Virus record (IMG/VR): IMGVR_UViG_3300013426_000009 | Span: 1 to 43,785 of that record | DNA length: 43,785 bases | Strand: one strand, 5' to 3' | Source of the DNA: a virus | Part shown: piece by piece, positions 1-43,785 of the stretch | Numbering within the stretch: position 1 is the stretch's first letter | How the letters are laid out: every line of letters begins with the position of its first letter | Translations under genes and position numbers: made by a program | Notes under the pieces: generated by a model | Database searches by the model: none | What the model saw: the letters and a program-made list of their open reading frames with translations, nothing else | What the model was told of the DNA's origin: nothing

Positions 1-77
1 CCGTCGATGCCCTCGGCCTTAAAGCGCCGATAGACGATATACTCCATAGCTTTATCCTCCCTTGAATAATTCTCGAT
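1..77. repeat. Terminal overlap, identical to 43709..43785
   Basis: Read directly: ccgtcgatgccctcggcc...ttgaataattctcgat occurs at both ends. Bases 1..47 repeat the 5' end of the minus-strand gene 43384..43755. Confidence 0.95.
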
Positions 78-105
78 ACGGAATATAACCTAATCACTCG
101 GAGGA

Positions 106-528
106 TTAAGCTCGCGCTTTATCGCTCCGCTTGATTTTAGAGATTTGCGAGAGCTCGTCCGTAATGAGCTTTACCCACTCTTTGAGGACGTTCGGCGGTA
201 TCTTCTCATGGTTGACGGTCATATACGCGAGGTCGAGCACGTCGAGCATCGAGTTATAATAGCCCTGCGCCGTCTCGTAATACTCTTTCCGCCGCTGGAT
301 GTTCCGGCGGCGTATCTCCTCGGGAGATTTCTCGTCAACGTAAATGAGGTTTGCCGTCTTTATCATGCGATAAGCCTCTCGCGCCGCGTTGTAGAGCGGC
401 AAGGAAAAATAAAAGGTGTAGCTTTTCGGCAAGATGCGGACGCGGTTATATGTGAATACATAAATCTCGCGGGCGAGGTTGATATACTCCGCCGGGCTTT
501 CGCCGCGTCTCGATTTTGGTACGGACAT
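106..528 (-). CDS. Hypothetical helical protein (140 aa), weak four-helix-bundle (IVS/Avd-like) resemblance
   Basis: The ORF track gives 106..570. I moved the start to ATG 528, which has GAGGAGG 7 nt upstream. The pattern AREIY..T....LPKSY.F...L..AAREA...I..AN is reminiscent of four-helix-bundle proteins. Function is unproven. Confidence 0.7.
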   Translation of the reverse strand: MSVPKSRRGESPAEYINLAREIYVFTYNRVRILPKSYTFYFSLPLYNAAREAYRMIKTANLIYVDEKSPEEIRRRNIQRRKEYYETAQGYYNSMLDVLDLAYMTVNHEKIPPNVLKEWVKLITDELSQISKIKRSDKARA

Positions 529-585
529 TTTCTTTCCTCCTCGCCGACTATGCGCCCATTGAGGGCGCAAGTCTCGATTTCCGAA

Positions 586-1949
586 TTATACGCAAAAGCC
601 GGGCGCGAAGCCGAGCGAATAGTACGCGCTGACGCTGCTGACTGTGCCGTCGGTGCCCACACGCACGAAATAGTCGGAGAAGCTCGCACGCGAGGAACGG
701 AGCCACCAAGAAGCGGCGGTACTCGTCGCGCTGTGCTTGTACTTGATTTTGCTATTCCCTGCGGAATAATAGGCATACTGCGCTTGTTTGTTCTTCTCGT
801 TCGTGTTTCCGTAGGAAATGCTGCCGAAAACCTCGTACTCCGAGAGGAGGAAAAAGTAATCCGTTGTCGCCGTGACGTAGCTCGCCGTCGAGCCGCCGCC
901 GTTTGCCGTATTGTCCGTGTACTTGGTAACGGACTTGAGGACGGCACGGAGCGCCGCCGGAATGACTGCGATAATCGTCCCGGAGTAGCTCGAGAGGCTC
1001 GTCCCGCAAATCGCGGTACGCATTTGCGAGCTCGCCCAGCCGCCGGAGTTTGTGTTCGATGCGTTCATAACGAAATAGCCAGCGCCCGGGGCCGACCATC
1101 CGCTATCGGGGCCATATTGACTATCGCAGAAACAAACGTCCGTACCGCCGGAGAGGGCGGTCTTTGCAAGTTGGAAATGGATACGGTTTGCGCCCTCAAC
1201 GCTTGCGTTATGGTTAAACCCAATAATGAAAGCGTAGGTCGTGACATTCGAGAGCGAGAGCTTTCCGACCGTGCCGTTAAGCGTTACGGCCTTGCGGTCG
1301 CCGATGCTCCAATAGTTCGCGCCCTGTCCCGCGTCGGAAACGGACTTGATAACGCTCCACTCGTTATTGTTGAGCGTGGTACTCACGAAAGAGAGCGTCA
1401 GCGCGTAGGAGGTCGTGGAGGACACGACATTGACGGAGCCGCTCACGGTCTGCCCGCTCTTTGTGGCCTCGACGGTGTATGTACCCGTCTCCGTGACGGT
1501 GAAAACCGCCGAGCCGGTGCTCGTCTTTGTGGCGATAGTCGTCCCGCCTTTTTTCAGCACGACGGACGCGCCGGAGTCCACGTTGACGGTAATCGTCGCA
1601 GAGAAGAACGTCAGCGATACCGCGTAGCTATCCACGACGGAGACGCTTTTCGTATCGGACGTTTGCCCGTTGAGCGTAGCCTTGACGCTCCATGTACCGG
1701 CCTCCGGCACAATAAGCGTGCAGCTTTCGTCAACGTTGATGCCGCTCACGGTGAGCGCCCCCTTCGTTGCTGCAACGGTCGCCCCCGTGGTAACGCTGAC
1801 CACGATTTTCAGCTCTGTGCCTGTGGTGATAGCTCCGATTGCGGAAACATATCCATCGGGATAAGACAGCGCACCGCTCGTCTTGCCTTTTGTGCGAATT
1901 GCGTCTGCGACCTTTTTGAGATCGGTATCATTTGTCAAATATTCCGCCA

Positions 1950-1950
<1 letters not shown>
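586..1950 (-). CDS. Tail fibre / receptor-binding protein (454 aa)
   Basis: The ORF track gives 586..1995. I moved the start to ATG 1950, which overlaps the upstream stop as TAATG and has GGGGTGAG upstream. The N-terminus reads MAEYLTNDTDLKKVADAIR. The middle is a Thr/Ser/Val-rich beta repeat. The C-terminal ...ASWWLRSS...GFAPGFCV module is typical of Firmicute phage receptor-binding proteins. Confidence 0.7.
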
Positions 1951-4094
<2,144 letters not shown>

Positions 4095-4109
4095 GTTGTC
4101 ACCTCTCTT

Positions 4110-4156
4110 ATGGAAAACGGCGCAGCAAGAGCGACTATTCCGTCCCTTGCTGCGCC
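4110..4156 (-). terminator. Intrinsic terminator or attenuator between head genes and fibre genes
   Basis: A perfect 11-bp stem pairs GGCGCAGCAAG (4119-4129) with CTTGCTGCGCC (4146-4156). On the minus strand it is followed by GTTTTCC. Confidence 0.6.
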
Positions 4157-4196
4157 GTGTCGCAACTCATTTTTCGTGTCTCGCGGTCGTATTTAC

Positions 4197-4478
4197 TTAC
4201 GCGTTGTGGGCCTTCGCGCTCTCGACGTAGTCGCTGCTCATCGTCTGAATGAGATTCGCGGTCGAGGCGTCCTGTCTCATCTGGTTCTGGATGGCCCACA
4301 GGAACTTTCTCTTGATCTGCACGGTCACGCCGCGCTGGATCAGGCAGCTTTCGCCGTTCACGCACACCAGCAGGTCATCCTTGTACTTGCCGTTGTCCTT
4401 GAACAGGCGGACGCTGACGTACTCTTCGCCCGCGCGGGCGGCATTTGCAGCCGCAGCGGCGTTTTTCGCTTCGCTCAT
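4197..4478 (-). CDS. Hypothetical head-module protein (93 aa)
   Basis: RBS GGAGGAAAG precedes ATG 4478. The gene lies immediately downstream of the capsid gene. No motif recognised. Confidence 0.75.
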   Translation of the reverse strand: MSEAKNAAAAANAARAGEEYVSVRLFKDNGKYKDDLLVCVNGESCLIQRGVTVQIKRKFLWAIQNQMRQDASTANLIQTMSSDYVESAKAHNA

Positions 4479-4502
4479 CGGTCTTTCCTCCGTTTCAGTG
4501 TC

Positions 4503-4527
4503 GGGGGCGGCATTTGCAGCCGCCCCC
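4503..4527 (-). other. GC-rich stem-loop after the capsid gene (no U tract)
   Basis: GGGGGCGGC, a 7-nt loop, then GCCGCCCCC. Possibly an mRNA-stabilising or processing hairpin. Confidence 0.5.
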
Positions 4528-4534
4528 TTGGTGG

Positions 4535-5794
4535 TTAGGTCAGCGGGGTCTCATCGAACGTGGAGCAGCACTCCACACGAATCATATACGCCTCGACCAG
4601 ACGCTCGGCGACCTTCGTTGCCTTCCAACCGACGGTCGCGCGCTGGTTCAGCGGGTCAGCCGTACCGGCAGAGCCGAGCGGCTTGACGATGTGCTCAAGG
4701 CCGCCGCCGGTCAGCTCGGTCGTGCCGTAAGCCTCTGCGCCCATGATCAGGGTGGAGTAGACGTTGCGGCCCTTCGCACCGGCCTCGCCGGGGTAGATGG
4801 CGGTCGATGCCGTCGGGGAAGTAGCAGGGGCGGCTTTCAGCGTGATCGTCGCGCTGCCCTTAGCGGCAGCCGTCGCGCTCTCGATCTCAAGCAGCTCGCC
4901 GCCGATGACGACCTGACGGCCCGCCAGAGCCGCAGCGTCGGCAGCGGTGATGACCTCGTTGACGGTGATCACATTGCTCGCCGCGCTCTTGACGGTCAGC
5001 TCGCGTGCGCCCTCGGTCAGGTCGTCCGCGTGGAACACCTTCGCTTCGGTCGTCTCGATGAAGCGGACGCCCGCGATCTTGCCGATCTCATCGTCATAGA
5101 TGTTGCTGGTGTCCTTGTACTCGTGCGGGCGCTTCCAATCGGGGTCATCCTGAATGTCGTAGGAGCAGTCAGGGTGGATGATGGCCCAGTAGGAGCCCTC
5201 ATAGCGCGGGGCGTTCATGGTTTTCAGGAAGCGGACCGCCTTGCGGACGGCGCGCACCGTGAAATAGTGGTTGCCCGTGCTTTCGCCGCCGACGAGCAGA
5301 TGACGGCCCGTCACCTGACCCTCGCCGTACTGGACGTTGGAGCCGCCGTTGATGACCTCGCGGGTGATGGTGTCCAGCGTGCGGCCCGCCTGAGAGCCGA
5401 GCAGCACCGTCGCTTCCTGCAGGTTGTTGTCGATGGCGGTCAGGTCGAGGATATCGGAAATCTCGACGAAATCGCCGTACTGGTCGACCTGCGCGGTCAG
5501 CGTGGTCATGGACAGCTTGCGGCCCTTGGGCGTCACGCCTTCGGTGATGGGCGTCAAGGCCTTGGGCAGCGGATCATACTTGCGGAACTCGATCTCCTTG
5601 CCCTTGCCCTTGGGGATGTTGCGCTTCTGTGCGAAGCGGTCATGCACCAGCTCGGGTTCGGCGTTGTCGATCAGGGTATCGCAGTAGTAGGTCTTCATTT
5701 CGCCCGAGAGACCGGCGTCGGTCGTCACGTTCGTCTGACCCTCAAACAGGTTCAGAACGACGGGCAGAATAAAAATGTCTTTGAACTTCTTCAT
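4535..5794 (-). CDS. Major capsid protein, HK97 fold, N4-gp56-like family (419 aa)
   Basis: ...YYCDTLIDNAEPELVHDRFAQKRNIPKGKGKEIEFRKYDPL...ITEGVTPKG...LGSQAGRTLDTITR... matches the N4-gp56-type capsid pattern as I remember it. The gene follows the scaffold gene. RBS AAGGGAG. Confidence 0.85.
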   Translation of the reverse strand: MKKFKDIFILPVVLNLFEGQTNVTTDAGLSGEMKTYYCDTLIDNAEPELVHDRFAQKRNIPKGKGKEIEFRKYDPLPKALTPITEGVTPKGRKLSMTTLTAQVDQYGDFVEISDILDLTAIDNNLQEATVLLGSQAGRTLDTITREVINGGSNVQYGEGQVTGRHLLVGGESTGNHYFTVRAVRKAVRFLKTMNAPRYEGSYWAIIHPDCSYDIQDDPDWKRPHEYKDTSNIYDDEIGKIAGVRFIETTEAKVFHADDLTEGARELTVKSAASNVITVNEVITAADAAALAGRQVVIGGELLEIESATAAAKGSATITLKAAPATSPTASTAIYPGEAGAKGRNVYSTLIMGAEAYGTTELTGGGLEHIVKPLGSAGTADPLNQRATVGWKATKVAERLVEAYMIRVECCSTFDETPLT

Positions 5795-5838
5795 GGAATT
5801 TTGTCTCCCTTCTTACAGTCGGTAAAATGAGGCGGGCA

Positions 5839-6876
5839 TCAGAATACGATGCGCTCGCCGCGTCTCACGCGCCGCGCGATCTCTTCGCGGTCGGCCTTCG
5901 TGAACTTGCTCGGGTCGCTCTTGACGATGACCCCCGGCTGGGAAGTGGTTCCGTTCTCGTTCGGGCGCATTCCTTTCGCGCGCACGTTGTCCATCACGCG
6001 CTTTTCCATCTCCGCCGCAGCTTTCGCCGCGCTGCGGGCCTGAATGTCGCCTAAATGGGATACCTCGTAAGCGTCTCGCACCGGAACACCTGCGCGCAGC
6101 ATCGCAATGAAGCGCGGATTCTCCGCGACCTCGCGCTTGAGGTCGAAGTCCGGATAATCGCCAGGGGCGTCCTTCGTGCCCACAAGCGCCGCAGCCTGAC
6201 GGATCCAATCGTTGTAGGTCTCGTCGGCCTTCTGCTGGCGCTGCCGGTCTTCTTCCTGACGCTTGAGCGCTTCGTTTTCCTGCTGCATGCGCGCATACTC
6301 GCGGTACTGCTCCACGCTCATGCCCATGCTCTCCGCTTCCGCGTTGTAAAGCACGCCGTTCAGCGCCGCATCGCCTTCGAAAGCCGCCCGCAGCTTGCTC
6401 ATGTCGCCGTCTGTCACGCCGTAATGGCGCATCAGTGCGTCAAGAATAGGCTGCGAATCGGCGATCTTCTGGTCTTTGGCCTTCTCTTCGCCGAATCTGC
6501 GGTTGATGATGCGCTGCGTCTCCGCAGTATACACGTCCTTGTACTTGCCGTTTACGAGGTCAAGGAACTCCTTTTTCAGGTCTTCCCCGCCTTTTTCCGC
6601 AGCCCCGGCGTCGTGCTGCTGCATCTTCGCGCCCTCGCCCTTCGGCTCGCCGGAAGAGGTCCCCGTATCGTCAGGTGTCTCCCGCTTGCCGAAAACGACG
6701 TTGGCGTATTCGCCCGATTTGCCCTTCCGGGTGGGAGAAGAGCTTGCCTTTGTGGTATCGCCCTGTGCGCTCGCGCCTCCCTCAGCGCCGCCCGATGCAC
6801 CGGCGGCGGCTCCCGCAGCGGCAGCGCCGCCGTCAAAGAGGCTCAGGATCACGCGAAGCGTGGTTTTGAGGTTCAT
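5839..6876 (-). CDS. Scaffolding protein (345 aa)
   Basis: The ORF track gives 5839..7029. I moved the start to ATG 6876, preceded by GGAGGGATACC. It has an Ala/Gly-rich N-terminus and a long Glu/Lys/Gln-rich helical region. It sits between the Prp-like gene and the capsid gene. Confidence 0.7.
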   Translation of the reverse strand: MNLKTTLRVILSLFDGGAAAAGAAAGASGGAEGGASAQGDTTKASSSPTRKGKSGEYANVVFGKRETPDDTGTSSGEPKGEGAKMQQHDAGAAEKGGEDLKKEFLDLVNGKYKDVYTAETQRIINRRFGEEKAKDQKIADSQPILDALMRHYGVTDGDMSKLRAAFEGDAALNGVLYNAEAESMGMSVEQYREYARMQQENEALKRQEEDRQRQQKADETYNDWIRQAAALVGTKDAPGDYPDFDLKREVAENPRFIAMLRAGVPVRDAYEVSHLGDIQARSAAKAAAEMEKRVMDNVRAKGMRPNENGTTSQPGVIVKSDPSKFTKADREEIARRVRRGERIVF

Positions 6877-7044
6877 GGTATCCCTCCTGCATGTCAAATC
6901 GCGGATATTCAGCCCTCCGTGTAGGCCGTGCAGCGCCTCCCCGTCGCCCGCAGGGGAGGGGGGAGCGGCGAAAAGATGAAGAGAAACGCCGTCCCTCCCT
7001 CGCGGACGTATGAACAGGAGGTAAGTCACTCACACGCCTAAAGC

Positions 7045-7078
7045 GTAACATGCGGTTTCCTCCGTCTCACCACGGGCG
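7045..7078 (-). promoter_or_regulatory. Copy 1 of the conserved bipartite late motif, upstream of scaffold and capsid
   Basis: Minus strand reads CGCCCGTGGTGA-N16-TGTTAC. On the plus strand this is GTAACA at 7045-7050 and TCACCACGGGCG at 7067-7078. Confidence 0.5.
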
Positions 7079-7090
7079 AGAAAAATTTTT

Positions 7091-7405
7091 TTAATTTTCT
7101 TCGTCGGCACAAATGCAGATTGCGTCCGGCCTCGCGTCTTCCAGCTGCTTGAGACCGATGCACGCGGCGATGAATGCCGCCTCGATGCGCTCGTCACCGC
7201 CGCAGTGGATGAGGAAGCGCGGCGCGTCCTCATCGATCTCGAATCCGTAGACCTCGCACTCTCCCTCGGATTCCATGTTCTTCACGTAGCCGCCGAAGGC
7301 GTACATCACGCCCGTAATGTAGTTGCAGCACTTCTCATCCGCCGAATGTCCCTCACACAGGATCATGTAGCGCCCGATCTCATGCTCGATTCGCACCATC
7401 GTCAT
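7091..7405 (-). CDS. Prp-like cysteine protease (ribosomal-processing protease family), 104 aa
   Basis: ...ILCEGHSADEKCCNYITGV... fits the Prp His/Cys dyad context. The position between portal and scaffold matches Prp-using Firmicute phages. RBS GAGGGATAAAAC. Confidence 0.55.
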   Translation of the reverse strand: MTMVRIEHEIGRYMILCEGHSADEKCCNYITGVMYAFGGYVKNMESEGECEVYGFEIDEDAPRFLIHCGGDERIEAAFIAACIGLKQLEDARPDAICICADEEN

Positions 7406-7415
7406 GTTTTATCCC

Positions 7416-9416
7416 TCACATCCCCGGCATCACCGCACTGCTGCCGGAATCCATGTTTGGCTTCGACTGTTCGGCGAGCTGCTGCATATACGGCGTCTGT
7501 GCGCTCTGCGCGTCGGCGTTCCTGCTCTCAATGCCGCCGCTGCTGCCGCTCTTGCGCGTCGAGCTTCCGCCGCTCTGCGCTCCGCCCGTCATGCCAAGCC
7601 CCATGTCCTGACCTGTGAGCTGCTGGATGACCGCGAGCGCCTTTTGCAGCTGCTCGCTCTGCTGCTGTACGACGTTATAGAGCGTCGACCCCTCGTTGAC
7701 CTGGCTCTTGATCTTGTCGATGCCCTCAAAGTCCATCATGTCGAGCGCGATCATGCTCTCCTGCGCCCTGTCAGGGGAGAAGAAGCCCAGCGAATAAAGC
7801 TCCTTCGCCCGCTCGTTCTGTTCCGCGCGGGAGAAGGGGTTCTTCTTCTGCGCCTTGATCTTGATATCAAAGACCGGCCTGCGGAACAGGTCGTTGCCAA
7901 GGCTGTCCACGCCCGTCACCTGATCGCCCAGCTCGTTCGCGCCGATCTGCGCATACTCGTAGGGCATTTCATTCGTAATGCGGAATGTGCGCGTCGCGTC
8001 GTAGAACTGCCGCATGCGCTCGATGCACAGCTTCACGATCTTCGTCTGTGCGCGGTAGCACGCCGAGATCATGTCGCGGCTCGCCTTGTTGCCCGCCTCC
8101 TGCAATGCAGAGATCGCCGCCGCAGCCGTCGCGCCGCTGGACGTACCGCCGTTCGACACGTCGCGGTTGGAACTCGTCTCTTTCATCTCGTCGATCTTCA
8201 TCTGCACGATGTTCGCGTAGATGGAATCGAGCGGGCGCGTCGTCACCTCGCGCAGCTTCGTATCGTCGATGCTGCCGGATACGTGGATGATCGGCTTGCG
8301 CCAGTCGAGGAATTCTTCCTCGTTGATGTTCAGGCTTTCGCTCGCGAAATACCGGCGCTTGCTGCCCATCATCGACGTTTCAAGGATGTTGCCCCACAGC
8401 TTGTCGATGTAAAGCTGCGGGTCCTTTGCGATGGCCGTATAACCAAAGCCCGCGGGCGTGCCCTTCTCGGGGAACAGCACGTCGAACACGAACGGATATT
8501 CGCCGTCTTCGTAGAAGCCCGCCTCCGCACACTCGGGGTCGTTCTCGCTGGCGTAGATGATGTGTTCCTCGTCGATGAACTTTGCGTAGTGCAGCACCGC
8601 GCGCCCGTCAGCGGCTTTCTTGCGGTAATACCAGTCGATCACGGCGACCTTGTTGCTCGTATCGACCGTGTCATCGTACTCGTACTTCGCCGTCTCGATG
8701 CTGCTGCCGCTGAGCTTGTCCGCAAACTGCGGGTATTCGTCCTCGATGATGTCGCGGTCGATAAGCGCTACCGTGAATACGTTGCGGCTCTTCTGGATGT
8801 CCTCAACACCCGGTTCCCAAAAGATATTCAGCGGGTCGATGCCCTCGATGGCGATGTCGCCGAGCCCGTTGTCTTTCTCCTTGTCCCAGAACACGCCGTA
8901 GATCGCCACGCCGTGTTTGAGCTTTTCCCACCACTCGAAGCTGTACGTGCTGTCAAACTCGTTGTACTCCATGATGACCGGCAGCACGGACGAGAGCGTC
9001 TTCGCGCTTTCCTCATCGCTCTGCTCGCGGGGCAGGCACACAGGCTCGGGGTAGTTGTCCATCGCGTCGGCGTGCTTATTCATGATCGAGTTGAACAGCC
9101 ACGCACTCGCAGGCTCGGGACTGTCTCCTGCGTCTTTCGACCCGCGTCGGATGTCCTCCCAGTGCCGCAGCTTCCACCAGCTCTCTTCGCTGATGATGCG
9201 GTTTTCGAAGTTGCTCTTGCCCTGCTTGTACTTTTGCAGCGTTTCCACGGCGTCGCCGATCTCCTTGCTGCCGATGGCCGCGCCGCTGCTCATCGCCACA
9301 TCGCTGTCGCGGAATGCGCCCACGAGCGGGGCCTCCGCTTTTGCGCCCAGCATCGCGGCAGCGCCCGTTGCATCGGCCTGCTGCTGCGTCTGCGGAAATT
9401 TTCTCGTTCCTGCCAT
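7416..9416 (-). CDS. Portal protein (666 aa)
   Basis: The ORF track gives 7416..9449. I moved the start to ATG 9416, preceded by AGGAGGGAAAGAC. Size, position directly after TerL, and the ...LQKYKQGKSNFENRIISEESWWKLRHWE... N-terminal pattern support the call. The C-terminal tail is Gly/Ser-rich. Confidence 0.75.
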   Translation of the reverse strand: MAGTRKFPQTQQQADATGAAAMLGAKAEAPLVGAFRDSDVAMSSGAAIGSKEIGDAVETLQKYKQGKSNFENRIISEESWWKLRHWEDIRRGSKDAGDSPEPASAWLFNSIMNKHADAMDNYPEPVCLPREQSDEESAKTLSSVLPVIMEYNEFDSTYSFEWWEKLKHGVAIYGVFWDKEKDNGLGDIAIEGIDPLNIFWEPGVEDIQKSRNVFTVALIDRDIIEDEYPQFADKLSGSSIETAKYEYDDTVDTSNKVAVIDWYYRKKAADGRAVLHYAKFIDEEHIIYASENDPECAEAGFYEDGEYPFVFDVLFPEKGTPAGFGYTAIAKDPQLYIDKLWGNILETSMMGSKRRYFASESLNINEEEFLDWRKPIIHVSGSIDDTKLREVTTRPLDSIYANIVQMKIDEMKETSSNRDVSNGGTSSGATAAAAISALQEAGNKASRDMISACYRAQTKIVKLCIERMRQFYDATRTFRITNEMPYEYAQIGANELGDQVTGVDSLGNDLFRRPVFDIKIKAQKKNPFSRAEQNERAKELYSLGFFSPDRAQESMIALDMMDFEGIDKIKSQVNEGSTLYNVVQQQSEQLQKALAVIQQLTGQDMGLGMTGGAQSGGSSTRKSGSSGGIESRNADAQSAQTPYMQQLAEQSKPNMDSGSSAVMPGM

Positions 9417-9430
9417 GTCTTTCCCTCCTG

Positions 9431-10881
9431 TCAGTTGTGTTGGAACCACGCATATCTGTCGTAGCTCGGCGTATTGATATCCAGCGGGTCATAGATGACC
9501 GGCTTCGGCGGCTTGTTCACCCTCGCCGCGATGGGATTCTCCATGCACACATATCTGGTCATGTCGTAGCAATGATCCTCCTGCTCGGTGTTCACGTCCT
9601 CAACGTCCTTTTCGTCGTAGACGAGGTTCGGCACCGTTCGGATGAAATTCTTGCACGTCGAGAAGATATACAGCATCGGCACGCCGTTTTCATCAAACGC
9701 AAACCGGTTGTGCAGCTGCATCTTGCCGTCGATGCGGGCGTTGTCGCCCTTCTCGAAGTAGACGCGCTCGCGCTCAAAGAGTGAGCCGATACTCTCCGTG
9801 CCCTGCGTGCCCCAGATGGCGGGGTCGCCCACGCGAAAGATGTGCCGCCCCTTAAGGTTCGGGTCTTCTTCCTCGATGCGCTTTATCTCGCGCGCCACCG
9901 CCGTTGGCTCCATCTTCACGCCCTCATTCGGCGTTCCCGTGCAGCCGTAATACTCGCGGATGTGGTAAAGCCTGCGGTCATGATCGACCGCGAACCAGCC
10001 GATGGCAAACGGCCTTGAATATCCCCAGTCCATCGCGCACCAGACCGGCCACTCCTTCGGGATCTGAAACGGCGCGATGACGTGCGTATTGATGCGGTCG
10101 CGGTAGTGCTCGCTGTCGTTGCGCCACTCGGTAAACACCTGACCCGAGAACGTGTCCCAGTCGCCGTAAAGCAGCGCATTCTTCTCCGCCTCCGGCATCG
10201 ATGCAAGGCGCGTCAGATAGCTTGCATCGTTCTTGAGCAGGATCTTGTTGTCAAACACCGTGCTCGGCACGAAGATGCGGCTCTTCTGCCGGTGTTCCTC
10301 ATGCCCATCAGGGAAGCGCACGACCGCGTCCTCTCGAATGGTCTGCATCGGGCGCGCCGCCGTGATGAATCGTTCCTTGACCCATCCATGCCCCACGCCA
10401 CCCGGGTTGGCCGTGCTCCTGATATACACCCGCGTTCCCGGCCCGTTCGGTCGGTTGCGGGAAAAGAGGTAGCTGTATTCCTCCCACGTAAAGTGGGTCA
10501 GCTCGTCGAATGCGATAAAGTCATATGCTTGACCCTGATACTTGATCTTGTCCTTTGCGTACTGCATCGAGCCGAAGATGATCTTCGCCCCGCTCGGGAA
10601 CGTCCACGTGTGGCTGCTGCCGTTGTAGCGTGCGCCCGGATAAATGCGCGGGTAGTAGTTCAGCGTCTTGTCAATCAGCTCGGCAAGCTGCGGGAAGGTC
10701 TTTCGCAGGATGATCGCCTTGTAATACGGGACATCTACCTGCCGCAGTGCCTCGATGACCAGCGCGTCGGATTTTCCCCCGCCTAACCGGCTGCGCCGCC
10801 GTATAGAGCCTCGTCCTCCCAGCGGCTCATAAAGAGCGCCTGCTTGGGCTGCGGTTTCCATACCACGCTACGCTTCGCCAT
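9431..10881 (-). CDS. terL: Terminase large subunit, reading frame interrupted (-1) at the Walker A motif
   Basis: GGGAGGTG plus ATG 10881 opens MAKRSVVWKPQPKQALFMSRWEDEALYGGAAG and then hits TAG at 10783-10785. The -1 frame continues LGGGKSDALVIEAL (Walker A)...FIAFDE (Walker B) and runs to the stop at 9431. Confidence 0.8.
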
Positions 10882-11338
10882 TCGCATCACCTCCCGCATC
10901 CTGCGGAACAGGCAGCACGGCGGGCAGCTCTGCCACGCCGCACGCGCTCTCTCCGCCGTCGTCCTTTTTCTCGTCATTTACCCATCGGAAGTTGTATTTC
11001 AGGCTGAATTCCGCTCCTCTCTGACCGTCTCGATCGAAGAGCCGTTCCTCCGCGTAAGCCTCGATGCGGGCTTTCGCGCGCAAAACCGTGTCAACGAACG
11101 CCGCCTTTGCCTGATAGTTCAGCAGCGCCTGACGGCTCGTGAATCCCAGCGCAAGCGCCAGCCCCGTCACCGTCGGCGGGCGCTCATTGATGATAAACGG
11201 CTTGCCCCACTTGTCGAGGATCGGCATCCCGTCATCGCCGATGATCGGCTCGCCCTTGCAGTCCTCGAAGTATCGGTCAATGACGGCCTGCATCTGTTCG
11301 ACCGTCGCGTATCTTGGTGGATGCCCTGTTTTCGCCAT
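10868..11338 (-). CDS. terS: Terminase small subunit (156 aa)
   Basis: The ORF track gives 10868..11371. I moved the start to ATG 11338. ...ERPPTVTGLALALGFTSRQALLNYQ... is the usual TerS helix-turn-helix. It is the first gene after the early-operon terminators and overlaps the terL start. Confidence 0.75.
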   Translation of the reverse strand: MAKTGHPPRYATVEQMQAVIDRYFEDCKGEPIIGDDGMPILDKWGKPFIINERPPTVTGLALALGFTSRQALLNYQAKAAFVDTVLRAKARIEAYAEERLFDRDGQRGAEFSLKYNFRWVNDEKKDDGGESACGVAELPAVLPVPQDAGGDANGEA

Positions 11339-11364
11339 GCCATCACCGCCTTTCTTTTTGTACA

Positions 11365-11398
11365 GTAACACGCCGTCTTTTATTTCTCACCACGGGCG
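11365..11398 (-). promoter_or_regulatory. Copy 2 of the conserved bipartite late motif, 26 nt upstream of terS
   Basis: Minus strand reads CGCCCGTGGTGA-N16-TGTTAC. On the plus strand this is GTAACA at 11365-11370 and TCACCACGGGCG at 11387-11398. Confidence 0.55.
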
Positions 11399-11517
11399 TT
11401 AGAACTTTCTCTCCACCCTTTGTCTGTATATCAACATATACACAGCATAGATACATCCTGCGTATAGCACTCTCTCCCCAGAGAAGAGAAAAGAAAGAAA
11501 TAAATAAAGAAAGAAAA

Positions 11518-11571
11518 GAGAAGAGAATCCCCTCTTCTCGCAAAAAAAGAGGCAGAGCCCACGCTCTGCCC
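11518..11571 (-). terminator. Tandem intrinsic terminators ending the early operon
   Basis: T1 is GGCAGAGC / 4-nt loop / GCTCTGCC (11551-11570), followed on the minus strand by TCTTTTTTT. T2 is GAGAAGAG / 6-nt loop / CTCTTCTC (11518-11539), followed by TTTTCTTTCTTT. Confidence 0.8.
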
Positions 11572-11576
11572 CTTAC

Positions 11577-12152
11577 TTATCCCATTTTGAGCTTTCTCTT
11601 CACCCACGCCCGCAGGTTACGCCACGGGTGGGATTCTGCGTAGTTGGCGCGATTATACTCGTCAATCTGCGCCCACTGCGCGTCAGTTACCTCAGGGATC
11701 CTATAAAAGTCCTCCGCCAAATCGTTATAGGCATCCGCATAGATTCCGCTTTCCCCGCAGAGCTCTTCAAACGCTTTTTGGCATTCTTCCGATTGCTCGC
11801 GAATATAAGCAATCGCTGCTTCACGGTCAATGTGTTCAGCCATTGTCAGCCCTCTTTTTTCGGATTGAAATGCCCTATAATGGCACCCCATACAGCACGG
11901 GAACACACCGTCCGGGTTTTCTCTTTGATAATCTGCAAAATCTTGCGCCGCCTTGCGGGACAGAAAAACATTGGAATAATGCACAGTGGGATATGGGTTT
12001 CGCTTAAACGATGGGCTGCAAATATTGCAGTAAAGGGCCCCCTGATAATCGCAGCAGGAAATTCCCTCAATTGTGCCCTTATATACTTTGTTTTCGCAAT
12101 GCACCCACCAAACGGTATCGCCTACATTTAGCCTTGTTTCGATTTTAGCCAT
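11577..12152 (-). CDS. Hypothetical Cys-rich protein (191 aa), last early gene
   Basis: RBS GGAGGTAATAGAGG precedes ATG 12152. GC is lower than the neighbours. No motif recognised. Confidence 0.75.
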   Translation of the reverse strand: MAKIETRLNVGDTVWWVHCENKVYKGTIEGISCCDYQGALYCNICSPSFKRNPYPTVHYSNVFLSRKAAQDFADYQRENPDGVFPCCMGCHYRAFQSEKRGLTMAEHIDREAAIAYIREQSEECQKAFEELCGESGIYADAYNDLAEDFYRIPEVTDAQWAQIDEYNRANYAESHPWRNLRAWVKRKLKMG

Positions 12153-12591
12153 CCTCTATTACCTCCAATGCTTTCTCCGCTTCCTCGCGGGTGAGGAATG
12201 CGGTTTTCCCAAAGTCCTGCAAAATGCGTTCCATGTTGAGGAATGTGAGACGGCTCTTTTTAATGAATTTGAATTCTGGCGTGTAGGTTCTTGCGCGTTT
12301 TGTCACAATCAGATATACCGTGTCGCCCACCTTACACGGCAGCACGACCACGCGTCCGTCCTTATCAGCGTCCATTAACTCGATGATGCGCTTGAATGGC
12401 ACTCCCTTGCTTATGGCTTCGTCCTCAAACGTCTTGTAATCGGCACACACTGTCGGTTCCAGCCCCGTGTCCTCATATGCTTTCATCCGCTCCCAGACTT
12501 TCCGCTGCGAACACGCGCCGTTATACGGGCACGGCAGCTCGCGGCATTGCGCGATGTCGCAGAAATTCCCCTCAAATGTCAGTCGTTCCAT
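12145..12591 (-). CDS. Hypothetical protein (148 aa)
   Basis: RBS GGAGGCATAA precedes ATG 12591, directly abutting the upstream stop. Confidence 0.75.
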   Translation of the reverse strand: MERLTFEGNFCDIAQCRELPCPYNGACSQRKVWERMKAYEDTGLEPTVCADYKTFEDEAISKGVPFKRIIELMDADKDGRVVVLPCKVGDTVYLIVTKRARTYTPEFKFIKKSRLTFLNMERILQDFGKTAFLTREEAEKALEVIEDG

Positions 12592-13337
<746 letters not shown>

Positions 13338-13341
<4 letters not shown>

Positions 13342-13628
13342 CTCTTCCACTCCTTCACGGCGCGAAGCGATGCAGATGCCTCGTCCGTACAAGGGATAAC
13401 CTGAATCGCCCCCAATACGGTCATTTCCGGCACGGTCACGGTAAAGCGGCAGTTTCCCGGAGCTTTTGTGCCGTCTTGCGCCAGCTGCTCCACAGCACAC
13501 GCACCATCCCAGCTCCACAGCTTACGAGCCTCGGTCATGGTGACCTCGGAACCGTTGCGCTCCTTGATCTTACCAAAGAAAACGCCTGCGCGGTCACAGC
13601 GAACGATGTAGTCCTGATTGGTGTTCAT
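13338..13628 (-). CDS. Hypothetical conserved phage protein (96 aa)
   Basis: RBS AGGAGGAATTTTATC precedes ATG 13628. The pattern ...VRCDRAGVFFGKI...ARKLWSWDGACAVEQLAQDG... recurs in many phage early regions, from memory. Confidence 0.75.
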
Positions 13629-13651
13629 GATAAAATTCCTCCTGATTTTTG

Positions 13652-13837
13652 TTAAAACTTAAAGCTCTCTCTGAGCTTTTTCCCGTTGATCTGCGCCTCC
13701 GCCGTAAAGTAGCGGTGCGCCTCGTTGATGTAGACGACCTTGCCATGTGCAGTCGTCTCTTTCGTGGTCACGCTCATAATGCCGTTGCTGCCCTCAAACG
13801 CGGCAGGCTTCCAGCTAAATGGTTCGCCGATGTACAT
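13652..13837 (-). CDS. Hypothetical protein (61 aa)
   Basis: The ORF track gives 13652..13927. I moved the start to ATG 13837, preceded by GGGGAGAATTGAGC, just after the methylase stop. Confidence 0.6.
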   Translation of the reverse strand: MYIGEPFSWKPAAFEGSNGIMSVTTKETTAHGKVVYINEAHRYFTAEAQINGKKLRESFKF

Positions 13838-13839
13838 GC

Positions 13840-15312
13840 TCAATTCTCCCCAAATCTCAATTTTGTCACGGCAATAGGAAACTCTTCGATCTCGCTCGCC
13901 CAGCGCGCCGTGCCTTTTCCGTTGCACCGCTCGAACACCAGCGGAAAGCCGCCGATGCCGTCAAACAGGCTCCCCATCGTAACAGGACGCAAATATTGCG
14001 CGCTGATCCGCTTTGCCAGAAATGACCAGAACGGCAGCGCGATCGAGTTGCCGCAGGCCTTATAGCGCGGGCTATCCGCGTCCTTATGGAGTTTCCCCTT
14101 GCTGTCGCGCCACTCGCCGATGTCCGTCCACCCGTCCGGATAGCCTTGCAGCCGCTCGCATTCCAGCGGCGTGAGACGGCGCACGATCGTCCCCGTACGG
14201 ACGGTATTTTGCAGATTCAGGCTCTGCCCGCCGCTCTCTTTGGCTTGCAATGCCCCGTTGATCTCGCCGCCCTCGGTGAAATTACGGCAGTCAACGCTGC
14301 TGACCACTAAATCGGTGCTGTCCTTGTAGTCGCGCTGCTTGCAGCTGCTCGCGGTATCGCCCTCGCGGTAATCGCCGAAGCCCTGCATCTGATAGCAGAC
14401 CGCTGGAACCTCGCCGAAGGTGTGCAGCGCAGGACACGGCTTGTCCGGTCCGACGGTGCTGCGGTTGTCCGGTGATGTGATCTGCGCCCGGTCAAACGCC
14501 AAAACTGACGGACATTGATTCAGCCCGCTTGATACCGCGCCCAGCGTCGGCGCGCATTCCTCGGCATAGCCGATGCCGTTAGCCTTTGCGCCCTGCCCCG
14601 CCTTGAAGGCTGCGCAAAATACTCCGCACGACGCTTGCCCTCTGCCGCTGCCGGCCGAAATGCACATTGCCTTTTCTTTGCTCGTAATGGGGTCTTGCGT
14701 CAGATGAATCGCGACTGCGCTATCAGCGCCCGCTTCAGAATCTCCGGTAGCTTCTTTCCCCGCCGCTCCGCGCGGCGTAGGATACCCAGGCACGCTTTTC
14801 CGCTCAAACGATATTTCTCCTGCGGTGTCTCCTCCAAAATCTGCGACAATCGAGATTCGACGGCGGCGTTGGGGGACTCCCCAGTGTTGCGCGTCATGCA
14901 CTCGCCAAGCCACGCTCCATCGTCCGCCCACGCAGTCGTGGTAGCCCCCCCAGGTCGGCCATCCCTTTTCAGGCACTTCAATATTGGGGGCTTCCGGCTC
15001 GACGATGCGGATGATCTCTTCGAGGACCGCCGCGAAGTCTCGCCCTTTGTTGCTGCTGAATGCGCCTGGTACGTTTTCCCAGACCATATACCGAGGTCTG
15101 ACCATGTCACCTGACCGCCCACCTGCTCGGTCATGCTCTCTCATCTCCTTTACGATGCGAATCTGATCCATGAAAAGCCCGCTGCGTGCGCCCGCAAGCC
15201 CCGCGCGCTTTCCCGCGACGCTCAAGTCCTGACACGGTGAGCCACCCGTGATGACGTCCACCGGCTCGATCTCCGCGCCGTTGATCTTCGTGATATTGCC
15301 GAGGTGTTTCAT
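13840..15312 (-). CDS. DNA cytosine-5 methyltransferase with circularly permuted motif order (490 aa)
   Basis: The N-terminus is MKHLGNITKINGAEIEPVDVITGGSPCQDLSVAGKR (motif IV). Then come WENVPG (VI), QRRRR (VIII), a ~250-aa variable region, RRLTPLECERLQGYPDGWT (IX) and ACGNSIALP (X). Only after these come TMGSLFDGIGGF (I) and ASEIEEF (II), then the stop. Confidence 0.8.
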   Translation of the reverse strand: MKHLGNITKINGAEIEPVDVITGGSPCQDLSVAGKRAGLAGARSGLFMDQIRIVKEMREHDRAGGRSGDMVRPRYMVWENVPGAFSSNKGRDFAAVLEEIIRIVEPEAPNIEVPEKGWPTWGGYHDCVGGRWSVAWRVHDAQHWGVPQRRRRISIVADFGGDTAGEISFERKSVPGYPTPRGAAGKEATGDSEAGADSAVAIHLTQDPITSKEKAMCISAGSGRGQASCGVFCAAFKAGQGAKANGIGYAEECAPTLGAVSSGLNQCPSVLAFDRAQITSPDNRSTVGPDKPCPALHTFGEVPAVCYQMQGFGDYREGDTASSCKQRDYKDSTDLVVSSVDCRNFTEGGEINGALQAKESGGQSLNLQNTVRTGTIVRRLTPLECERLQGYPDGWTDIGEWRDSKGKLHKDADSPRYKACGNSIALPFWSFLAKRISAQYLRPVTMGSLFDGIGGFPLVFERCNGKGTARWASEIEEFPIAVTKLRFGEN

Positions 15313-15410
15313 CTTCTCCCCTCACATTCCCCGAACAGCTCCCTAAACGTCATCCCCGTCAGCTCCTTCGCCGCGCTCTGTGAGATCGGCTGATTCCCAT
15401 AACCGGTCAT
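15309..15410 (-). pseudogene. 33-codon relic of the small HTH gene family (C-terminal fragment only)
   Basis: Encodes MTGYGNQPISQSAAKELTGMTFRELFGECEGRR. The last 16 aa nearly equal the C-terminus of the 16672..16917 product. It has ATGA overlaps with both flanking methylase genes. Confidence 0.55.
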
Positions 15411-15946
15411 TTGCGCTCTCCCAACTTCATAAAGCAGCCCCAAAAGGTCTGGCTTTTCTTACCGCTGTGATGACCGAAAAGCGGCTTCTGCCCGATGGCA
15501 TCCCATACTTTGGCCGCGGGTATCTGTGTCTCCGCCCACTTGAAAATCAGCACACCGTCCGGTTTCAGCACGCGCATGCACTCGCGGAATCCATCGTGCA
15601 GCATCTTCGGCCAGCCCTCGCCGAGCTTCCCGTATTTCTTCCGCATCCATGCGTTTTCTCCAACACGGCGCAAATGTGGCGGGTCAAAGACGATGAGTGC
15701 GAATGTATTATCCGGGAACGGTAAATTCGTAAAATCGCACTGAATATCCGGATGAATGATGCACTTGCGCTCGGAATCGCGGTTGGTGCTTGTCCACACC
15801 GCAGAACACTCCTCGTCGCGGACGTCGCAATAGACCACGGCCGGGTGTTGCTTATTAAACCAGATCGTCCGAGATCCGCATGTTACGTCAAGAATTTTCT
15901 TCGCCCCGTTCCCGCCCATGATCTGGCTCGCCTGAATGCTATTCAT
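15407..15946 (-). CDS. SAM-dependent DNA methyltransferase, amino-MTase type with DPPH motif (179 aa)
   Basis: The ORF track gives 15407..15964. I moved the start to ATG 15946, preceded by GGAGGAGGTG. ILDVTCGS (motif I) precedes VFDPPH (motif IV). Confidence 0.7.
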   Translation of the reverse strand: MNSIQASQIMGGNGAKKILDVTCGSRTIWFNKQHPAVVYCDVRDEECSAVWTSTNRDSERKCIIHPDIQCDFTNLPFPDNTFALIVFDPPHLRRVGENAWMRKKYGKLGEGWPKMLHDGFRECMRVLKPDGVLIFKWAETQIPAAKVWDAIGQKPLFGHHSGKKSQTFWGCFMKLGERK

Positions 15947-16003
15947 CGCGCACCTCCTCCACACAACACCACTTCGGGCGGATGCTGATTAAAACTGCTT
16001 TGC

Positions 16004-16675
16004 TCATGCGGTTCCCTCCAATCCGCCCCATTGCTCCGCCATAGCTTTGGCGATGCCGGGGAAAGTCTTCGCGCGGTTTTTTGCGCGGTCCGTAGTAAAC
16101 ATACCTCTGTGCTGAATCCCGTGCTTATGGCTATAGCTTCCGCTGGGGCACCATGTGGCAACTGGCTCAACAACATTTGTTGGGACTAGCGGTGGAAGGT
16201 TCTTCAGCCACAAGCATGTCTTTTTGGTGTACGGGTGTCCAAATTGAAACGGCTGGATAATTTGCGAGTATTCCGGCATTACAAAGACCTTACTCGGCAC
16301 AGGATTTTCGACCGCCACAAGCGGAATATCCGACCGCCAAAATTCCATGAAGAAATCGCGCGCTTTTATTCCAAGCATTACTCTTTCCGCCTGTAGATGG
16401 TGATCTTTCCATAAATGTCGCGCCCCAGCATTGCTGAGGTAAGTGCATGGCGGGTGTGCGATCAGCAAATCCCAATCAACAATATGCGTTTCTCCGTCCA
16501 TCGTGGTGATAACTCCAATCGGCCTATTGACGACCTCCACAGCGTCACCGAGGATATGCCACTCAGGATGTCCGCCAGACGGCTCTTGAATGTCACAGGA
16601 ATAAGCCTCATGTCCCAATGCGCGGAACGCCTTGCAGACTTCCTGCGATTCCTCGCAGGCAACTAATACTTTCAT
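16004..16675 (-). CDS. Small C5-methyltransferase-like protein lacking a target-recognition domain (223 aa)
   Basis: The ORF track gives 16004..16690. I moved the start to ATG 16675, which overlaps the upstream stop as ATGA. LIAHPPCTYLSNAG looks like a motif IV PC and VAVENPV like motif VI. There is no FxGxG loop; the N-terminus is MKVLVACEESQ. Confidence 0.6.
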   Translation of the reverse strand: MKVLVACEESQEVCKAFRALGHEAYSCDIQEPSGGHPEWHILGDAVEVVNRPIGVITTMDGETHIVDWDLLIAHPPCTYLSNAGARHLWKDHHLQAERVMLGIKARDFFMEFWRSDIPLVAVENPVPSKVFVMPEYSQIIQPFQFGHPYTKKTCLWLKNLPPLVPTNVVEPVATWCPSGSYSHKHGIQHRGMFTTDRAKNRAKTFPGIAKAMAEQWGGLEGTA

Positions 16676-16917
16676 CTTCTCCCCTCGCATTCTCCGAACA
16701 TCTCACGGAACGTCATCCCCGTCAAATCTTCCAGTGCCAACAGCAGCCGCACCGTCGTATCCCTGTCGCCGCGCGTCCACGCTGACACCGTAAACTGAGA
16801 CGTGCCGAGCGATTGCGCCAACGTGGTCTGGTTGTAATTCTCTGCCTCAAGGCTCTCCTTGAGCGCCGGATAAACGCAGAACTCAAACGGCGTTTTCGGT
16901 CTCATGATCCTACTCAT
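16672..16917 (-). CDS. Small HTH protein, paralogue A (81 aa)
   Basis: ...NQTTLAQSLGTSQFTVSAWTRGDRD...LTGMTFREMFGECEGRR. It is translationally coupled by ATGA to the downstream methylase-like gene. Confidence 0.75.
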   Translation of the reverse strand: MSRIMRPKTPFEFCVYPALKESLEAENYNQTTLAQSLGTSQFTVSAWTRGDRDTTVRLLLALEDLTGMTFREMFGECEGRR

Positions 16918-17141
16918 ACGCGCACCTCCCCGAAAGCCTCTTCAAACGTCAGCCCCGTCACCGCAAGGATCGCCTTGATGACGCCGATGCTGAATTCGTT
17001 CTTGCCCGTGATCCAGCGCCACGTGCAAAGCGGCGATACGCCGAGCTTTTTGCTCAACTCCGGCGGCGTCATCCCCGATGCCTGCAAAGCATCCTTGAGC
17101 TGCGGATATACGACCGTCTTAAATGCTACCGGCTTCATCAT
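16914..17141 (-). CDS. Small HTH protein, paralogue B (75 aa)
   Basis: The ORF track gives 16914..17231. I moved the start to ATG 17141, which overlaps the upstream stop as ATGA. MMKPVAFKTVVYPQLKDALQASGMTPPELSKKLGVSPLCTWRWITG...LTFEEAFGE has the same architecture as paralogue A. Confidence 0.7.
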   Translation of the reverse strand: MMKPVAFKTVVYPQLKDALQASGMTPPELSKKLGVSPLCTWRWITGKNEFSIGVIKAILAVTGLTFEEAFGEVRV

Positions 17142-17584
17142 TCCGCACCTCCCGTCTCGCCGAGCAGCGTCCCGACGGTCACGCCCAGCGCCTCGGCGAT
17201 GTACTGATAGGTCAGCAGAAAGCTCATGCACTTGCCGGTCTCAAGATTCCGGATGCTGTTGCGCGATACTCCCGATTTTTCCGCCAGCTTCTTCACGCCA
17301 AGCCCGCGCAGCGTCCTCCATTTGCGGATGTTCGCACCGACTTCCTCGGGCGAAAGCATCCCTCTCTTCGACGGCAGCGATTCCGCCAGAATATCGCTGG
17401 CCGAAACGCCAAGCGCCTCGCTGATCTTGTACAGCGTCGGCAGCTTTGGGTAGTGCTCGCCCTTTTCCAGCTTCCCGATATGCCCCTGCCCGCATTCCAC
17501 CATTTCGCCAAGCCGAAACTGGCTGATGCGGCGCACCTCGCGAACGTTTTTGAGCCGTTCGCCCAGCTCTTTTTCAGTCAACAT
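17138..17584 (-). CDS. XRE-family regulator with two tandem HTH domains (148 aa)
   Basis: There are two copies of the L...R...G.SQ..LAE..GVS...I..LE.G pattern. RBS AGGGGAG. Confidence 0.8.
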   Translation of the reverse strand: MLTEKELGERLKNVREVRRISQFRLGEMVECGQGHIGKLEKGEHYPKLPTLYKISEALGVSASDILAESLPSKRGMLSPEEVGANIRKWRTLRGLGVKKLAEKSGVSRNSIRNLETGKCMSFLLTYQYIAEALGVTVGTLLGETGGAE

Positions 17585-17599
17585 CTTTTCTTGCTCCCC

Positions 17600-17800
17600 T
17601 TATTTCCGTAATCCCTGCATGCGCCGCGTTTTGAACTGGCGCGCGCCCAGATAATCGTCCTTTTCCTGCAACTGCCGCGATTCTTCGGCTTTCGCCGCGT
17701 AATAGCGGTCAATGTCCGCCTGATAGTGCGGACATTTGCTGTGGCAGCCCACGTGCCTCACAGGCGGCTTGCAACTGTGGCAATGCTCAAATACTTCCAT
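17600..17800 (-). CDS. Small Cys/His-rich (zinc-binding?) protein (66 aa)
   Basis: MEVFEHCHSCKPPVRHVGCHSKCPHY... RBS GAGGTGTGAC. Confidence 0.7.
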   Translation of the reverse strand: MEVFEHCHSCKPPVRHVGCHSKCPHYQADIDRYYAAKAEESRQLQEKDDYLGARQFKTRRMQGLRK

Positions 17801-17801
17801 G

Positions 17802-18248
17802 TCACACCTCGCGGATCGTGATGCCGTGCTTGTCCTGCATCAGCTTCTTTTTCAGCTCGTAGGCCTGCGTGTGCATCCCTTTCGCGTCCTCGACCTCGCA
17901 CAGCCAGTGCACAACGCCCGCGATATCAGGCTCTGTCGCCCGCTCATAAGTAAAATCCGCACGATAAACCATCGGCTTGATTCGCTCGCCCTCAATGGTC
18001 GTATAGCCCTCCACAAGCGTGAAATTCGCTTGCAGCCGCAAATTGCGTATCTTGCCCATCGCGCGCAGCACTTTCAGCTCTTGGAATCGCGCCGCCTCGC
18101 GTTCGGAATCAAACTTGATGCCGTCCCTCACGACCTTTCGATTCCCGTACTTGCTCTTCTTCAGCTTCTGCTCCCCCACCAGTTTATCAAGCACCTGCTT
18201 CTGCGCCTGCGGCCCGAGCCGCGCGAGGTCAGCCGATGTCAGCGCCAT
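17802..18248 (-). CDS. DUF1064-type PD-(D/E)xK nuclease (putative Holliday-junction resolvase), 148 aa
   Basis: The ORF track gives 17802..18413. I moved the start to ATG 18248, preceded by GGGAGGCGAACG. ...KSKYGNRKVVRDGIKFDSEREAARFQELKVL...GKIRNLRLQANFTL...YRADF...EVEDAKG... fits the family. Confidence 0.7.
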   Translation of the reverse strand: MALTSADLARLGPQAQKQVLDKLVGEQKLKKSKYGNRKVVRDGIKFDSEREAARFQELKVLRAMGKIRNLRLQANFTLVEGYTTIEGERIKPMVYRADFTYERATEPDIAGVVHWLCEVEDAKGMHTQAYELKKKLMQDKHGITIREV

Positions 18249-18717
18249 CGTTCGCCTCCCGTAAATCGCCCCGTAACGCGTTCTGAGCGCATTTATCGTT
18301 AGGGGGTGTAATTTCGCGTCTTTCGTCTTTCGAACGCTCCTGCGCGTTCTCAGCGGCATTTCCGGTGCTTTCCCGCTTGTCATCCGCCGGGTCGTTGCGC
18401 AAGCCGACGCCAATGATGTACGATCCGTCGTCTCTTCTGGCGTACACTTCGTACTGCCGGTATGTCTCGCGCACGTCGAACTTCGGCAGTGTCAGGCGCA
18501 TCCCGATCGGCAGGCCCGTGTCCTCGTCGATCACGTCCTCGCCGTATGTAAGCGCCACCTGCGCCAGCAGCGCATCCGTCGCCATGCTGATCTCAGTCAC
18601 GCCCTCGGCGCGGCGTGAGAGCTGCGCGTTCAGCTTCATCAGCTCGCCGACTTTTTTCTGATATCTGCCGAGCTCATGCTCAAGATTCTTGACTTTGTCT
18701 CTGTTTCTTTCGCTCAT
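18229..18717 (-). CDS. Hypothetical protein with N-terminal coiled coil (162 aa)
   Basis: The ORF track gives 18229..18975. I moved the start to ATG 18717, which overlaps the upstream stop as ATGA. Confidence 0.6.
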   Translation of the reverse strand: MSERNRDKVKNLEHELGRYQKKVGELMKLNAQLSRRAEGVTEISMATDALLAQVALTYGEDVIDEDTGLPIGMRLTLPKFDVRETYRQYEVYARRDDGSYIIGVGLRNDPADDKRESTGNAAENAQERSKDERREITPPNDKCAQNALRGDLREANDGADIG

Positions 18718-18920
18718 AGCTTTTCCGTCCTTTCGTAGTGCAGCGTCAGCGCCCGCGCAATGGGGCAGCGCCGCCATTCTTCGCTGGCGCAGTAGCGCCG
18801 CGTATATTCGTCCAGTTCTTCCTTCGGCAGCACGATCTTCGCGCCCTCGCAGTTGAGATATTCGCGGTAGTCCCGCGAATAATACGGGCACTTGAAAATG
18901 CCCCCGCGATACCCGCTCAC
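18714..18920 (-). CDS. Small Cys-containing hypothetical protein (68 aa)
   Basis: GTG start at 18920 overlaps the DnaC-like stop as GTGA. GGAGGG lies 7 nt upstream. Confidence 0.65.
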   Translation of the reverse strand: MSGYRGGIFKCPYYSRDYREYLNCEGAKIVLPKEELDEYTRRYCASEEWRRCPIARALTLHYERTEKL

Positions 18921-19738
18921 GGTGCACCCTCCAACACTGCCTTGACGTACCGCAGCCGCTTATTTGCTTTAGCACGTCTCAGGTTGTCGCCCTTGAATGC
19001 AAGCGGCGTACACATTTCGAGAACGCGGTCATAAATGCGCTGATACGTCATGTCTTTCGGCTTGCAAAGCTCGTCCATCGTCAGGTTCGTCGTAACGATC
19101 AGCGGCTTTTTGGCCTTGTATCGCTCGTCAATGACCGTGTAGACGGTTTCCAGCGCATATTCACTGCTGCGCTCTGCGCCAAGATCGTCGATGACTAACA
19201 GCGGGTAGTAATGCACCTGCTCGATGATCTCCTGCTTGTCGTACCCTGCGTTGAGAATGCGTGGGAAGCTCGTGATCATCGCTGGAACACCTCGGTCGAT
19301 CAGCTCATTGGCGATGCACGCCGCCGCGTATGTCTTGCCGTTGCCTGTGTTGCCCCACAGCAGCAGGCCGTTATTCTCGCGCCGCATATCGTCCCATGCG
19401 TCGGCATATCGCTTGCACTTGGCGATCTCTTCGCTCATCGTCGCTGCACCAAACCGGCAGGCTGTGAGGCTCTTGTCGCGGATGCCGTCAGCGCGCAGCG
19501 TTTCGATGCGCAAGCGCTTCTCGCGGTCAGCACGAGCTTTCTTCTCCGCCTCGTACTCCCGCGCCGCGCAAGCGCACTGACAGCCGACAAGGCGCACGTT
19601 GCCGCCGATGGGGATACGGCACTGCTTTGGCGTGTTGCAATGGCCGCAGTACAGCAGCCCGTCCTTCTCGTAGTCGACCGGATCACGCACAGGCTCGGCC
19701 TTTTTCGCGATGCTGTCGATCAATGCGTCAACGTTCAT
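18917..19738 (-). CDS. DnaC/IstB-like AAA+ helicase loader with N-terminal Cys cluster (273 aa)
   Basis: Walker A is GNTGNGKTY and Walker B is LLVIDDLGAE. The N-terminus has CGHCNTPKQC...GCQCAC. Confidence 0.85.
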   Translation of the reverse strand: MNVDALIDSIAKKAEPVRDPVDYEKDGLLYCGHCNTPKQCRIPIGGNVRLVGCQCACAAREYEAEKKARADREKRLRIETLRADGIRDKSLTACRFGAATMSEEIAKCKRYADAWDDMRRENNGLLLWGNTGNGKTYAAACIANELIDRGVPAMITSFPRILNAGYDKQEIIEQVHYYPLLVIDDLGAERSSEYALETVYTVIDERYKAKKPLIVTTNLTMDELCKPKDMTYQRIYDRVLEMCTPLAFKGDNLRRAKANKRLRYVKAVLEGAP

Positions 19739-20355
19739 AGGCTTCCCTCCATGCTGCCGTAGTCATAGACAAACGGCTTATTCTGCTCAGAATCGCGCTT
19801 TTCCCATGTTCTCACTGCGGCTTTCCAGTCTTTCATCGGGTTCTTCCCTACCATCCAACCTTTGGAGGCATAGAAGTCAAGAAACCGCTGAGGGTCTACG
19901 TTTGAGCCGCGTTCTCGAACATACGCCGAAACATCGTCCAAAGTGGGGGGCGTAAAGCGCTTCGCGCGCGTCTCTCCCTTGCTATCGTTAGATAGCTGGA
20001 TATTGGTTTCGGTATCGGTATTGGTTTCGGTATTGCCATTTTTGCCATTGGCATTAGTGGCTTTGCTATCTTTGCCATTAGCAGAAATGCGTTTGCCATT
20101 TTGCCATCTTGCGGCAGCACCGGCCTTACCGGCTTCGCTCTTCGTCATCGAAATATCTTCGTAGCTTGCCTTAAAGCGGTCTTCCTGCGCCATCATGCGC
20201 TTGACATAGAATCTCTCATTGCCACAGAGCGCTATCTGCTCTCCCGTCATGCTGTAAACCAGCAATGCCCGCGTTAGCCGACCGAACTCTGCATCGTTGA
20301 GCGCATCCATCTCCTCTAAGTAATCATAGGGGAGTGCTGCATAGTTTCTTGCCAT
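19735..20355 (-). CDS. Replisome organiser / DnaD-like replication initiation protein (206 aa)
   Basis: The C-terminal FTPPTLDDVSAYVRERGSNVDPQRFLDFYASKGWMVGKNPMKDWKAAVRTWEKR motif is typical of Firmicute phage replication organisers. The gene sits next to the DnaC-like gene. It has a low-complexity linker that coincides with DNA iterons. Confidence 0.6.
   Translation of the reverse strand: MARNYAALPYDYLEEMDALNDAEFGRLTRALLVYSMTGEQIALCGNERFYVKRMMAQEDRFKASYEDISMTKSEAGKAGAAARWQNGKRISANGKDSKATNANGKNGNTETNTDTETNIQLSNDSKGETRAKRFTPPTLDDVSAYVRERGSNVDPQRFLDFYASKGWMVGKNPMKDWKAAVRTWEKRDSEQNKPFVYDYGSMEGSL
20001..20108. repeat. Iteron-like direct repeats (candidate origin) inside the replisome-organiser gene
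   Basis: TATTGGTTTCGGTAT occurs twice (20001-20015 and 20019-20033). TTGCCAT(T/C) occurs five times (20033, 20042, 20072, 20093, 20101), plus the variant TTGCTATC at 20063. Confidence 0.5.
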
Positions 20356-20367
20356 CCGATCACCGCC

Positions 20368-20769
20368 TTAAAACGGCAATTCGCCGTCATCCTCGACGAC
20401 CTCCGCAAAGCCGCCTGCCGTGTCCTCTGCGGCATCTTTCGTCGTGGTGCTGTTACCGCCCCTGCTGTCAGCGAAATAAACGCTGTCGGCCTGTACTTCG
20501 GCGCTGCGGCGCTTGTTGCCGTTCTTGTCCGTCCAGTCGCGCATCTGCAAGCGCCCCTCGACGACGATCATGCGTCCTTTGTCGGCGTAATTGCAGAGCA
20601 CTTCCGCCGTGCCGCGCCATGCAACGCAGTCGATCCAGTCCGTCCCGGCATCCTTGCCGTTGCGGTCAACGGCAAGGGGGAAGCTCACAACGGATACGCC
20701 GCTGTTCGTCTTTTTGAGTCCCAGCTCGCGCCCGATGCGGCCCATCAGGCAGATTCGGTTCAGGCTCAC
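20368..20769 (-). CDS. ssb: Single-stranded DNA-binding protein (133 aa)
   Basis: OB-fold pattern LNRICLMGRIGRELGLKKT...VVEGRLQMRDWTDKNGNKRRSAEV and an acidic tail ...DDGELPF. GTG start overlaps the recT stop as GTGA. Confidence 0.9.
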   Translation of the reverse strand: MSLNRICLMGRIGRELGLKKTNSGVSVVSFPLAVDRNGKDAGTDWIDCVAWRGTAEVLCNYADKGRMIVVEGRLQMRDWTDKNGNKRRSAEVQADSVYFADSRGGNSTTTKDAAEDTAGGFAEVVEDDGELPF

Positions 20770-21626
20770 TGCTCATCACCGTCGCTTTCGATGACCTCGC
20801 CCGTCGTCTCGTCGACGGTATAATCGGCGTCGATGGCTTCCTCTTCCTGCTCGTCTGCGGCAATCACGTCCGCAAGCTGTTTGCCCGCGTCGCGCGTCTG
20901 GTAGTCGATGGACATAACGCCCCACTTGCCGATCAGGATGCGGTATACAGTCTTGCGGGCCATAGCGTCCCAATCGTCGCGCCAGCCCTTCCCCTGATAT
21001 TCGCCCTTACGGAATTTCTTTTCATGGGCGGTGATGGCCTTGACGCTCATGTAAACGGTCTTCTCAGCCCCGTTGATGAGCCGGTAATATCCGACGTAGC
21101 CGATGACCGGAAGTGCCTCGCGCGCGTCTTCATCCTCGACAAAATCAATATCGACCTCTTCGGTCAGGCGGTTGTAGCGCTTCAATTCGCCCTCGCGCAC
21201 ATCCACGACGTTGATGGTCTTGTATGCGCCCGTGCGCAGCGCGAGCTGGTGCATACCTTTCCAGCCGAGAATGAATGTCGCCTCCATCTTTTTCATGCCG
21301 AGGGCTTTCTTGTAATTCTTGAACGGCACGATGTAGGCGTAGCCCAAGCTCTGGTCGATGGGGAGGTCGAACATCGCCGCTTTCAGTGCGGATTGAATGA
21401 CCGTCATCGGGGATTCATAAAAGGCCTGCTGCAAGTTCTTGTCCGCATTGACCATCGAAACGATGGATGAAATAAACTGCGGCGCGCGCTTACCAAGCAG
21501 CTCGTCAAAGCGCTTGCGCATACCGTCGCGGTCAAGCATATCGTTCACCAACGCCGTGACGGACACCTGCTTCTGCTGCGGCGCTTTCTGCATCGCCTGC
21601 GCGTTCTGAATAAGTCCTTCCTTCAT
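20766..21626 (-). CDS. recT: RecT-family single-strand annealing protein (286 aa)
   Basis: ...MTVIQSALKAAMFDLPIDQSLGYAYIVPFKN...ATFILGWKGMHQLALRTGAYK... The gene is coupled by ATGA to the upstream exonuclease gene. Confidence 0.85.
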   Translation of the reverse strand: MKEGLIQNAQAMQKAPQQKQVSVTALVNDMLDRDGMRKRFDELLGKRAPQFISSIVSMVNADKNLQQAFYESPMTVIQSALKAAMFDLPIDQSLGYAYIVPFKNYKKALGMKKMEATFILGWKGMHQLALRTGAYKTINVVDVREGELKRYNRLTEEVDIDFVEDEDAREALPVIGYVGYYRLINGAEKTVYMSVKAITAHEKKFRKGEYQGKGWRDDWDAMARKTVYRILIGKWGVMSIDYQTRDAGKQLADVIAADEQEEEAIDADYTVDETTGEVIESDGDEQ

Positions 21627-22609
21627 CTTTCTTTGTCCTCCTTCACCGCAAATTTGCGGAATGTCGTCGTTTTGTAGTAGCTGCTCAAATCCATATCGGG
21701 GTGATCCTTTGCAAACGCCCTCGCGTCGAACGTCTGGCGGCTCTGCCCCTTCCAGTCGACCGTGAAGCGCCCGCAGTAGCCGCGCTCGTTGTCGCCAAGG
21801 TCTTTCATCAGCGTCTGCTTGATGGCGTCTGCGTCCTTCTCGATGGCCTTCTTGCGGCTCATCAGGTATTGGTACTGCTCAACAAGGCTCTCACGCCCGA
21901 ACAGCTCCACGTCGCCGCCGCCGCCCTCATAGATGCTCTCAAGCGCCTCGGTCGTGCTCGCGTCGCCGTCCATCGGCGGCGGGCTGTCCGTCTCCACGTA
22001 GTCGTGCCAGAAGTCCGCCGCGCAGCGCTTCAGCGCCTCGATCTCTTCGGGGCTGACATATACGCTGCTCTCGCACCATTCCGGCACGTCGTCGTCGGGA
22101 ACGGTCGTGATCTGGTAGCAATAGAAGCCCTTGCCCAGCACCAGCGCCGCCAGATACCAGCGCTGCCAGCCCGTCACGGCAAGATACGTCACGCACTGCG
22201 CGTAATAGCTTGCGGGGAATTCACCGCCCGCGTAGCGCTTCATGTTCAGCGCATTCGCGGTCTTGCATTCAAGCCCCGCGTCGCGCCCGATGACCCTGCG
22301 ATCGATGTTCGCGTGCAGGCACGGGCAGCTTCCGTTGCGCAGGATGTAATTCATCCGGCGCACCGGCAGGCGGCTCGCTTCTTCAAAGCGGCTCGCGACG
22401 TACTGCTCGAAATCGCGCCCCTGCCGCATCGCCTCGTTTTCCGGTTCTTCGCCGATCCTGCCGGTCTTCTCCGCCCACACGACCCACGGCGAGCGGTATT
22501 TGTTCAGCCCCAGCACCGCGCCCATGTCGCTGCCGCCGAGGCTCTTCCTGCGCTCTTTAAGCCACTCCTCGCGGCTCATCCCGAGCGTCGATATCTTCTG
22601 CATCTTCAT
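21623..22609 (-). CDS. YqaJ-like (lambda Exo-type) recombination exonuclease (328 aa)
   Basis: ...REEWLKERRKSLGGSDMGAVLGLNKYRSPWVVWAEKTG...LECKTA... The gene is paired with recT. Confidence 0.85.
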   Translation of the reverse strand: MKMQKISTLGMSREEWLKERRKSLGGSDMGAVLGLNKYRSPWVVWAEKTGRIGEEPENEAMRQGRDFEQYVASRFEEASRLPVRRMNYILRNGSCPCLHANIDRRVIGRDAGLECKTANALNMKRYAGGEFPASYYAQCVTYLAVTGWQRWYLAALVLGKGFYCYQITTVPDDDVPEWCESSVYVSPEEIEALKRCAADFWHDYVETDSPPPMDGDASTTEALESIYEGGGGDVELFGRESLVEQYQYLMSRKKAIEKDADAIKQTLMKDLGDNERGYCGRFTVDWKGQSRQTFDARAFAKDHPDMDLSSYYKTTTFRKFAVKEDKER

Positions 22610-22757
22610 CTTTCGTTACCTCGATGTCCTCTGCCCCGCAGAAGGGGCAGCATAGTATCGTCTGCGTCTCCACGCCGCGCTCCCCGTCAAGGTTCTCGCG
22701 CCTGCGCAGGACGTTGGGCTCGTCAAAGGTCAGCCCGCACCATTCGCAGCGGCACAT
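22557..22757 (-). CDS. Small zinc-ribbon protein (66 aa)
   Basis: MCRCEWCG...CCPFCG (CxxC...CxxC). ATG 22757 overlaps the upstream micro-ORF stop as TGATG. Confidence 0.6.
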   Translation of the reverse strand: MCRCEWCGLTFDEPNVLRRRENLDGERGVETQTILCCPFCGAEDIEVTKDEDAEDIDARDEPRGVA

Positions 22758-22873
22758 CACATCATCACCGAGACCGCGATGAGCACCGCCGCCAGCAGCA
22801 GGCAGATACCGGCAAAGAGCATCGATTCATCGGCCTTGCGCTGCTCGCGCGTGCGTCTGTCGTGCTTTCTCAT
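22757..22873 (-). CDS. Micro-ORF, 38 aa, single predicted TM helix
   Basis: MRKHDRRTREQRKADESMLFAGICLLLAAVLIAVSVMM. ATGA overlap with the upstream micro-ORF, and GGAGGGCAGGAG upstream. It is not in the ORF track because it is under 60 aa. Confidence 0.45.
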   Translation of the reverse strand: MRKHDRRTREQRKADESMLFAGICLLLAAVLIAVSVMM

Positions 22874-22965
22874 CTCCTGCCCTCCAAAACGTCAATCAGG
22901 CGGGAGAACAGGCATCCCAGCGCCACCGCGCCGACCACGGCGAGAAATGTTGTAAAGTCCATCAT
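22870..22965 (-). CDS. Micro-ORF, 31 aa, single predicted TM helix
   Basis: MMDFTTFLAVVGAVALGCLFSRLIDVLEGRR. The RBS is weak. This is the internal part of track ORF 22870..23082. Confidence 0.35.
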   Translation of the reverse strand: MMDFTTFLAVVGAVALGCLFSRLIDVLEGRR

Positions 22966-23002
22966 TCGTATCGGGCTTGTCCACCGCCGCCTTTCGGCGG
23001 CG

Positions 23003-23128
23003 TCAGCCCTTCGCCTCCTTCTTTTCTTCGTCTTCATCCTTTCTGGATATCGTGACGTCGGCGGTGTAGCCGCGCCGCGCAAGCGCTTCCTCCACGAGGA
23101 ACTTCAAAGCTTTTTCAAAACAATCCAT
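23003..23128 (-). CDS. Micro-ORF, 41 aa, acidic
   Basis: MDCFEKALKFLVEEALARRGYTADVTISRKDEDEEKKEAKG. GAGGAGG lies 8 nt upstream. A CCGCCGCC-GAAA-GGCGGCGG hairpin follows. Confidence 0.45.
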   Translation of the reverse strand: MDCFEKALKFLVEEALARRGYTADVTISRKDEDEEKKEAKG

Positions 23129-23166
23129 GGTTCATGCCTCCTCAGTTAAAGATATGCAAGCAGAGC

Positions 23167-23195
23167 TTGCCCTTCTCCCGCAGATGTGCTATACT
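23167..23195 (+). promoter_or_regulatory. Sigma-70-type promoter on the plus strand inside the minus-strand early operon
   Basis: TTGCCC (23167-23172), a 17-nt spacer, then TATACT (23190-23195) with the extended -10 TGC. Confidence 0.5.
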
Positions 23196-23199
23196 GTCC

Positions 23200-23265
23200 G
23201 CAGGAACATTTTCGTGATGGTTTGATGTTCTGCCCCCGTCAGGTTGCCGCCTGACGGGGATTTTT
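23200..23265 (+). ncRNA. Candidate ~65-nt antisense small RNA (two hairpins, the second an intrinsic terminator)
   Basis: Hairpin 1 is GCAGGAACAT...ATGTTCTGC (23200-23233). Hairpin 2 is CCCCGTCAGG / ttgccg / CCTGACGGGG (23234-23259), followed by ATTTTT on the plus strand only. Confidence 0.4.
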
Positions 23266-23918
23266 CATGCACCGATCAACTTTGTCCGCAGCAGCGAGTT
23301 CTTGATCGTCTGATAGTCCATGCCGACTTCCAGCAGAACCGAAATACGGTTCTCCATCTTCGACACCGCCGTCAACTCGTCCGAACTCATATAATCGCTT
23401 GCCGTCGCGTTCTTGTCTGCGCCGCGTTCCTTGCGAAGTTGCCGCGCCGTTTTACCGAGCGCCGCCATATACGCGAGGTCGGTGTACTGGTTGTACTTAA
23501 ACTTCTTGTGCGGGCTGTCCGGCAACGCTTTGATGGCATCCGTCATGCTGGTACGCAACGGCTTGCGCTCAGCTTTGATTTCCTTAATGTTCATCAGCTC
23601 CTTGCGCATGGCGAAGAACTGGCGAACGAGTTCTTTCTTGAACTCAATGACGACTGGCGTATTTCGCAGGAACGTAAGTAAAAGCGTCGCCTGCTGCTCA
23701 TTCAGCTTATAGACCTTTACGTACTTCGTGCCACGCGAGCCGGGGTTGTTCACTGCTCGGATTTCAAATCCGACCAGTCCAAACGATTTGAAGTCCGATT
23801 CGTGCCTTTGAATAAGCTTTTGTACGGTATCGTGTTTTACCCTCGCGTACTCTGCGATGACCTCAGATGTCGTGAACGGCTCTTCGGTGTTTGGGGTCAG
23901 ATAAACTAAGTCTCTCAT
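23265..23918 (-). CDS. Rha-family phage regulatory protein with ORF6C-like C-terminal domain (217 aa)
   Basis: The ORF track gives 23265..24014. I moved the start to ATG 23918, which overlaps the upstream stop as ATGA. ...EPFTTSEVIAEYARVKHDTVQKLIQRHESDF...VYKLNEQQATLLLTFL... Confidence 0.8.
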   Translation of the reverse strand: MRDLVYLTPNTEEPFTTSEVIAEYARVKHDTVQKLIQRHESDFKSFGLVGFEIRAVNNPGSRGTKYVKVYKLNEQQATLLLTFLRNTPVVIEFKKELVRQFFAMRKELMNIKEIKAERKPLRTSMTDAIKALPDSPHKKFKYNQYTDLAYMAALGKTARQLRKERGADKNATASDYMSSDELTAVSKMENRISVLLEVGMDYQTIKNSLLRTKLIGA

Positions 23919-24103
23919 TCGTCCTCCTTCAGCAAATCGTCCACCGTGCATCCGTACAGCTGCGCAACTGCTACAAGCCGCTTTGCTGTCGGTGTCATCT
24001 TCCCTGTTTCCCACATATACACCGCCGCGTCGGACACGCCCAGCGCGCGCACAACGTCTCTGACAGTCAACCCAGCCGCAAGCCGCGCCTTTCGAAAGTT
24101 CAT
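23915..24103 (-). CDS. XRE-family HTH protein (62 aa)
   Basis: The ORF track gives 23915..24142. I moved the start to ATG 24103, preceded by AAGGAGGTGAGCAA. MNFRKARLAAGLTVRDVVRALGVSDAAVYMWETGK... Confidence 0.8.
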   Translation of the reverse strand: MNFRKARLAAGLTVRDVVRALGVSDAAVYMWETGKMTPTAKRLVAVAQLYGCTVDDLLKEDE

Positions 24104-24127
24104 TTGCTCACCTCCTTGAGTGCTCAT

Positions 24128-24179
24128 AAAGTTAGCTGTCAAGTAGGACAGCTAACTTTTTCTGTGAGCGTATCACAGA
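24128..24179. promoter_or_regulatory. Two adjacent perfect palindromes upstream of the 62-aa HTH gene
   Basis: The first is AAAGTTAGCTGTC / 6 nt / GACAGCTAACTTT (24128-24159). The second is TCTGTGA / 5 nt / TCACAGA (24161-24179), flanked by T5 and A5. Confidence 0.5.
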
Positions 24180-24202
24180 AAAATCGTGCTCCTTTCGCTG
24201 CT

Positions 24203-24219
24203 TTGTCTTTTTAAGACAA
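24203..24219. promoter_or_regulatory. Operator-type palindrome TTGTCTT-N3-AAGACAA (perfect)
   Basis: Read directly. It lies just downstream of the Cro-like stop. Confidence 0.55.
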
Positions 24220-24426
24220 TTAAATAGCAAAAAAAACAGCGTCTACCTCACCAGCAGTCATGTGATACCGCTTTTTAATTGCCGCAATTTCATTCTGCCG
24301 GAACGATGTGCCATTCCCATTGATTTTCATGTTGAGATTGGAAAGCGAAATCCCCAGCGCTTCGGCAAGTTTCTGCTGTGTGTCTCCATTTTTGACGAGA
24401 AAAGACTTGAATAAATCTTTGTCCAC
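24220..24426 (-). CDS. Cro-like small HTH regulator (68 aa)
   Basis: GTG start at 24426 with AAAGGAGG 8 nt upstream. ...NGDTQQKLAEALGISLSNLNMKINGN...EIAAIKKRYHMTAGEVDAVFF. It is divergent from the CI-like gene. Confidence 0.8.
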   Translation of the reverse strand: MDKDLFKSFLVKNGDTQQKLAEALGISLSNLNMKINGNGTSFRQNEIAAIKKRYHMTAGEVDAVFFAI

Positions 24427-24448
24427 ATTCTATGCCTCCTTTCCTGTT

Positions 24449-24465
24449 TTGTCTTTTTAGGACAA
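24449..24465. promoter_or_regulatory. Operator TTGTCTT-N3-AGGACAA (one mismatch to the consensus)
   Basis: It lies between the -10 of the leftward promoter and the Cro-like RBS. Confidence 0.55.
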
Positions 24466-24469
24466 TTCA

Positions 24470-24497
24470 ATAATATCACAGTTTTTTGTCTTGTCAA
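24470..24497 (-). promoter_or_regulatory. Leftward early promoter (PR-like)
   Basis: Minus strand reads TTGACA (24497-24492), 16 nt, then TATTAT (24475-24470). Confidence 0.55.
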
Positions 24498-24502
24498 GAA
24501 AA
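24486..24502. promoter_or_regulatory. Operator TTGTCTT-N3-AAGAAAA (one mismatch), overlapping the -35 of the leftward promoter
   Basis: Read directly. Its centre is 37 bp from the 24449-24465 operator. Confidence 0.5.
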
Positions 24503-24508
24503 AGTTTA

Positions 24509-24537
24509 TTGATTTTTGAAAAATGTTTGATTATAAT
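24509..24537 (+). promoter_or_regulatory. Rightward lysogeny promoter (PRM-like)
   Basis: TTGATT (24509-24514), 17 nt, then TATAAT (24532-24537). The half-site AAGACAA at 24539-24545 sits at about +1. Confidence 0.55.
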
Positions 24538-24567
24538 TAAGACAATCTTTACGAGTGAGGTTCGGAT

Positions 24568-24996
24568 ATGGCAACTACAGGAGAGCGCATTCGCGATGCA
24601 AGAAAGGCTCACGGAATGACGCAGAAAGACCTTGCTGATAAGGTCGGTGTAAAATTCTCCGCTATTCATAAATACGAAAATGGATTGATCGTAAATCTAA
24701 AGCGAGATACAATCTCGGCGCTGGCAAAGGCCCTCGAAGTATCTCCGGCATGGTTGATGTGCATTGACGATGAAGCAGAGGAAGCCTTGCGAAAAGCTGC
24801 AAAAGAAAAAGTGAACAGCGACCGCTTTTTTGAAAAGTCTCTTAATGAGCAGGACTTCCTACTTTCTGTTTCCGAGGATGAGATGCAGCTCCTACGGTGC
24901 TATAGACGCGCGTCGCTCGATGATCGAGCTCTTGTTGAGCTTGCCTTGCGAAAATACCGTGAAAACCCCACGCAGTCCGGTCGGTCGGCAGGATGA
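24568..24996 (+). CDS. CI-like XRE-family repressor (142 aa)
   Basis: GERIRDARKAHGMTQKDLADKVGVKFSAIHKYENG... I see no S24 peptidase domain. It is the first gene of the plus-strand lysogeny operon. Confidence 0.85.
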   Translation: MATTGERIRDARKAHGMTQKDLADKVGVKFSAIHKYENGLIVNLKRDTISALAKALEVSPAWLMCIDDEAEEALRKAAKEKVNSDRFFEKSLNEQDFLLSVSEDEMQLLRCYRRASLDDRALVELALRKYRENPTQSGRSAG

Positions 24997-25090
24997 TACA
25001 TGTTGATTTCAGAAAAGCGCAACGATAGCGGCGGAAAATAAAAAAGCCGCAAAGTTCTTCCTTTTTATCTTCAGCTGAAGGAGAGATATT

Positions 25091-25921
25091 ATGTCACTTA
25101 GTACAATGTCTTTAGTGGTCTCTTTTGTATTGACGGCGGTTTTGTATGGAGCAGGCCCTCTTTTGCTGCGGTTGTGGAAAAAGCCGATTCTCCCCAAGTC
25201 TCTAAAATGGTTGCATATTGGGTATACTGCCATTTTGGCGCTCGCGTTTGCCGCCTATAATTCTTTCAATGAATATAAAGTCAATCTTTACCCCGCTCTC
25301 CTTTGGGGCGGCATTTTCTATTGGTGGAACCGCAGCTATTTTGATAAACGCAGCTACATTAAAAATCTCGGGAAGGCAAGCCCGCATCCAGGCAAGTGGC
25401 CTGTCTCGGCTCACCCCGCCACCCCTGCGCAGGTAGCCCCCGCTTTACCAGATACCGTCCTGTCCGAGCCGGAGTTGCCCGCCAGAATTCCTCCCGAAAA
25501 GGGACCTAAGCGAACCGCGCCGCACGCGCTAACGATCATCCTTGCGGCTGCTCTCGTCTTGAGCCTTATCGGGAATGTTTGGCAAGCGATAGCATGGAAT
25601 TCCGAGGGAAATGCCATGGCCGCTGAAATCAGGGAAAAAGACAAATCTATATCTACTATAAAAAGCGCAATTACCAGCCTAAAATCAGAGCTTTATGATC
25701 TGCAAGAATATCACTTTGACACTTACTACTCGACGGGATATATCGTAAACGGGTCAAACTACTTTCATAGATACGATTGCCCTGTAGTTGAAGCAGCAGA
25801 TACATACCAATCGCACAACACAGAGTTTTGCAAGTGGCTTGGATACGGCGGATGCCCAGTGTGCAATTCCGGTTTTAGCATAAGCAAGATTGACAAAAAC
25901 CCGAAGCAGTCCGCTCCATAA
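25091..25921 (+). CDS. Lysogeny-operon membrane protein: 4 TM segments, a coiled coil and a C-terminal Cys/His motif (276 aa)
   Basis: RBS GAAGGAGAG. The TM segments are MSLVVSFVLTAVLYGAGPLLL, LHIGYTAILALAFAAY, LYPALLWGGIFYWW and ALTIILAAALVLSLIGNVW. The coiled coil is EIREKDKSISTIKSAITSLKSELYDL. The C-terminus is FHRYDCPVVEAADTYQSHNTEFCKWLGYGGCPVC. The gene is AT-richer than the rest of the genome. Confidence 0.8.
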   Translation: MSLSTMSLVVSFVLTAVLYGAGPLLLRLWKKPILPKSLKWLHIGYTAILALAFAAYNSFNEYKVNLYPALLWGGIFYWWNRSYFDKRSYIKNLGKASPHPGKWPVSAHPATPAQVAPALPDTVLSEPELPARIPPEKGPKRTAPHALTIILAAALVLSLIGNVWQAIAWNSEGNAMAAEIREKDKSISTIKSAITSLKSELYDLQEYHFDTYYSTGYIVNGSNYFHRYDCPVVEAADTYQSHNTEFCKWLGYGGCPVCNSGFSISKIDKNPKQSAP

Positions 25922-26092
25922 TGGCTTTGAAAAACCATCGTCGGTGTTGCAGCTCGCGTGCGGATGCCGACGTGCCGATCAACCCGACGAGCAATCAGAC
26001 CGTCGTCTGTCAGGGCCGCGTCATCACGTCCAAGCGCTACCCCCTGCCAACGAATATATAATGCCCCCATCGTATAAGAAAGGAGTATCATC

Positions 26093-26239
26093 ATGCTGTC
26101 ATCCGAACTGGCGAGCAAAATCATCACCGAGCCGAGCGACGAAGCGCGGGACGCTATGGTGATGGCGCTCAGTGAAAATGATGCGAAAGAGCTGGCAATA
26201 TTTCTGCTTCAATTCATTGGAAGGGGGAAGCGGCCATGA
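26093..26239 (+). CDS. 48-aa ORF translationally coupled to the integrase
   Basis: AAAGGAG precedes ATG 26093. It encodes MLSSELASKIITEPSDEARDAMVMALSENDAKELAIFLLQFIGRGKRP. Its TGA overlaps the integrase ATG as ATGA. It is not in the ORF track because it is under 60 aa. Confidence 0.5.
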   Translation: MLSSELASKIITEPSDEARDAMVMALSENDAKELAIFLLQFIGRGKRP

Positions 26240-27576
26240 AGCGTGCGGCGCTCTATATCCGCGTATCGACCGAAGAGCAGGCGCGGCACGGCCTGTCCCT
26301 CGCCGACCAGCGCGCCGCCCTGGAAGCATACGCAAAGGCGCACTGCCTGTCCGTCGTCGGCGTTTACGAGGACGCGGGCATATCCGCGCGCAAGCCCTAC
26401 AAAAAGCGCCCCGCTCTGCTGCGTTTGCTTGCAGATGTCGAGGCGCAAAAGGTTGATATCGTTCTCTTTATCAAGCTCGACCGCTGGTTCCGCAATGTCG
26501 GGAACTACTATGCGGTGCAGGAAGTCCTTGACCGGCATAACGTCGTCTGGCAGGCCACCGAAGAGGACTACGAGACGCAGACCGCCGCAGGGCGCTTAAA
26601 GGTGAATATCATGCTTTCTGTCGCGCAGGATGAAGCCGACCGCACCAGCGAACGCATCAAATTTGTATTCGAGGGAAAACGCGAGCGGAACGAACCCCTT
26701 TGCGGCAGCGTCCCTATCGGGTATCAGATCGAGGGGAAACAGATGGTGAAAGACCCGAACACCGAAGCCGCTGTTTCCGCCTTTTTCCGCAAATACCTCG
26801 CTTGCGGATCCGTCTTTCAGGCGCAGGACCATGTGCGTCTGGAATACGGCCTGCCGCTGGAATATCAGCGCGCAAGCGACATGCTGGATAAGCCAACCTA
26901 TTACGGGCATTGCTTTGGGAAGGATGACTTCTGCCCCCCATACATCACAAAGCAGGAGTTTGACAAAATACAGTCGATGCGGAAGCGCGTCACGCGCCGC
27001 CCCATCAAAAACCGCGTCTATCTCTTCTCCGGCCTGATGCGCTGCGGGGAATGCGGCGGCAGTTTGGGCGGGCGCACCGAAACGACCGGCGGCGTCAAAT
27101 TCTACAACTGCCCGATCCGATACAACAGGCACGGAGCCTGCGGGAACAATAAGAACATTAGCGAAAAAAAGGTCGAGCGGTACTTGCTCGACACAGTAGA
27201 AGCGAAAATGGAAGCCCTCAAATACGAGATCGCGAGGCTCAAGGAAAGTCAGGCGGAAAAAGACTACTCCGCCGAGATACGAACCCTGAAAGCCAAAACC
27301 TCAAAGCTCAAGGACTTGTACCTGAACGATCTTATTTCTCTGGATGAGTATAAGGCCGACCGGCAAACCATGCTGGAAAAGATTGCCGATCTCGAGAAGA
27401 AGCAGGAACCCGTGAAGATCCCCGACTGCTCGGCAATTGAAAAGGCCCTTGTCACCGGCTGGAAGCCCTTATACGAGGAGCTTTCGCCGGAAAAGCGGCG
27501 CGAGTTTTGGCGCATCATCATCCGTGAAATCCGCTTCTACCCCGACCGCCACATCGAATACGATCTGGCCACTTAA
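26236..27576 (+). CDS. int: Large serine recombinase (integrase), 446 aa
   Basis: The resolvase catalytic domain reads AALYIRVSTEEQ...VYEDAGISA...IVLFIKLDRWFRN. A recombinase domain follows, then the zinc ribbon CGECGG...YNCP...HGAC and a C-terminal coiled coil. Confidence 0.9.
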   Translation: MKRAALYIRVSTEEQARHGLSLADQRAALEAYAKAHCLSVVGVYEDAGISARKPYKKRPALLRLLADVEAQKVDIVLFIKLDRWFRNVGNYYAVQEVLDRHNVVWQATEEDYETQTAAGRLKVNIMLSVAQDEADRTSERIKFVFEGKRERNEPLCGSVPIGYQIEGKQMVKDPNTEAAVSAFFRKYLACGSVFQAQDHVRLEYGLPLEYQRASDMLDKPTYYGHCFGKDDFCPPYITKQEFDKIQSMRKRVTRRPIKNRVYLFSGLMRCGECGGSLGGRTETTGGVKFYNCPIRYNRHGACGNNKNISEKKVERYLLDTVEAKMEALKYEIARLKESQAEKDYSAEIRTLKAKTSKLKDLYLNDLISLDEYKADRQTMLEKIADLEKKQEPVKIPDCSAIEKALVTGWKPLYEELSPEKRREFWRIIIREIRFYPDRHIEYDLAT

Positions 27577-27634
27577 TTTTTACCAAAAATATCTACACAA
27601 TTCATCCTCACCGGTCGGTAAACACAAATAATGT

Positions 27635-27667
27635 AAATACTCCCTGCCGCCACAGCAGGGAGTATTT
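27635..27667. terminator. Bidirectional terminator between the convergent integrase and endolysin genes
   Basis: AAATACTCCCTGC / 7-nt loop / GCAGGGAGTATTT, with T-rich flanks on both strands. Confidence 0.75.
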
Positions 27668-27675
27668 TATGCCGT

Positions 27676-28320
27676 TCACTTCATCGTCGCAAGCTTTCTG
27701 ATGAGATCGTCGCCGTACTTGTACGCCGCCAGATAGTCGAGCGTCGGGTCGAGCAGCCCCGCGCGCTTTTGCAGCTGCGCGCGGTAGTCCGGCCCCGTCA
27801 GCTTGCCGTGGAATTCGCTCTCCCACTTGCCCGCGTTCTCTCGGCCTACCCAGTACGCAGGGCAGAGCTTACCCGTCACGTCGAAATGCCGGATGACGTT
27901 GCTCGCGGGGATGCTGTACTTCTTCATCAGCGCCCGCGTCAGCTCGAGCGCCTGCGCGACGGTCTTCGCCCCCGGCGCGTACACGCCATTTTTCTTCTCG
28001 TCGCATAGCTCGATGCTGATGCTGTTGGCGTTCCTGCACTTTCCGTACAGCGTCCCGCCGCCGGTCTGCGCGCAGCTCGGGTACTTCTTGCCGCCGACCG
28101 CCCACGCGATGCGCAAATCGTCCACGCTCTGCACGATCTCCTTTTCGTCGACAAAGTAGTGCGCGCTGGTCTTCACGACGTTGCCCGCGTAATACTTCGC
28201 GTTGTTCATCGCTGTGTCGCCGTCGTTGCCGGTGTAGTGGATGACGATGTACTTGATCGCGCTTGCCGCGCGCGTGCCGCCGACGTTGCCCGCGTTGGCC
28301 GGATATTTGCGGATATCCAT
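27676..28320 (-). CDS. Endolysin, N-acetylmuramoyl-L-alanine amidase (Amidase_2/PGRP type), 214 aa
   Basis: ...IKYIVIHYTGNDGDTAMNNAKYY...SAHYFVDEKEIVQSV...AWAVGG...IELC...NVIRHFDVTGKLCP... RBS AAGGGAG. Confidence 0.9.
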   Translation of the reverse strand: MDIRKYPANAGNVGGTRAASAIKYIVIHYTGNDGDTAMNNAKYYAGNVVKTSAHYFVDEKEIVQSVDDLRIAWAVGGKKYPSCAQTGGGTLYGKCRNANSISIELCDEKKNGVYAPGAKTVAQALELTRALMKKYSIPASNVIRHFDVTGKLCPAYWVGRENAGKWESEFHGKLTGPDYRAQLQKRAGLLDPTLDYLAAYKYGDDLIRKLATMK

Positions 28321-28324
28321 GCCC

Positions 28325-28528
28325 TTATTCTCCCTTACTGTCGATCACGTCCTGCGCCTTCTGGCTCTGCGTGCCGAAGTAGAACGCGATCACCATCAGA
28401 TACACGGTGTTGAACTCCTGCGTCACCGCGCTGCGCACTGTCAGCACGCAGAAGGTCACCGTCAGCGCAAGCGTCACAAGGCTCTTGACGCTCAGCAGGT
28501 TTGCCAGTCTCTTATAAATCAGTTCCAT
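28325..28528 (-). CDS. Holin-like small membrane protein (67 aa, 2 TM)
   Basis: RBS AAAGGAG. It has two hydrophobic segments and a charged C-terminus, and lies immediately upstream of the endolysin. Confidence 0.7.
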   Translation of the reverse strand: MELIYKRLANLLSVKSLVTLALTVTFCVLTVRSAVTQEFNTVYLMVIAFYFGTQSQKAQDVIDSKGE

Positions 28529-28763
28529 TGCTTTTCTCCTTTCGTCCCGATAGTTTGTCCGCGATGGCGACGCCCGCCGTCATCACATCTACAATGCCGC
28601 CCACCCCCAGCACATAGGGGAACATGGAATCCCATTGCCACCCCTTGATGCTGTAGAATACGACGGTATACACGATGAACGCGCTCATAAACGCGGCGAC
28701 CGCGCATAGGATGCGGTTGCGCGTTTTGAGCTTCTTTGTGCGCTTCACGTCCTGACCTCCCAT
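28512..28763 (-). CDS. Holin-like small membrane protein (83 aa, 2 TM)
   Basis: It has a basic N-terminus and two TM segments. The alternative start GTG 28748 has the better RBS (GGGAGGTCAGGAC). Confidence 0.65.
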   Translation of the reverse strand: MGGQDVKRTKKLKTRNRILCAVAAFMSAFIVYTVVFYSIKGWQWDSMFPYVLGVGGIVDVMTAGVAIADKLSGRKEKSNGTDL

Positions 28764-29050
28764 CCGTCGATCTCGGACTTGATCTTGTCGATAAAGCTGT
28801 TGCCGCCGAGCATCTTATATCCCTTGTAGAGATACAGGAAGTCTTCCAACTCGTACTGGCGAATAAATTTGTCCTCTTTGTGCCGGTAGTACGTGTGCAG
28901 CATATCGTGCCGCAGCTGACATTTCATCGCGTCCGTCAGCTTGTCAAAGCCGAGGATCCTGTTGCGCAGCGGCTTGATCAGCAGCGCCAGCGCGCCGAGA
29001 ATGACCGTGATCTCAGAGCACACCGACGCGGCAGTTGCCAAGTCTATCAT
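28745..29050 (-). CDS. N-terminally membrane-anchored protein at the head of the lysis cassette (101 aa)
   Basis: The ORF track gives 28745..29110. I moved the start to ATG 29050, preceded by AAAGGAGCAGAAC. MIDLATAASVCSEITVILGALALLIKP... is followed by a soluble domain. Confidence 0.65.
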   Translation of the reverse strand: MIDLATAASVCSEITVILGALALLIKPLRNRILGFDKLTDAMKCQLRHDMLHTYYRHKEDKFIRQYELEDFLYLYKGYKMLGGNSFIDKIKSEIDGWEVRT

Positions 29051-29103
29051 GTTCTGCTCCTTTCTGCGGCCCTGCCCCGCTTTTATAGAGTTCTGTGTTA
29101 AGC

Positions 29104-29137
29104 CTATCATGCCGCCCTCGCAAATTCACCACGGGGC
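29104..29137 (-). promoter_or_regulatory. Copy 3 of the conserved bipartite late motif, upstream of the lysis cassette
   Basis: Minus strand reads GCCCCGTGGTGA-N16-TGATAG. On the plus strand this is CTATCA at 29104-29109 and TCACCACGG at 29126-29134. Confidence 0.45.
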
Positions 29138-29170
29138 AAAAAGAACCTGCCGGAATTCCCGACAGGTTCT
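29138..29170 (-). terminator. Intrinsic terminator after the 2,880-aa gene
   Basis: Minus strand reads AGAACCTGTCGG / GAATT / CCGGCAGGTTCT, followed by TTTT. Confidence 0.8.
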
Positions 29171-29175
29171 TTCTC

Positions 29176-32100
29176 TCACGCTGCTTTCTTTCGCATGATC
29201 GCAAGCTGCTCATCCACCCGCGCGCGGTTCCAGTGGCGGATGCTCTTCGGCACGTTCAGATATTCGTACATCGCCGTGCGCTGCTGCTCGTTGAGGCCCG
29301 AGCGGAACAGCATTTCCATGATCTGTAAGCCCTTGCTCAAGTCAATGGTCTCGCCGTCCTTGTCTTTCAGGCTCTCGCACTCGCTCGCCGCCGCCTTGCA
29401 GGCCGCGAACACGCCCGGGTCGATGCGGTACTGCTTCTGTGCCTCCTGCGCGTTCTGGATCCATTTCGTCGTGATCTCATACTGTCCGCCGGAGTTTTCT
29501 TTCAGCGCCATCGCCTCGGCGTAGCTCTCGACGTAGCCGAGCGCCTTGTCCTTGCCCTCGTCAGAAAGGCGGGAGAACGCGCCGCTGCCCGTCGCCTTGT
29601 CGGCCTGCGTGCGGTAGGTCTCGCCCTTCTGCGTCTCGTACTTGCTGTACGCGCTCGCGTTCAGGTCTGCCGCGCTGAATTTCTCCTCGTCCTCGCCGCT
29701 GTCGTAGGCGTACTTCCCCCGGATGCCCAGCAGATCAAGCGACTTCTGCGGAAGCGAATAGTTTTCTTTGCTCTCGGTTTTCTTCTTGTAGCGGGTTTTA
29801 AGGCTGCTTTGGATGCTCTCGCCGTCAAGGCCCATCTGCTCCATCAGGTCGCGGCGGATGTGCTCATAGGTCGTGTAATCGCCCTGTTCCAGCGCATCGT
29901 AGAGGATGGAGATAAACCGGCTCTTGTTGCCGCTGTTGGCAAGGTTATAGCTGAACTTCTCCACCTCGTACTGGAAGCCGAGACTGCCGCTCGCCTGCGC
30001 GATGGTCCGGATCGTTGCCATCACGTCGCGCTTGATGTTAGACACCGGCAGTCCAAAGACCTTACTCGCTTGGGCAAGCAGTGTGAGCGTCGCTTCCTTG
30101 TTGGTCTGTCTCCCGTCCCCTCCAATACTTTTGATGAAGACACTTGCAGCACTGAGGAGCCCTGCAATGCTCTCCATATCCGGGCGGGACACGTCATAGC
30201 CCTGCATGATTGACAGCGTATCCTTGACAACCGGAATTTTCGTTAAGGGGTTCAGGTTGCTGCCGACGTTGCCGTTCAGTACGATATTCGAGATCAGCTC
30301 TGTTGCGCTTTCTTCATCGCCCTCTACTCCTGTAAACGCGGTAAAGAATTTCTCCCAGTAGTCCTTATCGCGGTCATCGTCGCGAAGCGCATCAACGACG
30401 CTCTGTGCCAGCGCATTCACAACGTCCGTAACGACAAGCGCCGTCGCTGCGCGTCCGAGCGACTTTAATGCCTTGCTGCGCTTCGTCGGGTTCTCCTCGT
30501 AGCGGAACGCGTCGTAGCTGCGCATCAGCACGTTCAGCGTCATAATTGGTTCGCCCATGAAGGCCGTTGCCTGTTGAGAGAAATCTCCCTTGCCGCGCAT
30601 GATGTTACTGCGCTGCAAGATGCCGTCAACGACCTGCGTCTGGTCGATCATGTCGGAGAACACGTCGTTGACCGCGCTGTAAAATTCATTGCTGCCCGCG
30701 CGGACATCGGGCTTTTCGCGCTTCACCTGCCATTCGCAGGCGTTCCACAGCTTCCCCCACGTCACAGCGTCCGCTTTGCCAGCCGCCGCACCTGCGAGGT
30801 CATTCAGCTTGTTCGTCACGCCCTCCTTGCCGTAAAAGCGCTCTTTCAGCGTGTACGGCGACGAGATATCGAAGCTGCCGACGTCCTTGCGCATTGCGAT
30901 AGGCGAATGCTCAAGCGCTTTCTCCCAGCCGCTGCCCTTCGTCACGCCGCCGGTCATGCCCTTTGCCATGTCCTTCGGGTCGAGCACCGCCGCCGCACGG
31001 AAGAATGCCGTCGGCTGCTGGATGACGACGCGGATGTTCGCACCGACCGCTGCGCCCTTGAATTTACCGGTGTTTTTTGTCATGAAATCGCGGAACGGTT
31101 CAAAGTCTTTGACGCCGATACCGTTCTGAATGTCGCCCATCAGCTTTGTCCAGTACTGCTGTGCGCCCTTGCCGCCCTTTTCGTCGAGCAGGCCCTTGAC
31201 GCTCACGCCGGTTTTGTTGCCCGCGTCATTGCGGTACTGGAAGTTGAAGAAGCGGTTTGCATCCTCCATCGGCGCGAGCCATGCCGCGTAGTTGATCATA
31301 TCGGACGCGTGATCGGCAAACGTATCGAACACGCTGCGCAGCTCCACGGCGTTGTTCGCGTTCGGCGTCACCTGCTGTGCCATGCCGATGTTCTTGATGG
31401 AGCGCACATTGCCGCTGTCCTCTTCCTGCGTACTGTGCAGGCCCTCCGCCGCCGACCTGATGGGCCAGTAGTTTTTCTCGGTGAATTTGCGGTAGCCGTA
31501 GGCCTGCATGCTGGCATCGTTGCCGTACTTGGCAAGCGTCGTCGCGGTAAGCTCCTGCAAGCCGTCCGCCACGCGCTTCTGCTCGTCCGTCAGCTTGCCC
31601 GTGATGCGCTCGATGTCGCCCTCGGTCAAAAAGACCTGCCGCGTGCCGCGCTGCACCTTCGTCTTGCCGGTCTCCGCGCTCTTGATCTCCGGCTGAATGA
31701 CGCCGCCGCCGAGCAGATGTCCGAGCGCCTGCTTGCGCTTGCTCAAAAGGTACAGCTCCATGATCTGCGGCGTCGTCAGCGTCAGCTTGCCGCCGTTGGC
31801 AACGGTGATATCGTGCGTCTCCGCCTCCCATTTGCCGATGGCGCTGCCGCGTGCGTCGCGCAGCGCACCTTTCAGGTCGCCGTGGATGGCCTTGCCCGCA
31901 ACGTCCTTGAAGCCCGCCTCGCCCAGCTCGTCGCCAAGCACCTTCTGCGTCTTCTCGGCGATGTCTCGCGCCATGACCTCCTGCGAATCCTGCGCGTTGC
32001 GCAGCATCCGGTAGATGCTCTTGCCCGTCTCGCCGTAGTGCGCGAAGAACGTGTACGGCGTTTCCAGACTGATCGTCATATTGCCGCCGAGCTTCTGCCG

Positions 32101-35100
32101 CCGCGTGCTCACGTCGGTCTTGAAGCTGTCCGCCATCTGCTTTGTGGTCTCAAATTTGCTCTTGGAGAGCACCTTGCCAGCCGTCGAGACGGAGTGCTCC
32201 ACCGCACGGATGGTCTTCCACATCGTCCCGAGCTCTTCCCTCGTCAGCTCAGAGAGCCGCTTGTCCTCCATGCCGATGACCTGCTCAAGCAGGCCGTCCG
32301 AGCCATCAGTCCCAAGCAACGATGGGTCAACGACCATGTCGCCGCCCTCGTTGTCCTCCAAGATGGACTGATACTGCTTCTGCAATGCGCGGAACGCCTC
32401 GGTGCGCTTTGTCGGCGTGCCGCTGCCGTCATAGACACGCTTGCCGCTCTCATCCACGGTGTAGGCGCTCTCCTGATTGATGCTGTTCAGCACCGCCGCC
32501 ACCGCCGAACGCATATTCTCGGGGATGTGCTTCGTGTCCGTCGGGCGCAGCAGCTTCTTCGACAGGTCTTTCGCGTGCCGCGTGATCTTCGCGCGCAGCT
32601 CGCGGCGCTTCTGACCCTCGCGGCGCGTTGCGTCCTTTTCGCGGTAACGGTCTTTCAGCGCATCCAGCTTCTCCGCCTGCTGCGTGCGGGCTTTCTGCAA
32701 AGCCTCCTGCGTGTGCCGCAGCCTCGCCGTCTGCCGTTCGAGTTTCTTTTCCCCTGCGAGCTTTGCGTCCGCTGCGGCCTTGCGGCCCGCCGCCTTTGCC
32801 GCGACCAGCTTTTCCGCCTGCACGTCGGCGAAGGTCTTCTTCGCCTGCGGCAGGTCGAAGAACCGCTCCATGATGTCGTTGGAAATGGCGCTGACCGCCT
32901 GACCCATATAGCCCTCAAACGGGTTATATTCGCCCACGTTGTATAGCTCGTTCGCCACCTCGGCAATGCGGCTGATCTGGTCGCTCACGTTGTTCTCGCG
33001 CGTCTCGCTGAAAAACTCGGGGTAGCTCTCCGCCAGCTCGGAATACACCTGATCGACGTTCGTGCGCTCGCCCCTGCCAAGATTTACCTTGCCGAAAAGC
33101 CCTCGGCGGAAGTCGGCATAGTCCGTGATGCCCGCCGCATCCTCGGCAGAGAGTGTGATCTTCGTATCCTTGAGGAATTTGCGCAGCTCGCTGTACTCGC
33201 GGTATACCTCGTCGTCCTTTGCAATGGCGCTTTCGGCGATGCGCTCGGCAATGGAATCTGCGCGGCTTCTCGCCTCGGTATAGGTGAGTTCGCCGGTCTC
33301 GTCGCCGCCGCGCGCGATGTAGTCGTACAGGCTCGCAAGGTCGCCAGCGATCTCGCTGCTGTCGATCTCCGCGCTGTAATCCTTCACGAGCCTCTTTGCC
33401 GCCTGCTGGACGCTCCTGCTGTCGGTGCGCACGCCGTCTGAGCGGCGCGTCTGCCCCTTCCAGTAGTCCACGCGCTGGCGCAAGGTCTCGTTCTCGCGCT
33501 TGAGCGCCGCGAGCTCCTGCGCATTCTCCGTGCCCTTGAGGGAAAGAAACTGCGCAAGGCTCGATACCTGCGGCGTCGTTCCGTCTTCAAAATAGGCTTT
33601 GATATCGGCAAGCACCTTGTTTGCGTGTGTGCCGCGCGGATATTCCGTGCTCGATACCGTCTGCCCGTCAGGCGTATCAAGGTCAAGGATGACCTCGCCG
33701 CGATTGTGGCTGATGAAGTCGGAAAGGGAATCGAGTTGGTTCTTTGTCGGCATGACCGAAAGGTTGATACCGCCGCTTTCCGGCGAAATGCGGATATTGC
33801 CCTCGCTCATAAACTGGACCATGCTGCCGCTGTAATCGCTGCCGCCGTAGTCATCGCCAAGAGCGTCGCGAATATCTCGATGGTCGACCGTGCGATATCC
33901 GCCGGGGCCACCTTCGTGCCTGCCGGAGAAGTCGAGCTTTTTGCCGTTCGTCAGGATGTAGCCGGTCTCCGACCACTTATAGGTGTGCCCGAAATACTCG
34001 TCCGCGTCCTTGCGGTGCTGCTTCTTCTCTTCGTCGGTGTACTCTTTCAGCGAATAGCGCTTCTTGACATTCTCGCCATTTTGGGGTATACTACTTTTAG
34101 AGACGGATGCAGTGTTTCTGTTGGTTCCCGGTGACGGGTTCTCAGCTTTCACTGCATCGGTCTCTTTTTCTACGAAAGAGGTCGGCTGCAGGTTCAAAAT
34201 GTCGTACAGCAACATACTTCCGCTTTCTCGTGTGCCTACCACCACTTCCGCTGTGTAGTCATTCCCGCCCACACGCAGCAACACATTGCCTCTTGCGAAG
34301 TCTGCAATCTTGTCCTTGCGTGGATGGTTCAGCCCTTCGTTCACCCAGTTCGTCGTCGCGTGCAGAATTTCATCGGCATTGTTCGTGGCGCGGAGTTTGT
34401 CTTCCCGTAGCTGCGGGTCGTTATTGTAGAGCCACTGCATATACCGCGAGAATGTCATCTCTTGACGGCTCTGATAGTCAATATTGATCTCGTTGTTCCC
34501 CACGGTGATGCCGCTGGGGAATTTATTTTTCAAATTCGCTTTGACCGTCGACACCCAATCTTTCTGTGGGATGCCATCGAGAATATCTTCGTCGACTTCG
34601 ACAAAGGACTTGTTGTCCGTGGTTTTTTCAATGCTGTAGCTCTTTCCGCCGTCCGCGAACACCGTGTCCTCGTCGCCGATGTTCGGCTTGCGGCCCATGC
34701 GCTCGTCCGCCGTCAGGCCGCGCCGCGCCGCAGCGTCCCGCGCCTCGATCTCGCCCGCCGTATTATGGTAGAGATCATAAGCGTTCATCTCTTCGCCGCG
34801 GTCGCTGAGCCATTCGAATTCTGCCATATCAAGCTGCGACCACAAATCAGCGTACTCGCTGTCGTACAGCTCGTCGACGACAGCCTCCGCCGCATCGTAG
34901 TCACCGTCCAGCCTGGCTCGGTTGATCCTGCGCACCTTGTCCTTGAATTCTTCCGGCGCGCTGTCGAAGATGCGATGATATTCTTTCCTTGCACGCTCAA
35001 TGCGTCCGTCGTTCTTCCGGCGCGAATAGCCGCCTTGTATCATCTCGTCCCAGTATACAGGGCTTGTCCCTCTCGCGAATCCCTCCCGCTCCTGAATAGC

Positions 35101-37818
35101 GTGCTGAATCTCATGGATGAGAGTGCCTTTCAATTTCTCTGGTTCCAGTTTTAGCCCCGTTCTTAAAACGATCTCATTTTCTTCGGGGTGATAGCTTCCT
35201 TCTTTGTTCCCTGTGTTGGCCTCGAAACGCACTTTCATATCTCTCAGTGCCGGATACGCTTCAAACAGTTTGTCGTGCCTTACGATCTCGTCTAAATAGA
35301 GGGGTGACTTTCTAACGCCCTTGAGATTTTTGTCGAGAATCTGTAGCTCATTCAAATCTTCCGCAGTGGCAGTGTCGTGTAAATAAGCCTTTTCAAAAAG
35401 CTCGTTGTAGCGCTTTGCATCGGGGTTTCTGAGAAAATTCCATTTAGTGTCGGTTTCTGTGCCGCTGTCGTCGATCTCCCAGCGCCACTTCCCATCTGCG
35501 CCGCGGAACCAGCCCGTTTTCTGCCGGATGGTCTCGGCATCAGCACCGCTTTCCTCCATCTCTTTTGCCGTATTAAGCGCTTCTTTGTCCGCATTCTTTG
35601 CATTTTCTCCTGCAAACATAAAGCGCTTCTTGCCGCCCTCTGTGGCGGCATTTTTGCTGCTCTTCGCCGCCGCCTCGAATGCCTGCTGCAAAAGCCCTTC
35701 CGCCGTCTGCGCCTGCTTCTTGGCCTTGCCGGTCAGCTTGCCCACGATCTCGCGGATAGCGTCGCGCAGCTTTTCAAGCAGCGTCCGGTCTTCGCTGTGC
35801 CTGCGGATAAACTCATTCAGCACGTCCGTGTTGGCGATCATCTCGCCCGCGTAGTTGGCTGCGGCCTCGTCCAGCGCTTCATCCATGCTGGTCTCAACGC
35901 CCATGCGGTTGTACTGCTCGTGCAGGATGTTCGCCGCCTCGGCGACGTCGGGGTCTTCCATGATGGCATTGCGGAACGCCGTGTACTGCTCGGGCGCGAG
36001 CTCCTGCACGCGGTGCGTCCACTCATGGCCGACGACCTGCATCACGGGGTCCTGCGCGTCCTTTGCAATGCGGATTTCGTTCCCCTCGATGACGCCGTTG
36101 GCCTTGCCTCCCATCACTTCATCCGCCATACGCACGCGCACGCCGAGCGCCTTTGCAACGGTGTTGATCTCATCCGCCGTCGCGTTATCCATGCTGCGCG
36201 AAACGTAGTCATCATAGACAAGGCCGCTGCTGCCGTCGCTTTCCTGCGCGAAGGTCTTCTTGCGCGCCTCGGCCTTCGCGTCGTTCTGCCCTGCGGCATA
36301 GCCCGCGTAGGCCGTCTCATTCGTCGGGTTCGGATTCGCTTTGCCTTCCACGCCCGCATTGTAGGCGGGAATAAAGTCCTTCACGTGCTCTGCCGTGTCC
36401 TTGCCCTCCTGATACGAGCCGCGGATCGCCTTGCGCCCGCTCTCGCCGATCATGCTGTCGTAGCGCGCAAAAAGCCTGTCGGCAATGCCGTTCACGACGT
36501 CCGCGTCGCTGCGCGTCTCCGTCTTCGTGTTCGGCAGCTCGGTACGGCTGTCATAATAGCGCCCGCCGCGGTTGCCGATGGCTTCCACACCGCCGCCAAG
36601 CCCGCCGAGAATGCCGCCGACGAGAAAGTCGTTCAGAATTTCCGATGCTTCCAGCTCGCTGTAGCTCCCGCCGAGCGTCTTGCCGTTATAGATCATCTGC
36701 AAGGCAGGCTGAATGAGGTCTTCGATGGCTTCCTCGCCGCCCTCTTCCAGAAACGACAGCGCGATCTTGCCCGCCGCGCTGCTGTTAAGCCCCTGCATCG
36801 TCCGCTCGATGACGTCGTCTAAAAAGCCCTTGCCGAACATCTTCTTGAACGGAGCCGCCGCGTTGCCGATCTTCTCGGTCGCCACGCTCAGCGCGCCGCT
36901 CGCAAAGCCATAGTTGACCTGCTGCTCGTGTGTTGCGCCCTGTCTGCGTGCCTCCTGAGCGCTTCCTCCCATGCTGCGAACGAACATCGCAGGGAGCGCG
37001 CTGCCGCCCGTAGCGAGGCCGAGAACGGCGTCCGCGCCCATCTGTGCGCCCGCAACGCCCACGTCGACCGCGAGCTGCCCGACCTTGCCGAGGCCGCTTT
37101 TCGCCTTGTTGATATCTCTTGTGCCGCTGTCGGCCAGCCTGTCAGCGGTCTTATAGATCGCGCCCGCCGTGCGCTCGACCTCGCCGCCGATGCCGTATGC
37201 CTGCTGATACGCCGCCTTGCGTGCTTCCAGATTGGTGATGACGGTGCGCGCCGTTTCGCGTTCGCTTTCCGTGCTTTCGGGGTCGTTCAGCACTTCGCGC
37301 TGCGCCTTGATGTCCTGATCCCACAGCGCGATTTCTTTCTCGGCCTCATCGCGGCGCTGTAAGCCGCTTCCGGTCTGTGCCATGCCCGCCACATTGACAA
37401 GGCCCGCGCCGTAGGTCTTCGCCGCGCCTTTTGCCGCGTTCCCGACGCGCTGCGCGACCGTCGGCGTCTTCACGTCCTGCACGTGCTTCTGAAAGGCGCT
37501 CTCGCTCTGGTAGTTTTTCGCCTCTTTCTGCTGCAAGGCACCCTTGCCAAGATTTTGCGCAAGCGCACTCTGGTTCTTCGGCGTCACGACATTCTGCTGC
37601 GTCGTCGGCTGCTGACGGAACACCGGCGAAGTCGCTTTTACTCTCTCCTTCATTCTTGACGTGCTGGGCGTATTTAGTTTGTCCGCCTCATCTGCGCGTT
37701 CAACAAACTGTGCATGTGCATCTTTTCGGGCTGCCCAAGAGGCCGCACCGTCAAACGATGCGGCCCTCTCCTTTTTGCGTGCCGCCCATGCGGACGCACC
37801 GTCAAAATTCCCCGACAT
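29176..37818 (-). CDS. Giant polyvalent virion/ejection-type protein (2,880 aa) with two zincin-like HExxHxxQE modules
   Basis: RBS AAGGAGGACAAGATAT precedes ATG 37818. There is a Gly-zipper hydrophobic region at about aa 240-415. GHEWTHRVQE is encoded at nt 36013-36027 and LIHEIQHAIQEREGF at nt 35101-35115. Further polyvalent-protein-like modules, long coiled coils and a ~1,000-aa C-terminal region follow. Confidence 0.85.
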   Translation of the reverse strand: MSGNFDGASAWAARKKERAASFDGAASWAARKDAHAQFVERADEADKLNTPSTSRMKERVKATSPVFRQQPTTQQNVVTPKNQSALAQNLGKGALQQKEAKNYQSESAFQKHVQDVKTPTVAQRVGNAAKGAAKTYGAGLVNVAGMAQTGSGLQRRDEAEKEIALWDQDIKAQREVLNDPESTESERETARTVITNLEARKAAYQQAYGIGGEVERTAGAIYKTADRLADSGTRDINKAKSGLGKVGQLAVDVGVAGAQMGADAVLGLATGGSALPAMFVRSMGGSAQEARRQGATHEQQVNYGFASGALSVATEKIGNAAAPFKKMFGKGFLDDVIERTMQGLNSSAAGKIALSFLEEGGEEAIEDLIQPALQMIYNGKTLGGSYSELEASEILNDFLVGGILGGLGGGVEAIGNRGGRYYDSRTELPNTKTETRSDADVVNGIADRLFARYDSMIGESGRKAIRGSYQEGKDTAEHVKDFIPAYNAGVEGKANPNPTNETAYAGYAAGQNDAKAEARKKTFAQESDGSSGLVYDDYVSRSMDNATADEINTVAKALGVRVRMADEVMGGKANGVIEGNEIRIAKDAQDPVMQVVGHEWTHRVQELAPEQYTAFRNAIMEDPDVAEAANILHEQYNRMGVETSMDEALDEAAANYAGEMIANTDVLNEFIRRHSEDRTLLEKLRDAIREIVGKLTGKAKKQAQTAEGLLQQAFEAAAKSSKNAATEGGKKRFMFAGENAKNADKEALNTAKEMEESGADAETIRQKTGWFRGADGKWRWEIDDSGTETDTKWNFLRNPDAKRYNELFEKAYLHDTATAEDLNELQILDKNLKGVRKSPLYLDEIVRHDKLFEAYPALRDMKVRFEANTGNKEGSYHPEENEIVLRTGLKLEPEKLKGTLIHEIQHAIQEREGFARGTSPVYWDEMIQGGYSRRKNDGRIERARKEYHRIFDSAPEEFKDKVRRINRARLDGDYDAAEAVVDELYDSEYADLWSQLDMAEFEWLSDRGEEMNAYDLYHNTAGEIEARDAAARRGLTADERMGRKPNIGDEDTVFADGGKSYSIEKTTDNKSFVEVDEDILDGIPQKDWVSTVKANLKNKFPSGITVGNNEINIDYQSRQEMTFSRYMQWLYNNDPQLREDKLRATNNADEILHATTNWVNEGLNHPRKDKIADFARGNVLLRVGGNDYTAEVVVGTRESGSMLLYDILNLQPTSFVEKETDAVKAENPSPGTNRNTASVSKSSIPQNGENVKKRYSLKEYTDEEKKQHRKDADEYFGHTYKWSETGYILTNGKKLDFSGRHEGGPGGYRTVDHRDIRDALGDDYGGSDYSGSMVQFMSEGNIRISPESGGINLSVMPTKNQLDSLSDFISHNRGEVILDLDTPDGQTVSSTEYPRGTHANKVLADIKAYFEDGTTPQVSSLAQFLSLKGTENAQELAALKRENETLRQRVDYWKGQTRRSDGVRTDSRSVQQAAKRLVKDYSAEIDSSEIAGDLASLYDYIARGGDETGELTYTEARSRADSIAERIAESAIAKDDEVYREYSELRKFLKDTKITLSAEDAAGITDYADFRRGLFGKVNLGRGERTNVDQVYSELAESYPEFFSETRENNVSDQISRIAEVANELYNVGEYNPFEGYMGQAVSAISNDIMERFFDLPQAKKTFADVQAEKLVAAKAAGRKAAADAKLAGEKKLERQTARLRHTQEALQKARTQQAEKLDALKDRYREKDATRREGQKRRELRAKITRHAKDLSKKLLRPTDTKHIPENMRSAVAAVLNSINQESAYTVDESGKRVYDGSGTPTKRTEAFRALQKQYQSILEDNEGGDMVVDPSLLGTDGSDGLLEQVIGMEDKRLSELTREELGTMWKTIRAVEHSVSTAGKVLSKSKFETTKQMADSFKTDVSTRRQKLGGNMTISLETPYTFFAHYGETGKSIYRMLRNAQDSQEVMARDIAEKTQKVLGDELGEAGFKDVAGKAIHGDLKGALRDARGSAIGKWEAETHDITVANGGKLTLTTPQIMELYLLSKRKQALGHLLGGGVIQPEIKSAETGKTKVQRGTRQVFLTEGDIERITGKLTDEQKRVADGLQELTATTLAKYGNDASMQAYGYRKFTEKNYWPIRSAAEGLHSTQEEDSGNVRSIKNIGMAQQVTPNANNAVELRSVFDTFADHASDMINYAAWLAPMEDANRFFNFQYRNDAGNKTGVSVKGLLDEKGGKGAQQYWTKLMGDIQNGIGVKDFEPFRDFMTKNTGKFKGAAVGANIRVVIQQPTAFFRAAAVLDPKDMAKGMTGGVTKGSGWEKALEHSPIAMRKDVGSFDISSPYTLKERFYGKEGVTNKLNDLAGAAAGKADAVTWGKLWNACEWQVKREKPDVRAGSNEFYSAVNDVFSDMIDQTQVVDGILQRSNIMRGKGDFSQQATAFMGEPIMTLNVLMRSYDAFRYEENPTKRSKALKSLGRAATALVVTDVVNALAQSVVDALRDDDRDKDYWEKFFTAFTGVEGDEESATELISNIVLNGNVGSNLNPLTKIPVVKDTLSIMQGYDVSRPDMESIAGLLSAASVFIKSIGGDGRQTNKEATLTLLAQASKVFGLPVSNIKRDVMATIRTIAQASGSLGFQYEVEKFSYNLANSGNKSRFISILYDALEQGDYTTYEHIRRDLMEQMGLDGESIQSSLKTRYKKKTESKENYSLPQKSLDLLGIRGKYAYDSGEDEEKFSAADLNASAYSKYETQKGETYRTQADKATGSGAFSRLSDEGKDKALGYVESYAEAMALKENSGGQYEITTKWIQNAQEAQKQYRIDPGVFAACKAAASECESLKDKDGETIDLSKGLQIMEMLFRSGLNEQQRTAMYEYLNVPKSIRHWNRARVDEQLAIMRKKAA

Positions 37819-37832
37819 ATATCTTGTCCTCC

Positions 37833-39038
37833 TTAGTAGCCGTAGCTGCTGAACAGTTCTTCTGCCTCGCTGTACTGTTCCTCACTCATACCGCCTGCTA
37901 CCTGATCCATGTACGCCTCGGCTGCTTTCACTCTACCCTCTCGCAGATTGACGCGAATGTTGTTCAACACAGCTTCCCACTCACTGGCCTTCATGCCCTG
38001 ATTGCGAACCGTGCCGTATCCCTTCGGCTCATCATTGCCGTCCGGGTCATACCCGTATTTACTTTTAAGATATTCGTCGTTATATCCGTTGTAATAGAAG
38101 ACGTTCAGCACCTCATCGGTAAACTGTCCAGCTTTCGCCATCTCTTTAGCGGTCGACAAGCTCATACTCGGCTTGCTGGGCGCATTGCTCACTCGCCCGC
38201 CGCTACTTGCCGCCTGCGCGGCCTGCTGCAATTGATACTGCCATTCCGCGTCATAGCGCGCGTCCTCAATGGCGTCGCGTTCCTTCTGGTAGTCGTAGTT
38301 GAGCTTGTCCTGCTGCTTCTGATACGCCAGCGCATCCGCCGTCTGCTGGTCGCTCACCTGATCGCGTGCGAGCTGATAGAGGTAGTTGCGGTCGGTCAGC
38401 CAGCGGTTGTAGTTGTTGTCTTCAAGGCCGATGAGCGTGCTCAGGTCGGCGCGGTCGGCGCTCAGGTCGTCCTGATACATGCCGTAGGCAAGCTGCTGGA
38501 GCTCGGGAATCTTGTCCGTCATCTGGCTCATCTGGTAGTCGCTCGCTTGCTGGCTCGCTGCCACCGCCGCCGTGGACGGCATTCCGCCCGTCATCACTGC
38601 CGTCTTGCCGAGCACGTCCTCCGCGCTGCGGTCCGCCTCGCGCGTATACTGCTTGCGGTACTGCTGATAGAGCGGGTCGCTCGCCGCGTCGTAGCTGAAT
38701 TTTTCGCGGTTCAGCAGCGCGTCGAGCTTTGCGCTGATCTGCCCGCTCTGATCGTAGTTGTAACTGCTGTCGCCCAGCTTATCGAGCCAGCTTGTGTCAG
38801 CCTTCGCAGGGCTCGCGCCCGTGCCGAGCTTGATGTACTCGCTGCCGTCCACGCCGCCGGAATAGTCGTACTTCGCGCGAATCTTCTCCGCCGCGTCGTG
38901 TGCCGCCTGCTGCCCCGCCTTGTCGCCCTCGGCATAGGCCTTGTTGTAGGCCTCGGTATACTGCCGGATGAGATCGAGGTCGCCCGAATCGCTGATGAGC
39001 GTCAGGTCTGTATTCTTGTGTTTGAAATTATCTGCCAT
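37833..39038 (-). CDS. Gln/Tyr/Asp-rich structural (ejection-protein-like) protein (401 aa)
   Basis: RBS GTGAGGGGACA. It lies directly upstream of the giant gene. No catalytic motif recognised. Confidence 0.7.
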   Translation of the reverse strand: MADNFKHKNTDLTLISDSGDLDLIRQYTEAYNKAYAEGDKAGQQAAHDAAEKIRAKYDYSGGVDGSEYIKLGTGASPAKADTSWLDKLGDSSYNYDQSGQISAKLDALLNREKFSYDAASDPLYQQYRKQYTREADRSAEDVLGKTAVMTGGMPSTAAVAASQQASDYQMSQMTDKIPELQQLAYGMYQDDLSADRADLSTLIGLEDNNYNRWLTDRNYLYQLARDQVSDQQTADALAYQKQQDKLNYDYQKERDAIEDARYDAEWQYQLQQAAQAASSGGRVSNAPSKPSMSLSTAKEMAKAGQFTDEVLNVFYYNGYNDEYLKSKYGYDPDGNDEPKGYGTVRNQGMKASEWEAVLNNIRVNLREGRVKAAEAYMDQVAGGMSEEQYSEAEELFSSYGY

Positions 39039-39045
39039 TGTCCCC

Positions 39046-40632
39046 TCACTTTCTGCCGCCCGTCACGTATTCGTACTCGAGCGCATAGAGCCGGTATTCT
39101 CCCGTAGCTTTGATTTTCAGCCTGAAGTGGTCGCAGCGGCGGATCGGGCAGTTGAGCGTGAAAACGTCCTTCTCCTGCGCCCCGCAGCGGTCTACCTCTT
39201 CCCACGCGCCGCTGTCAAATTTGACAAGGAACACGACCGTCGCGCCCTTTTCGCATTCCAGCCGTGCCCGTACGCGCTGCACGTGCTTTGCGTCGAACGA
39301 GCCGCCGTCATAGTCGGCAAACTCCGCCTCACTGCTGACGCCCCCCTCGCGCGTCGCGCCGGTCGGGACGTCTGCCGGATTCCCCAGCAGCACGCACCCG
39401 CCGTCTACTAAGGCCATGATACCGCCCGAATAGGCCATTTGCACCACGGCGAGCGCATCTTCCTTGTGCCACACGCCGTTTTCGCTGCTGTAGCAATACA
39501 GCGCCGCTTTGCCGTCCTCTTTCAGGCTCACGTAGTAATTGAGGCCGTCGCTGCCGCCCACGGCGTCGGAGAGCCGCACATCGTCGCCCAGCGCGCGGGA
39601 GATGCAGCGCGGCATGCCGCCGCTGTACGCCATGATGCCGACCTTCGAGAGGTAATAGAGCGTTTCGCCCGCCACAGCAAGGCTCTTGTGGCTTCCTTTC
39701 ATCACGCCGAGCACCGCGCTCGACATGAGCTGAAAGTTCGTCGGGATCGTGCCGTACATCTTGAATATCTTGTCCTCTTTGAAAAAGCACGGATAGCCGA
39801 GGTAGCTCACGCACGCCGTAAACGCCCCCGCCGTGCCGCTCTCCACGCTGAACGCGTCCGTAGATAGCCCGTCAAACACGTTCCAGTTGTACGGATCGCC
39901 GAGCTTTGAGGCAAAGATGCTGTCATCCTTGCAGCCCCACACGCGGTTTTCGTTTGTGCAGACAAAATCCATGTCGGGCACGGTGCGCTTGAGAGTGACC
40001 TCGCCGGTCTCCGTGATGCTCTCCTGCCCCTCGGGCAGGCGGAACGTGTTCTCGTAAAAGCGCAGCGTCTTCTTGTCCTCGCTGATCTCGCGGATGATGG
40101 GCGTGCGGTTGTTGTAGGCCTCCTTTGTGCAGCCCGAGATCGTCACCGCGTCGCCCACGTTGAAAGGGAACGCCGCGCCGGTCGTCGTGATGCTGTTCGC
40201 CTCGGCCTTTTCGTCGGCATACGTGCCGTTGCCGAATTTCAGCCCCGTCGCGCTGTAGCTTGCCTCCATTGGCTTGATCGTGCCGTCCTTTTCGCACACG
40301 ATCTTATCGGGAAAGATGAGCACGCGCTTGCCCAGTGCGCAGAAGGCCTTTTCGCTGTCTGCGACCGTCGCCTTCTCCTCACCGTCGATATAGAGTTTCG
40401 TGCCGTACACCTCGTAGAGCTTGCCCGCGCTGAAAATGCCGTTTGCCGTGCTCATATTCTTGCGGACGGTATAGCGCCGCGCGCGGGGAGCGAGAAGCGG
40501 AAAGTACCGCGCCGACAGGTTCTTCATGTCGTAGAGCTCGCCGCCCGCCGCGCCGAACGTGTGGTTGATTCCGCCGAATTTCTCCTGCTGCACGCGCCGG
40601 TTTGCGTATGCCGTGATCTCAGGCAGTCTCAT
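39046..40632 (-). CDS. Tail hub / stabilisation-type protein, beta-rich (528 aa); tentative P22 gp10-like role
   Basis: ATGA coupling to the upstream gene. The size and the C-terminal ...IRRCDHFRLKIKATGEYRLYALEYEY are loosely reminiscent of podovirus hub proteins. This is my recollection only. Confidence 0.65.
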   Translation of the reverse strand: MRLPEITAYANRRVQQEKFGGINHTFGAAGGELYDMKNLSARYFPLLAPRARRYTVRKNMSTANGIFSAGKLYEVYGTKLYIDGEEKATVADSEKAFCALGKRVLIFPDKIVCEKDGTIKPMEASYSATGLKFGNGTYADEKAEANSITTTGAAFPFNVGDAVTISGCTKEAYNNRTPIIREISEDKKTLRFYENTFRLPEGQESITETGEVTLKRTVPDMDFVCTNENRVWGCKDDSIFASKLGDPYNWNVFDGLSTDAFSVESGTAGAFTACVSYLGYPCFFKEDKIFKMYGTIPTNFQLMSSAVLGVMKGSHKSLAVAGETLYYLSKVGIMAYSGGMPRCISRALGDDVRLSDAVGGSDGLNYYVSLKEDGKAALYCYSSENGVWHKEDALAVVQMAYSGGIMALVDGGCVLLGNPADVPTGATREGGVSSEAEFADYDGGSFDAKHVQRVRARLECEKGATVVFLVKFDSGAWEEVDRCGAQEKDVFTLNCPIRRCDHFRLKIKATGEYRLYALEYEYVTGGRK

Positions 40633-40877
40633 TTGACCTCACCGGCCTTTAAGGGCGCAGGGCCTTCCGCGCGCCTGCTCTTTTTGCTTTCCGGCTTCTC
40701 CGCCTGCTCGTCCGGCGTCTCTCCCTGCGTCGGCTCCTCCGCCGCGTCGCAGATCATCATAATGTTGCGCAGCTCCTGCCGCGCCGCCGCCACGATGTCC
40801 ACGGCGTCCCCGTTGACATTCAAAAGGCCGACGAGACGCATCGCCTGCGCCGCTCCCTGCTTGATCTTTTCTTTCAT
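40629..40877 (-). CDS. Hypothetical protein (82 aa)
   Basis: RBS GGAGGTAAAAAGAC. Confidence 0.7.
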   Translation of the reverse strand: MKEKIKQGAAQAMRLVGLLNVNGDAVDIVAAARQELRNIMMICDAAEEPTQGETPDEQAEKPESKKSRRAEGPAPLKAGEVK

Positions 40878-40883
40878 GTCTTT

Positions 40884-41357
40884 TTACCTCCAATCGGGGT
40901 TTCGATAAGTTCCGTAGTTGATGACCGGCGTGAACTCCACCCAATTCGGGCGCGACGCCGTTCCGATATTGATAATCGCCCGATGCCTTGCCCAATTGGG
41001 ACGGGATGCCGTTCCGGTGTTGATATAGACGTTTCCACCGCTGCTGCTTCCCTCCATTGTGAAGGACCCGCTGTCTGAATAGCTTGTCTCCACCCAGCTG
41101 TCGAGGTCAGTGTCCCAGTAGCACAGAACCGCCTCCCAGTCATAGGTCTCCCCCGGACTGAGATCGTCGAATGTGTCTTCAAAGTCGCTGCTGCCGCCGC
41201 CCTTGTTCGTCGATTCGAGATAGAACCCTCTCGAATAAATACCCGTGACGTAAAGTGCTCTGTGCAGCGAATAGCTGCTGTCGCCGCCGGTGAACGTTCC
41301 GGTCAGAACCGCCTTTGTCGAGCTCTCCACGGTGATATCTACGCTCAGTCTCGCCAT
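40884..41357 (-). CDS. Small beta-rich (Ig/FN3-like?) structural protein with an internal duplicated TGTASRPNW segment (157 aa)
   Basis: RBS GAGGAGG. NTGTASRPNWARHRAIINIGTASRPNWVEF is mirrored by an imperfect ~34-nt DNA direct repeat at about 40920-41010. Confidence 0.7.
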   Translation of the reverse strand: MARLSVDITVESSTKAVLTGTFTGGDSSYSLHRALYVTGIYSRGFYLESTNKGGGSSDFEDTFDDLSPGETYDWEAVLCYWDTDLDSWVETSYSDSGSFTMEGSSSGGNVYINTGTASRPNWARHRAIINIGTASRPNWVEFTPVINYGTYRNPDWR

Positions 41358-41360
41358 GCG

Positions 41361-42284
41361 TCACGCCTCCTCAAAGAACACCGTGCCATACGGTGCATAG
41401 CTCGGCGGGGACGGCCCGAACGTGTAGTTGCCGCTCAACACCAGATAGCCGCCGCCAAGCGAAACGACGTTATAGTCGCTCACGTCATCCATCCCAATCA
41501 GCGCAAACGGGCCAAAGTCGGATTTTAAGTAGACGTTTCCCGCCGCTTCAAACCGCATGCCGCCGTAGTCCGCCGAAAGGCCGATGCCGGTCTGCCCGGT
41601 TCCTGTCATCGCAAGGGTCAGGCTGCCAACGCTTTCATATTTTCTCGTGTCGTTGTTGTAGCCGATCAGGTCTACGCTTTCACCGCGCAGCTTCTCTGCC
41701 GTCAGCGTGCCGTAGATGTTCACCGCGTCCACGCACAAGTCAATGCTGCCCGTGCTCGCGATCTGCGCGCCGTTGTAGTTGAGCTTGAAGATCGTGCCGC
41801 TCTCGCCGCTCGTCGCGCCCAGCGTGAAGCCGGTCGCGCTCTGGTCGAAGATGCTTTGCGCCTGCGTCGCGTCGATCTTCGTACTCACCGTCGTGCGGAT
41901 GCCGTTCACGTCCGCCTTAATGTTCGTGATCGCGCCGTCAAGGTTCGAAATGCTCGCCTGCAAGCCCGTCGCCGTCGCTTGCAGCTGCGTAATATTTCCC
42001 TCGGCGTCGCCGATGCGTCCTGCCAGCCCCTGCGCCGTGATGGACAGCTCATTTACATTCTCGTCCGTGTCCTCGATCTTGGCATAGATCGGCTCGGAGA
42101 TATTCTTGATAAACTCGCTCAATGCGTTCTGGTTGATGTTGCTCCCATCCAGATTGAAAAGCGTATACCGCAGCTGTTCCAGCAGCACGAAAAGGTAATC
42201 ATAGACCCCGTTGATCTGCTCCTGCGTGTCTTTGCCTTCCCCGTTCGGGAAGGTCGTCTCCACCAGCTGAAATGTCGTCGGCAC
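41361..42284 (-). CDS. Tail fibre-like protein with coiled-coil stalk (307 aa)
   Basis: GTG start at 42284. The heptad-like segment ...ITAQGLAGRIGDAEGNITQLQATATGLQASISNLDGAITNIKADVNGIRTTV... is followed by a beta-rich C-terminus. Confidence 0.7.
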   Translation of the reverse strand: MPTTFQLVETTFPNGEGKDTQEQINGVYDYLFVLLEQLRYTLFNLDGSNINQNALSEFIKNISEPIYAKIEDTDENVNELSITAQGLAGRIGDAEGNITQLQATATGLQASISNLDGAITNIKADVNGIRTTVSTKIDATQAQSIFDQSATGFTLGATSGESGTIFKLNYNGAQIASTGSIDLCVDAVNIYGTLTAEKLRGESVDLIGYNNDTRKYESVGSLTLAMTGTGQTGIGLSADYGGMRFEAAGNVYLKSDFGPFALIGMDDVSDYNVVSLGGGYLVLSGNYTFGPSPPSYAPYGTVFFEEA

Positions 42285-42290
42285 TCGTCA

Positions 42291-42656
42291 TCACACCTTC
42301 CAGTTGCCCTTGCTTTCTTTGCGGTTCTCGCGCCGCCACCATGCCATAGCGTCGGCCACTGCCTCGTTGGCGATGGCGTGGTCGTTGGCGTAGAGCGCGC
42401 TGTCCTGATTGTAGGCGTCGAGCTGCGCGGCCAGATACAGATGGTAGCACTCGTTGTGCCCGTCCGGCAGCAGCAATTCCATATCCTCGACGCTCGCGGT
42501 GTCGTCCTCCACGCTCACCTTGAGGGTGGGGGCTTCCGCCCCCATCATCTCGGCGATCCGGTGCTCAAGCACCATAAGGATTTCCGCCTTGCGCGGCGTG
42601 CTCAGTTTGTTGGGCCGCAGCGCGTCCGCGTCGCGGATAGCTTTCAGCAGCTTCAT
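42291..42656 (-). CDS. Hypothetical structural-module protein (121 aa)
   Basis: ATG 42656 overlaps the upstream stop as TGATG, with GGAGGT 7 nt upstream. The ORF track starts one GTG codon earlier, at 42659. Confidence 0.7.
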   Translation of the reverse strand: MKLLKAIRDADALRPNKLSTPRKAEILMVLEHRIAEMMGAEAPTLKVSVEDDTASVEDMELLLPDGHNECYHLYLAAQLDAYNQDSALYANDHAIANEAVADAMAWWRRENRKESKGNWKV

Positions 42657-43396
42657 CACTTAACCTCCGTAAAATACTGCCCCACGACCTCATGCGGCAG
42701 ATACTGCAGCACGATCTTCCCGCCCGCGGCCTCGCCGGTGCGCTCGCACAGGTACGTCTTGCCGTCCTCGCTGTCGAGGTAGTACTTGCCATACTCGTAT
42801 TCCATGCCGCGGCTCGCGGGGATGGGGTCATCCTGCGTGCCTGCGTGCTCCACGTCGACCACGACCCACAGCGCGGGCGTTGCGGCGGGGTTCCAGCCCT
42901 CTTGCGAGGTGTGCGCCTGCTGGCACTTGTAGAGCTTGCCGTTATCGTTCACGCGGTCGCCGACGGCGTAGCTGACGGGATATGCCCACGTGGGGAACAG
43001 CTCGACCGCCTTTGCCGCCTCGCCGTCCGGCAAACTCACCGCTGCCGCCTCGATGACCGGTCTCAGCTCCGCCGCGCGCTGCGGCGTAATGCTCTGGCCC
43101 ACCAGCGCCGTGACGGCGTTCTCGCTATTTGTGAGTTGTGCAGCGCCGCCGATCTGCTCAAAGCCTCCGGTCGGTTCGTTGCCGTGCATAGTCTTACCGT
43201 CAAAGCGATATACAGTATCGACCATCGCCGCGATCGGTTCGCCGTCTTCCGTTGTCGTTTCTCTTGCGATTTTTGCGCAAAATCCTTCTGCCTCATCCTC
43301 ACTGCACGGGATATAACATCCGTTGATGTGTAGCTTGATGAGCAAGACAGAATCAGCGTAACCGTCAAATACCCCGTTTTTGGTTACTGCGTACAT
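42656..43396 (-). CDS. Protein with a C-terminal chitin-binding-type-3 / CBM5-12-like carbohydrate-binding motif (246 aa)
   Basis: The ORF track gives 42656..43522. I moved the start to ATG 43396, preceded by GGAGGGAATGT. ...TWAYPVSYAVGDRVNDNGKLYKCQQAHTSQEGWNPAATPALW... Confidence 0.7.
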   Translation of the reverse strand: MYAVTKNGVFDGYADSVLLIKLHINGCYIPCSEDEAEGFCAKIARETTTEDGEPIAAMVDTVYRFDGKTMHGNEPTGGFEQIGGAAQLTNSENAVTALVGQSITPQRAAELRPVIEAAAVSLPDGEAAKAVELFPTWAYPVSYAVGDRVNDNGKLYKCQQAHTSQEGWNPAATPALWVVVDVEHAGTQDDPIPASRGMEYEYGKYYLDSEDGKTYLCERTGEAAGGKIVLQYLPHEVVGQYFTEVK

Positions 43397-43755
43397 ACAT
43401 TCCCTCCGATCTTTCGTTGATAAATTTCTTCCAGTTTTTTTGTTGATGCCGTTCTCAAGCGGTTTTTCCAGTATCTGTTTTCCTGATCCGGCCATTTCTC
43501 GTCTGCAAAGTCGTCCGCGCAACCGTGCTTGTCATAGTAGCGATAGAGGCCGTCGAGCATTTCTTGTCGGTACGCGCCCTCCGGCGTGTTCGGGCGGAAA
43601 TGCTCCCACCCGTTTTCAGACGTGACGGCGCAAATCCGCCGCTCGTCAGCGGCAAAGAGAAAGCCGTCCCGCTCCGCGACAAGCGTCCCGTATCGGAGGT
43701 TAAACCCTCCGTCGATGCCCTCGGCCTTAAAGCGCCGATAGACGATATACTCCAT
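43384..43755 (-). CDS. Hypothetical protein (123 aa); its 5' end is repeated at 1..47
   Basis: RBS AAGGGAGGATAAAGCT precedes ATG 43755. The gene follows 106..528 across the circular junction. Confidence 0.75.
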   Translation of the reverse strand: MEYIVYRRFKAEGIDGGFNLRYGTLVAERDGFLFAADERRICAVTSENGWEHFRPNTPEGAYRQEMLDGLYRYYDKHGCADDFADEKWPDQENRYWKNRLRTASTKKLEEIYQRKIGGNVCTQ

Positions 43756-43785
43756 AGCTTTATCCTCCCTTGAATAATTCTCGAT
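43709..43785. repeat. Terminal overlap, identical to 1..77
   Basis: Same 77-mer as the window start. Confidence 0.95.

Follow-up and report, generated by a model that had tools for sequence, protein, structure and literature searches.

A gene in the 43,785-nt stretch of viral DNA analysed here (IMG/VR record IMGVR_UViG_3300013426_000009, hereafter the window) encodes a C5 cytosine DNA methyltransferase whose motifs run in the order III-IV-V-VI-VII-VIII-TRD-IX-X-I-II, where TRD is the variable target-recognition region. The 490-aa product is very probably a natural Type B circular permutant, that is, a single chain with the ordinary C5 methyltransferase fold that starts at motif III and carries motifs I-II last. 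It is one member of a very large family and not a singular event in the source phage. A natural C5 methyltransferase broken between motifs II and III is a previously unreported natural variant of a known topology.

The protein begins MKHLGNITKINGAEIEPVDVITGGSPCQDLS and finishes ...VTKLRFGEN-stop, the end being exactly as an earlier note on this DNA had claimed. The start ATG shares bases with the stop of a small ORF upstream (ATGA). We collected the coordinates of the gene and its parts in Table 1. All catalytic motifs of C5 methyltransferases are in place, namely P26-C27-Q28 (IV), E79-N80-V81 (VI), and Q148-R149-R150-R152 (VIII), and so are the AdoMet-binding motifs F450-G452-G454-G455 (I), E474 (II), and G421-N422 (X). 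Motif III is present with N6 at a site where at least 90% of relatives have Asp.

Table 1. Features of the permuted methyltransferase gene in the window
Feature	Position	Strand	Basis
C5 DNA methyltransferase CDS, complete, 490 aa	13840..15312	-	ORF list, Pfam/TIGR profiles, PDB and BLASTP alignments
Motif III, HLGNITKI, aa 3-10, the new N-terminus	15283..15306	-	alignment to HhaI ('GDITQV' equivalent)
Motif IV, GGSPCQDL, aa 23-30, catalytic Cys27	15223..15246	-	HhaI alignment, 40-relative alignment
Motif VI, ENV, aa 79-81, invariant	15070..15078	-	40-relative alignment
G7 homopolymer, codons W121-G122-G123, between motifs VI and VII	14945..14951	-	sequence
Motif VIII, QRRRR, aa 148-152	14857..14871	-	HhaI alignment, 40-relative alignment
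Variable target-recognition region (TRD), aa 171-376	14185..14802	-	relatives' alignment, AlphaFold2
Motif IX, aa 377-392, VRRLTPLECERLQGYP	14137..14184	-	HhaI alignment, 40-relative alignment
Motif X (G421-N422-S423) and helix, aa 419-440	13993..14058	-	HhaI alignment, relatives, AlphaFold2
Fusion junction LRPVT, aa 441-445, old C-terminus to old N-terminus	13978..13992	-	spacing among representatives
Motif I, MGSLFDGIGGF, aa 446-456	13945..13977	-	HhaI alignment, 40-relative alignment
Motif II, WASEIEEF, aa 471-478	13879..13902	-	HhaI alignment, 40-relative alignment
Nested +1-frame ORF B, 144 aa	14700..15134	-	ORF list, profile and codon-entropy analysis
Direct repeat, 55 nt, 89% identical to 16670-16724	15307..15361		sequence comparison

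Circular permutation of the motif order

The protein was aligned with PDB sequences by phmmer. The results showed that residues 4-58 matched residues 58-112 of M.HhaI (motifs III-IV), residues 137-157 matched 150-170 (motif VIII), residues 377-436 matched 271-318 (motifs IX-X), and the C-terminal residues 446-489 matched 14-55 (motifs I-II). The canonical I-to-X linear order is replaced by III-X followed by I-II. BLASTP against the enzyme of Streptococcus phage Javan105, which belongs to the same subfamily (34% identity overall) but has the canonical order with I-II at the N-terminus, aligned query residues 1-445 with subject residues 49-495 and query residues 442-489 with subject residues 3-48. 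Residue 49 of Javan105 corresponds to query residue 1 and residue 48 to query residue 489, and the ORF is continuous across the X-to-I junction. These alignments confirmed that the permutation relative to M.HhaI and Javan105 is clean and circular, with its break between motifs II and III. The features of Type B were all found: the N-terminus lies between II and III, the native termini are fused, and the enzyme is a single chain.

The Pfam profile PF00145 matched the protein at 126.4 bits in four stretches (cut-off 22), and TIGR00675 (dcm) matched at 115.4 bits (cut-off 100.65). After de-permutation in silico (aa 446-490 moved to the front), the PF00145 score rose from 126.4 to 139.8 bits, and residues 3-145 formed a single contiguous stretch on profile positions 5-130. 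The earlier note had proposed a permuted order with I-II last and a C-terminus that runs on into its own N-terminus; the two alignments, the gain in score and the contiguous match bear out both proposals. Its coordinates for motif I (nt 13948-13965) are correct, and its single fused polypeptide agrees with the absence of a stop between motifs X and I. Motif IV lies at aa 23-30 as it stated, but the protein does not begin with motif IV, since motif III comes first.

In the AlphaFold2 model, pLDDT was 88-95 for aa 377-490 and mostly 86-97 for aa 1-170 except in loop 31-43, and aa 446-487 formed a strand-helix-strand-helix. Across the TRD, pLDDT was below 50, so that DNA recognition is not judgeable from the model. 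The top PDB fold matches were M.HhaI, M.HaeIII, and M.MpeI, in a Foldseek alignment that covers the colinear N-terminal ~170 columns alone. The chain passes from the catalytic motifs IV-VIII through the long modular TRD to IX and X, and then through the short fixed turn LRPVT to I-II, where the terminal strand-helix-strand unit would build the AdoMet pocket and complete the Rossmann-type sheet.

C5 methyltransferases are a textbook case of fixed motif order, for which experts list one alternative natural prokaryotic order. In the REBASE search of Albert et al. 2018 (PMC5944983), all 27 natural permuted C5 methyltransferases were broken in the variable region, and the Type B topology was stated to be absent from natural C5 enzymes; as late as 2020, no more than 'one alternative permutation' is cited by Woodcock et al. 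(PMC7544214). The earlier note knew of no natural enzyme broken between II and III/IV, and in our literature searches neither a natural C5 methyltransferase of Type B nor an ORF nested in such genes was described. Annotation based on motif order, as well as REBASE-style searches, will mis-split or mis-class genes of this kind.

M.BssHII, M.Alw26I, M2.Eco31I, M.Esp3I, and M2.BsaI (Type H) are likewise single-chain permuted bacterial C5 methyltransferases with X before I, but their break lies in the variable region (IX-X-I-VIII), whereas the 490-aa enzyme is broken between II and III (III-X-I-II), with motif III at the N-terminus and the TRD internal. Plant DRM2 also has a permuted C5 methyltransferase domain with motifs I and II in its C-terminal part, and PDB DRM2 chains weakly matched the motif IV region of the query. 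The DRM order is VI-X and then I-V, in a eukaryotic enzyme that acts as a dimer. Its break point differs from that of the 490-aa enzyme, in which motifs III-V stand at the N-terminus, ahead of VI.

The same topology, with the N-terminus between II and III and the native termini joined directly, is known from laboratory constructs: cp62M.MpeI and cp58M.SssI (Albert et al. 2018, PMC5944983) and, by the account given there, M.HaeIII permutants starting between motifs II and IV that were selected in vivo (Peisajovich et al. 2006, cited in PMC5944983). Both the laboratory evolution of 2006 and the rational design of 2018 moved I-II to the C-terminus and gave fully active enzymes; among all permutants made, those of Type B from M.MpeI and M.SssI were the most active and equalled the wild type (PMC5944983). 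These constructs are monospecific for CG or GGCC, whereas the enzyme described here comes from an ancient natural family of phage enzymes, rich in species, whose TRD is long and modular. The designers were puzzled by the apparent natural absence of the order and proposed a hidden AdoMet-affinity cost (PMC5944983). Nature uses the Type B order at large scale, in phages of gut Clostridia, and the AdoMet-cost hypothesis is now testable with natural permuted/canonical pairs of up to ~60% identity.

The Type B permutation also gives a C5 enzyme the block order IV-TRD-I otherwise typical of the class beta amino-methyltransferases (M.EcoP15I, CcrM, M.EcoGII; PMC7544214), an order now within the reach of C5 enzymes. 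The class beta enzymes form N6mA or N4mC via a DPPY/DPPH-type motif IV and many are dimeric, whereas the 490-aa enzyme has the PCQ/ENV/QRR chemistry of 5mC enzymes, its TRD still lying between VIII and IX.

Canonical relatives and origin of the permutation

Relatives in canonical order were found among prophage enzymes of Anaerotruncus, Ruthenibacterium, and Blautia, besides that of Streptococcus phage Javan105. The Clostridia prophage enzymes reach up to ~60% identity in the best segment, resemble the 490-aa enzyme in their TRD modules, and contain the nested +1 ORF (described below) as well; the C5 domain of phage P1 Dmt is a more distant canonical-order relative, also with this ORF. Relatives such as P0126 have both the X-to-I fusion junction, at the same 28-residue spacing, and an intact native II-to-III junction, and represent a Type-H-like second permutation topology within the same clade.

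Tandem duplication followed by trimming, the origin proposed in the earlier note, is plausible. A canonical phage gene would have been duplicated in tandem and fused in frame, after which the first I-II unit and the last III-X unit would have been lost. With both of its junctions, P0126 has the exact look of a truncated tandem dimer, and P0126-like relatives resemble duplication-truncation intermediates, so the route itself is open to examination. The laboratory evolution of M.HaeIII, as far as it is related in PMC5944983, also went by duplication and truncation (Peisajovich 2006).

We consider it rather unlikely that the gene was instead split into two ORFs and re-fused in the opposite order, or that adjoining methyltransferase paralogues recombined at junction repeats; either route would concern the origin only. 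Split forms do occur in the family, and P0126 supplies a second topology in the same clade. Tandem methyltransferase genes also have a 55-nt junction repeat in common, which consists of the 3' end of an HTH gene and the ATGA junction and lies directly upstream of two of the three tandem methyltransferase genes. However, none of the observed splits separates II from III; they fall within VI-VIII and in the variable region. The double junction of P0126 speaks for duplication.

The earlier note had also read M446 as the initiator of the ancestral gene, kept in frame. Of the 117 permuted cluster representatives, however, 61 have Leu at this site, 54 have Met, and 2 have Ile, and canonical relatives have 2-9 residues ahead of the equivalent position. 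With neither a stop nor an SD sequence before M446 (the note was right about the latter) and Leu at the site in half of the family, M446 was rejected as a fossil initiator.

A nested +1 reading frame and poly-G tracts

A second ORF, B, lies in the +1 frame within the methyltransferase gene and was missed in the earlier note. Its ATG (15132-15134) has AAGGAG ahead of it at 15145-15150, and it overlaps methyltransferase aa 60-204 (motifs VI-VIII and the linker). The C-terminus of B is a conserved three-helix domain, the core of which is encoded by 14703-14921, and about one-third of B members have an N-terminal beta-sliding-clamp-binding consensus (QLSLF, QVSLF, QLDLF). B was conserved and under its own purifying selection in all 173 of the 173 related loci examined, including phage P1 dmt. 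It measures ~145-165 aa across relatives that extend from Oscillospiraceae phages to coliphage P1 and mycobacteriophage Omega, and it also occurs in phages that infect Vibrio, Akkermansia, and cyanobacteria. The hosts of the phages that conserve B, which overlaps motifs VI-VIII, belong to at least five bacterial phyla. In P1, the predicted product has 162 aa and ends ...SLPPLLQMALQSVAKA, and B is absent from the RefSeq annotation. If expressed, the nested frame would add an overlooked gene to P1, a phage among the best studied, and would be a new case of overprinting within the catalytic core of an enzyme.

We recoded the methyltransferase frame (frame A) synonymously 300 times and scored the products against the B profile. 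The recodings reached 7-34 bits (maximum 70) and the native sequence 84-153 bits. At aa 171-190, codon-position entropy tracks frame B and not frame A, and the B frame persists in a low-GC Streptococcus phage as well as in enterobacterial, actinobacterial, and other phages. Neither G+C content nor the conservation of frame A can therefore account for the +1 ORF. In a search for the function of B, no match was found in Pfam, NCBIfam, or PDB sequences, and its model had no significant PDB fold match. Its only BFVD matches were a relative of this methyltransferase family that has B in frame and a mycobacteriophage protein of 81 aa, itself uncharacterised; the only annotation from PHROGs was the label 'DNA methyltransferase' on small fragments.

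In most close relatives, B is preceded by a poly-G tract where reading frames toggle, and +1/-1 changes at the G7-equivalent tract switch the reading frame. Poly-G tracts flank the dual-coding segment in many Oscillospiraceae-type relatives; the window has the upstream tract only, and this tract is the sole G7/C7 run in its whole 43.8 kb. The whole methyltransferase occupies one open frame in the window gene and in 61 of 74 classifiable relatives. Motifs III-VIII stand on one ORF and B-TRD-IX-X-I-II on a second, overlapping ORF in 6 of the 74 distinct relatives, and III-VI are fused to B in 4 relatives. Because about one-sixth of related loci carry the methyltransferase gene in shifted or split frames, the single chain is, to judge from these frames, apparently not the only form in use. 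The nested ORF may be a required partner of the methyltransferase. Tentatively, the locus could be a compact multi-product coding device, in which B would act as a partner or adaptor that could tether methylation to the replication fork, and poly-G slippage would reversibly join B to either enzyme half or separate it, giving phase-variable or mixed isoforms.

An alternative, that the 490-aa chain has no activity alone and works only as a multi-part assembly, appears improbable. In such an assembly, the I-II unit or the TRD-IX-X-I-II half would, for example, be translated separately, or the chain would act together with the nested-ORF product. The split and B-fused relatives and the selection on the nested ORF in every locus are in its favour. 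Precedents exist for a second polypeptide in an alternative frame, since a different frame of the M.EcoHK31I alpha gene encodes the beta chain (PMC2836561), and for natural splitting at or close to the variable region, where M.AquI is divided into two chains (PMC3404938). However, the EcoHK31I beta chain carries motif IX, whereas B has no known methyltransferase motif and motif IX stands here in the main frame. The motifs of the window gene lie in one open frame and not on two separately translated polypeptides, and engineered Type B enzymes need no partner for full activity as single chains. Separate translation of the I-II unit from M446 was ruled out by the same absence of a stop and an SD sequence and by the Leu in half of the family.

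Probable role and spread of the permuted family

Three methyltransferase genes stand in tandem in the replication/early region, and this gene is the last of them; its neighbours comprise the two other methyltransferases, HTH regulators, a DnaC-like loader, a resolvase, and terminase subunits. The element is probably a ~43.8 kb phage or prophage of Oscillibacter (Oscillospiraceae). No nuclease family was detected among the ORFs scanned (a subset of the ORFs), and on these the gene is an orphan phage methyltransferase, phage-borne and without an adjoining cognate endonuclease. Most likely, the enzyme would methylate phage DNA and thereby let it escape host restriction. The TRD is modular: relatives, 334-1201 aa long, have gained or lost recurring modules with 'TL' and 'GG.NQ/NN.P'. 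This modularity suggests more than one target sequence. The C5 methyltransferases of the Bacillus phages SPR and phi3T are multispecific, with several tandem TRDs in the variable region and one specificity for each.

It is very unlikely that the protein retains the fold but is no DNA 5mC methyltransferase, whether it were a Dnmt2-like RNA methyltransferase, a hypermodifying enzyme such as a relative that transfers carboxymethyl groups, or a DNA-binding protein without activity. A C5-carboxymethyltransferase and Dnmt2 are among the weaker fold matches (ranks 42 and 47), and motif III has Asn instead of Asp. Against this, the top sequence and fold matches are bacterial DNA C5 methyltransferases, every DNA-methyltransferase motif is intact, including VIII (QRRRR) and IX, and the large TRD and the adjoining DNA methyltransferases fit DNA modification.

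The permuted enzyme is widespread. Its 100%-identity cluster has 31 member sequences on 6 contigs, and the identical gene and locus were found in an independent Oscillibacter MAG. At least 120 close relatives were found among the matches listed, nearly all of which cover 100% of the query at 62-100% identity, and 80 IMG/VR loci were colinear with the query over residues 1-489. PCQ near residue 26 together with FxGxGG ~40 residues from the C-terminus was present in 109 of the 150 best 50%-identity cluster representatives; a further 22 of the 150 were truncated or had a variant motif. Hundreds of diverged relatives begin alike (M-K/I-H-L/Y-G-D), end alike (PIAVTK.RFGE), and share the 28-residue junction, the spacing from motif X (GN) to motif I being 28 residues in 89 of 117 permuted cluster representatives. 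In 40 sequences at 46-91% identity, S448, L449, F450, G452, G455, F456, S473, and E474 were invariant, a sign of purifying selection on the C-terminal I-II unit; invariant too were G24, P26, C27, and Q28 of motif IV, Q148, R149, R150, and R152 of motif VIII, and more generally PCQ, ENV, QRR.R, RR.T..E, and GNS. Codon-position entropy in the motif blocks was 1.2-1.6 at third positions versus 0.04-0.5 at positions 1 and 2; because the third-position value far exceeds the others, the methyltransferase frame is under purifying selection.

Although the source is metagenomic and poly-G tracts carry frameshifts in some relatives, there is a negligible chance that the order is an artefact (of assembly, chimerism or annotation) or that the gene is a decaying pseudogene. 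Both explanations were ruled out by the identical gene in independent assemblies, by the family-wide conservation of start, end, junction and functional residues, by the codon-position entropy, and by isolates that have the same order.

The permuted order was found in 28 bacterial genome loci, including those of the isolates Gemmiger sp. An87 and Intestinibacillus massiliensis, and the isolated Faecalibacterium phages Toutatis and Lelie matched at 43% identity. The permuted gene of phage Toutatis is already annotated as two genes.

Motif order and single-chain architecture

The terminal text quoted in the earlier note for a 490-aa protein was an exact match to ORF 13840..15312 (-), and its identification as a C5 cytosine DNA methyltransferase (MTase) was borne out by PF00145 (126.4 bits in the Pfam profile search, broken into 4 stretches) and TIGR00675 (115.4 bits; cut-off 100.65). 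Through the profile-HMM coordinate check proposed there, we found that the matches run in permuted rather than I-to-X order, and the motif order is III-IV-V-VI-VII-VIII-TRD-IX-X-I-II, with the TRD being the variable target-recognition region. When aa 446-490 were shifted to the front, the Pfam match became a single contiguous stretch (residues 3-145 on profile 5-130) and its score rose to 139.8 bits. In the alignment with the canonical C5-MTase of Streptococcus phage Javan105, MTase residues 1-445 corresponded to subject 49-495 and residues 442-489 to subject 3-48, placing the cut past the final residue of the motif II segment and ahead of motif III V/M-K-H-L-G-D. The break point, earlier located between motifs II and III/IV, is thus set at II/III, and the ORF begins with motif III, not with motif IV as had been stated. 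At N6 of motif III (15295-15297 (-)) the window has Asn, and 95 of the 117 permuted representatives have Asp; the corresponding Asp of M.HhaI contacts the adenine of AdoMet.

Using an alignment of 40 members (46-91% identity), we found every functional residue in both parts of the MTase in invariant columns. In 89 of the 117 permuted representatives the distance from GN of motif X to motif I equals 28 residues (sd 1.7); the junction is therefore structurally constrained rather than a loose linker. As judged by codon-position entropy in the motif blocks of 49 distinct intact loci (1.2-1.5 at position 3 vs 0.16-0.5 at positions 1 and 2), the C-terminal I-II unit shows normal purifying selection. 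AlphaFold2, run on the 40-member alignment, gave pLDDT 88-95 at aa 377-490 and mostly 86-97 at aa 1-170 (loop 31-43 excepted), predicted strand-helix-strand-helix at aa 446-487 and left only the TRD (aa 171-376) unmodelled; the best PDB matches of the model were M.HhaI, M.HaeIII and M.MpeI. Neither a stop nor a Shine-Dalgarno (SD) sequence is present before M446 in the window, in keeping with the one fused polypeptide argued for earlier. M446 had also been taken for the kept ancestral initiator, but the equivalent residue is mostly Leu (Leu 61, Met 54, Ile 2 among the 117 permuted representatives), and canonical relatives carry 2-9 residues ahead of this position. Given the missing SD and Leu in 61/117, M446 is not a start codon, nor is it the relic of an ancestral one. 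We conclude that the permutation is real, conserved and carried on a single chain, and the observation and main interpretation of the earlier note stand.

The final MTase codons, TTT GGG GAG AAT TGA, supply the GGGGAG SD of the next gene (13835-13850 (-)), which may be part of the reason why the ...RFGE(E/N) C-terminus is conserved.

Positions of features in the window and in related loci
Feature	Position	Strand	Remarks
Motifs III-IV	MTase aa 4-58		M.HhaI 58-112; invariant in IV: G24/P26/C27/Q28
Motif VI			invariant: E79/N80/V81
Motif VIII	MTase aa 137-157		M.HhaI 150-170; invariant: Q148/R149/R150/R152
Motifs IX-X	MTase aa 377-436		M.HhaI 271-318; invariant in IX: R378/R379/T381/E384; in X: G421/N422/S423
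Motifs I-II	MTase aa 446-489		M.HhaI 14-55; invariant in I: S448/L449/F450/G452/G455/F456; in II: S473/E474
Downstream gene phrog_27610	ATG 13835-13837	-	GGGGAG 7 nt upstream, within MTase end
Tandem MTase 15407-15964	15407-15964	-	phrog_954, Methyltransf_11
Tandem MTase 16004-16690	16004-16690	-	phrog_757, PPC motif, without Pfam match
ORF B, window	14700-15134	-	144 aa; SD 15145-15150, ATG 15132-15134
ORF B, related locus L003	2219-2716		nested, +1 frame in MTase gene
Window G7 tract	14945-14951	-	
Equivalent poly-G tracts			loci L001, L004-L007, L038, L041, L043, L080-L082, L090
P0126 gene	L008 1637-3259; L009 1556-3178; L010 132-1754		66% identity to window enzyme

Distribution, known permuted enzymes and origin

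The exact 490-aa protein represents a cluster with 31 member sequences on 6 contigs, and an independently assembled Oscillibacter MAG (locus L091) carries an identical locus. Among the matches listed, all 120 were close relatives of about 470-585 aa, nearly all with 100% coverage and 62-100% identity. We searched 1.84 billion cluster representatives exhaustively and classified the 150 best, one per 50%-identity cluster. In 109 of these, PCQ lies near residue 26 and FxGxGG some 40 residues before the C-terminus; 22 others share that architecture but have a variant motif or are truncated at an end; and 16 have motif I ahead of motif IV (11 with canonical N-terminal motif I, 5 TRD-first). Genes colinear with MTase residues 1-489 were found on 80 IMG/VR viral contigs, at identities down to 40%. 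The 80 bacterial genome loci comprised 28 in permuted order, from Oscillibacter, Dysosmobacter, Flemingiibacterium and other Oscillospiraceae and from the isolates Gemmiger sp. An87 and Intestinibacillus massiliensis, and 31 in canonical order, from Blautia, Sellimonas, Anaerotruncus, Ruthenibacterium, Lachnospiraceae and Streptococcus. Two isolated phages of Faecalibacterium, Toutatis and Lelie, also have the permuted gene, at 43% identity. In view of the 31-member cluster, the MAG copy, the viral and bacterial relatives and the isolates, the gene is neither an artefact nor a one-off. In the public Toutatis record (NC_047915; L001 3001-4412) the permuted MTase appears as two separate 'DNA methyltransferase' genes, gp14 and gp15.

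Albert, Varga, Zsibrita and Kiss (2018, PMC5944983) made permutants of M.MpeI and M.SssI; the most active were those of Class B (Type B), with the N-terminus between II and III, whose activity was on a par with wild type. Their REBASE search for natural enzymes in which motif X comes ahead of motif I yielded 27, all permuted in the variable region as in M.BssHII, whereas the break here lies between II and III; by their account the Type B order had no natural example. As recounted in the same paper, directed evolution of M.HaeIII (Peisajovich et al. 2006) gave active permutants starting between II and IV. Since the II/III break coincides with that of the engineered Class B enzymes, the window family is their natural counterpart, with a topology seen until now only in laboratory constructs. 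Our full-text literature searches, with REBASE itself outside their range, found no description of natural Type B C5-MTases, and together with the 27 variable-region permutants this agrees with the remark in the earlier note that the break point was not a familiar one. Woodcock et al. (2020, PMC7544214) still mention a single alternative permutation and define class beta amino-MTases by the order IV-TRD-I; the family brings a class-beta-like order to 5mC enzymes.

Canonical-order relatives reach about 60% identity to the window MTase in the best segment. Five of the best 150 (P0126, P0202, P0236, P0264 and P0226) have the order TRD-IX-X-I-II-III-...-VIII(-TRD), which is a second permutation topology within the same clade; three independent samples carry P0126 as a complete 540-aa gene with other genes on both sides. 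In all five, motif X is fused to motif I at the same 28-residue spacing, and motif II still runs on into motif III without a break (...TRFPGMKHLGD...), the pattern expected of a differently trimmed, fused tandem duplicate. They thus support the duplication and trimming proposed earlier, in which the permutation would have arisen by tandem duplication, fusion and truncation; the alternative route would be gene fission followed by re-fusion.

A nested +1 ORF and poly-G tracts

Toutatis gp14 consists of motifs III-VI joined past a G9 tract to a different C-terminal sequence (...LSQILE..KY.LS.KAC.GIL.RA.RRGK.LP..L..AL), shared past motif VI by some database proteins, with motifs VIII-X-I-II in another frame. 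The same LSQILE-type sequence is encoded by the window in the +1 frame (ORF B), overlapping MTase motifs VI-VIII and the linker; B is about 145-165 aa across relatives. We built a profile from 120 short B-type database proteins, and it matched all 173 related loci examined, including 91/91 of a first set (80 IMG/VR loci, Toutatis, Javan105, Salmonella phage-plasmid dmt, 7 loci of two relatives and the window) and 80/80 bacterial genome loci; wherever motif VIII was locatable (76/80 genome loci), B lay at +1 relative to it. B is found in phage P1 dmt as a 162-aa ORF (L171 1225-1713), for which the P1 RefSeq record lists no CDS, in mycobacteriophage Omega (L172 937-1410), and in phages of Vibrio, Akkermansia, Roseobacter, Caulobacter, Pseudomonas and a cyanobacterium.

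In frame A (MTase), entropy at third positions drops from 1.2-1.6 to 0.6-0.9 across aa 131-170, and at aa 171-190 the order inverts (pos1 0.97-1.32 > pos2 0.48-0.66 > pos3 0.38-0.43), a signature of +1-frame coding and hence of selection on the B frame itself. At six distant loci, the B profile scored 84-153 bits on native sequence vs 7-34 bits (maximum 70) after frame A had been recoded synonymously 300 times. Most loci of Firmicute type, from Oscillospiraceae phages and related genomes, have a TGA inside K-E-M-R codons, with ATG or GTG within 2-6 codons past it and AAGGAG 10 nt upstream. At the level of sequence, entropy, recoding and the conserved translation start show that the B frame is under its own selection.

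B has 19 invariant residues and a predicted core of three helices, a C-terminal domain with pLDDT >90 over residues 41-70; no relative was found in Pfam, NCBIfam, PDB sequences or PDB folds. Its N-terminus carries Q[LVMI][STDE][LIM]F, which matches the bacterial beta-sliding-clamp-binding consensus, in 31/89 distinct B ORFs (QLSLF x14, QVSLF, QMSLF, QLDLF; for example L049, L128 and L172), and a degenerate QVTWS in the window (about 15090-15134 (-)); we regard this putative clamp-binding site as a lead, not a finding. Among C5-MTase genes, the one precedent we came upon for an out-of-frame nested chain is that of M.EcoHK31I, where motif IX is on the beta chain (PMC2836561); B carries no MTase motif.

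A G6-G9 run lies just upstream of the B core in 43/74 distinct loci (background 0.27 per kb) and a second just downstream in 14/74. Apart from this G7 tract at 14945-14951, the 43.8 kb window is free of G7/C7 runs, where shuffles average 4.7. The whole MTase is in one frame, as in the window, in 61/74 classifiable loci; III-VI are fused to B in 4/74 (Toutatis, for example), one extra G leads to a premature stop in one lineage of 74, found in four independent samples, B is in frame with TRD-IX-X-I-II in 6/74, giving an M.AquI-like two-ORF enzyme with an overlap of ~85 codons, and in 2/74 the frame shifts at the second tract. Roughly one relative in six is thus shifted or split, and all these configurations but one have a G-run at the corresponding junction, with one-base differences in tract length. 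Such shifts, known here from assemblies alone, may reflect phase variation, transcriptional slippage or mere hot-spot mutation. The +1 ORF, universally conserved, and the frame switching with its flanking poly-G tracts lie outside the finding of the earlier note, and we consider them at least as interesting as the permutation.

Genome neighbourhood and likely role

The window is phage-like (small and large terminase subunits, DnaC-like loader, Holliday-junction resolvase, HTH regulators), and its three MTase genes stand in tandem (13840-16690 (-)), the permuted one last; no restriction endonuclease was seen among the scanned neighbours. We infer the enzymatic activity, specificity and biological role of the permuted enzyme, the role likely being self-methylation for escape from host restriction. 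Relatives (334-1201 aa) vary chiefly by gain or loss of short variable-region modules, which may recall the multispecific Bacillus phage enzymes.

A 55-nt direct repeat (89% identity; 15307-15361 and 16670-16724, with a third, weaker copy at 16906-16960) precedes the permuted gene and the MTase gene at 16004-16675. It consists of an HTH gene 3' end (...TGMTFRE[LM]FGECEGRR-stop) and an overlapping ATGA start, the HTH copy at 15309-15443 being a truncated remnant, and in sequence it looks like a cassette-exchange junction. In the 308-aa ORF 12592-13518 (-), a long low-complexity repeat of Gly/Ser/Asp/Tyr (GSGSGDGYGSGYGSGDGYGDGDGSGYG...) precedes a globular C-terminal part without a confident family. 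The ORF 29176-37818 (-), a single 2880 aa and very large for a 43.8 kb phage genome, is probably a giant protein of tail, tape-measure or fibre type.

Follow-up and report, generated by a model that had tools for sequence, protein, structure and literature searches.

A conserved giant protein of Oscillospiraceae phages, a variant of the polyvalent class with a predicted zinc protease and a slot for differing effector modules

Results and discussion

A giant ORF at the end of a P22-like structural module

The window analyzed here, 43,785 nucleotides of the IMG/VR virus record IMGVR_UViG_3300013426_000009, is a circular assembly with a terminal overlap of 77 nt and a unique length of 43,708 bp. 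The giant gene and its surroundings comprise the following features.

39046..40632, minus strand: upstream neighbor of 528 aa, matching PHROG 511 'internal virion protein' (1.7e-52)
37833..39038, minus strand: upstream neighbor of 401 aa, syntenic in the prophage relative L001
37828..37833, minus strand: RBS AGGAGG, 9 nt 5' of the ATG
29176..37818, minus strand: ORF of the giant polyvalent protein, the putative carrier, uninterrupted from ATG to stop, 2,880 aa
29138..29174, minus strand: terminator-like hairpin with a 16-bp stem running into a U-tract, starting 2 nt past the stop codon
27676..29110, minus strand: downstream lysis cassette, three small membrane (holin-like) proteins and an Amidase_2 endolysin

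An earlier sequence-only reading had described a single large ORF at 29176-37818 covering about 20% of the genome, and the share calculated from the unique length of the circle is 19.8%. The gene lies on the minus strand, the plus-strand reading of the interval giving a translation full of stops. The strong RBS and the strong terminator claimed for it were both recovered, the hairpin having a dG of -25.7 kcal/mol (z = -5.4), and all the peptides quoted in that reading were located in the protein. We also considered whether the ORF might be broken in reality: it is uninterrupted and has more than 4,040 homologues, many of them on contigs of ~44 kb, which rules out an artefact of assembly.

The phage is temperate and of the short-tailed type, with ordinary regulatory genes; its relatives are prophages, and its host is the gut bacterium Oscillibacter and related Oscillospiraceae. 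Megablast of the phage DNA against phages gave no match, and when cultured relatives were sought with the portal or the 528-aa protein, all that appeared apart from uncultured faecal contigs was Bacillus phage PK1, at 25% identity. The backbone of the giant protein, defined below, likewise matched uncultured faecal contigs only in the phage databases.

The giant ORF closes a P22-like structural module and directly precedes the holin-like genes and the endolysin, which agrees with the place between structural and lysis genes proposed for it before. The portal matches P22_portal and the small terminase matches GP3_package, and these matches together with the PHROG 511 neighbor support a P22-type layout in which the giant gene sits where ejection proteins are encoded. 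It is packed tightly with the virion genes within the late structural operon, the terminator coming only after it, and this synteny is kept in prophage L001. Great length, Gly-rich hydrophobic stretches and a weak TMP_N match (E = 0.046) could suggest the tape-measure protein of a long-tailed phage, a possibility that the sequence-only reading had itself raised as a concern. We judge it very improbable, since tail tube, sheath and tape-measure genes were not found in the genome annotation searches, nor were tail chaperone, distal-tail and baseplate genes found in the genome, since lysis genes and not tail-tip genes come next, and since the head and packaging module is P22-like.

The giant protein belongs to the polyvalent class

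Searching the protein against Pfam gave a match to LPD23 at 1.5e-24 (86 bits, cutoff 27) and a match to the DUF6782 zincin at 5.8e-8 (32.7 bits, cutoff 27), which identify it as a member of the polyvalent proteins defined by Iyer et al. 2017 (PMC5512222), as the sequence-only reading had suggested. It combines at least two unrelated domains of the polyvalent repertoire (LPD23, the DUF6782 zincin, an LPD3-like module and a second zincin) and carries a zincin-like MPTase with HExxH and a downstream Glu ligand (H598/E599/H602, E651). Its gene stands among virion and structural genes, with the same synteny in prophage L001, and its orthologues are mosaic, at least 10 architectures being present among 121 close homologues. 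Within this class, the hub of the domain combinations is the zincin MPTase, for which processing of the polyprotein has been proposed (Iyer et al. 2017, PMC5512222). An NCBIfam search of the giant protein gave no match, its comparison with PDB sequences gave noise only, and a tblastn search with the full-length sequence over 50,697 phage records retrieved no Bcep22/JC1-like phage and did not retrieve phi24B gp47. Because JC1 gp69 and phi24B gp47, two giant virion-borne polyvalent proteins of podoviruses, are already known, the protein studied here is a variant of that class.

A slot of exchangeable modules separates two constant parts

Comparison of more than 4,000 homologues divides the protein into an N-terminal backbone (aa ~60-730), a slot (aa 733-1425) and a C-terminal backbone (aa 1426-2880), with the following features.

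36379..37818, minus strand: N-terminal region, aa 1-480, with the FDGAxxWAARK repeat and a Gly/Ala-rich stretch
35623..36378, minus strand: backbone zincin domain 'N3', aa 481-732, directly upstream of the slot
36013..36027, minus strand: HEWTH, aa 598-602, active-site motif of the backbone zincin
34654..35622, minus strand: cargo module A, aa 733-1055, LPD23 (aa 733-787) and a DUF6782-type zincin
34045..34653, minus strand: cargo module B, aa 1056-1258, LPD3-like alpha+beta domain (AF2, weak LPD3 match)
34045..34059, minus strand: RYSLK, aa 1254-1258, canonical junction motif at the B/C boundary
33544..34044, minus strand: cargo module C, aa 1259-1425, strongly conserved domain
31969..33543, minus strand: C-terminal backbone part 1, aa 1426-1950, helical and charged, PHROG 22978 profile positions 2053-2557
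29179..31968, minus strand: putative C-terminal carrier domain, aa 1951-2880, almost wholly helical
aa 1147-1195, minus strand: NADEIL... stretch, located by peptide search in the translation
aa 1286-1316, minus strand: GYILTNGKKLDF... peptide, located by peptide search in the translation

Alignments of both protein and DNA are sharply interrupted at aa ~730, ~1055, ~1250 and ~1425. The homologues P0004 and P0005, for example, share 98-99% identity with the query over aa 1-733 and 86% over aa 1056-2880. Among 85 representatives, the length of the slot ranges from 0 to 1,598 aa, and protein length varies from ~2,380 to 2,880 aa among near-identical phages by gain or loss of whole modules, a behavior that does not fit a tail-length ruler, the modules being enzyme-like. 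The slots of the relatives contain LPD3, MuF_C, PBECR5, ART-PolyVal, ADPrib_exo_Tox, GNAT, or no cargo at all; part of this variety lies beyond the 121 close homologues, in loci L002-L007 and in 14 distant members. The combination A+B+C was found once among the 121 close family members compared. The sequence-only reading had called both the combination and the position unusual; the first part stands, but the position has precedents in JC1 gp69 and phi24B gp47.

Module A, present or absent depending on the relative, contains a zincin with HEIQH at 902 and GEIEARD at 1022-1028, of which GEIEAR is invariant. Module B matched the Pfam family LPD3 (PF18798) below threshold, scoring 20.3 bits where 27 are required (E = 6.7e-4) and covering profile positions 4-111 of 114, and LPD3 reaches up to 31.8 bits in the same slot of relatives. 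Modules B and C were folded with AF2, and the model of module B has a pLDDT of about 85-95. Foldseek against the PDB found nothing significant for modules B and C, the best hit of module B (E = 0.057) being to NTF2-like folds, and a profile of B+C against PDB sequences found nothing. The NADEIL module had been taken to resemble the PBECR/MuF-C nucleases, a reading that we do not retain since Pfam gives only the sub-threshold LPD3 match and the confident AF2 model has no significant PDB neighbor; genuine MuF_C and PBECR5 modules do sit in the same slot in relatives. Module C carries the motifs DFSGxHEGxPGGYRxVDHR and EGNIRIxPESxGINL, has no family match in Pfam, and its AF2 model is of low confidence, with a pLDDT below 50 over most of the module. 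From the sequences compared, the protein thus appears to be a conserved carrier that includes its own zinc protease and whose slot holds putative effector modules differing among related phages. Neither this organization nor the junction motif described below had been noticed in the sequence-only reading.

The backbone zincin is conserved in cargo-free versions

The N-terminal region (aa 1-480) is conserved in close relatives from about aa 50 and loosely across the superfamily. The duplicated N-terminal motif reported earlier is present (FDGAxxWAARK at aa 5-15 and 22-32), but aa 1 to ~50 are not conserved in relatives. Similarly, the stretch at aa 240-415 that had been described as a hydrophobic Gly-zipper is rich in Gly and Ala and includes a GxxxGxxxG run (aa 401-410), but its hydrophobicity is only moderate, with a maximum Kyte-Doolittle value over 19 residues of 1.35.

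Two zincin modules had been predicted, and both were found. In the backbone zincin, H598, E599 and H602 are 100% conserved and E651 99% conserved in 90 diverged representatives including cargo-free versions, while module A provides the other. Since cargo-free backbones keep an intact zincin, the release of cargo cannot be its sole role. The description of this first HExxH module as DUF4157-like found no support, Pfam giving no match to aa 481-732 even at E <= 5; a trace of eCIS_core (PF13699), which we take to be DUF4157 renamed, appeared at E = 0.093 solely in the equivalent region of the relative L007. The N3 profile also hit ubiquitin and plectin among PDB sequences, matches that we discarded as spurious. 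When N3 was compared with the zincin core of module A, hhalign placed them in register over the strand and HExxH with a probability of only 23%, and BLAST between the two regions was not significant; the two zincin regions are therefore not recent duplicates.

The C-terminal backbone has no match among solved folds

The C-terminal domain occurs in 3,990 clusters (50% identity) and is almost always C-terminal in phage proteins of 2,000-4,200 aa. No Pfam family matched the C-terminal backbone. The figure of about 500 aa of coiled coil given for it previously was overstated, as only short heptad stretches are present, the longest at aa ~1658-1760, and aa 1426-1950 are conserved and ordered. The AF2 model of aa 1951-2880 (pLDDT 78.9) found no match in the PDB with Foldseek (best E = 0.5), and RNA-polymerase-like, importin-like and known ejection-protein folds were therefore rejected for this domain. 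The model does match C-terminal pieces of giant uncultured-phage proteins, which are named after varied cargo. A fold match to a 'structural protein' of Tenacibaculum phage Gundel was too weak to be kept (E = 2e-4, TM 0.18).

These comparisons bear on two other explanations of the protein. The C-terminal domain might be a virion-packaged RNA polymerase of N4 or crAss-like type, polymerases that in known cases are fused to zincin domains. For the N4-like ones, a fusion to MPTase domains is reported without exception (Iyer et al., PMC5512222), and the giant protein has a conserved acidic cluster, RDDDxDK. This explanation is hardly credible given that RNA polymerase structures are in the PDB and the model retrieved none of them, that no Pfam or PDB sequence match was obtained, and that this temperate phage has ordinary regulatory genes.

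The protein could also be mainly structural, an ejection or channel protein spanning the envelope in analogy to T7 gp15/gp16 or P22 gp7/gp20/gp16, in which case the zincin or zincins would digest wall or envelope during entry and the slot would adapt to differences in envelope or receptor. The position of the gene, the Gly/Ala-rich and moderately hydrophobic N-terminal region, and the zincin retained by cargo-free backbones are all compatible with such a role, which has been proposed for phi24B gp47 (10.64898/2026.04.10.717836). We nevertheless consider it unlikely because the cargo of relatives consists of enzymes predicted to act in the cytoplasm (ART-PolyVal, PBECR5, MuF_C, GNAT), because no peptidoglycan-hydrolase family was detected in the protein, and because the backbone showed no likeness to characterized ejection proteins, either to PDB sequences or, for aa 1951-2880, to PDB folds. 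Furthermore, to our knowledge, cell-wall hydrolases do not usually belong to the HExxH gluzincins.

A short motif marks the module boundaries

The boundaries of the modules carry the motif [RKQ][FY]SLK, of which the query has one canonical copy, RYSLK, the others being degenerate (KRFMFAG at ~aa 732, KSYSIEK at 1059 and QFLSLKG at 1422). In the slots of the 85 representatives, [FY]S[LIVM][KR] was observed 154 times, compared with a mean of 6.6 and a maximum of 16 in shuffled sequences. In their backbones, it was observed 4 times against a shuffle mean of 20.9 and a minimum of 8, a depletion that does not amount to 85 independent observations since the representatives share ancestry. Enrichment in the slots and depletion in the backbones make [RKQ][FY]SLK a candidate processing site. 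However, the motif of module B overlaps the first predicted beta-strand, so that it could be a structural or linker element and not a cleavage site. No long DNA repeats that could be recombination substrates were present at the junctions within the gene, from which we conclude that the junctions are conserved at the protein level. In two unrelated giant polyvalent proteins, the motif is not a regular boundary marker: that of Bacillus phage Dartukuta has 2 copies in 4,203 aa and that of MW202426 has 0 in 3,145 aa. A search of the published literature on an FSLK/YSLK motif found nothing relevant.

A probable model: a virion-borne carrier of recombining effectors

The explanation that we consider probable is that the protein is borne in the virion and injected into the host as a carrier with a constant backbone and a recombining effector slot, and with candidate zincin cleavage at the motifs. 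The backbone, made of aa ~60-730 ending in the gluzincin protease and of the helical aa 1426-2880, would provide the functions that all members require, which most likely are to place the protein in the capsid and to have it ejected together with the DNA. Between its two parts, recombination would fill the slot with different effector modules, namely LPD23 with a second zincin, the LPD3-like domain and the conserved module C in this phage, and in relatives predicted PBECR/MuF_C RNases, ADP-ribosyltransferases and a GNAT acetyltransferase, or nothing. The modules would presumably be delivered at the first moment of infection and act against defences of the host or of competitors. Packaging in the virion and delivery to the host are what we infer from the position of the gene and from the precedents of JC1 and phi24B (PMC9144972; 10.64898/2026.04.10.717836).

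A protein made late and not packaged would instead act in the producing cell or lysogen, by superinfection exclusion or as a toxin-like polyprotein, with a slot diversified by conflict between phages. Such a protein would suit a temperate phage whose relatives are prophages, and possible anti-superinfection roles of polyvalent proteins have been discussed (Iyer et al., PMC5512222). It is quite improbable for a gene lying inside the late structural operon with a terminator only at its end, all the more as every experimentally examined giant polyvalent protein encoded at this genomic position is associated with virions (PMC9144972; 10.64898/2026.04.10.717836).

In the virion-borne carrier model, the backbone zincin is proposed to cut the polyprotein at the [RKQ][FY]SLK sites and so to free the cargo. 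Taken on its own, this cleavage is a tentative element of the model, perhaps somewhat short of an even chance. A more far-reaching version, to which we give about one chance in three, is that the backbone could be an undescribed self-processing effector-delivery platform whose gluzincin cuts [RKQ][FY]SLK flanking every module. Recombination would then drop an RNase, an ADP-ribosyltransferase, an acetyltransferase or a protease between two sites, to be released in the host at injection. Selection against self-destruction would explain why the motif is nearly absent from the ~2,200-aa backbone, and the platform would belong to phages of gut Firmicutes and of other environments.

Comparison with known systems

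The closest precedents in organization are Bcep22 gp75 and JC1 gp69 of the Lessievirus, named 'DarB-like antirestriction protein', each likewise encoded by one ORF of ~20-22% of the genome (PMC9144972). JC1 gp69 has 4,515 aa (22% of the genome), was detected in virions by mass spectrometry, and is encoded just before the lysis genes; the giant gene is likewise the last of the morphogenesis module in this podovirus type, which is reported to form lysogens, and the protein is likewise multi-domain with the LPD-type modules LPD3 and LPD38 (PMC9144972). It differs by a lytic transglycosylase and a DarB methylase-helicase, both absent from the protein studied here (PMC9144972), by the lack of detectable sequence similarity to the present backbone, and in that an organization into slot and junction motifs is not described for it. 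The phi24B/933W-type gp47 is a polyvalent virion protein of 2,811 aa from an Stx-converting podovirus. Virions contain it in abundance, cryo-EM maps do not show it, and an ejection role has been proposed for it (bioRxiv 10.64898/2026.04.10.717836). It is likewise giant and LPD-containing with a metallopeptidase, but its domains are LPD5, LPD1 and LPD38 and its host is Gram-negative (10.64898/2026.04.10.717836).

As in the polyvalent class at large, including the jhp1044 orthologues of Helicobacter prophages (PMC5512222), disparate effector domains occur here in many combinations among orthologues. Unlike in that class, variation is restricted to a single slot flanked by a large constant part on either side, a specific motif marks the boundaries, and the constant C-terminal ~1,450 aa correspond to no described LPD or Pfam family. 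With P22 gp7/gp20/gp16 and T7 gp14/15/16, the protein shares the gene order relative to a P22-type portal, a gene in the scaffold position and the coat, as well as the PHROG 511 neighbor, but neither sequence nor fold, and it is several times larger and contains enzyme-like cargo.

Polymorphic toxins such as CdiA end in a swappable toxin that follows a conserved junction (VENN). They resemble the present protein in joining a constant delivery scaffold to a recombining effector at a short boundary motif. Their variable part is single and C-terminal, whereas the slot described here is internal and holds from 0 to several modules in series; they are delivered by a secretion system, whereas this protein would travel by phage ejection, and immunity genes are not evident.

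The polyvalent class dates from 2017, and proteomics has already shown giant members of it borne in podovirus virions, which limits the significance of the present case. What it may add is a testable rule for the diversification of the arsenals that phages inject (one slot, one boundary motif, one resident protease), a rule that would cover a family of thousands in human-gut phages currently devoid of annotation. Oscillospiraceae are hard to manipulate, and the carrier might in principle serve to bring proteins into them. Finally, the contents of the slots form a catalogue of candidate anti-defence or host-takeover effectors, among which are the well-conserved LPD3-like module B and module C.

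The giant ORF and its genomic setting

The uninterrupted ORF at 29176-37818 described in the sequence-only reading was confirmed: it is open on the minus strand only, starts with ATG, encodes 2,880 aa and covers 19.8% of the genome, and the peptides previously quoted from its product were all found at the positions given. The ATG is preceded, at 9 nt, by an AGGAGG ribosome-binding site, and a 16-bp hairpin starting 2 nt past the stop is followed by a U-tract (dG -25.7 kcal/mol, z = -5.4). The ORF is not an artefact: its product has over 4,040 database matches at E <= 1e-5, and the best 120 homologues are 2,383-2,811 aa long, many of them on ~44-kb contigs. A 77-nt exact repeat (window 1-77 = 43709-43785) represents a circular-assembly overlap, so that the true genome contains 43,708 unique bp. 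The minus strand holds nearly all its genes, listed below in order of transcription.

Gene order around the giant ORF
small terminase, minus strand (GP3_package, 1.3e-13)
large terminase
portal (P22_portal, 3.9e-30)
396-aa protein in the scaffold position
major capsid protein
1950-4094, minus strand, tail fibre of 714 aa (Pfam Collagen, 1.1e-44; seven collagen-repeat stretches)
586-1995, minus strand, 469-aa protein with a DUF6273/Hoc-like C-terminus, next after the tail fibre
several small proteins
528-aa protein (PHROG 511 'internal virion protein', 1.7e-52)
401-aa protein, directly before the giant ORF
giant ORF, then three small membrane proteins (holin-like)
27676-28320, minus strand, Amidase_2 endolysin
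26236-27576, plus strand, large serine recombinase/integrase (PHROG 95, 1.2e-102), adjoining the endolysin

The morphogenetic block of P22 ends with the genes for its ejection proteins. Since the window mirrors this order, the earlier placement of the giant ORF in an ejection-protein position is a fair description. The window genome yielded no genes for a tail tube, sheath, tape-measure chaperone or baseplate. The structural region also encodes a 288-aa protein (42656-43522, minus strand) with a CBM_5_12 carbohydrate-binding module (7.1e-14), which may serve to bind a receptor or the cell wall. A 490-aa DNA methyltransferase (13840-15312, minus strand; PHROG 116, 4.3e-67) is a second, conventional anti-restriction device beside the giant protein.

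Relatives come, as prophages or contigs, from MAGs bearing the names Oscillibacter sp. ER4, Oscillibacter UBA11510, Oscillospiraceae and Clostridiales; one is embedded in a bacterial contig of 361 kb and shares the gene order of the window. No close cultured phage was found, the portal and the 528-aa protein matching uncultured human-faecal contigs only. A prophage relative that shares the structural synteny (L001) carries a CHAP-domain lysin (18513-19088) instead of the Amidase_2 lysin of the window, indicating that the lysis cassette is exchanged between close relatives.

A constant backbone interrupted by a single variable slot

The layout of the protein was derived from a BLASTP comparison with the 120 best homologues and a BLASTN comparison with related loci. 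The alignments were unbroken over aa ~50-60 to ~730 and aa 1426 to 2880 and broke sharply at aa ~730, 1055, 1250 and 1425, and the protein was thus divided into five parts: an N-terminal constant part, a C-terminal constant part and, between them, a slot holding three modules.

Modules of the slot
aa 733-1055, module A
aa 1056-1258, module B
aa 1259-1425 (window 33544-34044, minus strand), module C

Two homologues, P0004 and P0005, share 98-99% identity with the protein over aa 1-733 and only 86% over aa 1056-2880, so that a recombination breakpoint falls exactly at the slot. In the set of 121 sequences, only this protein, also the longest, combines A, B and C; other slots hold combinations such as LPD3+C, a divergent LPD3-like module+C, B alone, A'+B, A+C, MuF_C+C, A+MuF_C, or unknown modules+C. 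At the same place, more distant loci carry ART-PolyVal (1.6e-17), PBECR5 (1.6e-61) or MuF_C (5e-23), and among 14 diverse members with long slots, Pfam profiles detected ART-PolyVal in 7, PBECR5 in 6, MuF_C and LPD23 in 2 each, and ADPrib_exo_Tox and GNAT in 1 each. Slot length, taken as the distance between the aa 481-732 domain and the aa 1426 region, varies between 0 and 1,598 aa (median 528), so backbones without cargo exist.

With aa 1951-2880 as the query, an exhaustive HMMER search retrieved 3,990 clusters (50% identity) at E <= 1e-3 and 2,737 at E <= 1e-30; the best 150 matches lie nearly always at the C-terminus of 2,000-4,200-aa proteins. Regions of the protein were then mapped onto these 150 representatives.

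Regions matched in the 150 best representatives of the aa 1951-2880 search
aa 481-732: 91/150
module A: 6/150
module B: 11/150
module C: 13/150
aa 1426-1700: 127/150
aa 1701-1950: 146/150
aa 1951-2300: 149/150
aa 2301-2680: 150/150

The backbone forms a very large, unannotated family. PHROG 22978 (unknown function, 3,513-position profile) spans aa 1429-2826, and NCBIfam and PDB sequence searches with the whole protein gave no matches. The AF2 model of aa 1951-2880, built from a 40-sequence alignment, is helical almost throughout (mean pLDDT 78.9) and has no neighbour in the PDB (best E = 0.5, TM <= 0.13). A search of BFVD gave 56 matching proteins at E <= 1e-3; almost all of these are C-terminal parts of giant proteins from uncultured phages, whose names reflect varied cargo such as nuclease, MuF C-terminal domain, PolyVal ART, LPD, type I restriction enzyme or N-acetyltransferase. 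The constant part thus acts like a carrier, with the slot as its cargo.

Cargo modules of this phage

Module A consists of LPD23 (Pfam, aa 733-787, E = 1.5e-24) and a predicted zincin (DUF6782 metallopeptidase, Pfam, aa 862-919, E = 5.8e-8). The model of module B (AF2, pLDDT ~85-95) shows a four-stranded antiparallel sheet with helices packed against it; H1165 is invariant, D1149/E1150 are conserved at ~80%, and an F..RG motif lies at aa 1174-1177. The nuclease (PBECR/MuF-C) proposed here from sequence found no support, the only Pfam match being a sub-threshold LPD3 (aa 1086-1201, 20.3 bits, cutoff 27) and the best Foldseek match against the PDB having E = 0.057. Module C matched no known family and its AF2 model is poor. 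Its conservation is striking: identity is 65-80% between clusters with an overall identity of <=50%, and reaches 98-100% in close relatives that share only 82-93% in the adjoining constant regions, indicating either very strong constraint or recent spread.

A resident zincin and a boundary motif

HExxH occurs exactly twice in the protein, as HEWTH at aa 598 and as HEIQH at aa 902. In 90 aligned representatives of the first domain (aa 481-732), H598, E599 and H602 are 100% conserved, and E651, inside a conserved DE motif, is 99% conserved. These residues fit the gluzincin signature, whose general pattern is HExxH plus a distal Glu (PMC5512222). This predicted protease is a backbone component directly upstream of the slot and is kept even where the slot is empty. 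The suggestion that it is DUF4157-like was not borne out: no DUF4157/eCIS_core match was found in this first zincin region, and one relative gave E = 0.093. In the module A zincin, HEIQH and GEIEAR are invariant in a smaller alignment. BLAST between the two zincins was not significant, and hhalign aligned only the beta-strand and HExxH core, in register, with 23% probability; the two are not close paralogues.

A short motif opens every module (for instance GENVKKRYSLK, AKFSLKT, IRFSLK and RKYSLKT), with degenerate junction copies in this protein (KRFMFAG, KSYSIEK and QFLSLKG). Over 85 representatives its consensus is [RKQ][FY]SLK, and the slots contain 154 [FY]S[LIVM][KR] in 52,575 aa against a shuffle expectation of 6.6 (maximum 16). 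The backbones of the same set contain 4 in 195,253 aa against 20.9 ± 4.6 (minimum 8), a depletion made up of non-independent observations since the sequences share kinship. Where cargo is scarce or absent, most backbones retain a single junction-like S[LI]KG between their halves. No long DNA repeats were found at the junctions within the gene, pointing to conservation of the motif at the protein level. Such enrichment at boundaries and depletion elsewhere would look like the expected picture of a protease site under avoidance selection. Another explanation could be a structural or linker role, which is possible because the motif of module B overlaps the first beta-strand in a confident AF2 model. 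The motif does not appear to be a regular boundary marker in two unrelated giant polyvalent proteins, occurring 2 times in 4,203 aa in that of Bacillus phage Dartukuta, presumably a podovirus from its name prefix vB_BspP, and 0 times in 3,145 aa in MW202426.

A candidate polyvalent carrier

Our best reading, for which we infer packaging, ejection, effector function and cleavage, is that the carrier would be packaged in the virion and then ejected, that its slot would hold recombining effector cargo, and that the resident backbone protease would process it. Polyvalent proteins are already known as a class, defined by Iyer et al., who regard the zincin-type metallopeptidase (MPTase) as a hub domain and likely processing enzyme and describe mosaic orthologues in Helicobacter prophages (PMC5512222). 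In JC1 and Bcep22-like phages, a giant polyvalent protein at the same genomic position is a virion component (JC1 gp69: 4,515 aa, 22% of the genome, 51 unique peptides; PMC9144972), as is phi24B gp47 (10.64898/2026.04.10.717836), and a comparable protein in PTXU04 is essential (PMC11879866). New here are a backbone without Pfam family or PDB fold match yet spanning thousands of clusters, variation confined to one internal slot, the invariant backbone zincin, and the boundary motif.

The 4,203-aa ORF of vB_BspP_Dartukuta (MW749009.1, 42617-55228), for which 'putative methyltransferase' is the sole annotation, has HExxH four times as well as a module A homologue, and is thus another under-annotated giant polyvalent protein.
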